A stretch of DNA of 58,549 nucleotides, counting the filler, from Dugesia japonica (Eukaryota), in NCBI GenBank assembly GCA_001938525.1. It is 4 parts of 4 records of this genome, joined end to end, with 100 filler letters (N's around TTAATTAATTAA, not from the genome) between each part and the next. Parts side by side here need not be neighbours in the genome. Positions count along the whole stretch, not along the records: positions 20,185 to 39,708 come from MQRL01609821.1; 3 more parts are not named here. The stretch is one strand, 5' to 3'. This document shows positions 1 to 58,549 of this stretch, one piece after another (the stretch's first letter is position 1; each line of letters starts with the position of its first letter). The notes under the pieces were generated by a model. That model was not told the origin of the DNA. It saw nothing but the letters and a program-made list of their open reading frames with translations, and searched no databases. The translations under genes were made by a program, and so were the position numbers.

Positions 1-182
1 TATATATTTGTTTCACATATTTCCTATAGTAAACTTTTTGAAAGATAATTAATGTTTCATCTAATGTAATAATAAAAATGGGCTATTATTATAATGGCTG
101 ATGACAAATGTGAGAATATTCAAAAAGGTTTATTTGATAGTACATAAATTTTATTACACGTCGATAAAGTACAATTTAAAGC

Positions 183-1350
183 GTGTCTATCATTATGATT
201 ATCATAAATATTCAAGCATTCCATTCACACATGTTCCATTCCGTATCGTTGCACGCGATTCAATTACTTGAGAAAATTTTGACCATAGACTGTATGATAT
301 CTAACAACTTTCTTCAAGCACCTTATAATGTGCATAGTCAGCTGCTAAACGCTTGCAACTTTCCAACACTTTGCATACATCCAACCTTTTAAAATTGATC
401 AGATATGGTCGCAGTTCCAGNACACAGGTCAAATTGTCGTTCTTGGCAACAAAAAAAACTTTTGAAATGTAAGTCGACCAGTAAGCTTCTTTGCATACAG
501 TGCCGATGAAGGTCGAATCAGAAGACGTAACTACCATGGCAGTAATTCTTCCATATGAATGGAATGAAGCGCTTCACAAGACATTCGTTTAAGTAGACGT
601 TGTTGTTGACAGGAAGTCAAAATTGTGGGAAAAAACTTTGCTGAATCCTTCAGGTGAGATAGCCATCTAAACAAGAATCTTCTTCTGAGATTTCTTTACC
701 TGTTTGAATTTTACATCACCTGATGTTGCATTGATATCGGGTATCCGGAATCCAGCAATTGAATTTTTATCAGAAGTGTTGAGGTGAAACACTTGAGAAG
801 ACGAAATGAACCAGCGATTAGGTACACCTAAAATTTGAAAGATTGTCACAAGAAAGAAAACGAAGAACACAGACAAAAGAAGGAGTTAGACCAGTTACCG
901 AAAGGAATAATTGAAGAAAATACTGAAATAAAGGAACTAAATATGAGAAATGACCCGTTACCTAGTGAGTTACAAAGGAAGAAAAGAAATGTTGGAAGAG
1001 AAAAAACGGACTGAGAGAACAAAGAAAGNNNNNNNNNNNNNNNNNNNNNNNNNNNNNNNNNNNNNNNNNNNNNNNNNNNNNNNNNNNNNNNNNNNNNNNN
1101 NNNNNNNNNNNNNNNNNNNNNNNNNNNNNNNNNNNNNNNNNNNNNNNNNNNNNNNNNNNNNNNNNNNNNNNNNNNNNNNNNNNNNNNNNNNNNNCAATAT
1201 ACTAAAGTCTATAATTGAGTCTATATGTCTTAATATGTTTAATATAGATACAATGATATCAATTATATTTAAAGTATATAGTATTCCTTATTTAAAAAAA
1301 ATTCAAATTTACTTTAAAAATAAAATTATATTGTCAAACAATAAATAACA
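183..1350 (+). mobile_element. Possible degraded LTR-retroelement 3' end (coding-like remnant, purine tract, LTR-like segment)
   Basis: GC-richer broken reading frames 183-1020, a purine run before the gap at 1029, and 1195-1350 shares blocks (TCTTAATATGTTTAATATA; TATATAGT..CTTAT..AAA..CAAA.TTTACTTT) with the solo LTR at about 26340-26460. No catalytic motif recognised. Confidence 0.25.
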
Positions 1351-2244
1351 GTGAATGCATTCTTTAAGATTTTTGCCTCAGTTGTGAATTGGAAACAATT
1401 CAAACTGTTGAACGGCTTGTAAATGGGTGGTTAAAAATGAAAAACCACCCACTATTTATACTAGTGTTTTATGAAAATAATTACAGATAATGCATATGGA
1501 ACTTTCCATAAATTTACATTATAATTATAAAAATTTTTTTTTATTATAGATATAAAATTTTCCATTATTTACAATAAAAATTACCGATTGTTAAACTAAA
1601 AATATCAACCAATAAAAAGAACGCATGTGACCATCTGGGCAATAAAAGCGCCATGAATTTATATCCACCAATAAAATAAACGAGGGTGTAGAAAAAAACT
1701 TGTATAAATACCGATGTAATTTTCACAAAAATATACACTTTTTATTAAGGAAATACGGAAATTAAAACGAAATTANNNNNNNNNNNNNNNNNNNNNNNNN
1801 NNNNNNNNNNNNNNNNNNNNNNNNNNNNNNNNNNNNNNNNNNNNNNNNNNNNNNNNNNNNNNNNNNNNNNNNNNNNNNNNNNNAATGGAATGGATGTTAT
1901 GCTCTTATGCTTGCTCCGGATCAGGATTCAGACCACGTTAGTTTTATTGTTTATTCTAATTATTAATTAATGTATAAAAAGTGAAGTTTGGATAATCGAA
2001 TATATTTTTCACTTGTTAGAATTTTAGGTTCTTGATAACTTTAAAACTTAGGGTATTGATTTATAAAGTAGTAATTAAATGAACTCAGCTAAATATGCAT
2101 AAGCATGAAAAATTATAATTAATTAGGACTCAATGGACTGATAAATTAAAAACTCAATCAAACAAGTTATAAGCTGAAATCGAATAAATTAATGATTGAT
2201 AAGTATGATTTTAAAATCAAACGAGTGTCATAAAATAGGAACCA

Positions 2245-2562
2245 AAAAAAGGTATGCGGGTTTGTACTCGGATTCCGAGTCAACGGCTCCATTCCGAAGA
2301 AGTGGAAATTTTGAGGGTCACCAGATTCAAATTCATCGCGGGGTTTTACCAGGTCAATTACCCTAGATTAAATTTTTTATAAAGTTCGATCCCCCTAGAT
2401 TTAATCATATAAGATATCAACAAACCTAGAGTAAAACCCCAACACTAGCCTCAAATGTGAAACAGGATTCATAGTCAATGATAAACTCAAGAACCTTGAA
2501 TTTTGAGAACATGAACCCACAAAGCCGACGAGTGACGACCTTTTAGCTTAGTGGCCCAGCTA
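2245..2562 (-). other. Candidate tRNA-derived SINE or Pol III-like unit
   Basis: GC-rich island; on - it starts with a tRNA-like head (CTGGGCCACTAAGCT...GTGGGTTCATGTTCTC), contains hairpin CTCGGAATCCGAG and ends in a T7 run. Confidence 0.25.
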
Positions 2563-2569
2563 GAACTGC

Positions 2570-3075
2570 TATTATCTTCCAAAATTTGATATTTGTCTTC
2601 GTTTTCATAGCTTTCACAATGCACGATTAATAGTATGTAAATCATTTTGACAATAGCCCAGCTAAAATTTCAGTTTTATCGTTGACTGCGCATTTTAAAT
2701 ATTGGATTATTAACTTGGTCATGATTTTTGCATTTCTTCCGGATCCTCTTTTCGTTTTGATGGCACATCGACTTCCCAACCTTTAATAATGCGATAAAAA
2801 CTAATTTTTGTTAATGTTTCGTTGTTAAAATGACCAGCAACAGCTTCTCTTCCATTATTATGATTTAGGTCACAATACTTATACACTCGCTGAACAATGG
2901 TTGGCACAATCATTTTGATGTTACAAAGTAATAAACTAAGTTATATATCTGAAAATTGATGTATAAATTGTAAATACATTATTGCTTATAACTACAAAAC
3001 AGCATGACTAAACTATCACTCATTATTTTTTATTTTATTTCAAATGCAGTCTCAAATTTTTGTCATTATTCCTTA
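2570..3075 (-). mobile_element. Tc1/mariner-superfamily 5' fragment (N-terminal HTH)
   Basis: ORF 2719-2913 (QRVYKY...HF...ISFYRIIK...KRK) resembles a transposase N-terminal HTH followed by an RKxGSGR-like motif; a TIR-like end lies near 3045-3075. Confidence 0.4.
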
Positions 3076-3964
3076 TCATAATTTGACCTAGGATACATTA
3101 AATACTACGTTAAGATTTTAATGAATCAGAAGTTTATCAGTTTATTGTTATTACTTAATAAATATTTGTGTTAGATTAATTTTTTTTATTCTAACCTAAC
3201 AGTGATATTTTCAAAAAAATCCTTTTAAACTATTTAAGTTATTTTAGCGATATATTCTTTATTTATTAAATAGTTTATTTATATTAAATGAAGAAAGTAA
3301 ATACTTACACACCAAATATATAAATGGAAGTCAAATAAACATTGTGTTATAATCACAGACCCCCAGGAATCAAAAAATTAGGTATGATGGGATTGTTCAT
3401 TTAATTTATTGATTTTTGTTGAATTTTAACATGATTTCTAAAAGTAAATATTTAAACTTAATTACAGATTATACCCATGTTTTCGAAAGTTTGTTTAATG
3501 ATTTAGATGTATTTGAAAATCAATTTTTTGTTATTAATTTTTTTTTAAAAATAAAATAGATTTTTAGAAGAGACTCGCGGTCATAGGAAAACCAATATTG
3601 CCTCTAATAAATATTTCAAATTAAACTAACTAATATTTAAAGACATTTAATATTGACAATCCTGTTTCTGATTATTTTATTTTAACATTAATTATAGTTA
3701 TTCACAAATTATTTATTAACAATTTCATTAATTTTCGTTACTTATTATCACAATTTAATAAATTTGAAAAAAAATTACTAAAAATATAAATCTTTGATTA
3801 CTTAATTGATTGTGAATTGTATTTAATAATCAATTAATATTTAATTATTTATAATTTTGGATACAGAAATTTTACAAACAAAATATCAAATAAATCAACT
3901 TATTTGAACGCTTTGTTTTATTAATTCATTACAATCCTAGCAATAAATTTCCAATCTATTTCAA

Positions 3965-4184
3965 ATGTCTCAAATAGAAGTAAATTTTTAATATTGATAA
4001 TTTCATTAATTTAATAGGCTAATGTTATTTACGATTTTGATCCTGAACAATCTATTGATCTTCGTATTGTAACAGGAGAAATCATTGTAATTGTCGATCA
4101 GGATGTTGGTAATGGATGGTGGAAAGCTAGAAATCGAAGAGGCGAGGAAGGCTTGATTCCAGCAAATTATGTCGAAATAATTAG
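3965..4184 (+). CDS. N-terminal SH3 domain of a sorting nexin 9/18/33 (SH3-PX-BAR)-like protein; exon 1 3965-3979, 38-nt intron 3980-4017, exon 2 4018-4184
   Basis: Spliced translation MSQIE|ANVIYDFDPEQSIDLRIVTGEIIVIVDQDVGNGWWKARNRRGEEGLIPANYVEII has the SH3 YDF, GWW and GLIPxNYV motifs plus the DVGxGW signature of SNX9-family SH3 domains; the intron is GT..AG. Missed by the ORF track. Confidence 0.8.
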
Positions 4185-5116
4185 GTAATCAAGATGAAAT
4201 GATTTTCAAATTATTTTTAAGAATTTGTCTATAAATAAGCTTTTATGATTAATTCTATTTGTATTTGAATGAAGTCATGTAAATAATGTAATTTATTGAT
4301 TAATTAATTATTAATTGATATTAAATTAAATTTAATGTACAAATATTAAAATTTATAAAATTGAGACACGAGTAATTATAAAAGTAATAAAATTTTCAGT
4401 AGAAAAATTAAAATACGAATTGTAAGTTATTTTTGCAAAAAATATATTTAGATGTATTCGAGTCCCTTTTAAAATACGCAAAATTATTTGATTTAAATTT
4501 AGATTTTATGACGCATTGTTTACGTTTTATGTAAAAGAATTTTTACAATAAAACCTTATTCGCGTGTAATTATTACATAATTCAAATCTTGTTTAGTCTT
4601 TAAACTGAATACATAATATAAATTATTCTATAATTTTAAAGAAATACAATAAACATTTGTGATCTACTTTGATAACTTTTAAGAATTTATATAAAATATT
4701 TAAAATTATGATTAAAATTAAATTATAAACTTTATATTATAGAAAGATAAAAATTATTCAATTGGATATGAATGATAAATATTGTTTACATACATAAGAT
4801 TCAATTATTATGTCTGGGAAATACTGACCGGAGTCCAACTGTTTTGTGTGCTGTTGTTTAGTGAATATTGTGTAAGATTAAAATCTATTTAAAATAAGTG
4901 AACAAAACATCAATAAACGTAGATTAATATGATTTGTTAAAAATGAATTTTTACTTAAACAAAAATAATAATATTGATTTATTTACAAAATTTATTGAAA
5001 TTTCAAATTTAAAAATAGAAGGCACTTTAATTATCTTGCAAACGATTTCATAAACTCTTGAGTTTGAATTCTTTCATTGTTTTCATCACGGGATTATTAA
5101 ATTGTATTAATATCAG

Positions 5117-5152
<36 letters not shown>
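5117..5152. repeat. Compound (CT)n(AT)n microsatellite
   Basis: Directly visible. Confidence 0.9.
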
Positions 5153-6542
5153 CATAACAACTTTTATGAAATTAATTGCGTGTTGTAAGAGTTATGCATA
5201 ACTTTTATTTTTATACGCCAGATGTTAATATGCAAAGTAAATTAAAGTTTTATTGTACTAATTAAGTCAATGACCCAATTTCTATAATTAATTTATTTTC
5301 TTATTTAACAATTTGCTAATTTCAAAATCAAACCGATTTTGTATCAAAAATTTGCCAGAAATTTGGTCTTAAAATATTGTTCAGGTTTGTTTAATTAAAA
5401 AATTTTTGAAAATTTCAGTCTGTATTTCAGAATATTTTCAAGGATTTTCGACAAAATATTTCTTTTAAAATCTAATAGTATTAAGATAATATATTTTAAT
5501 TGATCAGTACTTCGTATTCCTTTGTTACACTGATTCACTTCACTATTAACCATCGTAAAGGATTTCATTTCTACAAAATTATATGATTAAATAATGAAAT
5601 TAAGATTTAGTAACACCGATTATCTCTCTTTTCTCTTCTAATGTTAAGTTATTGCTGCGATCATTATGAAAGATGCTTAACAAAATTAAATTTTCTGTAA
5701 AAATATATTTTTTTGAAATGCTTCTTAATTTATCTGTTGGAATGAATAAAATTTATAATTGAATCTTTAATAACATTAACCGATGTTGAATTTTATCCAG
5801 GGTTGCCAACTATCCGTAAATTTATGGACAGTCCGGGAAAATTTGGACCTAAATAACTTGTCAGTAAAAGTCCATACGAATAACATTAAGATATTTGTGA
5901 AAAAATAAAGTTAAATTTTAAAAGCAAATTTTCCAAGTTAACTATATTTTAATAAAAACGTGCATCGTCAAAACTTCTGCCACTTCCGCAATGGTTGACA
6001 TTGTCAACGTTTCTATGTATGATCATATGCAAGAAAAATTAAACATCGACGAGGATGTAATACAAAAAAATTATTCTAGAAAATATACTCTTGATGACTA
6101 TGATATAGTCTCACCAAAATATCTAATTGTATAACTTTACGGTTTTTGAAACTTTACATTTAGTGATGAACAATATATGGCTCTCGGGCCTCTGTTGACA
6201 GGATACCAGTGGCTCTAATAAACAACAGGTAACCTAGCCCGCGGCATCTTNCACTAAGGTGGAAAAATAAATCTGAAAATAGTGTCACTAATTCCTAGCA
6301 CTTATATCTGTGAATAATTTTTTTCTAAAATGTAGTAAACAAATATCAATAACAGATGTAGGCTGACTGCTGATAACTTATCAAACGAATTACGAGTGAA
6401 CAAATCAATTATCAAGGCAAATATCTCAGATTTGTATCGTGATAAGAAGTGTCAAATATCACACTAAACAAAACTAGAACTAGATTGATATTAATATGTT
6501 AAACTATTTGACCAGTGGTTTAGTCGTCACGGACTAAAAGTA

Positions 6543-7704
6543 CGTGGTAAGTCTAAAAATTCTTTAGATTATATTGAAAATATTTAAATAAAATTTTGCA
6601 CGTTAATTAATAATTATATATAGAGTATGAAATGTACAAATTTTTTTAATATTCTAATTTTTGTTTGCACTAGAGAATAATTCAAAAAAAAATTTCGATA
6701 ATGTTGAATTTCGCAATGTGATCCGATTTTTACTTTTCAAGGGACTTGACAAGAAGGAAATTATTAATCAGTTTCAAGAGGTTTATGGTGAAGAAGTCCC
6801 ATCTAAGGCAATGATTTATAACTGGATCCGAGAATTTTCATCTGGTCGAATAAGTGTTTTTGATGCAGCTATTTGAGAGGTCGAATGTATGAAAAACAAC
6901 CGTCCAACTGCTCCTAGAGCAAATGGGGAATCCGAAAGTTGTGTAGCAGATTTGTGCCTAGATTTTTAACAGCTAAGAAGATGTCTAGACGAAAAATGGT
7001 CTGTGAAAGGAATCTTCGTCTTCTGGATGCAATCGGACAAAGTTTTTTGTTTAATATAATAATTACAGACGAGACGTCATTGAGTCTCTACCTTCATTAC
7101 TCTTAAAGAGAGTCAAATGAATGGATTTTCAAGAACGAGAAGCCATTCAAGGTCTTGCGTCTAGGAATTGCACATCGTAAATGTGCCATGCTGACTTTCT
7201 TTTAGGATAAAAATGGCATTGTGAAGCTAGATTTTACTGAAGGAATCATAAAATCAAAAATTACTACAATAATCTCATACTTGAAATCCAACGCAAGCAA
7301 CGAACCCAGGATCTTTAGTTACTCCATGCTAACGCTCCTACTCAGACACACAAGAAACATAAACAAAATCTGAATTTGTGTAGCTGGATCATCCATATTA
7401 CAGTCCAGATCTTGCACCCAGTTATTTCTGGTTGTCCAATCATCCGAAGAAACATATCTGAGGACATAAGTTTGCTAGAAAGAAGGATATGAAGGACAAC
7501 GTGACGAAACTCCTCATGCAGAAGGATAAAAAAATATTTGAACGGGGCTTCGATGGAATGGTCGACTGCTGGGAAAAAGTGCGTCAATGTAAACGGGAGT
7601 TATGTTGAGAAATGAGACCTATGAATGTATATTTATTAATAAAATTTTGTTGAGTTGACTTCATTATTTCTGGTAGAATCTAAGAACTTTTTAGCCTTAC
7701 CACG
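6543..7704 (+). mobile_element. mariner (DD34D-type) DNA transposon, both ends present, transposase pseudogenised
   Basis: TIRs CGTGGTAAGTCTAAAAATTCTTTAGATT / AATCTAAGAACTTTTTAGCCTTACCACG flanked by TA. Transposase pieces include FRNVIRFLLFKG...EVYGEEVPSKAMIYNWIREFSSGR, IITDET and HPYYSPDLAP. Confidence 0.92.
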
Positions 7705-9294
7705 TATGTACAAACTTGATAAGCGTATAATTATAATAATTTTGAAAATTGCAGAGGCATTGTTATGCAAATAATATTTATGAATAATACTTTATTAAAT
7801 ATAAACTTTGGATGTTTTAAAGTTTGTTTACTACATACTTATGCTTTCAAGAATATTTTGTTATTGAATTTAATAAACAAATATATTAACAAATTAGCGC
7901 GATTTACATCTGGCCCCCAAAACATTTGACAAGATTTAACTGGCCCTTAAACAAAAATAGTTTCTCATGCCTACCTTATATTAAAAACACCCGTAAAAAT
8001 TGTAGAGAATTTTAATATTTGTTCATAAATTTCATTTAATCAGATTATCGACCTTGATTTTATCTTTTTATATATTTTAACCTACTGATAAAGTATGACC
8101 GCACAAGTTCCCGAATCGATCCCGTTTTCAAATAAAATCTTTAAAAAAAATACTATAAATAACTTTATACTAATTTAAAACATAATTAATTATATTAATT
8201 TAAAGTTTTTCTAGTGCAATATTAATATATGTATATAGGAAAAATAAAACAACGATTTTTGATTCTACGTATGAAAATTTTTTTATTATTTCTTCTATGA
8301 AATTTCTTTCAGGTCCCGCTAGGAAGCTTTGCACTCGGCCCCATTTTTCGAACTGGCCTTGTTAATGATTATTATATTATAAAATTAAAAAAAACGAAAC
8401 TGTATTGATATTATAAGATTATTTATTTATAAGATTATTTATTGTTAAAATACTCTAAGATAATTTTTATAAGTGTCGTAAACAATTTCAAAAGAAAAAT
8501 TTTATGAAATTAATTTTGTTACATTAAAAATGACTTAATATACGTTTTTACTAAGTATATTTATGTCCATTATATATGTGTTTTTGCTAAATTAAGCCAA
8601 GCTTTTCTGTGTTCGAGGGAATAGAAATCGTTTGATCCACTACTTTTATAGATTTATTGTTCTGAAACATTTCAACTTCTTAAGATGGTGATGTGACCTT
8701 GGTAACTTAAGCTCTTTTTTAGCTGGTGACTTGATATTGAATTATTGCTTGCGACAATAATAATTTACACCCAATTCGAACTTCTTAGTTCGCCTAGGAC
8801 TTTTTTACACCACATTTGTCTGAGTTTTCAATATAATTTTTGACTACATGATTGCTTCTTTAGATGTATCGAATTTATTATACGAGCAATCCCAGAGACG
8901 TTAGCATATATATTTGACTCATTTCTATACCTGAAGATATTTACTTCTATTTATAACCTCAAATAATTTTAATTGAATTAACTAACAAATTAACTGAAAT
9001 CAGTAATATCAAATTGTAAAGAATATACTATTTGTGTAAGTTGTTAAAAGAAAAATTGAAATACGTAAACTTGTTTTAATAGAGGCGACTCAAAATCCTT
9101 TATTTGAATTTATTTTAACAAAATTGGTGTCCCTTTTGGTACTTATAATATACTTATTTCATGAATTGACTTTATTCGAGATTGCTATTAAAATACCTTA
9201 AACCACATTTTTGATTTAGTATATTGCACTTATTTATGAGGAAAGGTAATATATGAAACATTTTAAATTTATTTTAAATTAAAAACCTTTAGGA

Positions 9295-9700
9295 CAGGGG
9301 TTCTCAAACCATGGTACATTACAATATTTTAGTGGTACAATTTTTACAAAAATAAATTAAATGAATGTAAAATTGCGTCTCTTTTAACATTTTGTTTGCC
9401 GTTGTTTCTATTTTGTTATTGCTGGAGACTGTGAATAAAGGTAAGGAGTAAATTTGAATTTTGTTTCTTTTTTAAAACAAGTATTTTTATCTATTTTTTT
9501 TATTTACAAAGAAAGGCTTCGGGATCTTTATCTAATTTTATTAACCATATTTATTAGTTTGTTTGTTGTATAAATTTTTTTATATTTAAATTTGGGGCAT
9601 GAATACAATTTTTTTAATATTGTTAAAATTTTTTTGATGGTACATATATTTTTCTTTCATATTTATGTGGTACAAAATTTGAAAAGTTTGAGAACCTCTG
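9295..9700. mobile_element. hAT (Charlie-like) MITE, 406 bp
   Basis: TIR CAGGGGTTCTCAAAC / GTTTGAGAACCTCTG; degenerate 8-bp TSD CTTTAGGA / CTCTAGGG. Confidence 0.85.
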
Positions 9701-10227
9701 CTCTAGGGCATTCTTTAACTATTAAGTCATTATTTCGTGAAATTCTGATAATAAAACCGTTAAGGAAAAAATATGGCATTTCGGCATGGAAAGACGTGTA
9801 TTAAAAAAATAAAAGCAAATTAGACGGTATATATATGTATGGATGTATATATGTATGTATATTTGTATAAATAGATCAATAACATGAAATTTTTTTATGA
9901 ACAATTATACAAATAATTCTGTCTAATCTATTTAGAAATGATATTTGATAAGTGTAATTATGAATTTATTAAATACAACAGCAAGATTTGATAGGAATAT
10001 TTAATTAAAATCTGTTGTAATTCTGAGATATATAGCGTTTAAATTTTATTATTTTAAATATCAAAGATTAAAAAATAATATTATTTTAAAATTTTAGATT
10101 TTACTAAAGATTTTTTTGTAAATGTANNNNNNNNNNNNNNNNNNNNNNNNNNNNNNNNNNNNNNNNNNNNTTAATTAATTAANNNNNNNNNNNNNNNNNN
10201 NNNNNNNNNNNNNNNNNNNNNNNNNNT

Positions 10228-11207
10228 TTATATAAATATATTAATATTGATAAATTTTAATTTTAGATTTTTTTATTCTAGCAAAAACAACAAAGTTAAT
10301 AATTAAATCCTTAAAATTTATTTTTTATTGAGATTTTTGTTGTTGAATGCTAAATGTTTTATATCGGGTTCGTAATTGGCGCATTATCTTAAATTCACGA
10401 AGCATTAATCTCATCTATTAGTCTACTTCTCATCTCAGGTTTAATAAAGTTCATTGAAGAAAATAAGGATTCGCATGATTAAGTTCATGTAAAATTGTGA
10501 AAAATTGCTATTGTTATTTTTCAAGGTACGCAAAATTGTCTGGATAACTTTTCCAGGTTTTCACTTTATCGCTTTCGGCATTCCCATGGATTATTTCTCT
10601 TTCATTTTATCTTTTCTAAGGAAATTTTTAGATTTTCAATTTTTTGTGTCCAGATCAAATTGAACTAAAAATCNNNNNNNNNNNNNNNNNNNNNNNNNNN
10701 NNNNNNNNNNNNNNNNNNNNNNNTTTATATAAATATATTAATATTGATAAATTTTAATTTTAGATTTTTTTATTCTAGCAAAAACAACAAAGTTAATAAT
10801 TAAATCCTTAAAATTTATTTTTTATTGAGATTTTTGTTGTTGAATGCTAAATGTTTTATATCGGGTTCGTAATTGGCGCATTATCTTAAATTCACGAAGC
10901 ATTAATCTCATCTATTAGTCTACTTCTCATCTCAGGTTTAATAAAGTTCATTGAAGAAAATAAGGATTCGCATGATTAAGTTCATGTAAAATTGTGAAAA
11001 ATTGCTATTGTTATTTTTCAAGGTACGCNNNNNNNNNNNNNNNNNNNNNNNNNNNNNNNNNNNNNNNNNNNNNNNNNNNNNNNNNNNNNNNNNNNNNNNN
11101 NNNNNNNNNNNNNNNNNNNNNNNNNNNNNNNNNTTTCATTTTATCTTTTCTAAGGAAATTTTTAGATTTTCAATTTTTTGTGTCCAGATCAAATTGAACT
11201 AAAAATC
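10228..11207. repeat. Near-exact ~450-bp tandem duplicate across N gaps (probable assembly artefact)
   Basis: 10228-10673 is repeated from 10724, and both copies are bounded by gaps. Confidence 0.7.
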
Positions 11208-11604
11208 TATTAATTGCATTTCAAAATCGTTTAATTCCATAAATAAAAACATTGTTAAATTAAATTGCTGATATAGTATAATCTATTAAATATGTGCACT
11301 CTTTGGACATTTAAATTATGTCCAGATTAGAAAGTTAAATTAAATATTTTTTAAATCATTGCACATTTTTGTTTCTTTTTTTTTCATTGAAACTTTTCTT
11401 GATCAATAAACGCGATTTCCAAATCAACGATTTTAGAAAGTAAAGTTTACGCATTTTCTTATGCATATGTTTCATTTGCTATGAATNNNNNNNNNNNNNN
11501 NNNNNNNNNNNNNNNNNNNNNNNNNNNNNNNNNNNNNNNNNNNNNNNNNNNNNNNNNNNNNNNNNNNNNNNNNNNNNNNNNNNNNNNNNNNNNNNNNNNN
11601 NNNT

Positions 11605-12830
11605 ATTTATAAATAATAAATGTTGGCACAAATTATCAATTATATTTTGGCATTCATCATTGGATATTAGATTATTTTCGTCAATCATCCTCTGAGAAAT
11701 TCGTCTGAATAAAGATCAACTTCAATCAGTGAATTAAAATATTCTTAAAAATTTTGATGCTCAAAATCCATTTCTTTAGTTAATTGACGTAAAAAATTGA
11801 AACCCAGTCTTTTCTAACTCATTAGAAATCGTTAAGGAAGTAACCAAAAAACCATGCCAAACTAATTCAATAAACTACTTCTAATTCAGTAATAAATTTT
11901 GTACACTTCGAGTCAAATTAATAATTGTTTATGATTTTCAAAAGTTTCATAACTACCAAACGTCGACAATATGCTTTAACTGAACTAATAAGTCCTTGAT
12001 CAAGAGTTTAAAGTACAGGCGTACAATTTAGAGGAAAAAAGATTAATTTTACATTTAATACATTTGTATTTGAATGAGAAAAATCATTGTAAATGAACAG
12101 CAAAATATTTCTTTTATTATTAGCCATTTTTTTGTTTAAGAATTCAAGCCATTGAATAAATATATCTGATTTCACTCAAGCTTTTTTATTCCAAAAATAT
12201 TTTATAGGGAATTGATGTGGTATTTTTATGAAACAACGAGGCCTTTTCGATTTTCATATTAGCAAAGCTACCAAATTTTCACAATTTAAACTTGAACAAA
12301 TTAAGATGGTAAATCTTTCTTTTAGAATTTTTTGCATAGACTAGATTTGCCTTTTTTAAAGTTTTATTTGGAAGTCGTCGAAAAAAAAGCTGTTTTTTCT
12401 ACTAATAACCATGACAAATATTGGCTAACTTTTCTTTCCATTCCTATATAGTTTGTATATTCACCCCACCAGATTCTCCACAATTAGTAATACATTAAAT
12501 TTAATGTCTTTCTTTAAAACTTTGGAGCCAGCCTTCAGAAACCTTGAAATTTTCTTAAAGGTTACCAGATACCGGAATTCTTTTAGACTTAGCATTATAA
12601 AAAAATTCCATTTTAATTGATTTATATCTTCATAATCTATTTTTCCAAAATGTTTTGCCTATAATTTGATGCATTTCCAAGGTAAAATTAATAATTGCCT
12701 CTTTGTTTTTCATTATATTTCCGTTTGATAAATTATATTTTTTAGTCAGATCCCTTTTAGAAATTTTTTTTCACCATCTTTAAGCAAATATTTATTTTCA
12801 ATAGATAATTCGTGGTTTTTGAGTAATAAA
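11605..12830 (-). mobile_element. Tigger/pogo (CENP-B-like) transposase pseudogene
   Basis: Manual - strand translation: ELSIENK...ISKRDLTKKYNLS (HTH-psq), RIPVSG, GESGGVNIQTI*EWKEKL, FFRRLPNKT, KSKRPRCF, NCTPVL*TLDQGLISSVK. Confidence 0.8.
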
Positions 12831-13192
12831 TAAATAATAATAAATAAAATTAATTAGTTTATCAAAATAAATTCAAGTTTAAAACAATATAAAGCTACAA
12901 AAGTTTTTAATTAGTTTTAAACTGGTTTTAAATTTTACTAGATAAAATTAAGATTTTTATTGACTGATTAATTTTAAAGTTACTAAATATTTAAATTTCA
13001 AACTTTCATGAAATAAATAGTTACAAATCCATAGTCCAAATTTCTACATAATTCGAAAATATTCTAATAAAATCGTTGCATGTTTTACAAAAATATCTTT
13101 AATAAAGTCACCATCAATAAATGGTTTTCTATATTTAGCAATTGTTTTGGCAACTTCAAAGCTTGGAACAACATTATTTGAGATATTGTTAA

Positions 13193-14900
13193 CTCCTTAC
13201 TGCATAATTTTTTTTTCAAGAAAAAAAATTACAGAAAAAAATTAGTTATAATAAGAACATAAACAATGTTAAAAAGTATTTATTGATTTATTTTTGAAAA
13301 AAGTGGATCCTTATAACCTGTGCCATATATGGCACAATATGCATTTTATACCTTAAGATTTATACGGTATGAAACTTATAAAAACAGTTTCGGTCTTTGT
13401 TCATACATAAAAAGACACCACACTTTGCACATTTAATGAAAATTTTACCACCACAAAGATATTGGCACCGTTGCCTTTCTTTGTACCATATTGGTAGATG
13501 ATGATACCTGTCTGCTCGAACTTCCTCCATTGGAAAGTCATATGGTGGTCATCTTCTAGATACATTCACTTTAATGTGATCAAGACTGGCTCAACCTCTT
13601 TTTCTTGAAAGAATCTCGGGAGGTTTATTCACCTTGTATAAAACATTAAGCAATGGCGATTTCGAATTCGACCACCCCTAATTCACCCAAAGTGCCACCA
13701 TTTCTTCTGTAAAAAATCCAGGCATTCACCACCATCAAATCCAATAAATGAAAAAATTAACGAATATACCACTTTTTCAATCTCATCTTTATGCGGTAAT
13801 ATCCTAAAATGGAATCGAGGAGGTCTACACCTCCAATATATTTATTATAAACCTTTATCGCATTTGGACATGAAATCATTATATAAGTTTGATATTTTTT
13901 TCAGAAACGCTTTATTTCATCTATCGGAGTACTTCAAACATATGTAGACATCATGTTCACTACTTTATTGTCATACCAAGATATTACAGATATCATCAAC
14001 GGTGGAAACTTTTTCTAGTCTAGCTCCACGACCATTCTTTTTCAGTTCCGATTCCTTGAGCATATTACAATTCATCACTCTATTTATTCTAACGGTTCCA
14101 AGAGGTAACAAACCCCGCTTTGTTGGAAAATTTGTAACGGAACACTATTGAACCAATTATCAAAAAATAACTTATAATTGTCATGTCTTGGCACCGACTC
14201 TGTCAATCAAAGTACTACATTGGAGCTCATGTCTAAGTCAGGAAAACCATCAGAAATTTTATTTTTCTGACCTTCTGCAAAAATTTCATAATCATGAAAA
14301 TCCGCTTACACCACTAAGGACTAATGCTTTGTATCCTCATTAATGGTGTTTTTTGGAATTGTATTGTTTGATTGTATAACGAGCTTTTGTAGGAATTATT
14401 TGTTCATTTATGGCTAGATATTCTTCTTTAGGGACTTTCAGTAATTGTTGACGAAATTTAAAAAGGCTCGAATTTTGTACAATTTGTCATTCCCTGGAAT
14501 ACCTGCTTGAATATCATCATCATTATTAAAAAAGTACATAAATCTTTTGATTTTTTCCCACCTATTACAGAACATCACCTCTGATACTAAACGATAGTTG
14601 AGATTTATATTCTAGTAATTTCTAACATTAGGCAATTGTACAATAGACATGTATAAACAGGTACTTATAAACTGTTCTAACTCTTGTTTATTGAGCATTA
14701 TCGAATTATCTGGTCTTTTTTGTGTTGAGTACAAGATAGACTCGGAAACGATTTCACTCACAATTTCTTCCGTCTGAAAGAATTTGAACAAACTATAAGG
14801 ATAATCTAATTCTTTCAATTCAGTCGTGAGATCTGAATTGCCAAGAAATTTTAAAAAATGTGGTTATAACGAGAATTGAATTCTTCATTTTTTAAAGAAT
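13193..14900 (-). mobile_element. piggyBac (PGBD3-like) transposon remnant
   Basis: ORF 14612-14818 (PYSLFKFF..EEIVSEIVSESILYS..ELEQFI..LYMSIVQLP), AINEQIIPTK, GGVDLLDS and a C-terminal Cys-rich domain (KCAKCGVFLCMNKDRNCFYKFH); TTAA at 13189-13192 precedes a TIR-like CTCCTT. The 5' end is approximate. Confidence 0.85.
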
Positions 14901-15999
14901 TAGTTAAGTAAATTAAAGTAAACTCATTATCGTGATGCAGCAAAACGTGATTTCTCTTTCATTTTCGTGAATAAGTTTTTGATCACATATTTGTCATCAT
15001 ATACTGTCTTGTCTTAAATTGTAATACACCTGCCTCTTCTATTTCGAAGAATATATTGGTGTCAAACAGGGTTTTCAAGCTTGTTGCTTATCAAGAATAA
15101 AAACAGAAGTAAATTTTTCCAGAAAGACGATCTTCGTTGAGCTCTTGCAAACACTGACCCGCAAATTTCTATTCTGGCGAGGACGAAGCGAGCACAGCCG
15201 TAACACTGATACTATTTTAAAAGTTAAATTTTATGTAATTTAATAAGGATTTAATAATTTACCATTTTAGATAAAAGCAATATAAATACATTTAATGTGA
15301 ACCAAAACTGAATTTACTATATAAATATTTTACCTAATTTGAGTGGTTTTATGCAAATACAGTGACAAATTAAAATGGATTTTATGAAAACATGTAATAA
15401 TTTAATGATTTTAAATTATTTTATACGTTAAATTTTTGTAAATAATTAAATAAAAATTTTTTATTTTGATGAAATAATTCATTATTTTAGATAAAGCTAT
15501 ATGAACACGTTTAATACGAACTGAATTGAATAATGAAATATACCAAATTTAAATGGTTTTGTATAAATAATGTGATAAATTTAAATGGTTGTTATGCAAA
15601 TAATAAGTCAAATTTTACTGTGTTTAATGAAAATATTGTGACAAATAAAATTATTATGAAAACATGTTAGAATTTATTGATTATAATTTTAAATTTCGAT
15701 TAATAAATATGATTCAGATTCAATAATATCAATGTCTAAGATCTAATATCTAATTTATTTGAAAGTATTTAATTTAGTAATCACTTGAAAAAAACAATCA
15801 AATCGTGCTTTAATCAGATTTATTTCAATTATATATAATGTGAATAAATATTTTTATTATGATTGGTCTTTTAACTATACACTTCATACCATAAAAAACC
15901 CAATTTGTTAAAAATACTTAAAACAGTAATAAAATAGGCAATTAACAAAGTTTATCGCGAATGTGTTACATTGAGAGTTAATCCTTTCTGCCTTATAAT

Positions 16000-16953
16000 C
16001 TCCATTACTATTTCTGATTTGCTTTCAAAAAGAGAAGTTAGTTTCAGGTTTAGTTGACCAAAAAGTTTCTTGTAATGATAACCCCAGTTCTTAAAATTTT
16101 GAAATTTATTCCTAAAACATCGCTTATTTAGGGAAATGAAAAATCTGAGGTCTTTAGTTTTTAAATCTGGAGACTGCTCAGGCTGGTTAATGATGGTAAT
16201 TCTGGGAACAAGTCTATCTCCGAAGTCATTGAAACGTTCAACATTATTCTTTCACATGCCGCGATGGCGAGCATTGTACATGTGAATAATCACATTCTGA
16301 CACCACTGCATTTTTATACTGATTGCTGGTATAATTTCATTAGACTTCTGGTCGTTAAAATTATCTATCGTTATTAGGCAATCATCTTTGTAGATATGAC
16401 CCTTATTATGATTTTTAAAAGAACGCAGGGCTTTGACATGTTTCTGAATCCTCTAAATAACGATCAATCCATTAAAGGTATTTCCCATATCAGGCCTAGC
16501 AATAACTGAATGTATCATGATTTTTGTTGGATTACCTTTACTGAGTAATGGCTGATTTTTTCACAGACTGTTATCATAATATCGTTGTCAATGGAGAGGA
16601 TACAACTCGAACGACTTCTCATGAAGTCGTATTGAAGTCGTATTCCATTGAGTATTCCATCTTGAATATTCCATTGATAATAAAGATCGGCGTTCATGAT
16701 TAGCTTTGACAACTCGTTGTCGTCTATCAGCATATCCTTCGATATTCTTTTTTCCTGAANCACTTCCTACATTATCATGTGTACCTCTTTCAAACAATAG
16801 TGGTCTTAATTCATAGGCATAATCTTTATTGACATGGAATGCGTCGCATAAATTTTCTACTGTTTCATATTCTGACTGTACTTTGCTAATTTTCATAAGA
16901 ATTCTCTCATAGTGAATTAGCAATAATATTTTTTCATCATTTGATAGAGCCAT
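16000..16953 (-). mobile_element. Highly degraded Tc1/mariner-superfamily transposase (rosa/DD41D- or DD39D-like)
   Basis: N-terminus MALSNDEKILLLIHY...KVQSEY; C-terminal FGDRLVPR...QPEQSPDLKTKDLRFF resembles the SPDLxxxD catalytic motif. Confidence 0.45.
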
Positions 16954-18574
16954 AGTATCTAAACAATATTCTTTCAGCTAAACAAATAAGAATTAAAAAC
17001 TTTTATTAAATGTTGGATTGTTAACATTAAATAAATAAATCAGGGTTTTTTAGATATGGAGTATATTATTGTTAATATTGTTCGAGGGAACTGCTTATAT
17101 TAACATTACTTGGTGCGCAACTAATGTTAATATTGCTCNNNNNNNNNNNNNNNNNNNNNNNNNNNNNNNNNNNNNNNNNNNNNNNNNNNNNNNNNNNNNG
17201 CTGCTTCTTAGCAACTGTGAAATTTGGTTAATTTAAACAAAATTCTATTGATTTAAATTAAAATTTTAACGTACGTCAATTTAAACAAAAATGTTAAAAA
17301 TCAGTTATTTTAAACAATCATAAATTCCTCTTAATTTAAACAAATCATTAATCTCACTTCATTTAAACAAGGAATTAAATTTCCGGTGTTTTGCGTGATT
17401 GTTACGTAATATCATATTATTTGAATCAACATACATCGGTTACGTAGTAAAAGGTGTAAAATTTCAACACTTTATATTACCATGTAATCGGCTAATTTCA
17501 ATTTGATTGGCTGGCCCGGGGAAGAGTGGTCTAATTCTGCTTTATCTATCTATTAACACTTTAATATTTTCCTGTTGAATTTTTTAATTTGATATTTTTA
17601 TTTTCCATATAATCTCGATGCCTTGTAACCACCTGCAAAATGCTATTTTTGATGGCCAACTGTATTTGTGTCGTCTCCAGTTCCGCCTTCAACTCGAGTA
17701 TTACCAACTCATGTCGTTCTTAACAACTCGTCGATGTGCGGTCAATTGAACTCCTCCAACTTCAATATTACGTATTCCTGATTTAGGCTATTTATCTAAG
17801 ATTAATGGAAATTAATTTTTTAAATCATTATTCAACGCTTTAGTAAAATGTCAGCATAATTAACTAGACAAAATAACCAATATAAACCACTCGTTTCTTC
17901 TGTCTTCAGCCTGTCATGTTTTCGTCCCCACTCCTGGATTACGAACCAGGGAAGATAGCAGCGATAAACCACTATTGTTCCTCGTCCCGAATTGCTCTCT
18001 TACCAATTTCCATATCAATTGAATTCGTACCAGATTTTTAATAAATAATTTGATAAATCAATTTACGGTGTTAAAGTTAATTTTTTATCACATCGTATAT
18101 TAACTATGAAATCTAAATTCATTAAATATTTAACTCCAGAAAAATAAAAACAGTAATTATAATAATTCCATTCAAATTTCCGAATATTGAAAATAACAAG
18201 TTGTTAAATAATACAGATCGTAAAGAAATACTTTCATCTATCCGTAGTCATGATAATCAAGCTCCCGAAAATACACTCATTCCACTATTTCCCCGGTCAC
18301 TATTTTCTCGAAATTCTCGAAATTTATTTAATCATAGTCATTTTTATGCAATCTCAAGCTACCATCTTGCTTTTATTGAACTTCAAATTTCACAAACTCG
18401 ATTCTATTTAATGATATTAACTTTCTCTCGTCTACATAATCTATCAGCAATAAACCTCTCCTGGGTCCATTTGGCTTTCAATATTACTTTTCTTTCAATC
18501 CCATCTTCCTTTTATCTGCATCGATGGGATTACATTAGCTACATTAATTTTCTCAAACTCAGTCTTCGACAACG

Positions 18575-18695
18575 GTGATATCATTTTCTCGGACAATATT
18601 TTTACATTGGTGATCTCATTTTCTCGAACAATCTTTTGCATTTTTGGTATTAATTTTCTCGAACAATATTATTACATTTGTATCTCATCTATCTT
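18575..18695. repeat. Short tandem repeat, about 34-bp unit x3
   Basis: Unit GGTGATATCATTTTCTCGGACAATATTTTTACATT repeated with variants. Confidence 0.7.
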
Positions 18696-21600
18696 GGAAA
18701 CCCGATCATCTGACTCCTTGGGGCACACTCGAATCATAAGAATCGTTGCATTAAATTATAGTTGCTATTAATAATAAAATTTACTTTTTATATAACTCAA
18801 ATTTCTCCGTAAATAGAATATTATTAGTTGCGATAAAAATGGTTTAAGAAGTGTTTTTAAAAAAGTTTTGAAAAAATGGTTTTCAATAAATTTTTTAAGA
18901 GTGTTCATTTTTTTCGTGCATATAATTTTTATTCCGTTTCTCCAATCAGAGATTGGGGCCAATCATCCTCGAGTTTTTCCGAAGCCGGGCTTCTTATTGG
19001 GTGACGCCTTACCACTACTCGGCGTGCGCCTCTTTTCTCTTTCTCTCTTGGATAGCCATTTTATACGCTCACCAACTCGTTTTTTTTGATGTCACTCAGT
19101 TTTCAGCTGGTCACTTTCTGTGACCTCTGACGATCCTACTGGTTTCGATTATTTGTCTGGGTTAAGGTGAGTAACTTGTTTTGTTACTAATTCTGGATTT
19201 TATTCTCCCTAACCAGACAATAACTGATGACTGGACCAGATGATTTTGCTTCAATTAAAACTATAATAATAATATCAATTTAGCGTTCTTNTAAGAAAGA
19301 AATAGGCTCGTAGAGACCCCTTTAATATAATATTATAGTATGGCATATTATTTTTATTATTTATTAAAACATTATTGTCTTATTTCTTGAAAAATTTGTT
19401 TTCAACTTCCAAATTAGGGTCCTCTACGCCCAATTTTCGTTTTTCTGTATTTTCATAATTCTGTAATAATAATAATTTCATAATAATAATAATTATAATA
19501 ATCAACTTTCTTAATTTACTTTCTTACATTTCTTAATTTTCTGCTCGTTTTTCGTGTTTTTTATTTATTTGATAGGAAATTTTTAACTCTTTATTACTCA
19601 AATTATTTAAGCGTTCTAGCCCAACAATGGTCTCATTTTATTTTGATGCAGGTGGATAATTTTCATGTACAGTATGAAAGTGTCTTTCTATTTTGCCTCT
19701 TAAGAATTGATACTTGAAGTACTAATAATACAAATATATTTTTCATTGGCTGTAGTGAAAAATAATTCCTTTCCATTCTTTATAATAGTGAAGTATTTTT
19801 GCAAACTTGTTGGAATGACTCATTTTGGCAAGTAAAAACTCAAAATATAAATTTATAATCGATTGTATTTCTATATCAACTACATTCAATTTTATAGGAA
19901 TTTAGGGACAGAAATTATTTTCTTGATATTTTATCATATATCTCTGTTAGAAGATTCGCTAATAATCAGAAGATATTGTCGAAGGTTGACTTATGTTACT
20001 TTCACATTAAACATGTGGGACCCAAACACGGAACTTCTGAACTTTCTCATCGACTAAAGTTGACTGTTTATGGTGATATTACTGNNNNNNNNNNNNNNNN
20101 NNNNNNNNNNNNNNNNNNNNNNNNNNNNTTAATTAATTAANNNNNNNNNNNNNNNNNNNNNNNNNNNNNNNNNNNNNNNNNNNNTCTTTATGAATTTGAT
20201 GTTTAGTGTGTATGATTAGCATATATAAACGAATGTAATTTTGCAAAAATTTGCCAAACTGGTCGAAGATTTTATCTTTTAAAAATTGGTGTATTTTTGT
20301 TTAAAATAAAACTTTGTAGACGCACTTAAATTTAACTTTGTGGAGTCAGCGGAACCCAACATATATATAACTATTATCATTATATTAGTTCGGTGCATCA
20401 AACCATATATCTCAAGACCAAAGCATTTTATGACCAAGCTACTATAGGTAATGTATAGGTAGTATTTTATTTCCTATCGAATTATGCCAAAATCGACTTG
20501 ATTCCATCAAAAAATGGAGGCTGGGCAAGTTATCAATCTTACATCCTTAATAACTGTCCACCGTCACACTTGGTTGATTCGAGTTTATAGAATAAATCTT
20601 TCTGGTTCTTGTACGTTGGCGAAACGAATCAATTTAATTTTAATATTAAAAATTTCATTTATTTGATCACATTTCTCAGTCATGTAATACTCGGTTAATG
20701 CTTTACATAGCAAATGATTGTAGATTAAATTATTATAATTATTGAATCCCCAAACTAAAAATTTTAAGAATTTAAGAATTTAAAATTATTCAATGAACTG
20801 ATCTCTATCTAACCACGTTACTTGCCGGGTGAATAAGTTTTTATAGATCACCGAATAGTATAAGAATGACTAGAACATTAAATTCAGACTCCTAGTGAAA
20901 CCTTTGAGAATCAAATCACTATTTAAGAAATTCCCCTAACATAAGTCAAAAATTTAAATTCAACTATAAACCGAAGTTTGAATTTCAAACTATAAATGGG
21001 ATATCTATTTCCAACTTTATGTTTAACAGCTCGATATCCAATTTGGATATCTAAGTTTATGACAATGAATTAAATATGGTTTAACCCATTTATAAAATCA
21101 GCTTCCATTCAATAAATATCCGTTAATTTATGATTTAACATTGAGCTCAATCAATTTAGACGTTCTGTTTACATTAAATGAAGTTAATTTATGCATGATC
21201 TAAAATAGCTCTGTGTATTTTGATAATATCTTAACTCTTAGGGCGATCACTACTACCCAACCGAAGAATCAATCATAGTAATAGCCACTATAAATTAAGT
21301 CAAATACCATCAGATCTCGAAATGCTAATTAATTTTTTTAAAAACATTTCAAATCTCATTGTTGATCATTTTGTTAAGGTAACCACGAGAACCTATTTTT
21401 CGGATTTATGTGTTTGACATTACTAGTATTAATTAAAACGATCAGATAATTTAAAGTTAATATCAATGACTGGTAGTTTGGTGTCGGGTAATGTCAAATT
21501 AATATTTTACTAGAGAATTAACAAACTACCTACAGGCTTAGGTTATAAGATATCGGAGGGCTGACGTTTGACCTAGTTAATATATAGGCGTAGTACCGCA

Positions 21601-21781
21601 TCTCAATATTAGATCACACTTCAGGATTCAGTAGGTGAGTAGAATTGAGAATCATAAAATCTAATCTAATCAAATAATGATGAATGAACATAATAAAATG
21701 ACAAAAATGTGCGGTCAGATTTGAGCAAAATAAAATGGGAATAACATCGACCAAATGACTTTAAAAGGGGCAGCAATTTAA

Positions 21782-23060
21782 CTCTTTGAGGCATGGTGGA
21801 GTTAAGTGCCCAACTTTTTTGATGCGTCAATATACACAGAGGGACATTTTTGTACCACCTCGAAAAATTGCAAGTGCTACATGCATACAGGTTTAAACGT
21901 AATCCCACCTATTAAAAAAGCTAGTAAATTTACTGTAATGTGTCAAATTGGTATTTGTTGGAGTGTTCAACTTTAAACTAGTCATTACATGATCATCAAC
22001 CGCAGAAATTCACCGCATTTTTATGCGTTATTTGTTGTTAGTAAAGGTAAATTAATTTTTATTATATATTACTTCAATATAAGCTTATACAAAGTTAAAT
22101 ATTTAAAATAACTTAAATGTTTTATTTTTTTCATAAACCATGAAAGTACGGTGGGATTTTTTCTATCCAAACATGCAATAAAAATGTTTATTTATAAAAT
22201 TATATGTGCAAATGAATACATCATTTATTATCCTTTAGATTTAAAATGACGAGCAAAAATGAAGATGAAGTCCTTCTTGGAGAAATTCCTTCAGATCAAG
22301 AATCTATCTAATGGAAAAATAAGTCTTTGAGTATATGATTTAAGGACTTCCTATAGTTCTTATAGGATTTTATAATGATTTTATCACCAAGACATATAAA
22401 TGTAAATGAAAGAACTATAAAATGGATTAATAACGGATATTCAATTCAAGTAAGAGTATTTTCTTCCCATTTTGGTCGACGTCATTTCATCACGGATCTC
22501 ACAAGTCCATCTGCATATGATTTATGTTGTCAATTTATTACTAATGACATTTTTACCGCCATTGTATTCCAAAGAAATTTGTATGCAGAACAACAAGCCA
22601 ATAAATACACCTTAACTAATGCAAAACAGATTAGAAAATTTTTTGGAATCAATTTTATAATCGAAATCAGTAAACTCCTAAGTTATAGAGACCACTGGAG
22701 CACTGTGCCATATTTACAAAATGAATATATCTGTCGATTAATGAAGGCAAATCGTTTCGGATGACTTCTGAGTCATATTCATTTGAATGATAATATTTTG
22801 GTTCCAATCAGAGCAAGTCTTAGTTATGACAAACTCTAAAAGGTCCGTCCATTTTTGGATAAGATTCAAGAAAATTTCAAAAAAAATTTTAATTCAGGAC
22901 TGAGCCTGGCAATAGATGAATTTATGATTAAATTTAATTGGTGCAGCACACTAAAACAGTATCTTCCAAAAATACATATACAAAGAGGATATGGATGCTA
23001 GCAGATAAATCTGGTTATTGCTACAGATTTAATTTTATATAGGCAAAATTGGCAGTACGT
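21782..23060 (+). mobile_element. piggyBac 5' fragment, truncated transposase pseudogene
   Basis: ORF 22375-22764 (IVFQRNLYAEQ, KFFGIN, SYRDHWST, NRFG) continues as IHLNDN, YDKL*KVRPFLD, LAIDEFMIKF, LKQYLPK. TTAA-CTCTTTGAGGCAT at 21778 is a candidate 5' end. Confidence 0.8.
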
Positions 23061-23967
23061 GACGTTTTGGCGCTAATAAATATAACTTCATATTTCGATA
23101 AAGACAATGATTATTTTTAATAAAGCAAATGCAAAATAAATATATTATATAAAAGTTTTTGAAAAGTATTTCATGAATACTATCAAACGAGTTAACCTTT
23201 CGTATGTTTACATAGAGTCAATCAGTTCACGAATACATCAAAACATTACGTATTATGTATTACTCCGAGATACATAATATTAGAACTGGAATAGGAAATT
23301 ATGGCTTAGGCCCCTTTAAAAGCATGAGAAATGCTACATAGACCATAAAAACAGCATGTAAATCATAATATATAAAATTTTCAACATCTGCTAATGTGTA
23401 AAACAAAAGTTGCGAAATTACCTACTAATTTATATAATATAGAGTCAGATACCTGACACCTGTTCAAATTTACATTTGCTTTATTAAAAATAATCTGTCT
23501 TTATCGAAATGTATGTTGGGCTAGAATACATTATTATATTATAATTATTATTATTTTATTTTATTACTTTATATTATTAATTTTTATTATCATTATTATA
23601 AATTTTAATTAATTAGCACAAAACTGTGCTAATTAATTTGGTAAAAAATTGGATCACTTTGATCCTTTATTATTATTATTATTTATTATTATTAATTTTT
23701 TAAAATCGGGTCAATTCGATTCCGTTATTATTGTTATTATTATTATTATTATTATTATTTTATATGGACGAGGTCCATTATTTAGTTTATTATTGNNNNN
23801 NNNNNNNNNNNNNNNNNNNNNNNNNNNNNNNNNNNNNNNNNNNNNNNNNNNNNNNNNNNNNNNNNNNNNNNNNNNNNNNNNNNNNNNNNNNNGAAATTGA
23901 TGTGTGCAAATGTGTGCACAATGTGTTGCATCGTTCGGTATAAAATCGAACGATGCATTCACAAATG

Positions 23968-24126
23968 CATTAATTATTTTCAAAAAGGTGAAAATTTTAT
24001 TAAAAAAGAGATTCATTAATTACTTTCAAAAAGAGATTCATTAATTATTTTCAAAAAGGAGATTCAATTATTAATTTCAAAAAGCTGAAAAATTATATTG
24101 AAAGGAGATTCATTTGATTATTTTCA
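23968..24126. repeat. Minisatellite, about 26-bp unit TTAATTATTTTCAAAAAG(G)AGATTCA
   Basis: Several degenerate copies are visible. Confidence 0.7.
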
Positions 24127-24141
24127 AAAAAAAAAAACGTC

Positions 24142-24480
24142 TTGCTTCGCAAAATTGGTAACCAAGTCACAAAAAATCTGGAGGAGAAAATTTTGAATAC
24201 GTTTATTTCGGATCTAGATGGAAAAGAACACACCATTTATTCAAAACAATGTCAAAAATTAAAACTAAACTATACAATCACACACGTCAACGAGTGGTGT
24301 AAAACATGCGAAACTTGTTTAACTAGGAAAAACACTGGCAGTAAAATAAAGGTACCTTTAAAACTTATGCCGGTACAATTGGCACCATTCAAAATGGCCA
24401 CAATGGATATTATTTGTCTTTTAAATACTAAATTATCAGTCAGTAAAATAAATATTTTAACTATAACTTATACCTTATTG
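24142..24480 (+). mobile_element. Ty3/gypsy integrase fragment (zinc-binding CxxC and start of catalytic core)
   Basis: HVNEWCKTCETCLTRK...PLKLMPVQLAPFKMATMDII matches the gypsy integrase pattern CxxC...PL..P..PF....DI. Confidence 0.7.
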
Positions 24481-25632
24481 CGCGGTTTCGTTATTAAAAA
24501 TATAAGTTTCAACATTAGAAAATAATGGTTCATCATTGGAAAACTATGGACTAATTATAAAAATTACAAGTTTTATCATTGAAAAATATGAGTTTGGACA
24601 TAGAAAATATTTAATAGAGTAAATCTAATCACTAATGATATCACATTTATTCTATACATAATCATTTAATATGCTTAATTAGTCTATTTTCGTTTCTTTT
24701 TGCATATTTTCCCACCATTCCCGCATACTTTAGTCATTTACTTTATATATTCCTGATTTAACCCTATTTAGCCTTATTTAGCAATGTTTTTCCTTATTTT
24801 CTACCATTTTCCGTCATTTAACATTATTTAGCTATGTAATTTTTTCTAATTTCTATTGAATCTTAATATTTAAAGAGTAACATTTAGAGATAAAAGAAGA
24901 TAATAAGACTGAGTGATAGTGAGTAAGAGTTGATATGACATGCTTCTTATTTAAAATAATATAACTATTTCACTATATTTTAATCGTTTGGTTATCCTTA
25001 TACTTCTTTGCTTACTCCTTGGTTCCCTGCGTCCACCTTGGCAACCCTGTTTGTACTTCGGGTTTTCGTGGGTTTATTTTTATTTAAATACATTATTATC
25101 AGTAAAGTTGTTAGAAAATATGAGTTCAACATAGAAAATACGGTCTTATTATTAAAAGTACTTGATTCGTCATTAAAAATATTGATCTCAACATTGAAAG
25201 TATAGGTTTAATGGAAAATACNNNNNNNNNNNNNNNNNNNNNNNNNNNNNNNNNNNNNNNNNNNNNNNNNNNNNNNNNNNNNNNNNNNNNNNNNNNNNNN
25301 NNNNNNAAAATATGGAATTTATCATGAAAATACTGGTTTTAACAAGAAAATATGAGTTTTATAATGAAACTATTGGTTTTATCATTGAATATAAGACAAT
25401 TAAACCATATTTATTCAATAAAACAATTGTTGTAAGTAGTATCTACTATATTATAATTTATTATTTAGAAAAACATTTTGACAAATAAATAATACTTATT
25501 CAATTATTTCTTATCAAAGTTAGATTTTACTTTATTCTTTAATATGTTTCATTGTATTAAGTTAGAAAAAATGAACAAGAGTNGGAGGAAACTAATGTCA
25601 ATGATGACATGAAAAAGCGAGATGGTATTATC

Positions 25633-25961
25633 AAATTTACTGGAACTTTTCTAAAATTGATAGAAATTTACTAGAACTTTTTTCTAATCGTTGAAAAATT
25701 ACACAAACTTTTAAAACATTGTTGAAAGTTTACATGAACTTTTTTCAAACTAGTCAAAATTTACATGAACTTTTCTAAAATCACAAAATCCTATGTAAAA
25801 GAGCGGGAAAATAATTCTAAAATTTACTAGAACTTTTTAAAATCATTGAAAATTTACATAAATTTTTTTAAAACTAGTCAAAATTTTCCATAAACTTTTT
25901 AATCACCATTGAAAATTTCAGAAACTTTTCTAAAGTTAGTTAAAAATTACATAAACTTTTC
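25633..25961. repeat. Minisatellite, about 31-bp unit AAAATTTACWWGAACTTTTYTAAAAT...
   Basis: About 9 degenerate copies, ending just before the Polinton left flank. Confidence 0.8.
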
Positions 25962-25976
25962 TGTAATAATGACTCT

Positions 25977-26178
25977 AGTAATGTATAAATAACCAACTCT
26001 TAGCACTACCATTTTTACGATTTTTTTTTCAGTTTTTCTATGAAAAATACCCTATTTTAGATAAAAAATGAAAAAAATTAATAATTCAACATAAAAATTT
26101 CCTATGAAAAAATCGAAAAATTCGTCATAAAAAATTCTCTATGAAAATTCGGGCATGAAAAATTCCACAAAGTGCTAT
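25977..26178 (+). repeat. Polinton left TIR
   Basis: Reverse complement of 38395-38722 apart from the internal repeat copy number. Confidence 0.93.
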
Positions 26179-26215
26179 CAAAAAATTCGACATAGAAAAT
26201 TCCACAAAGTGCTAT

Positions 26216-27173
26216 TGTTGAGATAGATGTCTTTGGGATTTCGCAAAGGCAAATCAACGATTTTTACGTGAGCTCTATTATTTATATTTTTAGAGAAACG
26301 AAATCAAAGTTTTTACTTATAAATATTATTATATTCGTATGCCTATATCTTAATATGTTTAATATATAGAATTATATATTTATAAATAGACTATATAGTC
26401 TGCTTATATTAAAGAAAACAAAGTTTTACTTTTTTTTAAAATTATTTATTACCAATTACACGTTGTGATTTTGTTCTCTGAGTCTGTTACCTTAGGTATT
26501 AGACTTNNNNNNNNNNNNNNNNNNNNNNNNNNNNNNNNNNNNNNNNNNNNNNNNNNNNNNNNNNNNNNNNNNNNNNNNNNNNNNNNNNNNNNNNNNNNNN
26601 NNNNNNNNNNNAATAAACTGAAAAATTATAAAATTATTTATAATATTTACTTAAAAATAAAAATTTTCCATAAAAATATTCCTACATGATTAATTTAAAA
26701 TCCAAAATACAATATTCACATAAAAACTAAAATCGATTTTATTATCGAATTTTTTTTAAATAAACAATCCAAGTTGATTATTGTCGACTTTATTATCAAA
26801 TTCTTGAAATAAAAAATCCAAGTTGATCGAAATATAATATTTACATTAATCAAAAATTTTTACAACATTTAATATTAAAATCACTAAAGAAATAAAAANN
26901 NNNNNNNNNNNNNNNNNNNNNNNNNNNNNNNNNNNNNNNNNNNNNNNNNNNNNNNNNNNNNNNNNNNNNNNNNNNNNNNNNNNNNNNNNNNNNNNNNGAA
27001 TCATAATGTTAGAATCATAAATTCATTCAAATTGATCATAATTGTTGTGATGTCTAGTGGCTGTTTTGCTCTCAAATTGACTGCATTCCGATTGCTATTG
27101 TTTGTTATGTTTTAATGTCTGCTTATTGTATTTGTGTATGCTTGTTATATTTCAATTTGTGTCTTCCCCAACA
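26216..27173. mobile_element. Solo LTR (gypsy-type) inserted in the Polinton left subterminal repeat array
   Basis: Termini TGTTG...CAACA; 4-bp TSD CTAT at 26212-26215 and 27174-27177; removing it restores the AATTCCACAAAGTGCTATAAAAA repeat. Contains two N gaps. Confidence 0.8.
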
Positions 27174-27368
27174 CTATAAAAAAAATTCCACAAAGTGCTC
27201 TAAAAAAAATCCAACAAGTGCTATAAAAAAATACCCATGAAAAATTTTCAATTTTGAAATCCAACAAGTGCTAAAAAAAATTAAAAAAAGTGGTTAAAAA
27301 TAAAATTCCTCTTTAATCATATTTATAAAAAGGTTGTAAGGTGTCTTCTTAAAGTTTATCTTTATAAA

Positions 27369-29706
27369 ATGGTAGTAGAAACATTCGATTGCAGGTATTG
27401 TGGAAAAAACATTAAAAAATTATGGGCTCTTAATACCCATATAAAAAATAAGCATGAGTTAAAAATTCCAACTCCATGTGAGAGGTGTCATGCAATTTTT
27501 AATTCGCCAGCGCATTATGAAAAAAATAAAATGTCATCATTATGTTGGAATCAAAGGGATATAAGTTTGAGATGTGAAATTTGTAAGGCAACATTTTCAA
27601 ATCAAGGTGCAGCAAAAACACATTACGCAAGTAAAAAACATAGAAGGGCATTACCAAATTTAGAATTATCTCAAGAGATCGTAGAACTTATGTCAGTTTT
27701 TGGAATTGATAAATATCGAGATTATAAAATAGAATATTTTAAAAATAGTAAAATCGAGTTTACAAAAGACATTTCTCAAGATGGTGTTACACAAATGATT
27801 TTTTACATAAATGATTTAAAAGAAATAACAATAAGATTTTTTAATTTAAGGGGTCAAATAGTTATTCGACTTTCTGCATTAGGACAATATAGCAAACTTG
27901 CAAATAGTATAGAGGTAAGAAGAGATTTTAGATCTTATGCAAAAAATACAAGAATAATAATGGCATCTCAAATTGTAACTTCTGTGGAAAGTTTAATTAA
28001 TGAAATAGATAGTTATATAACTGATAAGGATAGATGTGAAAGTGGATGGAGTATTGAATTTATAATAAATTTTACATTTACTCTTGAACCTTATCAATCA
28101 TTAGTGACAGCGAGCACATATGTCAAGTTGCCATTTGTTAAATGGGGAGCTGTTAACATTGAAAATAATGATGATAAATGTTTTCTTTATTCAGTTTTGG
28201 CACACAAACATATTTATGCAGATTCAACACGAGTAAGTCATTATTTATCACATATTAATGAATTTAATTTAAAATGTGTTAATTTTCCAGCAAAACTTCA
28301 TGATGTACAATTATTTGAAATATTAAACAATTGGAAAATTAATTTAATAGTGTTGAAAATTATAAATGATAGAAAAATATTACAGCTAATTCATATTTCC
28401 CATTATGATTGCAAATCGAAACAAGAAGAAAATAAATGTAATTTATTACTTTATAAAAACCATCATATTTTATGTAAAAATTTAAATGGTTTTATTTCTG
28501 ATGGAAATAAAAAATATTTATGTTTAAATTGTATGAATGCCTATCAAAGTGAATCATTATTTAATAGACATCAAAGACAATGTATTAATTACAAACCCTA
28601 GGAAATAAAATATGATCCAAAGGAATATTATTCATTTAACGATTATAATTTTATGATAAAAGTTCCATTTGTAGTTTATGCCCATTTTGAGGCTTACACC
28701 AATACGTTAACCAATAAACAAAAACCAATAGCTGTTGGACTTTATATTATTAGTGAACATCCAGAATTAATAAAAACTGATTAAATAAAATTTTTTGGTG
28801 AAAATGTGATAAATGAATTTATAAGATTTTTAAATCTTTTAAATAAAAAAATATATGAGATTCTTGATTTTAGATCAACAACGGAAATTCAACAACAACC
28901 CAGAATTTTAAAAGATGAGTGTTTTACTGAAAAAAAACACTTTGGCGAAATCTAGAAGAAGTTTACAGCTTTTTCAATGGTGAATTTATAGGTCCATCAC
29001 ATGAATTTTGTAATAAGAAATATAAAAATATTATGAAAAATTTCTTTGTACCACTTTATTTTCATAACGCGGGCGGCTATGATAATCATTTATTTTTTAA
29101 AAATTTATGAGAAAAATACCCAACACAAATTAAGGATATAATTCCACACAATGATGAAATATACATATCTTTTATATTTAGGAAAATTAGATTTTTAGAT
29201 TCATGCAAACTATGCCCAATGATATCAATTGAAGCACAGATTCTCTCTTTGTCGAAATCAGGGACCAAGAAAATTTGGACAAGTTGAAAACGCTATTAGG
29301 AAATGACCACTTTCAAATGAAAGATGAAATGCCTAATAGTATAATTATACAATGTAATTTTATAAGGTCAAAATGTTATGGAGTTTTATTTGTGACAGAA
29401 GATGGAAAGATAAAATTTAATCCAACACATAAAGGTTCAGCTAAAACCAACAATATGAAAATGAAAGAGTATGATAAAATTTTAAATGATCCAAATGTAA
29501 CAGTTTATGGAACGAATCATAGTATAAAATCAGAGGCTCATGAACTAGAAGTAGTTTCTCAAGATAAAATAGTAATGACCGCTTATGATGATAAAGTTTT
29601 AATTGAAATTAATGGAATTATAACATGACCACACGGTAATCAATTTTGGTGTGAAATTTGTCAAATGTGGCATTTTAGATTAGAACTTTTAAATGGAATT
29701 TTATAA
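27369..29706 (+). pseudogene. Protein-primed family B DNA polymerase (pPolB) with N-terminal zinc fingers; stops, frameshifts and a large internal deletion
   Basis: ZnFs CRYC..H..H and CEIC..HYASKKH; SGWS..YVKLP..AVNIENNDDKCFLYSVLA; after the TAG at 28599, VPFVVYAHFE (ExoI), FNGEFIGPSHEFCN (EndoVII-like remnant), FHNAGGYDNH (ExoII) and FLDS; then directly TDSLF (motif C remnant, 29236), KDE..IRSKCY..HKG and AYDDK..GIIT*PHG. Confidence 0.92.
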
Positions 29707-29709
29707 TGT

Positions 29710-30056
29710 TTAAACTTTTAGGTTTTTAATTAAATTTTCATAATTTGGATTTTCACTTTTGGATTTTAAAATTATTTCTTGAACTTCACGAATCATGGTT
29801 TTACTTGTAGAAATTTCTTCATCTGTTAAAATATTATCATTCAAGGCCTTTTGTTGAAATAGAAAAAGTTTACTTATTTACTCCATTTACTAAAAAATTT
29901 TCGATAGTGTTTTATTTTATCATTTATAAAATATAAGTCATTTTCAAAATCTTTAATTCTTAGATATGACAATTTACTTTTTAGGTCTTCAAGTGTATAA
30001 TTATTAATTTCATGTTGATAATTTTTTAAATCAGGATATAAGGATTCTTCTGCCAT
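29710..30056 (-). pseudogene. Conserved Polinton hypothetical protein (LYPxL...KALxDxxLTxEE type), apparently with a central deletion
   Basis: MAEESLYPDL...RIKDFE...KIKHYRKFFSKWSK* followed in another frame by ISKLFLFQQKALNDNILTDEEI...LKV*. Confidence 0.55.
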
Positions 30057-30074
30057 TTTTACAAGGGAAAATTT

Positions 30075-31189
30075 TTATAATTCATTTAATATTTTTTCCC
30101 TTTCATCCTTACAAAAATTAGGAACACTAATAAGGTTATTAATATAAATATTTGCTGGCAAAATTAAATGAAATTTTTTTAAGTATACACTTGTCATTAT
30201 ATCATCTTTTTCCAGATAACTAGTATAATTATTTCCCCCCTTTAAATTTATAGTGTTTATTTCCAATTTAAATTTTCCTTGTTTTTCAAACGCAAAATTT
30301 ACAATCTCACCAGAACCAGTAAAATTAATAATAATACTAAATTTATGTATTTTTGTATATCCGCCAAGAAAAACACATAATGGGCCAACGTCTGATTTAG
30401 GTTTAAAATAAAGTTTAAAAGGACTCGTAAGAAAAAAAAATAGTTTTTCATTAAGATATTCCCAACGACCACTTATTATTACTTTTTATAAGATTACATA
30501 TTCTGGGACGGTGGAATAATATGGAAATCTATTATTATTTTTATGGATAAAAAACATTCTAAAAATCACAAACGCGCTAAAACTATTTTTAAAAAAATCT
30601 GTTCTTCGAATATCCATCCACGGTAAATAATTATCAATTGATTCTTTTATTTTTTCTATTAGCCTAGGAGATTTGGTTGTTTTATATATTTCTAAATCTT
30701 CATTAATTTTTTTTATATATTCTGGGTTAAGAAGATTTTTTATTTTATTAAATTCCGCCAGCAAAGGAAATATAGGATCATTTTTTTCAAAATAGAAAAT
30801 TGGTTTTTTAAAAGATCAACTTCTTCTCTTTTTATAACCTGTTTTTTAAAATTTTCGGCATCATCTTTTATTTCGGAAATAAACTTCTAAACAAATTTTT
30901 TGAGAAATTTATAATTTATTGGATCAAGTTCATCTTCAGGTTCATTACGAATTTTTAAAGTGTTAAATTTATTTTCGTGGGTTTTAAATTTATTTTCGAG
31001 GAATTTTAAATTTACTGCATCAAGTTCGTGTTTAGGGGCATCAAAAATTTTTAAGGATTTAATACTATCACCAGATTCATTTACAAATCTTTTTTCATTA
31101 CTTGCATCTTGTATTCTTAGTTTACCAGAAATATGATTTATGATTTCTTTATCATTCATCGTTTGTAAGCTTTCTCCAAATATGTTCAT
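30075..31189 (-). pseudogene. Putative fibre/spike-like protein, probably one gene broken into ORFs 30887-31189, 30486-30764 and 30075-30266
   Basis: MNIFG start, FVNESGD, and two P..ELD(A/P)(V/I)N.KFL repeats resembling the P...DAxNxxY stalk repeats of trimeric fibres; same strand and contiguous. Confidence 0.45.
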
Positions 31190-31586
31190 TTATTTCAGAA
31201 ATAATATCATCAAAAGATTTTTTGGGAAAGCTATATAAAAAATAAATACAAAGTACTCCACAAATTCTTGTTTCAAAAGGTTGAACTTGAATTTCATTAA
31301 ATTTTTCAACATGCTTCTCAAGATCTTCATGAAAAGGTTTTAAACCAAAAGAGTCAAAATAGTATTTATTCTTCAGGGCAACCCAATGAGTTCCATTTTG
31401 ATTTGTATTTTGATAATTAAAAATATAATTCATATTATTTTTAAATTTATCTGGCAACTCATTTTTCATGTAAATTTCCAATGGTATTTTTAAAAAGTTT
31501 GCAATTGAATAAATATCGAAATTTGTAGTTGTTGTAATTCTAAATGTTTTTATAAAATCTAAAATCCCTATTTTAACATTGGACAT
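31152..31586 (-). CDS. Adenain-like cysteine maturation protease, intact ORF, 144 aa
   Basis: GTHWVAL (His), YFDSFGLKP (Asp), QVQPFETRICGVLCIYFL (oxyanion Gln and catalytic Cys). Confidence 0.92.
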   Translation of the reverse strand: MSNVKIGILDFIKTFRITTTTNFDIYSIANFLKIPLEIYMKNELPDKFKNNMNYIFNYQNTNQNGTHWVALKNKYYFDSFGLKPFHEDLEKHVEKFNEIQVQPFETRICGVLCIYFLYSFPKKSFDDIISEINEHIWRKLTNDE

Positions 31587-32258
31587 TTTCTTAAATGAAT
31601 TAATAATGACATTGTTTTAATAATGAATAGGTTTTAAATTTTCATCCACAACTTCAAATCTTAACTCATCAACATAACCAATAGATATTTTTGAGTAAAT
31701 AGGTTAAGATGGTCTTTCAATAATTTTAAATCCAAACCTTACACTAATTATTGGAAATGAATATAAAAAATAAGTTGGTTTATTATTTTTATAATTTTCC
31801 TTGATTAAATTAGAAGTAATGTTGATCATGTTTATATTATTACTAATGTTAACTTTCTCTTCGGAAAAATATTTTGTTCCAGGAATATACTCTTTCACCC
31901 CAAAACCTAAAAGTTTAAAAAAGAAAGATTTTTCATCAAAATTTAAAGTCTTATTTAAACCAGGCTTAGGAATAATTATTTCAAGCATAAATCTGGCGGT
32001 TGAGAGATCTGGAGTTATAATTATTCCTAGGTCGGTTAATTTCTCTGAAATTTGTTTAACCTCATAGGCTCCAGGATGAATTTTTTTATTTACACCTCCA
32101 AAAGTAAAATTACAATTTTCTTTTTGTATATTAAAAATAATATTATAGCAAGAAAAGTAAATTAAACCAAGTTCGTATTCTCCTGTTAATTCTAACGGAG
32201 GTTTTAAATTAATTTCTAAATTTGGACCTTTACCAGTAACTAAAAATTGATGAGACAT
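31587..32258 (-). pseudogene. Minor capsid (penton-like, single jelly-roll) protein with premature stops
   Basis: PPLELTGEYELGL..FSCYNIIFNI, PGAYEVKQI, INITSNLIKENY..LYSF..GFKIIERP*PIY..LRFEVVDENLKPI is the typical Polinton penton pattern. Confidence 0.85.
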
Positions 32259-33155
32259 TTATTTAAAATATTTTTTTTGATAGTCTTTATATTTTTCTTT
32301 TGTAATTAATTTCTTCGCTCTAATTTTTCACAGAGTGATTTAATTTCTTGGCTGGTATTTTAATACCCGGATTTCTTAGCTGAAATTAAAACTATTAATT
32401 TTTCAAATAAATCTATTTCTGCGCCTTGTCCTTGTTGTTGTAGCGGTTTTAATATTGGTATTTTTTTATATGAGGGCTTTTTTTAGGTGATGATCGTACT
32501 GATTTTGGTTTTACTTTTTTTTCAACATTTTATAATAATTACCATTCTTTGGATGTTTAATATTTAATTTGTTTAAATATATATTTGCATCTTCTGATTT
32601 AATAATATCAGTTTCTTTCCCTCCTAAAATTAATGTCATTACATTATTTGAATAGGGAATAAGTTTATCTGGAGATATATAAAAATATGGAATTGTATCC
32701 TTTTCAACTAAATATATTTTTTTATCATTAATTTTAATGGTTGGATACCTTTTTTCATTAATATTTTCATAAATAATTTCTGGTGTTGTTGGTGTTAAAT
32801 TATCATTATTAATTATAATTTTATCATCATTTATTGTGAATGGGAGTTTATCTTTAAATTCATCTTCTAATTTTGGTTCTAATTTTTTATCTAATATTGG
32901 TTGTACTGGTTGTTGTAATTTTATTTCTTGTGTTGGCGATTTTATTTCTTGTTTTGGTAATCCTGGTGTTAGTGGTTGTAATTGTTGTTGTACTGTTTGT
33001 TGTAATGTTGAAATTAATGGTTGTTGTTGAAAAGTAAATGATGATTGTAAATTTTTAGATTGAAGAACTTTACTGGTGAAATATTCATTATATTTTTCTT
33101 CAGCTGCAATTATTTCTTTTAATTCTTTGATTCTTCTTTCGATGTCGCTAGTCAT
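32259..33155 (-). pseudogene. Conserved Polinton virion/core-like protein (Q/P-rich; C-terminal L..L.....G...EI..L...L motif), frameshifted
   Basis: ORF 32511-33155 continues through frameshifts as QQQGQGAEIDLFEKLIVLISAKKSGY*NTSQEIKSLCEKL..KKLITKEKYKDYQKKYFK*, ending at a TAA adjacent to the penton ATG. Confidence 0.6.
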
Positions 33156-33159
33156 TTTA

Positions 33160-33598
33160 ATAAGGATTTAAATATATTCCTGTTCCATCATAAGGTCTTA
33201 AGAATATTCCCCCATCTTTTTTTTTTAATTCTTTCGATGGTTTTAAATTTTGATTTTTTAAATATTTATAAATTGCTTCACCCTGTTTTTCATTTATCTT
33301 TCTACTTCAACTTCTTTATTTAATTGATCAATTTCAAGTTGTGTTTTATGCGCCTCCCGGGAACTTGCACTGTGGATGCGATTCAACTAGCAATCCCGGC
33401 AGCACTCGCAGCTCCAGCAAGGATTCCTGGTATGGCGGCTAAGAAAAAAAAGCCACCTTGTTTTTTTTGATGTTTTTTAATTTTTTCTTTTGCTTTTTTA
33501 CCAATCCAATAATTTTTACCATCAATTTTAATAGATCTACTAAGATTTGAATTTACTAACTTAATTAATTCTTCTTCTTTTATATTTGCTTCGGGCAT
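33160..33598 (-). pseudogene. Adenovirus pX(mu)-like basic plus hydrophobic peptide precursor
   Basis: KKAKEKIKKHQKKQGG|FFFLAAIPGILAGAASAAGIAS resembles the adenovirus pX C-terminal GG|xLPxLIPxIAAAIGAxPGIAS; interrupted by TGA at 33383-33385. The 3' end is approximate. Confidence 0.65.
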
Positions 33599-33629
33599 TT
33601 TATTTAGCAAAAAGATCGGTTGTCACTTC

Positions 33630-34356
33630 ATTTGTTAAATGGTTTAAATAAAAATATGTATAGGATTCTTTCCAATGAAAATTTACTTCATAGTCATAAA
33701 CATCTTTTTCAGTAATATTTGAAAATTAATCACTATAAACACTGTCACGATCTTTTTTATTTAATCGAAAAAATATAAAACAATTTGTGTTATTTCTTAT
33801 TGAATTTTTATCAAGGTGAAAATATGTTTGTGAAATGTAAATTACATTACAATTTGAATGTCTTCCTCGAGTGAAATAACTTTTTTGAATTTCTTGATTC
33901 CTTTCATTTACAATATCATCAAAAATTACAAGATTTTTTTTTATTCTTTTTTAAACGATCACAAGGAATAATATCATTTGATTTATTACTTAGGATTATT
34001 TCTATTAACTGTAGTCTTTTTGTTACAAATTTCTTTTCAATGAAAAAATTTATAACTTCTATTGGTCTAGTACATGAATCTGGAACAATCGCTTGTTTCT
34101 CAAACATTAATATTATTTCTTGTTTTGTTAAACTATTTAAAAATCCATGATATAATAATTGTACTTCAAATTGAAAAATTGTAGTTGAGTAAAATATTAA
34201 ATTATTATTATCAAGAAAACCTGGGGTAAGTAACATTTAACTCAAGAGAACATTTTTCACACAACCAGAAGACATAATTATCAACAATCGAAAATTACTA
34301 GGAAAAAGTTAATTATTAAAAATTGTCTTATCTTTCTTCCAAACTAAATTACTCAT
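33630..34356 (-). pseudogene. A32-like (FtsK/HerA superfamily) DNA packaging ATPase
   Basis: ATG at 34356; LFPSNFRLLIIMSSGCVK (degenerate Walker A), NLVIFDD (Walker B), YFTRGRHSNCNVIYISQTYF, IRNN. Confidence 0.9.
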
Positions 34357-34362
34357 CCTTTT

Positions 34363-35614
34363 TTATAAAGAAGTTTTTTGTAACTCGTTCTCATAAAATC
34401 TTCCAAGAATTTTTTCATTATCGGTTGGATCGGGACTTTGATAAGTTGGTGGAATTGTTAGATAAATTTTTGTAACAATGTAAGTTTCTACAGACCATTT
34501 AAATTTATATTTTTTTTCAAATGTATTTTTTTTAATGAAAAGTATTTTTTTTAATTATAAATATTTTAACTTTATCTCCTATTTTAAATTTAGGTTTAAA
34601 GTTTTTAGGTCTCATATCTTTGGGTTCCTCATTAAAAACTTTGCCAGTTTCATACGCGAGTTTTGGAGTTGTTCTAATTGAAGAATGAATTGTGTTGTTG
34701 TAATCATCTACTATTTTTTATAGGAGGTCATTTGTGATTTCTTGATTCCCAACGGTAGTAAAATGTTTAAAAAGTTTGTTTTTAAATGTACGATTAAATC
34801 TTTCAATGACAACTGCCTTTCCTTGATTATAAGTAGAGTACATGTTGATACTTTTTTTTACACCAATCGGAAAATGTTGAATTGTAAAATTCCTTTCCAT
34901 TATCAACACAAAGATTATTTGGAGCTCGAATATTATCATTTAGAATTTTNTCAAATGCTTCAGTAATCACCGCGGCGGTTTTATTATCGCAAAGTTTTAC
35001 AAAGGCAAATCTTGTTTAAAGATCAATCACAGTTAGCATTACTTGCTTATTATGAAATGTTAAATCTGCTGACCAAGTTTCATCGGGTTCACTTACTGTT
35101 ACTTTTAATAATTGTTTTGGTTTTCTATAATTATGATGAAGCTCATCTGCCAGTTCTCCTCCTAAACTTTGGCCGATCATTATTTTACCCTTCATTGCTG
35201 TTTTTACAAGAAAGCCTTGAAATTTTTCTTCTGCTGTTGGATTTTCAATATTATTAATATCCTCTATTAAATGCACATCGGCTACGTGTCGATCTGTCAT
35301 ATCTTCTGAATTATAAACAATATCATGTTTCAGTGCCGCTGCATCAATTCGATTAATTGGTTCTTCTCCTGGTAATGGATTATTATTTTCATCAAGTCTA
35401 ATATCTAATCTAGTTCCTGAACCTGTGTAATTATGATGGAATAAATGTCGCTCGCCCGGATGTTTTTCCCAAGTAAATGGTTTTAAAACATTGCTAACAA
35501 GACTTGGTGATTGAAGATGTCCCCCGCCCTTACAAAGTTTCATGTGTCTGGCTTTATTTTTTTTAAGAGGGTTCTATGACATTTTTCAGATGTAAATTTT
35601 ATCGATTTAGTCAT
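34363..35614 (-). pseudogene. Fusion protein: small C2HC zinc finger, parvovirus VP1u-type phospholipase A2, retroviral-type (DDE) integrase
   Basis: PLA2 motifs HNYTGSGT, INRIDAAALKHDIVY and RHVAD run in one frame (35016-35543) into integrase ELADELHH..DETWSADL..LTVIDL*TRFAF..VDNGKEFYN, then after a frameshift IERFNRT..YNNTIHSSI..KFKIGDKV..FYENELQ. Confidence 0.9.
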
Positions 35615-35615
35615 T

Positions 35616-36852
35616 TTATCTATTTGAAAATTCAACACCTTTAACATTTTCAATCATTGCAATTTTATTATTAGCAAGTTTCATTTCAATGTGTTTTTCT
35701 TCAAGAATATACCAGTAAAGACTTCCGGTAAAATCTGGATCCTTTGTAATGTGAAGTGTAACATCAACATTATTTATATTTAATCTATCATCTTGAGCTG
35801 ATCAAAACAGAAAATTGGATAATCATCACCAAATTCTTGAAGAGATAATTGTGGTTCTGTGAAAAAGTCTTGACAACATTTTAAATAATTTAAATAGGGA
35901 GAAATCATTTCATTATTTTCCATATTAAATTTACATTCATTGATTAGATAGTAATTATTATTTAATTGAATTTGCACGCTTTTTAAATAATAATTTACAG
36001 TTGTATCTTTTGTATCAACTTTTGTGGTTTTTGTTTTTTTTTGAATAAATAAATTATTATTATTAAAAGAAATAGTTTCATTTTTTATAGCTATAAAAAT
36101 ATATCTTGGTTTGTACGCAAGCATACTTAATTTTAAAGAAGCATAATTTCCAGTGTTTAATATCGCCTTTCCTGTTATTCTATTTAAAAATCCAACTTTA
36201 ATTGGTTTATCTGTTGAAATTCTTTTGAAAAGCATTAATTCTATTTTAGGCGCTAATCTACATTCTGGAATGTGAAGCTCGAGAGTTAGCAATTTTAAAT
36301 TTGGTGTGCCCTCTCCTTTAAATAAAAGTTTATTATTAATTTGTCGATAGCAATTAAATTCAATCATTGTGTTATAAAGTACTCGGTTAAAATTTTTCAT
36401 GAATCCAAATAAATTTCTCAATGGAAAAGAACCTTCAAATTTTTTAGATGCATAAAATTTCTTTCTTCTATCTTCTTCAAGAATCCATCCTGATAATTCT
36501 CCATATATTTCTCTATGAGTAAAATTTTTTGTAGTAAAATTTAACATGGTTGATATTGTACCAGGATCGTTAATAGTTTCTACATCGGATGCTCCAAGTT
36601 TTAATCTCATAAATTTAAATAAAGATGGGAAAAAATTATTTTCTAGTATTGCAGTTTTTCCTTCAGTATATTCTAATTCTATTCTAAAGTATAACATCGC
36701 ATTACAAATATCTAATGAATTAGTTGATTGTAAAGATTGAAAAGTTATCTCCCCATCTTTATTAAATTTGGAATTGTACTAGATGATGGTGAAATTTTTA
36801 AAATGTCATTTTTTAACATTTCATTATTATCGAGATTTATTTTTCCATCCAT
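35616..36852 (-). pseudogene. Major capsid protein (double jelly-roll, hexon-like), frameshifted near both ends
   Basis: LENNFFPSLFKFMRLKLGASDVETINDPGTISTM, FPLRNLFGF..FNRVL, KPRYIFIA, QIQLNNNYY and YPIFCFD follow the Polinton MCP pattern; ATG 36852, stop 35616. Confidence 0.88.
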
Positions 36853-36949
36853 TTTCTTTAATAATTTTTTAACATATTTATAACATTTGCGGCTTTTACC
36901 GTAGGCTGGCTCGTGGGGTGGCTCGTTGTAACATCTCCCCATTTGATTT

Positions 36950-37225
36950 TCATATTATTATAGATAGAAAAAACATCATCATCATCATAATTTTTCGCAG
37001 GGCTTTTCGCGGGCTCATAAATTTTCTTGGGGTCATTAATTTCAAATCTCTATTAAATACATAAATCGTCCATTTTTTTTTTCTATATAATTTTGTTGTT
37101 TGTATTCTTTTATTATATGGAATATTAAACCTATTTAAATATGCTCTTATAGTTTTTTCACTTAATGTGTGAAATTTACAAAAATCTTTTACTGAATTAT
37201 TTAGAAAATCATAATTCCTTAACAT
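36950..37225 (-). CDS. Small putative HTH DNA-binding protein (Polinton accessory)
   Basis: SVKDFCKFHTLSEKTIRAYLNRFNIP has helix-turn-helix spacing; the C-terminus is probably frameshifted. Confidence 0.45.
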   Translation of the reverse strand: MLRNYDFLNNSVKDFCKFHTLSEKTIRAYLNRFNIPYNKRIQTTKLYRKKKWTIYVFNRDLKLMTPRKFMSPRKALRKIMMMMMFFLSIII

Positions 37226-37250
37226 TTTTTAAAAAAACATCAGGCATTTT

Positions 37251-37772
37251 TTAATGTATTCTTTTTACTTTAGCACTTTCTATACTTTTAATTTCTTTTG
37301 GTATTTTTAAATTTACATATTTATTAGTAGCTTCAGATTCTTTTATTTTTTTCATCGCGGCGTTACAAAGCATTTTAACATCAGCTGATTTTACATATGA
37401 TCTACCATTTTCATTTAATTTTGGTTTATATCTAACATTAAAAACATCATCATAGTCTATCTTACTTGGTTTTGTTTCTTCTTTTAATTTATTAAGCGCA
37501 ATGTTATGCTCATCTCGTTCTTTTTGTAAAATATTTTTTAATTCTTCTACTATTTTTAATAAATATTCTTTTTGTCCATTAATTAAATTAAGTGCGAGAC
37601 CTTTACAATATAAAGAAAATATAAAGGTTAATACTCCTTTAAATAATTTAAGATTTTCTTCTTCTAAATTCATTTCATCTACTTCTTTAAAAATTTGATT
37701 AAGATATAATAATTTTTCTTTTGCTGCTTCCGCTATAACATCACATTTTATATATCCTTCAATTTCACCCAA
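37251..37772 (-). CDS. Hypothetical coiled-coil protein (Polinton accessory)
   Basis: 173-aa open frame, helical and E/K/L-rich; start uncertain. Confidence 0.5.
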   Translation of the reverse strand: MGEIEGYIKCDVIAEAAKEKLLYLNQIFKEVDEMNLEEENLKLFKGVLTFIFSLYCKGLALNLINGQKEYLLKIVEELKNILQKERDEHNIALNKLKEETKPSKIDYDDVFNVRYKPKLNENGRSYVKSADVKMLCNAAMKKIKESEATNKYVNLKIPKEIKSIESAKVKRIH

Positions 37773-37860
37773 CCCGCCATCCTCATCAACACAGATTTTT
37801 TATTATATTAAAAACTGCGCGTAGACCTAGCTGCCCCTGTTCTTTTTTCGCTACCATTTT

Positions 37861-38118
37861 CTAAAGAAATAATTCAGCAATAAAATATTTTTCATTGTTG
37901 GGTAGAAAACCTGGTTTTAGTTTAGTTTTTTTCCAATACATTGAAAATATGAAAACTATTAGCGTAATGAAGTTTGGCTGAATTTGATTTTTAAATTTAA
38001 TATCACAAGCAGAACAATATAAATCTACATCTTCAGGTTTTGCACATTTGGATGCGATGTCATGACGAGCCAATTCCCATTTGTTTGAAAATGCGCGATT
38101 ACATTTTTTACATTCCAT
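37861..38118 (-). pseudogene. Zinc-finger protein (Polinton accessory), frameshifted
   Basis: CKKC..F....LARH....C, then CSACDIKFKNQ continuing in the shifted frame as SAKLHYANSFH. Confidence 0.65.
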
Positions 38119-38132
38119 TTTATAAATGATTT

Positions 38133-38378
38133 TTATAGGAATTCTAAAATCTCTTTTACCCCTCTATACTTTCTAGTTCTTCTTTGAAATTGAAAACCAA
38201 ACGCTTCATAAAGTATATTTTCTAACCAAACTTCTTTTTTTTCCCAGTTGTCATTTTCAAAGGAATAATTCACCAATAAAATATTTAACATGGTTTTTTC
38301 CAATATACGAATAACATGAAAACTAGTAATACGATTTTTTAATTTTTGTTGGTCAAAATCCCTTAATGAAAATTCCAT
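38133..38378 (-). CDS. Hypothetical 81-aa protein, first gene inside the right TIR
   Basis: Intact ATG ORF preceded by the CTATAAAAATTATTTATAAA cassette that is shared with the next gene. Confidence 0.5.
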   Translation of the reverse strand: MEFSLRDFDQQKLKNRITSFHVIRILEKTMLNILLVNYSFENDNWEKKEVWLENILYEAFGFQFQRRTRKYRGVKEILEFL

Positions 38379-38394
38379 TTTATAAATAATTTTT

Positions 38395-38722
38395 ATAGCA
38401 CTTTGTGGAATTTTTCATGCCCGATTTTTTATGCCCGAATTTTTCATTCCCGATTTTTCATTCCCGAATTTTCATAGAGAATTTTTTATGACGAATTTTT
38501 CGATTTTTTAATGTCCGATTTTCTTTGCCCGAATTTTTTATGCGCAATTTAAAATCGAAAATTTTTTATGACGAATTTTTCGATTTTTTCATAGGAAATT
38601 TTTATGTTGAATTATTAAATTTTTCATTTTTTATCTAAAATAGGGTATTTTTCATAAAAAAACTGAAAATTAAAAAAATCGTAAAAATGGTAGTGCTAAG
38701 AGGTGGTTATTTATACATTAAT
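38395..38722 (-). repeat. Polinton right TIR with internal 14-bp repeats
   Basis: Inverted match to 25977-26178, with extra ATGCCCGA(A)TTTTT units. Confidence 0.93.
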
Positions 38723-38952
38723 GACTCTAATACTGGCAATTGACTATATACAATCTACCAATTGTTCACTCAATCAATTATACTTTGATTGTACTATCAA
38801 TCAATCTAAATAATTCAGTCAATTATTCATATATTTTCAGCCTTAATATTATAAAATCCTTTGAAAATATAGGTTCATTCAGAATAATGTACATTATTCG
38901 CCTATTAATCATACTTAGTATAATATTTGCTAATATAGGGTTTAAGTCATAG

Positions 38953-39200
38953 TACACAACTCTCGCTATTATCAAGTCTTAACATACACAATACTCACTA
39001 TCAATAAGTATTAACATACACAATACTCCCTATTATCAAGTATTAACATACAAACAGTACAATATTCGCTTTCATCAAGTCTTAATACATAATACTCGCT
39101 ATCAACAGCTATTAACATATACAATTCTCACTATCATCAAGTATTAACATATCCAAATCTCACTGTCGTTATGTATTACCATACACAATATTCGTTATAA
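38953..39200. repeat. Minisatellite, about 32-bp unit TACACAATACTCGCTATCATCAAGTATTAACA
   Basis: About 7-8 degenerate copies. Confidence 0.8.
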
Positions 39201-39912
39201 TCATTTACCTATTGATTATTCAGTTAATGGCTTAGTCTATTCATCGCTTATTCTTATAGTCAGGTCTATAATCCACACTGAATATATACATTACAACCAA
39301 TAACTGGTTAATTGTTCACATATATTCAACTTAATATATACACATATGTAAACATAACATCTTTGTAAACATAACATCTTATCAATTAATTTACCCATTG
39401 AATATCTGCTTGTAACATTTAAATTTATCCAATCATTAAAAGTCTAACCAATTATTCACAAACCTATTATTAACGTTTCAAATTAATTAAATAATTAAAT
39501 CCTCAAATAGAAATTTTATTCAATCAAAGTAAAATAATTAATAAAAAATTTATGAAGTTTTAAAATTAACCAAACAGTACATTTACCAATAGTGAAAAGC
39601 TAGACCAACAAAGAGTAAGAAAATTAGTAAAGATTGAAGACCTGTGAAGAACGAGAAAACCATTGACAACTCAAGATCAGTGCACAGCTATCAGAGTTTT
39701 GATGTCTGNNNNNNNNNNNNNNNNNNNNNNNNNNNNNNNNNNNNNNNNNNNNTTAATTAATTAANNNNNNNNNNNNNNNNNNNNNNNNNNNNNNNNNNNN
39801 NNNNNNNNATATATTACAATTAAAAATAAAATGATTAATCATGCCGAAGAAAATTTCAAAGTTGTATTAATAATTATTGTAAAAAATGTTTGGTGCATTT
39901 TTAAAAGATCAA

Positions 39913-41583
39913 TCAATTTTTCTTGCTTTTTGAAGTGATGCAATTGTATATAACTAATTGCACAAACAATTCTACTATTTCCAACATTGACATAACCGAA
40001 AATCCTAAATACAATCCTAAAATTCCTCCGATATCTGATAAGAGATTTTCAATAGGATATGACAAACTTTCTTCTGTTATCTCAACAGAAAGTTGTTTGG
40101 GAATAAATTTAAGAACTGACACTAAAAGTAACATATCAATTTCATTTTGTGCTGCTGCTCTCAAAACATCAACAGACTTATTTTCAGCCAAAATATAAGG
40201 CACTACACTTTCAATAGATTCTGCAAAAAGTGGGATAAACCCCCAATTTTGCCGATCCATTCTAACTGTTGAAACTTCGAATTTGTAATTATTCTCTGTA
40301 CAACTTGGTAGACACATCTTTGAAAATTGTTCATTTTCCATTGATTTGAGTTGCTGTTGATGGCATGAATATCTTATTGCCAGATTTGAAAATAAATTAT
40401 TTTTTGTGATATTTTGTATTTTTTCTAATGAAATAAATGAATTATTAATCTTTGCTATTAATTCAGATGGAATCTCATGACAGAAAGGGGCTGAATCAGG
40501 AATTGCTGAAGAGCATAAGAGTAATTCCGAGCGACATCCACAATTTTGATAAATTACTTCGCTCTTTTTAGTTTCAGTGCATAGGTACCTAGAATAGGAA
40601 TATGTATTAAGTTCACTTAAACCATAGCCTCTAAGTATAATATCATTTGGATTATCAAAGCAAACATTATTACTGTTGTCTCGAATTATAGTTTCTTGGC
40701 TAAAAGAGATTTGTTTTGAAAGTCCTCTATATACATAATGACCACCGGATTTTAAATCAGGCATAGAATTAGGAGGATGTATGTAAACCATACCACCGAC
40801 GAGTAATTGTTGCTCTTCTAAAGATCTCACTGCCATTTCAAAACGGTCATTACCACCTACAGCTAATAAATTGAATAAAAACGCCGTATTATCAGAACCG
40901 TCCAAATAATTTACAGTACGTATAAGAGGTTTAAATGTAACACAAATGAATCCATCAAATGTCGGAGTCACTGCGAGATTATTTACAGTAATATTGTTTC
41001 CTTTGTGATTTAATTTTATAATTATATCATGTCTTCCTCTTAATCGTTTAATATTATATGTTTGTCGCATTATTGAATATCGTGCTAAAGGCGCTGTTGA
41101 AATATTTAAAACAACTTTATTCCAGATTTCATTGTAGCGATTAAACAGTTCAGTGAACGTTGTCCCATTAAATATTTGTGTAGTATCTGGAGAAATTGAA
41201 TTAGTAGGGTCAGATTCTTCATAGAAATATAATCTTTGATTCGGACAAGCTGTAATATCCGGCATGATTAATCTATTATCTGGTGTTACATAGAAGGAAG
41301 AATTTACTCCATAATCGAAATACCGAAAGATTAAAAAAATTAAATGTATAATTAATCCAATAAATGTAATTATCATTATTATGACCCAAATCCATCTTAC
41401 TACATTAGAACTTTCTGAAACCTTTACAAATCCATGCCCACTAGTATTCTTACAAAATGATTTTATCAATGCTTTTGAATCTTTATCTTCTTCATCTTCT
41501 TTTTCAATACCTTCTTGTTGGTAATCATCTGAACCTTTAGATCTTTCACTTTCAAAAGCGTTATTCTCAAATGAATTGTTCAT
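39913..41583 (-). CDS. DEG/ENaC (ASIC/FaNaC superfamily) amiloride-sensitive cation channel subunit, intronless, 556 aa
   Basis: FCKNTSGHGF (HG motif), TM1, MPDITAC, Cys-rich thumb (CGC, CLPSC), and LLSDIGGILGLYLGFSVMSMLEIVE (TM2 with GxS filter). Confidence 0.95.
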   Translation of the reverse strand: MNNSFENNAFESERSKGSDDYQQEGIEKEDEEDKDSKALIKSFCKNTSGHGFVKVSESSNVVRWIWVIIMIITFIGLIIHLIFLIFRYFDYGVNSSFYVTPDNRLIMPDITACPNQRLYFYEESDPTNSISPDTTQIFNGTTFTELFNRYNEIWNKVVLNISTAPLARYSIMRQTYNIKRLRGRHDIIIKLNHKGNNITVNNLAVTPTFDGFICVTFKPLIRTVNYLDGSDNTAFLFNLLAVGGNDRFEMAVRSLEEQQLLVGGMVYIHPPNSMPDLKSGGHYVYRGLSKQISFSQETIIRDNSNNVCFDNPNDIILRGYGLSELNTYSYSRYLCTETKKSEVIYQNCGCRSELLLCSSAIPDSAPFCHEIPSELIAKINNSFISLEKIQNITKNNLFSNLAIRYSCHQQQLKSMENEQFSKMCLPSCTENNYKFEVSTVRMDRQNWGFIPLFAESIESVVPYILAENKSVDVLRAAAQNEIDMLLLVSVLKFIPKQLSVEITEESLSYPIENLLSDIGGILGLYLGFSVMSMLEIVELFVQLVIYNCITSKSKKN

Positions 41584-41627
41584 TTCTTAATTATAAAATA
41601 CTAAACAACTCATTAAATATATACTTT

Positions 41628-41629
<2 letters not shown>

Positions 41630-41692
<63 letters not shown>

Positions 41693-41799
41693 NNNNNNNN
41701 NNNNNNNNNNNNNNNNNNNNNNNNNNNNNNNNNNNNNNNNNNNNNNNNNNNNNNNNNNNNNNNNNNNNNNNNNNNNNNNNNNNNNNNNNNNNNNNNNNN

Positions 41800-41850
<51 letters not shown>

Positions 41851-41870
41851 CATTATTATTATTATTGTTA
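41630..41870. repeat. (AAT)n / (ATT)n microsatellite spanning a gap
   Basis: Directly visible; the orientation flips across the N run. Confidence 0.9.
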
Positions 41871-43547
41871 TTTGTTTTATAAAAGAAATGCACAATTGAT
41901 ACAAATTATTTAAATAGAAATGAAATTGAAGCTACAAGACATCATTGTGTTTTTGAAATTTATAAGTGATGAAAATTTATAAAAAAAAGAAATAATATTA
42001 TACATCAAACTAAACTGATGTATTTTGTAATGAAAAATAACTTACTATTTTCAGGAAATATAAATAAAAGTTTCTTTGTCGTTATATACTTATATACAGA
42101 AAATAAGTTATTTCTCTCTATAATTGAAATATGAATTATTTATTACATGACTGTCACAAGGGGCATTTCAATTACTGTTGTAAATTTGAATAAATATGAT
42201 TTTGAAATATATTTAAATACTGATATTTATGAGAAATAAAATTGAAATTTTTCTATATGACGTTTTGTCAGATTAAATGGAAAATCAATATAAAATAACT
42301 ATTGTTTCTATTAGTTGAAAATTTATTGAAATAAATTAATTTGATATGCTTGTTTATCTTAAATATGAAATCAGTTCAAAATGTGAGCAGCTTCCCAAAA
42401 ATTATATAAAAAAATTCTAACTTCAAAAAAATAAAACTGATATTTATGAACCTTGTTGGTAAACAAGAAAAAATTATAAACAAAATATATTTATACAAAT
42501 ATATGTATACAATAATTTTTTTAAAAATGTTTTATTAAATTTCTTAAAATTTCATTCTTAAAATTTGTTTAAATGAAAACTTTAAATAAACATTAACAAA
42601 AATATTTGATTGTTTAAATATCTCAATTTGAATAAAAATCAACATTGTTTCACAATTGCAATTATTGCGAGAATAATTGTTGAACGTAACCATTGATCGT
42701 TTTTCAGAATTCATTTAAAATAAAAGCTTCGATCAAAATTTGTAAATATGTTAAATAAATTTAAAGTGCATGCGTGTGAATGATAATTTGGAAATCCAAA
42801 TGTTGTTTACGAAATGAAATTTCTTCCTTATATTTATGTGTTGTTAAATTTATATAGCAATCATTGGAGCTTTGGAAAATCCAAAAAATTAATTTTGTGT
42901 ATTGTTATATTTTTCTCTGAACAAGTTTGTGTGTATCTGATTGCTGAAAAATCAGTAAAAATACTGATTCAATTTTAGTTTGAGACATAAATTGTTAAAG
43001 TTGAAATTTTTATAGATTTGTTCCGTGGGGGTGTAGTTTGATACTAATAAATCTTTAAAAAGAGTGTTTTTTGATTAAAGGATAAAATTTTAAAAAAGAA
43101 ATTTTCAGAATTATTGTTGTGAAATAAAATTGGTTAAAGAAGATCCAATTTTCAATTCGTGATAATATTTATTGTATAATTAAGTCAATTCTCTCAAGCG
43201 CTCCTTATCTGTTTGGAGTCAGTATTATTTTCCACTAACAACGGGCCACAGTTTTCCTAAGGGTTTAGGTTACTGTTGCCAGAGTTCTTACTGCTCAAGG
43301 TGTCGTGTATACTCCGACAATTGTAAGATACTTTTTAAAAGCGGATTTAAATTTTTTGTATTTTAAAGCGGGATTTTTTGAAATAAGATTTGATAAATAT
43401 TCAAATTTTTATAGTTAAAAATAATTTATAAAATAAATAAATTATCGTTTTTATTATTTATAAAATTAATAAATGTATATTAAAATTTTTGTAATTTTGT
43501 TAAAATTTTCAAATTTCTGTTTGTCAATAAAATATTTTTTTAATTTA

Positions 43548-45345
43548 CTGTAAAATCCCGAGTATAAGCTGCAGCACATATTAGGTGCAGGCTGGTTATT
43601 TTTGAAGATGTGTTTTTTAGTAGTAAAAACTGCAGCACGTATAAGCTGCACAATTTCCATATGAGAGGCATTGTAGTTCGGCTGAATAAAATAAGCAATA
43701 AACTATTTTTTATAAATTTTTACTGTAGAGAAATGCTTCAAATAGATTTTAAAAATTTATTATTATTTTAAAATCATTTACTTTTCATTAAAAAGCAAAT
43801 AAAATATTCATAATAATGATTTTTATTCTGTTTATATTTTCAGCAATAACTTGCGTGATTTTTAAATCCTTGATTCAAGATAGTCAACGATAATAAATTA
43901 GAACAAAAGAAACAGCGAAGATCCTTTAGTTCAGCAAAGAAAAAAGAAATTATTGATTTAGATCGTTAATTAGGAAACATATGGGAAGCTACGCGTCGAT
44001 ATGATATTAACAAAACTGTGATTGGACGGTGGATCACAGAAGAGCCTGAAATCAAAGCAATGCATCCAAACTGTAGAGCTTTGCCTGGTGGTAATGCTAG
44101 ATATCCGGAATTGAAAACACGATAACACAAGTTGGTCTTAATACAAAGTGAACGAGAACTTCAAGTATCAGTTTTAAGAATTAGATTATAGGCACAAGTT
44201 ACTGTCACAGAGATGAGGATTAAAACATTTGCAGTGAGCTCTCAATGGGCTAATAATTTTATGAATCGCATGAATCTTGGTGTTTGCCGGCCCACCACAA
44301 AGCAACAACTACCCAAAGATTGGGAATTTCTGCTAGCCAAGTTTAGAAGCACCATCGCTGAGTTGAAGAAGGATTTACCCGATAATCAAATTGTAAATTT
44401 TGATGAAGTATCTATTCCATGTGATATGTCACTAGAGTATGCTGCTGAAACTAAAAATGCCACCTATGTTCAAATTAAAACTACAGGGCATAAGAAATAA
44501 CGATTTACAGTTAATTTATGTGTTCTAAAAGATGGTTCTAAACTCTCGCTTTTTGTTATTTTGGACAGAAAGACACTTTCAAAGACTCGAATTTCTGAAT
44601 CAAAGCTTGTCATCGTAGATAATAGATCCGGTTGGATAAATCACGAAACACTTGAGATGTGACTTATGAAAAAGTCGAATTACTTTACCTAAAAAAGACA
44701 CCATGGAACCAGGATCCAAAAGTACCATCACGGCTTATATTTGATATGCATCGCTCACATCTAGTGACTCTTACCCTTGATAAAATTAAGAAAGAATCCA
44801 AAATTGCTATTATTCCGGCTGGGTTAACATCAAAGGTGCAGCCTTTAGACCTTACTGTTAACCGATCGTTTAAGTCAAAATTGCGTAAGAAGTGAGATAA
44901 CTGGATCATCAAAGATTATGAAAATTTATAACATACAAAATCGGGGAATGTGAAAAGCGCTGACTGGGATACTATTTTTGACTGAATTGTCTCCCCATGG
45001 GAAGAAGTTAACATTTCAATCATTTTGAATGGCTTTCGTGTTTCCTTCTGTGAGAATGATGATGTTCCTGAAATTTAAGAAAATGAAATGAATATGAATG
45101 AGTCTGATCAAAACATTCCTGACGTTCCTGAACTTATCGAATTGTTAGAAAATTTTACTGTTATTGATGATGAAAACAATGATGATTTTGAAGAATATGA
45201 TGTTGAGTAAAAGAAGGTAAATAAATAAGTTTAATTTCGAGTTAGACAGTTTTTAATTCGTATAAGCTGCATAACGTATTAGCTGCAACCCATAAATGTT
45301 GTTTTTTGCACGTATAAGCTGCAGCATATACTCGGGATTTTACAG
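43548..45345 (+). mobile_element. pogo-family (POGK-like) DNA transposon, 1.8 kb, both ends present, transposase pseudogenised
   Basis: TIR CTGTAAAATCCCGAGTATAAGCTGCAGC / GCTGCAGCATATACTCGGGATTTTACAG with TA TSD; NFDEV, LIFDMHRSH, IPAGLTSKVQPLDLTVNRSFK. Confidence 0.93.
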
Positions 45346-46069
45346 TATTTTTAATATTTTACATTATTAAAATTTTGAGTAAAATAAAATGTATAATAAA
45401 GTAGAGTATAAAATATTGTAAATAAAATGTGTTTTTACTGTATTTTTTAAATTTGACAGCTTTTCTTATTTATTCTGCAAGAAGGACCTTTACCCGATTA
45501 GTGGGGTCAGATCAGTTATCAATTGACAAGTAAATATTAAGTAAATAATTTTTATTGTTCTAAAACACCCAACAGGGGGAAATTAATGAAGCAAAAAAAA
45601 GAATAATTAATTAATTATCTGGAAAACTTCCAACAATATCCCAAGAAATTAAAATCAATTTGAAAAATTAGTATAATAATTATTTTAAAAAAAGTAATGT
45701 AATGTTAATGAGAATGGATTTGTAAAGTTATTTAAAAAATCTTTATATGACACACCTTGAAAAGTATAAAAAGTTTGAGGATATATAAATTTTGATTTAA
45801 TCCCAGTCTACTTGTCAAATAACTTTAAAGGATTTCGAAATTTTTGTAATATTTCTAGTTGACTCGTATATTTGTATTTCTCTCTGAATTTGTATATTTT
45901 TTAAACTGATTTATTTGCTATATTTTTGTAGAGACTCTTGAATGGCCTCGGTCTATCTATATTTCAGTTACATCTCATTTACAATTTCTTCCATTTCCTT
46001 CTCTGTGTCAACTTCACAAGCAATTGTGATTATTGTGGAAGTATTCTCTTCAGCAGCAGAGTCCAGCAT

Positions 46070-49000
46070 CATGGATTTCAAATTGTTTGAAATGAGCCGA
46101 GAAAAAGAAAAGTTCAAGCTGTTTCAATCAAATAAGACCTTAACATGTGCAAATGGCTCACCGATTAAGGTAATTGGATATTCTTTTATAAATGTAACTA
46201 TAGTAAATAAAACTACTAGAATTAGAATGACTATTGTAGATAAATTGTTCCCAAAATTCATAATGGGAATAAAATATATCAAAAAGATGAATGTGAGTAT
46301 GTTTTGAAAAGCGGATTGAAATTTTTGTGCCTAGGTTGGAAATCTTTTTCTTTAAAAATGTAAATAAGGAAGATTAAATTTTTAGACAAAGACNNNNAAT
46401 TAGTTAAGAGATTAGCTTATATATTTATAATTTATTGTAGACCTTTTTATAAAATGACTACTTATTGTAAAATGCAAAATAAAATTTTATTTAAAAATTT
46501 AATTTATTGAATTATGGCAAAATTGTTTTAATTTAAAAGTTTAAATAACAAAATGAATATTTATTGAGTTATGTAAAAAATGTTTCAATTTAAAATTTTT
46601 TTAAAATGTCAAAAATGTTTTAGCTGGAAAATTTAATTTTAAATTTTAAATTAAGAAAAAGATTTCTAATTAAACAGAGTTCTAATTTTTTTGAATANAT
46701 AAATAATGATTTTATTTGTTTATGTTGCTGTCAATAAATCTTTTTTGGAATAAAGTTGTGAATTCAATACTTTGAGGAGTACTTCAAACTCGTCTAATAA
46801 TGAACTTCTCGATTTTACCAAAAATATACTGTTTAACTGTATATGAAATAATAGTACCTTTCATATCCAAAATAAAAGAGCTAACAGAAAACTAAAGAAC
46901 TCTGATTCAAGGGTCCAGATAATAGTGCGAGAAGTGTGAAGTAGGCTAAAATGTGTACAGTAAGAATTATATTAGACAATACAGTTACAATTTTGAGTAA
47001 AGAAGAAGTAACTGTTTTTAGGAGTGTAGATAGCAATATTTTTGTTTGAAGCACGTTTTATTTAGTCCTTGTAAAGATAAGTTAGCAAATATATGGGTTG
47101 TAGATGCGAATAGTGTGTGTTATGTTAGGGGCAGTCTTCCCGCTAAGCTGCGCGCACGCGCGCGCGCAGCTTGTTTTATGTCTCAGCGCAGTTAAATGTA
47201 TTCTGCGCTCAAGAATAATTCTTGTGATTTCTGGTGAACACCATTTCTTCTAATTGATAACATTTGTTCCTCGTGAATCAAAATATTTTTAGTCTTGAGT
47301 CAAGTCTATCTATAGGAATGTTAAAATTATCTTGGTTAAAGCCGTTTTTTGGAGGCGTGAGCCACGTGACTCCTGAACCCCACCCACTTTGACACATCCT
47401 GTCTGAGAATGAAATTTTCGTAAAAACATTTGCTCAGTAAGTTTTGCAGTCTGCTTATTGGTCTTTGTTCTGCACTCACTAGTCTACATGCTTTAGTGGG
47501 AACATTGGTTAGGGGAACTGGTTAAATCCTAATAGAAAATAATTAACTTAAAGCATAAAGATATTAAAATGTTTAAAAATACGAGATTAGGTTGTATTGA
47601 GACTTTAGGTAATACAGAAGATAATTTTGAAAATATTAATAGAATATATCAAGATACTGGAATATGAAATATTCAATGTATAATGGATAGATTTATAAAC
47701 AGACATTTGGCTGATATCGATAAAAATGCGAAAAATACTGTAATAAAGATAATAACGGGATTTAAAGATATATTTTGTAAAGATAGTTATGATATCGGAC
47801 ATTGTCTAATTTTAAAAAATGAAATAGATGTCATCGATCCTAAACAAATTGCTCAACCATTACAAAGAGCTCATCTTCATCTAGACAGTAAAATCAACGA
47901 TATAATCAAAGAGCTTGAGCAAAACGGAATAATACATGAAATTAAAAGTCCCCAATCTTTACCTATTTTGGCTGTTTAAAGGATATCTGGAGACATTAGA
48001 TTATGTATAGACTAAAGAAAATTAAACTCAATTACTGACAGACCTATTTATCTGATTTTAGATAATCAGCAGTTGTTAGATTTACTTATGGGATCAAGAT
48101 TTTTTAGTTCACTTGATTTATCTAGAGGTTATTACAATATAGAAAAAAGTGGCAAAAACAGAGAAAAAACAACTTTTGCAAAACATAAAGGTCAGTATGA
48201 ATTTAATCGCGTGTCGTTTGGACTGTGAGCATCACCAGAGACTTTTTAATGATTAATGCATTTAGTTCTCAGAGAAGAAAATTTTGATAAATGCTTAATA
48301 TATCTCTATAATATCTTGATTTTCGGGAAAAGCATAGAGAAACACAATAAAAGACTGAAAACGGTGTTAGAGGAAACACGGCCGTCGGGAGTTAAGTTAT
48401 CTCCTAAGAAATGCGTTTGTTGAAAACGTCAGTAAAATATTTGGATCACAAAATGTCAAGCAAAGGAGTGAAACTGATCCAGAAAAAATTAATGCGGTAA
48501 GCAATTGAAGTATTCCGAATACAAATGAAGAATTATCAAGTTTTTTAGAGTTTTGCAATTATTACAGAAGATTTATTTGGGGAAATGTCAAAATTGTCTA
48601 ACATTTAGAAAATTTGTTAAGAGATGCAAACATCACGGGAAACGAAAAACGATAGATTTGACATGGGAAGAATTTTATAAGGAATCTTTCGAAAGTTTGA
48701 AACATGCTCTCACCAGCGCACCAGTATAATTGTTCCGAAATACGAATGATATTTTTGTATTGGATACAGATCCTAGTCATTTTGCAATAGGAGCAGTTTT
48801 TAGTCAAATTCAAGATAACGAAGAAAAAATAATTTGCAATGGATCTAAGAAATATTTGAAGGCAGATAAATGTATCACCAGGAAAGAACCCATGGCGGCT
48901 CATTACTTTGTGAAGATATACAATCATTATTCATTGGGAAAGAAATTTGTTATTCGCACAAACTATAAAGGTTTAACATGGATGTTGAATTGGAAAAGAC

Positions 49001-49071
49001 CAAATACATCACAGTACTGCTCCTGGATTGATGAACTAAGTATGCATGATGGCTATTTCAAGTCAAGTTGA
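46070..49071 (+). mobile_element. Ty3/gypsy pol pseudogene (protease, RT, RNase H)
   Basis: LTCANGSPIKVIG..FIMG (protease C-half); IRLCID*RKLN, FSSLDLSRGYY, YEFNRVSFGL and CLIYLYNILIFG (RT); FVLDTDPSHFAIGAVFSQ (RNase H). Confidence 0.9.
47132..47507. mobile_element. hAT MITE, 376 bp, nested in the gypsy remnant
   Basis: TIR CAGTCTTCCCGCTAAG / CTTTAGTGGGAACATTG; perfect 8-bp TSD GTTAGGGG at 47124-47131 and 47508-47515. Confidence 0.88.
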
Positions 49072-49562
49072 ATATTAAGATTTCATCAAACAGGATTACC
49101 ATTAGAACCAACATGTGTGCATGTTATCTATTAAACTGCAAATTTATTTTTACAGTGCATAGAAATGGCAAAAGAAATAAAAAGATATAAAGATTCAGAA
49201 TAAGACTGTTTTTTTGTAAAAAAAACGTTTTTGATTTTTGTAAGATCTAACAATAATTGAAAATAATACTTTACGCCCTAAAATTTAGGGTTTCAAAGAA
49301 ATAGTAAATTCTTTTTGAATTAATAGTAACTCAAAAATACCGATAAAGACGAAGTGGAACCCACTGAACTTGCATCACTTAGGTGCCTATTTTAATCTAG
49401 GCAAAGGTTTATATCCAATATTTTCATTGTAATAAAAACAAAACATAATAATTTATATTATTTCAAAATTTGATAATGAAATTTAACTTTTAATGTTTAG
49501 AAACAATGTCATCATTTTTATTAATTAATTCGCATCTCAAATCATTGGAGATTTTTGAGTTT

Positions 49563-50824
49563 TTAGAGATTTTTAGAAAATGTAGTTTTCTTGATTGAAT
49601 TGTTTAAGTTTGTAATTTTTTTTGGAAGAACTGCAGAAATTTTTATTTTCTGATTTTTATTAATGTCTGCTTTTGAAGGTAACTTAATTTTTTCAAAGAA
49701 TTTTACTTCTTGATCTTTATCATTTTTGTCAACNNNNNNNNNNNNNNNNNNNNNNNNNNNNNNNNNNNNNNNNNNNNNNNNNNNNNNNNNNNNNNNNNNN
49801 NNNNNNNNNNNNNNNNNNNNNNNNNNNNNNNNNNNNNNNNNNNNNNNNNNNNNNNNNNNNNNNNCATCGTCATTGTCATCGTCGTCGTCGTCATCATCAC
49901 TATTATCCTCGTCTTCGTCGTCATCATCATCGTCGTCGTCTTCATTGTCATGATTATTGCTATCAATATTTTCGCTTTCATCATTACCGCTTTCTTTTTC
50001 TTCTTCATCATCATCATTATTGGTTTCCTCTTCATTATCATTTTCTTCGTTATCTTCATCATCATTATCATCAACTTCACATTCATCATTTTTATCAATG
50101 ATTTCCTTGATATTTGTTGCATTATTTTCATTTTTTTCATTTCCATCTATTGATTGAAGAACAGAATGTGACTTAGTTTTGTCATCATCATCTTCATCGT
50201 CATTATCAGAATCATTTTCACTACTTTTGTCGTAACTTTCATCTTCATCTTCTTCATTCTCATCATCTGTTTTATTACTTTCACTGTCTTCCTCATCAGT
50301 TTCTTCATTATCATTATTTTCATTTAATTCTTGTATAATCTTTTTTTTAGAAGTTATATCGTTTTTCTTTAGTTTTTCTGTAACTAAGGTATTATTGTTT
50401 GTGTTATTACATTTGTAAGATCTAGCTGTCGTTGTAGATGAATTACTATAATCTTTTGCATTTGAAAATGTACTTGAAATTTTTGATGATTTTAATAAAG
50501 ATAATTTTGATTCATCATTATTAGAAAATAACGAACATTCAGTATTATCATTATTGCTATTATTTTCATCATTACTACTATCATTGTTTTCATTATTTTC
50601 ATTGTAAGTAGTTTCTGAATACTTGGAATGCATTTCATTTGACAAGGAACTTAATCTTAAAGAATTCTTTGTGAAATATAAATCATTATTTGATAAATCA
50701 GATTCTTTGCCAAATTCTGAGATTGAATAATTATAAATTTGTGACTCGGACCTATCGACAGTATGGGTTTCAGAATTATTAAGATTTATGCGTAATTCTG
50801 GTTTATCACACAGCTTTTGAATTA
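49563..50824 (-). CDS. Probable terminal exon of a host gene encoding a D/E/N-rich disordered region with a basic tail
   Basis: The frame of ORF 49563-50645 stays open upstream to an ATTTAG acceptor at about 50825 (IQKLCDKPELRINL...); it spans an N gap. Confidence 0.55.
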
Positions 50825-51199
50825 CTAAATTATATTTATATAATTATAATAATATTATAATTATTATTTATATATTAAAAAATAATTTATTTCAAAATTC
50901 GAATAATAAATTTGAGGGAATAAATAATAAAATTATTGAACTAAAAATAACATTTGAATAACTTAAAACAATGGAAAACATGATATTAAATAATTGTAAA
51001 GTTGATGCTATTGATTATAACCAAATGATCAAAGTTATGATTATGATAGAGTGGATGGTGGAATTGGTCGATTGAAGATTATATCAAGAAATAACAATAA
51101 TTTGTAAAGATTAATTTTAAGATCATGCAAAAGTCTTATAGAAAATTAAATTAATTTCAGAATTTTGTTTAATTATGATGGAAGTCGACCTTAAAATCA

Positions 51200-51535
51200 C
51201 GCAGTTGAAGAAAGGAAAAAAGTATTTTGGGGGTGTAATAAAGTGGGTCATATAAAATTGGATTGTCCACTGAGATGAATGATAAAATGTTAGACATGTG
51301 TCGAGAAGGACATGTCAGTGGAGAGTGCCCTGGAAGACAACAGATGCAATGTTTTCGGTGTGATTTGAAAGGTCATATTAGTCGGGAGTACCAGGAATTG
51401 AGGAATAGTTATATAAATAAAGGAAAATATGATATGGAATTATATAAAACTCATTACATTTATCCGGGATCAAATGAGAGAAATTTTAAAATTGGGAGTC
51501 TAGATAAAAGTTTAATGCAGTTGATGAAGAAATGA
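51200..51535 (+). mobile_element. Retrotransposon gag remnant with CCHC zinc knuckles
   Basis: CNKVGHIKLDC, CREGHVSGEC and CFRCDLKGHISRE(Y). Confidence 0.7.
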
Positions 51536-51752
51536 GTTTGGGTGTAGATAAAAAATTAAACACCGTGGAAAAGAAGAATATTGAAGATTATAAACAGTAA
51601 TCAACTATTTATATTAATTTAATCTAAACACAGTTATCTTTAATTAAGGTCATTATATCAAAAACGCTCATTTTTTTATGGAACACCAAAATATTTTAGT
51701 TTATCTTATATCATTCATTTTTATTGGAATATTGAATTTTAATATCCTATAT

Positions 51753-52167
51753 CAGAGCTGTCCAAAACGCGGCCCGCGAATCATTTTTCCATAATACATA
51801 AATCATTTCATAAAAAGTTAAATATTACTTGCCATCAATGCTCGGCCGTACTTATCTTTGTGAAAGTATCTTTTCAACAATGAAATTTGTAAAAGCTAAA
51901 TATAGAAGTTCCATGACGAACAAATCGTTATCAAATTTAGTGCGTTTGACTAATTACAAACATGGATATTGATATAGCTACATTAGTAAAGGAATCAGAG
52001 TTACCGCAAAATTCTCATTGAAATCCACAATTTTGTTAATATTGTTTAATATTTCAATAAAACTTAGCTAAACAATAATAAATGTTTTTTTTATTTTGGG
52101 TGCGGCCCGCAGATAACTTTTATTTTTGTATTGTGGCCCTTAAAATCCTAGAGGTTGGACAGCCTTG
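51753..52167 (+). mobile_element. hAT (Buster/Charlie-type) internal-deletion derivative, 415 bp
   Basis: TIR CAGAGCTGTCCAA / TTGGACAGCCTTG; perfect 8-bp TSD TCCTATAT; retains the dimerisation-domain peptide TYLCESIFSTMKFVKAKYRSSMT. Confidence 0.92.
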
Positions 52168-53254
52168 TCCTATATAATTGGATATTCACTATTAATAATT
52201 ATATATTACATGTGGAATACAAATTGTTATCGATTTTTTTTCATTCAATCTCTTTTATTATTGCAACTTCATGGTAGTTTTTCTTGATTCTTTGGAGTAT
52301 TCCAATACAATTATTTAATATTTAGTTTAGGCTTTGTCTCAACAAAACGTTTTCTTTGTATGATATAATTTTTAAGAAATCTTTTTAAAACATTTGTGTT
52401 CTTAGACCCTTTAGAAGTGATTTTTAAAAAAATATATTTCTGCACTTTTGTTTTTATCACAAATTCATTGTGATACATTGTTTCTTCCCACCTTCTCACT
52501 TCCTCTTTCTCTTTCAAATGAGAATAAAAATATGTTTAGAAGAAACTGTTCAAAGCACTAAAAACATCATAAATTATGAAAATATGACATGTGAGTACTA
52601 GAAATTTATTAAAAATAATTCCATAATTTATATTGCTTATTATTATTTTACTTATAAGTTTCTAGTTTAATATGTATTCTTTGTAAATTCATTAATTAAT
52701 ATCATTAACTTACACTTTGATTTCTTTTCTAGTATTTCTTTTAAATCAGATAGTTCTCTAAAGCATCCATATTTTTCAATTGCTAAACACAAATAATTAA
52801 ACATAAAATAACGGAATTATTTAAATGAAAATAACATATATTTTACATAAAACATGAACACAGACAACCTTCCTATAATATAGTTAATTCGTATTGTAGT
52901 AGTTCTGTATGGTATTAAAGCAGTGCTAAGCTAAACTTAGAAGATTTTTCACTATTAGATTTATTGTAATTTTCTCGAGATAAAATAACTGGAAAGAACA
53001 AAAAATCGTATCATTCAAAAAACAGATTTTATGTCAATTGTTATCTGATGATCGTTCATGTTTATTATCATGTTACGAGAATAGCATACTTTAGAAGCGC
53101 TCGCTGCATTTACCAACATTTAATAATGTCATTATGAACTTGCATCACCTTTCTTCAAATGAAGTTAATATTTTATTCATTTGAGTTCAATTTAATAGAA
53201 TTTATAATTACTCTTTAAAGTGGTTGTAAGTATTTATTCGAACATTTAAATGTA

Positions 53255-54440
53255 TAGGCTGCGCGAGTAGAATTGGCGCTATTTTCTAAATGTAAAATCT
53301 TATAAAAGAAATGCATTTATATCATTATTTATTTCTATTGATAAATTTAATATGATCAATTCTTTATTCAAAAATGGAAATATTACAAAATTTCAACAAA
53401 TTTCAGTTGCCTAAAGAATGGAAAAGAAAGATCATAGTGTATCTCATATGCGCCGAAATGACCAACAATGATATTTTTGAGAAATTGAAGTTGATTATGA
53501 GAAAAATTCAAAGAATCAGGAAGCAGATGGTTGACTCAGACTTTAACGTCGAACTGGTTGGTATCAGAAAAAATTACGATCGAGCAGAACAGCGAGTTAG
53601 AAACCCAAAATTCATTGAAGGTGTGAATCAACTCGTTGACTATAACCAATCCATTTCAATGCGTGAGATTTCTCGACAGAAAGGCACTGGCGACAGCACT
53701 ATAAGACTCTGCATGGAAGAAGATATTGGCTACAAGTCATATAAGATGCAAAAGGAACAGCTTCTAACAAAAAAATTGAAAATGAGGCGTCTGTTGAAGA
53801 GCAAGAAAGTTTTGGAAAAGATTAAACAACCGCTGAAGCCAAAGATGTGGTTTTTTTTGGATGAGAAATATTTTTGTCAGAATCAGGCACACAATACGCA
53901 AAATAACAGATGGCTAGCTGTGAGTCCTGACAATGTTCCCAGAGTCATAAAACCAACTTTCTAGCACACTTGATGGTTTTTAGTGTTCTTAGTAGTGAAG
54001 TTGATTTTATGGCTCCACATTTCATTGAGGAAGGTATTAGGGTGAATCAGGATATGTATCAAAATATTCTTTGCACTGTCGTAAACTTTGGATAGAAAGA
54101 GTTGCCGCTGGGAAACCTTACGTGTTTCAACAAGATTCAGCTTTACCACACACGGCCAGGAAAACTCAAAAATGGATGTCAGAAAACATTTATGACCATG
54201 TTACTCTTGACTTGTGGCCTCTAAACTCTCCTGATTGTAATCCACTTGACTATTGCGTATAAGGCAGGGTTGAAGCAATAACAAATAAGACTGTCTGCAA
54301 TAACAAAAACAAACTGCAAAATAGGATATGCCGAGCATTTCAAAATTTGTCTCCTGTTGTTCTTAAAATGTTCTTGTAAATTAAAAGGTTGTAATTAAAA
54401 GGCTGTAATTGATGCTGATGGTGATTTTATAGAGTAATTA
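53255..54440 (+). mobile_element. maT (DD37D) Tc1/mariner transposase pseudogene
   Basis: FFLDEKYF..HNTQNNRW; FQQDSALPH...WPLNSPDCNPLDY has 37 residues between the second and third Asp (counted by hand). Ends approximate. Confidence 0.88.
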
Positions 54441-57400
54441 CAACCTCTAATGTTTAGTATTACTGATATTTGTAAAATTTCAAAAAAAGTTCAAATTTGT
54501 AGTTTTTAGAGATATTTTCTTTACTGTATTTGATTATTTGAACAAATTCCAAAGATCCAAAAACGGATATCATTTTAATTTTAAAATTGCAACAATTTTT
54601 TAATTTAATCATTCCTTAATTTTATTATTCCTTAAGAATAAATCATTTAATAATAAAAATTTGGAACAATCGAAAATGAATTGATGAAGATTAAAAGGAA
54701 TTCGTGATATTTGATACAAATGATTCATAATACAAGATTTTGATGAAAATGGAAATTTGTAATGAAAGATCAAAGTGGGGTCTTTTTATTTGATTAACTA
54801 TATAGAAAAAAGTGATAAGTGGAAATTTAACTCCAATTGATAATTAAAACGTTGAGCGCCAGATAAGACTTCTTTCATGTTTCATAACAAGATCCATTAT
54901 ACTTTCGTCTGAATTTAACTACTTTTTCTTTTGGCATGTTGATAATTAACTAGAAGCTGTATTGACATCTGTAGAATTAAAACACTGTGCCTTCCGGTTA
55001 AGACAAAGTGTCAAAATCCATAAAAGTAGTTTGACTTAACCGAAATTATGTTATTATAATACATTTTCATTTTTTTATTAAGAAAAATGGCTATATTTTT
55101 TGGAGTATTTAGGCAATAATAATTTATTAAATTTAAATTGGATAAAATTTCGAATTAAAGAACGACCAAAGAGAAAGAATATTTCTAAATACGATTCAAA
55201 TATTCAGTAATTATTATAGAATATTTTTCTTCCATTAACTTTAATGGCAAATTTCTCAAGTTTTTATAGACCCAATTGATGATTTGATGTGTCACAATTC
55301 TGAGACTTCAAAAATAATCACAGTTTATAAATTTTTCAGAATATTTGAAGAAGGCACAATGAGCTCCAATTCGGGGTCAATCTCAACATTGGAATCTGAG
55401 TTGATCACTTTAACTAATGGTCTTTCAATCTTATCGACATATTTTATATCATTCGTTGAAAGATCATCATCAAGTGATACACACATTAAGGTCTAACTTC
55501 AAAAAGAATGTGAATGTCGTCCTTAAGATTTTCAAAGAATGTTTCAAAAGGTGGTGTTATTGAATCAGTGATTTCCTCAATATTATCGCCTGAGTTTTCT
55601 TTATAAAAATAATAATTAGTATTAAAAATTGTTAAGTGACCCTGAGTGTATTAGTTTTTGTTAGTACCAACAGATATTTCGTCTTAACCGAAGTCGCTTA
55701 GTGAGGATTACCGAATAATCTTTTTGGTACTTTACAACTACTTCTTATTACGCGAATTTCGTCTTAAGTTGAGGACATTGTAAACATTTGCTATTTTTGC
55801 TTTATGAATAACTGCATTATTAGCTGATACATTGCATGGTGGCGTGGGGATATGGTTACCAACTGTGTCATTTTCGCCTCAAGACTCCAGTTTTGGTGAC
55901 ATTCACCCAGTGTCCAGTTTTATTAGTAATTTTACCAGGAATATCAATGTTTTACTTATTATTCTTTAATATTAAAACTTAAAATTTGTTTGTTAATTAT
56001 TCTGTAATATACAATCCTTGATGTGACTAAAATCAAACAAATTTTGGCAAAATTCTAAGCGTACCTGTAAGCAATGCATTTGTGGAATGAATTTTTTCTG
56101 TAATTAAATCTGCTGGAGAAATGATAGAAGTAAAATGCGAGTAGAGCTCGTNAAAACAAAGTAAGTCGTTTAAATTAATTTCGACATGAGCTGCAAAGCC
56201 TTTCATTCGAATTATTGACGAAATTAAACAAGTTATTCAGAAATGATTTTGAAAAAATCACAAAAAATCAATAAATAAAGCATAATCGAATTTTTCTAAA
56301 TTTAATTAAATGATGAAATTATAGAAAACTTTGCTCTTATATTTCAAAAAAAAAATAAAAACTTGTTAACTTTAAAGTTGTTTCAATAAATTCATTAAAT
56401 TTTATTTATATAATTTAAATACGAATTTTTATAAATTCCAATAATAGAATGAAAACATCTATGATGTTTTCAGTATCTAAATTTTTTTCTGTTTAATATT
56501 AGAACAGAAAGAAATATAATTGAAAGAATTGTAACTCCTTTTTCTAATTCCAGTAAATTAAAATGAAAAATCTCAGACATACAGTGTGTCAAACTATTGT
56601 CTATTTCAACTGTATCGATTAAATTAAATTATATATGTCCTATTTTAAAAAATGAAGTGTACTAGAAAAATAATTTAGTAGGTACATAGTAACCATTTAA
56701 TGAATAGTAATATTTATTATATAAAATGGAAAATTTTGGATTAAATAATGGATGATAAATACAAACGATTCATATTTATTAGAGAAATTTATAATTATAA
56801 AATTGTTATTTTATGTTTCATTAGAATCTACAATTTATGAAATACACCTATCCTCCGATATACACGGTACTTTTTTTTAATGTTTTCACTTTTACACTAC
56901 CAAAATTTAACGATTCAACTTGTTGGATGAGTTTGAAGTACTCGTCAGATCATTAATGTCAAAACTCAATTTAATAGAACATTTATTCACAAAGCAAAAC
57001 TATATCCATCATTATTGTGTTTATTCAAACAAATTTAAACTCCATATTCTAATTGGAAATTATTTTTAATAAATTTAAAATTTTAGATTAAACTTTCATT
57101 TTTAAATAATTCAATAATTTTAAGAAAACAATTATTTCTTATCAAAATCTCATTTAAAATTCTCCCAAAATTTTAAAACAAACAATTATTCGCTATTAAG
57201 ACATCATTTAAAATTCTTCCGAGATTTCAAAACATAATTTTAATTTCTAAAAAATCTAGAATAAATTGTGTATAAAAATATTTAAATTAATCTTTAACCA
57301 ATTCATAATTTTTGTACTAAAAATTTAATTTCATTTACTTTAATTTCTTAATTAATTTATACTTTCGATTTTTTTAAAAAAATATTTTAAAATATAATTC

Positions 57401-58549
57401 CCAACCAAAGCACAAAAATTTCAACTCGCTTTTCAAAACATACTCACACAACTTATAACGATTTACGCAATAATTTTTCTTTGAAAACTGCATATCGTTA
57501 AATTAAAAGCTTCGATTAAAATTTCTTTTTTTAGCTCTTGATTGTATTTCAAAATAAATTCCAAACATCTTCTAGTTTGTTAGTTGTTTCACAAATATCT
57601 TTCGTTTTACATACTGCATATCGATATACTAGTTGTATTTACAGAAGAAATAGATGACCGAACCCTTGAATTTGAAAAAAATGGGTAATCATTTTCTACA
57701 AAATTTTCCAATCATTTTCCACAAGCGCTAAATTTTATTGTAGCCAACTTTAAAATCTATAAAATTTTAACGAAACTCAAAACACAAATACAGAAAACAG
57801 ATTTTATGACAAAGAATCGATCTAAAACCCATAACCAATCGACTAATAATCGATTCACAATTACCAAAGACTATTTCAATAAGCGCAGTTCTATCAACTG
57901 ACATTGATAATGAATGAAATTTCATTTCATTTTTATTTTTATAAAATGAATTATCTATTATTTTTATGTTGAATACTGAATTCTCTACTGTTTTATTTTA
58001 AAATAAATTCACATTGAATTCTTTTTTGATATGGACACCTGTTTAACAAATATTATCAGTTGCTTTTAAATCTAGACTTTCACTTAGCTGAAACCAATTA
58101 CTTGTTTTTCAATGCTGTTATAGTTCCCATTTACACGGTATTCTAAGGAACCATTCTACCGTGTAAATCGAGGAATGGGTGTATTTAATTAGATAAAATA
58201 CTTACCTTTATTAGTTATTGCTAAAGCATCCTCAAAATCTTCGGCTAGGATTTTATTGTTAACCTAAAACATATTTAACATCATTATTTTTTCATTTATA
58301 TTTGATAAAAGTCAGAACATTTTTCAATAAAAAAATTTTAAAAATTATATTGAAATAAATAGTGTGAATTGTATTTTAAATAAAAAGCAACAGGAAAAAG
58401 AGAACAAAAAAGGTTAGTTTCTTGCATGCTGGATGAGGATCTTTTTGAGATGTATACCAAGACTTTGGAAAAGGCCAAAGGATTCCAAACTCGTTTACTT
58501 TCAACAGTAAACAACATGTAATTAAAGATTTTCAAATTTTATTAAATTA

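Follow-up and report, generated by a model that had tools for sequence, protein, structure and literature searches.

In elements of the Polinton (Maverick; Polintoviricetes) class, a family B DNA polymerase that is primed by protein (pPolB) replicates the linear genome from its protein-primed terminal inverted repeat (TIR) ends, the capsid is built of the major capsid protein (MCP) and the penton and is filled with DNA by the A32 ATPase, core proteins mature through the action of the protease, and genome insertion by the rve integrase leaves a 6-bp target-site duplication (TSD). A passage of PMC8097293 gives their ends as a 5'-AG or (AGT)n terminal motif, and the Polintons tabulated in Krupovic 2014 (PMC4028283 Table S1) include ones of 10.3, 11.5, 12.6 and 13.4-13.7 kb that carry all four virion genes, and also four planarian elements of 11.6-15.9 kb. 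Yutin 2015 (PMC4642659) puts forward the idea that the lipases of Polintons are packaged in virions.

Alpha adintoviruses (Mayetiola type; PMC8502044, PMC11071296) and insect Sf Mavericks (PMC5803895) carry a parvovirus-type phospholipase A2 (PLA2) on a gene of its own with pX at its end (PLA2X), an integrase ending in a chromodomain, an OTU-type pPolB and zinc-finger accessory ORFs, with an Endo VII insert in the Sf Maverick PolB. Adintoviruses have been delimited (Starrett 2021, PMC8502044; Buck 2024, PMC11071296) by an OTU-like N-terminal PolB domain, an integrase C-terminal chromodomain and a hexon reciprocally recognisable by BLASTp with a Mayetiola or Terrapene reference.

The window analysed here is a 58,549-nucleotide stretch (filler included) of four joined parts of the Dugesia japonica assembly GCA_001938525.1. 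It holds an element that resembles Polintons in its TIRs, 6-bp TSD, size within the range of PMC4028283 Table S1, and set of pPolB, rve integrase, A32 ATPase, cysteine protease, double jelly-roll MCP and probable penton, and that differs from them in that the present copy is pseudogenised. Likewise, it shares with alpha adintoviruses and Sf Mavericks the parvovirus-type PLA2, a pX-like segment, a pPolB of probable OTU type and zinc-finger accessory ORFs, and homologs of its pPolB carry the Endo VII insert. Unlike in those systems, however, PLA2 is fused to the integrase, the integrase has no chromodomain and the pX-like segment lies on a separate gene. This fusion is the notable feature of a copy that is otherwise ordinary in size and gene set.

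Results and Discussion

The element spans 25977-38722 and is flanked on both sides by the hexamer GACTCT (25971..25976 and 38723..38728, no strand assigned). The left TIR (25977..26215, + strand) consists of a well-conserved outer ~165 bp followed by sub-repeats, and resumes at 27174-27290 past an insert; the right TIR (38385..38722, - strand) has internal 14/29-bp sub-repeats. The outer TIRs are identical at 155/160 positions and, on either flank of the insert, run on into degenerate sub-repeats. The terminal 18-mer is found exactly two times, in inverted orientation, against 0.01 expected by chance. An earlier note had described a fully delimited endogenous Polinton/adintovirus with TIRs and a perfect 6-bp TSD, and the identification holds for a fully delimited, capsid-encoding endogenous Polinton/Maverick; its AG 5' terminus is present at the left end, which starts AGT, but not at the right, where the second base differs, and the full (AGT)2 is at neither. 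A target duplication of 11 bp was rejected, since TIR pairing sets the ends and the longer match comes from chance overlap. The empty-site joint, running from 25966 to 38719 and thus removing the element and one TSD copy (12,752 bp), was found in 4/4 public runs. Both flanks are high-copy host repeat, for which reason the joint was rejected as proof of insertion polymorphism, and PCR for the empty site would be uninformative since the other copies of the repeat already yield the empty sequence. An intronless DEG/ENaC gene adjoining the element points to an animal host, and base composition together with catalogued elements of similar size would fit a planarian.

The insert in the left TIR (26216..27173, no strand assigned) has TG..CA ends and a 4-bp duplication, and contains two N gaps of 105 and 99 bases. 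It had been called a solo LTR; the LTR-like character stands, and with these gaps the insert is a candidate solo LTR of nominal length. A Ginger-type DNA transposon was rejected, the long inverted ends typical of that family being absent. An LTR-type element would have landed in the left TIR after Polinton insertion. Once the insert is subtracted the copy measures 11.8 kb, and with ~1.35-1.4 kb of pPolB gone the original length before decay was about 13 kb. The view that the element is unusually compact, at the small end for Polintons, was rejected on the sizes in Krupovic 2014 Table S1, where full-module Polintons occupy 10.3-13.7 kb.

Remnants of every Polinton core gene are present, and the MCP, PLA2, rve and A32 ATPase each gave a Pfam match with E below 1e-5. 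The layout is convergent as previously described, with pPolB on the + strand and its last stop (29704-29706) facing a minus-strand stop at 29710, and with all other genes in a single minus-strand block in the order given before. The pPolB pseudogene (27369..29706, +) has four in-frame stops and one frame change, and retains in order N-terminal C2H2 zinc fingers, an OTU-like Cys motif, an exonuclease with an Endo VII-type insert region, and the C-terminal end. Its catalytic palm is largely deleted, about 450-470 codons, motifs A and B among them, having been lost between 29203 and 29236. Across three blocks it shows 24-44% identity to five full-length pPolB-type proteins (PF03175, E 0.004), and in sequence alignment the OTU-like Cys motif lines up with homologs in the position expected from the PolB domain order in PMC11161782.

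In the minus-strand block, the double jelly-roll MCP gene (35616..36852, -; PF21738, E 4e-12) changes frame near 36760 and 35800 and is 48-49% identical to P0001/P0002, while the best MCP matches overall are 38-52% identical and unnamed. The A32-type packaging ATPase pseudogene (33600..34356, -; PF04665, E 1e-6) has stops, a frame change and a degenerate Walker A, with 43-53% identity to relatives. The neighbouring gene (33175..33598, -), truncated after 71 codons, encodes Gly-Gly ahead of a hydrophobic segment rich in Ala and Gly; it is 24-41% identical to ORFs of metagenome contigs L002, L007 and L011, gave no Pfam match, and is labelled pX-like after an adenovirus motif. A broken core-like gene (32310..33155, -), located between ATPase and penton in relatives, shows 31-37% identity to the L002 and L007 ORFs at the same position. 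The probable minor capsid (penton) gene (31600..32258, -) reaches a stop after 184 codons, compared with 253-263 aa in relatives, and is 27-37% identical to MCP-adjoining genes in 6/17 metagenome loci. Its Atlas scores are 0.95-0.96, which have low recognition value, with one cluster 18% Adeno_Penton_B; its single-sequence fold gave a pLDDT of 32, and searches of PDB sequences with the penton and with the MCP profile gave no match. The adenain-like cysteine protease (31152..31586, -; 144 aa; PF00770, E 0.018) is 33-36% identical to relatives and shares H67, D78, Q102 and C109 with the L003 and L007 proteins, the His/Asp/Gln/Cys set being kept in 3/3 aligned rows. The full virion module claimed for the element is present as a gene set, but all core genes other than the protease are broken.

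In total the copy carries about 20 lesions, comprising stops, frameshifts and the pPolB deletion of about 460 codons. An intact, potentially active Maverick in the sense of Barreat and Katzourakis 2021 has all core ORFs uninterrupted; here the protease ORF alone is so. The copy is a fossil, unable to replicate or form particles by itself. It is also one of many in the host: in three contig runs 2,911, 34,284 and 35,054 records aligned (flanks included; summed contig depth is no copy number), mostly 90-99% alike and with depth in all 30 bins. None of the contigs listed spans the whole element. In a single oligo-dT raw-read run, of which a quarter was read, depth was at most 1.2 in bins inside the element, and no RNA run was among those listed by a run search.

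The PLA2-rve integrase fusion gene lies at 34363..35543 (-). PLA2 (PF08398) and rve (PF00665, E 3e-7) share one frame, bearing out the earlier claim of a PLA2-integrase gene, and the gene is collinear with intact fused homologs down to the last codon. Its integrase part has two stops, two shifts of frame and a single N. It ends at 34363, the same point as homologs lacking a chromodomain, with no PF00385 match. Among 150 homolog clusters, 33 are fused by profile and 12 further clusters by an integrase start motif, with Atlas PLA2-rve clusters of 184, 111 and 72 members, and the fusion adjoins the MCP in contigs L001 and L002. A crude pX-tail pattern matched 0/150 PLA2 homologs. Judged on sequence, the fusion is a widespread arrangement that departs from the published adintovirus pattern. 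No description of it was found in the open-access text searched; term searches covered PMC3671162, PMC5803895, PMC11071296, PMC11131425, PMC4642659, 10.64898/2026.06.19.733378 and 10.64898/2026.10.13.758929.

In 26 fused rows the PLA2 His/Tyr and the integrase Asp never vary, and at least 90% of the rows keep the glycines of the hinge. The structure model of a fused homolog has two confident domains joined by a low-confidence hinge at 132-136; its integrase half matches the PFV (foamy-virus) intasome (Foldseek, E 1.5e-15), and the PLA2 profile matches the AAV VP1 PLA2 at E 0.015. A K..G(x)G hinge motif occurs in 25/27 fused proteins (1.2 expected, from a shuffle control that ignores relatedness). 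The same motif is common in proteins without a detected integrase (50/71) and so may simply mark where the PLA2 fold ends. The hinge does not fit the hydrophobic-P4 adenain consensus. A PLA2-domain tree of 49 rows (27 fused and 22 with another long tail, leaving out short-tail rows, rows without the His-Asp motif, and P0102) gave 12 label changes versus 16.3 in shuffles, with 13/500 as low. Many of the 'other' rows are cut or decayed fusions, and with this and its poor resolution the tree is uninformative on the number of fusion origins.

An MCP alignment scan of metagenome contigs recovered the 17 loci, single-protein locus scans of the same contigs gave no match, and four single-protein and alignment scans of viral contigs found no relatives. 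The PLA2-integrase fusions of L001 and L002 are 44-47% identical to that of the element, and L001, L002, L003 and L007 share the MCP (27-46%) and the run of ATPase, core-like, penton and protease genes. They differ in gene order and strand, the MCP of L002 and L003 lying opposite the other virion genes, and the order from MCP to PLA2-integrase is kept in one case. The suggestion of a divergent, possibly undescribed lineage is thus half right: the best MCP matches are at 38-52% identity and unnamed, but close relatives with the same genes exist in metagenome contigs, and the comparison with Repbase families covered names and sizes.

We consider it on balance probable that the locus is a fossil of a multicopy Polinton/Maverick family in a host repeat, whose ancestor likely made particles and likely packaged its integrase as a phospholipase-integrase polyprotein. 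The boundaries, TSD, gene set, decay, further copies and fusion are observed; the mechanism is inferred. [quoted passage not shown] A broader version, which we advance tentatively, is that in a large, so far undescribed Polinton branch PLA2 and integrase form a single polyprotein of the virion, which the protease would cleave at a Lys-x-Gly-x-Gly hinge, and that these viruses would bring in the integrase ready-made, together with the incoming genome, as retroviruses do. PFV and other retroviral integrases share the rve fold and, if this holds, delivery as a protease-processed virion polyprotein, but no zinc-binding N-terminal domain was detected here, the partner is PLA2 and not RT, and the DNA genome is replicated by pPolB. 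It is also conceivable, though rather unlikely, that in the same decayed Polinton the fusion was never cleaved and the integrase was not in the virion, with PLA2 acting at the N-terminus to target the protein or to bind membranes (such as the nuclear envelope) and standing in for the lost chromodomain, or with the fusion doing no more than coupling expression of two genes. That 6/7 full-length fused homologs end without a chromodomain fits this, as does a hinge motif that is not specific to fused proteins. Two large Atlas clusters, however, combine PLA2 with both rve and Chromo (Chromo in 62% and 90%), so that PLA2 is not a simple chromodomain replacement, and both the invariant PLA2 catalytic residues and the position of the gene in the late block adjoining the MCP count against this alternative.

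We regard as improbable that the family spread purely as an intracellular self-synthesising transposon, its capsid genes carried along and particles not needed. A virion has never been observed for Maverick-Polintons, according to a passage of 10.64898/2026.06.19.733378, and the empty scans of viral contigs point the same way. Against this, the genes for MCP, penton, protease and ATPase are unbroken in relatives (27-53% identity), which argues for selection on virion genes, and a section of PMC8097293 reports purifying selection on vertebrate Maverick virion genes. It is more improbable still that two different copies were joined across the gaps of the LTR-like insert during assembly. In favour are the position of the two gaps within the element, the many copies of the family, the repeats on both flanks and the duplications that adjoin other gaps in the window; yet the hexamer is identical at both ends, the flanks join exactly into sequence present in all four runs, and 26998 to 38722 is gap-free with one N only.

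Taken as a locus, this is a further fossil of a common class and tells little; what gives it value is that it points to the PLA2-integrase fusion. In hundreds of public sequences a presumed virion enzyme is joined to an integrase in a conserved arrangement, which yields the testable prediction that the integrase travels in the particle, and the published adintovirus hallmarks (PLA2X and integrase chromodomain) fail to cover a large group. If the polyprotein branch is real, integration would open the infection as a programmed step and would not be a side route.

Outside the core genes, accessory ORF remnants at 29710..30815 (-) have no recognised homologs. Searches of Rfam and of phage records gave no match. 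The gene called fibre-like survives as a weak, possible remnant (30740..31189, -), in which one motif aligns (E 0.014) to a P0043 stretch matching phage tail-fibre PHROGs, but for which no PHROG tail match of its own was found. Further accessory ORFs occupy 36858..38163 (-), with an HTH-like ORF (36950-37228), a helical ORF (37251-37799) and a C2H2 zinc finger (37861-38163); their Pfam and PHROG matches are weak, save zf-C2H2 at E 4e-5.

A cleanly bounded but dead Polinton copy

The element, at 25977-38722 within MQRL01609821.1, shows the hallmarks of a Polinton wherever these could be judged clearly. It is a genuine copy of a known class, with sharp boundaries, but dead. It spans 12,746 bases between two copies of the target-site hexamer GACTCT (25971-25976 and 38723-38728) and carries inverted repeats at both termini, with outer arms identical at 155 of 160 positions and a terminal 18-mer found at just two places in the window, in inverted orientation, where chance would give 0.01. 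The repeats extend inward as short sub-repeats, which on the left lie on either flank of an LTR-like insertion. All four public runs of the same organism (1, 4 and 2 contigs in three runs, and 14 reads from 9 starts in the fourth) contain a sequence in which 25966 is joined directly to 38719. The 12,752 bases left out equal the element plus one hexamer, which confirms the 6-bp duplication. The inverted repeats and perfect target-site duplication described in an earlier note were borne out, while its AG 5' terminus holds for the left end only, as the right end deviates at the second base.

Both flanks are high-copy repeats, with a summed depth of 1e5-7e5 compared with ~80-31,000 inside the element in two DNA runs, and the empty form probably originates from other copies of the flanking repeat. 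It is thus no proof of insertion polymorphism, and we rejected it as such evidence. The element sits in a high-copy host repeat that has tandem units of 31 bp and 32 bp to the left and right of it (25633-25960 and 38944-39203).

The insertion within the left inverted repeat (26216-27173), described earlier as a solo LTR, begins with TG, ends with CA and is flanked by a 4-bp duplication, as is typical of LTR elements, but two N gaps lie inside it. It may be a solo LTR, or a longer element that was collapsed.

Without this insertion the element is 11.8 kb, and the original with its missing polymerase segment was ~13 kb. Although it had been considered small for a Polinton, its compactness is not notable: catalogued Polintons with MCP, penton, ATPase and protease measure 10,272, 11,524, 12,608, 13,369, 13,486 and 13,692 bp (Krupovic 2014 Table S1, PMC4028283), four planarian elements in Repbase 11.6-15.9 kb (PMC4028283 Table S1), and intact vertebrate Mavericks range upward from 12,723 bp (PMC8097293).

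Gene content and decay

In the pPolB gene (27369-29706, plus strand), alignment with five full-length proteins (24-44%) shows that the zinc fingers, a Cys motif of OTU type and the exonuclease motifs are retained; four of the five also have an Endo VII domain match. Between 29203 and 29236 this alignment skips ~450-470 residues and polymerase motifs A and B are gone, with four in-frame stops and one frame change as further lesions. On the minus strand are accessory ORFs, MCP, PLA2-integrase, ATPase, pX-like, core-like, penton and protease genes. The MCP matches PF21738 and, at 38-52%, nine unnamed proteins, and its gene has two frame changes.

Gene neighbourhoods of relatives were examined in 17 metagenome loci fetched by MCP alignment. 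Genes beside the relatives' MCP matched the ATPase at 43-53%, and genes in these loci matched the protease at 33-36% and the penton at 27-37% (6 of 17 loci); the pX-like and core-like genes were also matched, and the point of interruption in each element gene could be seen from these neighbours. Assignment of one minus-strand gene as a putative penton rests on synteny and a score of 0.95-0.96 in Atlas, a protein-cluster resource, and the fibre-like assignment is weak. Among the core genes only the protease is whole, with the catalytic residues His, Asp, Gln and Cys kept, and lesions in the element total ~20, so that the full virion module claimed earlier is present as a gene set but not as intact genes. 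Depth inside the element was at most 1.2 in one oligo-dT library, of which a quarter was read, while thousands of contigs, mostly 90-99% alike, point to many other copies. This copy is a neutral fossil from a multicopy family.

Mavericks, Polintons and adintoviruses are used as synonyms in one account, which also describes phospholipase as common in group 2 (10.64898/2026.06.19.733378). The element is similar to Alpha adintoviruses and to the insect Sf Mavericks (PMC5803895) but lacks two traits published for adintoviruses, a PLA2X gene (PMC8502044) and a chromodomain in the integrase (PMC11071296), and is therefore filed as a Polinton variant and not as a strict-sense Alpha adintovirus. Planarian Polintons are described as known piRNA targets (PMC8532177).

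A widespread PLA2-integrase fusion

A parvovirus-type PLA2 and an rve integrase form one gene in the element (34363..35543, minus strand), with PF08398 and PF00665 in one frame from a start at 35543. PLA2 homologs comprised 579 clusters at E up to 0.001, and among the best 150 of these, a profile detected integrase sequence downstream of PLA2 within one protein in 33, while 12 more had an integrase start motif before the protein end. Of the 117 clusters with no profile match, 55 extend no more than 75 residues past the PLA2 active site and the His-Asp motif is missing from 14, making the fusion count a lower bound. A crude pX-tail pattern was found in none of the same 150. Pfam detected both domains in 15 of 44 proteins selected for scanning, and Atlas clusters with both contain 184, 111 and 72 proteins, with a chromodomain also present in most of the latter two. 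The element's fusion gene has no chromodomain, and its 3' end coincides with the end of six of seven full-length fused homologs, which likewise lack this domain. Metagenome locus L001 has MCP then the fusion on one strand, the same arrangement as in the element, and in L002 the fusion is a single 441-aa ORF.

The PLA2 His and Tyr do not vary across 26 fused rows, nor does the first Asp of the integrase, and conservation reaches at least 90% at two glycines of the hinge. Structure prediction for a natural fused homolog (pLDDT 77, pTM 0.50) gave a helical PLA2 domain with good confidence, a hinge (132-136) with low confidence and an integrase half that matches the PFV intasome. By profile, a weak match to the AAV VP1 PLA2 was obtained (E 0.015). 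A small Cys/His zinc-finger-like segment and then Gly-Gly precede PLA2 in the fusion ORFs of L002 (5188-6513) and L001 (1562-1909), and DUF5679 is found at the start of several other PLA2 homologs. In L015 (1560-3146) the packaging ATPase continues as one 528-aa ORF to the penton, possibly as a second fusion or read-through, whereas the core-like gene stands apart in other relatives.

Processes established for the class are protein-primed replication, packaging, maturation and an integration that duplicates 6 bp of the target (PMC4028283; PMC11161782), and Polinton lipases have been proposed to be packed into virions and to help entry (PMC4642659; PMC8502044). If PLA2 is a virion protein, we infer that the integrase fused to it would be packaged too, and that the viral protease would release it by cutting the Gly-rich hinge. 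Such cleavage is consistent with the presence of K..G(x)G at the hinge in 25 of 27 fused proteins, compared with 1.2 expected from a shuffle control that ignores relatedness, and with Gly-Gly ahead of the pX-like protein's hydrophobic segment in 4/4 rows. However, of 71 proteins with no detected integrase, 50 also have K..G(x)G after PLA2, which argues against a cleavage role, and the motif may instead be structural. The fusion is visible in automatic annotations; we found no account of it in the literature searched, although figures, supplements or Repbase may contain one, and its widespread occurrence is a modest, testable lead.

Surroundings of the element

Other mobile-element remnants in the window include DDE_Tnp_1_7 (22366-22764; E 9e-11), a retrotransposon RNase H (48730-49071; E 2e-14) and an ORF at 53356-53964 with no Pfam match, which is presumably Tc1/mariner-like. 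A long Asp/Glu/Asn/Ser-rich ORF spanning an N gap (49563-50843, minus strand) likewise had no Pfam match. Two exact duplications, one of 300 and one of 74 bases, adjoin N gaps (10183-10979 and 10600-11207), and together with the N gaps at 10171, 20129 and 39753, which contain a TTAATTAATTAA spacer, these look like assembly joins. A channel ORF of the DEG/ENaC (ASC) family, ~555 aa long and without introns, lies 1.2 kb from the element (39913-41586, minus strand; PF00858, E 2e-51), with 58% to its closest protein.

Follow-up and report, generated by a model that had tools for sequence, protein, structure and literature searches.

A phospholipase A2-integrase fusion gene in a decayed Polinton of Dugesia japonica and in its integrase relatives

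Background

Do the Polintons of animals form infectious particles, and by what route does their integrase reach the incoming DNA? A broken gene in Dugesia japonica bears on both questions. It lies in a window of 58,549 nucleotides, i.e. the whole stretch of DNA analysed here (four parts of assembly GCA_001938525.1 joined end to end), and a sequence-only reading had described its product as a polyprotein with a zinc finger, a phospholipase A2 (PLA2) and an integrase. Here we ask whether this joining of an entry enzyme to an integration enzyme is an accident of one copy or a family trait, and what it might do.

Results

The gene belongs to a decayed Polinton

The gene is part of a dead copy of a Polinton (Maverick, adintovirus) of 12,746 bp, which spans positions 25977-38722. 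The arms of the element are 191-nt inverted repeats that are 91% alike (left arm 25977-26165, plus strand, starting with AG; right arm 38531-38722, minus strand), and a 6-bp duplication, GACTCT, flanks it at both ends (25971-25976 and 38723-38728); a target-site duplication of this length is a hallmark of Polintons/Mavericks. On the plus strand lies a broken gene for a protein-primed PolB with N-terminal zinc fingers, which is split over several frames (27285-29628; tblastn with the PolB of locus L017, PF03175, E 6e-48), and the other genes are on the minus strand. Specifically, these are a double jelly-roll capsid protein (35616-36778; PF21738, E 3.5e-12; 38% to the capsid of locus L004), the fusion gene, a broken A32/FtsK packaging ATPase (33642-34302; PF04665, E 1e-6), a protein X-like core protein (33383-33622; KKQGG and then a hydrophobic stretch; 37% to an L004 ORF that matches Adeno_PX at E 9e-4), an unassigned core-type ORF of 218 aa (32511-33167), a probable minor capsid protein (31620-32258; 37% to the ORF adjoining the L004 fusion) and an adenain-like cysteine protease in an open frame (31152-31616; HW / YFDSFG / Q / CG; weak PF00770 match, E 0.02; tblastn E 2e-14 against a protease-like ORF of L050). 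The product of 31620-32258 we take to be the penton; a Pfam profile search with this candidate gave no match. The element is thus a Polinton/Maverick by its inverted repeats and duplication, its PolB, its rve DDE integrase and its capsid, ATPase and protease genes. As judged by tblastn with natural relatives, the whole window holds one PLA2 and one integrase, and both are within the fusion gene.

The host DNA around the element is AT-rich, and tandem repeats of 31 and 32 nt lie immediately outside its ends (25624-25964 and 38912-39217). The stretch from the capsid gene to the right repeat (36745-38414, minus strand) carries small ORFs, with a C2HC/C2H2 finger and a weak helix-turn-helix match among them, that are possible early regulators. 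At 1.2 kb beyond the right repeat, an uninterrupted, intronless frame of 557 aa (39913-41586, minus strand) encodes a degenerin/ENaC channel (PF00858, E 2e-51) and is either a host gene or a retrocopy.

PLA2 and integrase share one frame

That PLA2 and integrase are joined in one frame, as the sequence-only reading had it, is confirmed: a stop-to-stop frame of 185 aa (35016-35573, minus strand) runs from the second half of the finger through PLA2 into the start of the integrase and its first catalytic Asp, with every motif in the expected place (CKGGG 35534, YTGSG 35429, HDIVY 35327, RHVAD 35291, SLGG 35168, LADELH 35153 and WSADL 35075). The parvovirus VP1u-type PLA2 domain (35172-35525; 65% to the stand-alone protein P0083) gives this frame a match to PF08398 at E 2.4e-7, above the curated cut-off, and is followed by a glycine-rich junction in the same frame (35154-35174) and the rve integrase part (34363-35153), which comprises the core and C-terminal domain and is interrupted by two stops and two frameshifts. 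The gene ends at 34363, directly after the integrase C-terminal domain, and the chromodomain is absent.

The remainder of the DDE triad also lies where it had been placed, VDNGKEF (34907) being in the same frame beyond one stop (35016-35018) and IERFNRT (34807) beyond one frameshift (between 34863 and 34849), and we find a further stop (34718-34720) and a further frameshift (between 34559 and 34530) in the C-terminal part. At the other end (35520-35614; start codon, degenerate zinc finger and GG site), the ATG at 35614 and the first half of the finger do stand in another frame, the shift lying near 35558; the finger itself lacks one of its four metal-ligand positions. With five breaks in all the window copy makes no working protein, and its Ca-loop differs in a single position from the form that 67 of 73 relatives keep.

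Searches with the window ORF found no relative in viral_contigs and no significant match among PDB sequences. A natural database protein, P0001, aligns to residues 27-461 at 52-58% identity (E 8e-110), and the gene is therefore not a product of chance.

Diverged contigs of a sequencing run bridge the junction

The sequence-only reading had called for other copies and reads to be inspected for an in-frame junction. Many diverged relatives of the gene turn up in runs that carry the same species label; in run X3, which may be the source sample, 6,366 contig pieces were aligned, only 520 of them at least 99% alike. Where the window copy has its first stop, almost the whole aligned depth shows a sense codon (4,285/4,311 in X3 and 1,489/1,532 in X1, a run from another study), and this stop is therefore private to the window copy. 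Moreover, two diverged X1 contigs, with 27 and 31 other letters, bridge the junction gap-free and with the same spacing. Two RNA runs with the same species label, of which 6% and 25% were read, yielded 44 and 28 reads. Almost all of these were partial matches with less than 90% identity, and none crossed the junction; expression of the fusion gene was not seen in these portions of the raw data.

The fusion recurs among relatives

With the window ORF as query, all 32 matches of 325-2000 aa carry both PF08398 and PF00665, in a length range that favours long proteins; among matches of 101-324 aa, 9 of 21 also run into integrase. Both domains stand in one stop-free frame in 26 of 49 related loci, and the remaining loci are cut by contig ends, frameshifted or stand-alone. 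When clustered at 50% identity, the 150 representatives comprise 36 with integrase, 51 with a short tail, 39 with a long tail (several of which reach the integrase start motif) and 24 that are truncated; stand-alone PLA2s are also common. Bias was smallest in a search for which the query was the integrase part of P0001 alone: among the best 120 of 733 matches (254-811 aa), 81 have an in-frame PLA2, 11 have a PLA2 tail, two have an adenain-like protease in its place, 18 are free-standing and eight are uninformative. The suspicion that other Polintons carry similar fusions is thus borne out. In the fetched loci the fusion adjoins capsid, ATPase, protein X-like, protease and PolB genes, and in existing annotation its products are called 'hypothetical' or 'transposase InsO'. 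One fused protein is source-named from the coral Oculina patagonica; it is a gene model and its frame may be spliced.

These comparisons support the PLA2-integrase fusion as a conserved family architecture as opposed to a copy-specific accident. Five breaks in the copy and many N gaps in the window might lead one to see in the fusion an accident of decay or of assembly, which we consider highly improbable: it is refuted by the long matches, the related loci, the bridging X1 contigs and the 81 fusions among the best 120 relatives.

Three other observations concern the same gene families. Locus L049 has a stand-alone DUF5679-PLA2 gene (9806-10378) on a Polinton-like viral contig, with no integrase in the 13,150 of 17,634 bases examined. 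In L040 a stand-alone PLA2 (960-1170) is followed 20 bases later by an ORF that by eye resembles the start of another type of integrase with a longer N-terminus. Polinton-type integrases on short contigs of three bacterial MAGs (L059, L060 and L061) are probably eukaryotic or viral contamination.

Both halves appear to be kept functional

A full PLA2 is present in 73 of the 81 fusions (from the best 120 of 733). All 73 retain the HD-x2-Y motif and the Asp downstream of it, and 67 retain the Ca-loop; all three DDE motifs are present in 68 of the 81 fusions. Pairwise dN/dS is 0.11-0.24 for PLA2 in seven of nine pairs (two saturated) and 0.06-0.22 for integrase in four of nine (five saturated), and these ratios show both halves to be under purifying selection.

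The AlphaFold model of a natural relative, P0003 (pLDDT 77, pTM 0.51), has separate domains and a loose linker, which is unstructured at residues 148-170 (pLDDT under 50). Residues 171-434 match foamy virus integrase (Z 20.1, rmsd 4.7, 239 aligned). The sequence-only reading had proposed a structural check of the PLA2 part, and residues 52-155 do match the rice PLA2 2wg7 (rmsd 3.7, 94 aligned), with a Z of 7.1 that is under the safe level of 8; the model thus weakly suggests that the N-terminal part folds like a PLA2. Foldseek with the full P0003 model returned integrase and transposase matches only, and a single-sequence model of stand-alone P0083 was poor (pLDDT 57) and was left out.

Glycine motifs border the PLA2 domain

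The zinc finger had been regarded as part of the polyprotein architecture, and this did not hold: a C2H2 finger, with weak zf-U1 matches, is found in only 10 of the 81 fusions and was rejected as a fixed part. Others have a DUF5679 ribbon as N-terminal module (P0027, P0030 and L023), and many have no module.

Glycine motifs do flank PLA2 on both sides, as the sequence-only reading had noted. Ahead of PLA2 a GG is present in 41/73, and the residues before it vary at these 41 sites (K 11, Y 10, H 5). On the other side, at the junction, what is conserved is a GG or GxG that immediately adjoins the end of the last PLA2 helix (67/73; 6/73 are without the motif). SLGG lies in a non-conserved linker, is incidental to the window and was rejected as the conserved site. 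The linker past the junction glycines is 0-48 residues long, with length 0 in 17/73. In a control the junction motif was found in 46 of 20,598 windows (0.2%), a rate that overstates the contrast, the test window being anchored on one conserved glycine. The glycines may be a helix cap, because the stand-alone PLA2s P0083, P0084 and P0093 end right after the domain with the same glycines. In the protein X-like ORFs of these elements a GG precedes the hydrophobic stretch at 14 distinct sites (17 rows minus two chance matches and one duplicate), with Lys two places ahead in 12. The mavirus protease is reported, in the available text of Born et al. 2018 (PMC6048507), to cut between GG and X and between GX and G, and by analogy the junction GG/GxG are candidate protease sites with the same motifs.

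Taking together the fusion, its wide occurrence in a large integrase lineage, the selection on both halves and these motifs, we infer that the protein is, fairly probably, packed in the capsid via PLA2 and then cut apart by the element's protease at the glycine motifs, so that PLA2 would serve as a Gag-Pol-like packaging tag. PLA2 would be a virion core protein that aids the particle across the endosomal membrane, as in parvoviruses; an integrase on its C-terminus would be carried inside the particle, as Gag carries Pol in retroviruses; the maturation protease would release finger, PLA2 and integrase; and the incoming DNA could be integrated before any viral gene is expressed. The sequence-only reading had the polyprotein couple membrane breach to the delivery of integrase, which is not supported in that form: given cleavage at maturation, the link would come into play in loading, during assembly, and not as a physical coupling while the membrane is breached. 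Packaging as such would not need a fusion, since mavirus and insect Polintons encode integrase separately.

Alternatively, the protein would stay uncut, with PLA2 (and the finger) in place of the N-terminal domain and the chromodomain that are missing from this integrase lineage; these parts would direct the complex of DNA and integrase to membranes or across the nuclear envelope. The linkers of length 0 and the junctions without GG or GxG fit such a protein, as does the model, where the retroviral integrase match starts at residue 171 and PLA2 sits at the place of the N-terminal domain; the variable linker, unstructured in the same model, argues against it.

An integrase lineage in which the fusion prevails

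A quick IQ-TREE tree of integrases (134 rows, midpoint root) splits in two sides, each with SH-aLRT 99. One side has 79 rows, 74 of them fused and the other five cut at the N-terminus; none is flagged for a chromodomain, and P0001, the window's best match (54%), is among them. The other side has 55 rows, most of which have a chromodomain-length tail, and 21 of the 55 are fused. Overall, such a tail is missing in 78 of 95 fused proteins, as opposed to 17 of 18 free-standing integrases that have one, which speaks for PLA2 taking the place of the chromodomain in an uncut protein. Against this, 17 of the 95 keep a long tail, several of them with a chromodomain, and on balance we regard the uncut protein as unlikely.

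The fused label changes 12 times on the integrase tree, or seven times after truncated rows are relabelled, and 32 times on the PLA2 tree (167 rows), in which the window PLA2 groups with one fused and two stand-alone proteins (SH-aLRT 99). The 7-12 changes on the midpoint-rooted integrase tree do not establish a single origin of the fusion, and this reading was set aside. Both the changes and this grouping are what one would expect if neighbouring genes had merged by stop loss or frameshift, which would be tolerated since the protease separates the products, and if the fusion had no role in loading integrase; adjacent, overlapping and out-of-frame PLA2 and integrase genes in three loci (L044, L022 and L050) point the same way. 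However, no intact integrase stands free in the 79-row clade, which includes pairs at about 50% identity; many of the seeming losses come from gene calls cut short where copies have decayed; and both observed fusion partners are virion proteins. Gene compaction of this kind therefore seems to us a rather poor prospect, and we retain packaging via PLA2 followed by cleavage as the preferred reading.

Protease-integrase fusions and overlapping frames

P0317 (a cluster of eight) and P0280 join an adenain-like protease in frame to an integrase that has a chromodomain, and the junction residues are GG or GAG; the cluster of one of these fusions has a member named from the sponge Sycon ciliatum. These proteins hint that the partner of integrase is exchangeable and again a virion protein, which fits loading and argues against an uncut PLA2-integrase. 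In a separate case, a 444-aa frame in L007 (2182-3513, minus strand) joins protease-like and protein X-like parts (Adeno_PX, E 0.002), as a real fusion or through a lost stop.

In the three loci with overlapping genes the PLA2 and integrase frames overlap at -1, with an A-run directly past the junction glycines (L044:1030-1070, L022:405-445 and L050:6335-6385). Canonical slippery heptamers stand in phase in L044 and L022, where the integrase frame is free of Met ahead of its start motif; L050 has one Met. When 19 free-standing integrase N-termini were submitted to a frame test, two (P0307 and P0310) agreed with a PLA2 tail overlapping at -1 in the expected position, one fitted elsewhere, one fitted +1 and 15, most of them too short, gave nothing; the control gave 7 and 1 of 5,687 positions. 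Two further candidates were discarded: L062, whose frames part at another place and cannot be connected by a frameshift at the A-run, and which we read as a fusion that has decayed, and L064, a chance pattern match.

The overlaps could represent a programmed, Gag-Pol-like frameshift, a reading that is weakened because A-runs lose bases easily, because in-frame relatives exist (P0161 and L023), because L062 is shifted elsewhere and because RNA structure downstream of the slippery sites is inconsistent (z -2.0 in L022, -0.9 in L050 and 0.1 in L044); we regard it as doubtful. Equally tentative is the wider scheme in which animal Polintons have converged on the Gag-Pol solution, loading integrase as a C-terminal extension of a core protein (lipase or protease), such that one lineage would have fixed the fusion and its sister chromodomain lineage would use a programmed -1 frameshift at the A-rich site after PLA2, setting a low integrase-to-lipase ratio. 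In the available text of Buck et al. 2024, -1 frameshifts are suggested for penton and hexon-adenain and not for integrase.

Discussion

It is hard to see why a purely intracellular transposon would have its integrase joined to an entry enzyme, with selection acting on the pair throughout a large lineage; the fusion points to particles carrying their own integrase. For annotation, many Polinton integrases that pass as 'free-standing' may be parts of a longer product that were called wrongly.

The PLA2-integrase fusion is apparently undescribed. The literature searched, to the extent that its text was available and with Repbase and most subscription journals outside its scope, holds no statement on it, and the accessible parts of a coral polintovirus preprint, of PMC11161782 and of PMC12567637 contain nothing on it; the domain pair is visible in precomputed Pfam annotation and may have been noticed.

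What the accessible text of earlier work describes is a different layout. In alpha adintoviruses and group 2 Maverick-Polintons, PLA2X stands as a gene of its own, whose product carries a protein X-like domain at the C-terminus, and integrase is another gene, with a chromodomain (PMC8502044, PMC5803895). PLA2 (PLA2X, CAP) as a separate Polinton gene is also reported in PMC3671162, PMC4642659 and PMC11296320, and in bioRxiv 10.64898/2026.06.19.733378 and 2026.07.28.741253; the packing of Polinton lipases in particles for entry has been proposed (PMC4642659). Six of our loci, of insect type (L051-L054, L056 and L057), show this separate layout of PLA2X and chromodomain-integrase. As far as PLA2X is described (Starrett et al. 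2021; Geisler 2018), the window gene resembles it in the parvovirus VP1u-type domain (PF08398), the type of element and the proposed role in entry. It differs in that integrase takes the C-terminal place, protein X is separate (33383-33622) and the chromodomain is missing; by its PLA2 domain it would belong to the PLA2X class, of which it lacks the C-terminal protein X-like domain. The adintovirus definition of Starrett and Buck includes a PolB with an N-terminal OTU domain and an integrase with a C-terminal chromodomain, and the window's integrase gene is without a chromodomain.

The available text of PMC6048507 reports that mavirus particles contain an integrase of the rve type together with a cysteine protease and a cleaved alpha/beta hydrolase. 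The mavirus hydrolase is unrelated in fold to PLA2, and it is encoded apart from the integrase.

With the parvovirus VP1 unique region the fusion shares the Ca-loop, HD-x2-Y and the downstream Asp, and the tethering of PLA2 to another virion function; in VP1 the tether is to a capsid protein, and in the Polinton fusion it is to integrase. Finally, in the Gag-Pol of retroviruses and LTR retrotransposons, integrase is the C-terminal part of a structural precursor, is packed through it and is freed by a protease. The fusion is like Gag-Pol in the C-terminal position of integrase and, in the P0003 model, in a fold that matches foamy virus integrase. It differs in that it belongs to a DNA virus whose capsid is of the jelly-roll type, in having an entry lipase as the carrier and in that the protease, a cysteine protease, comes from another gene.
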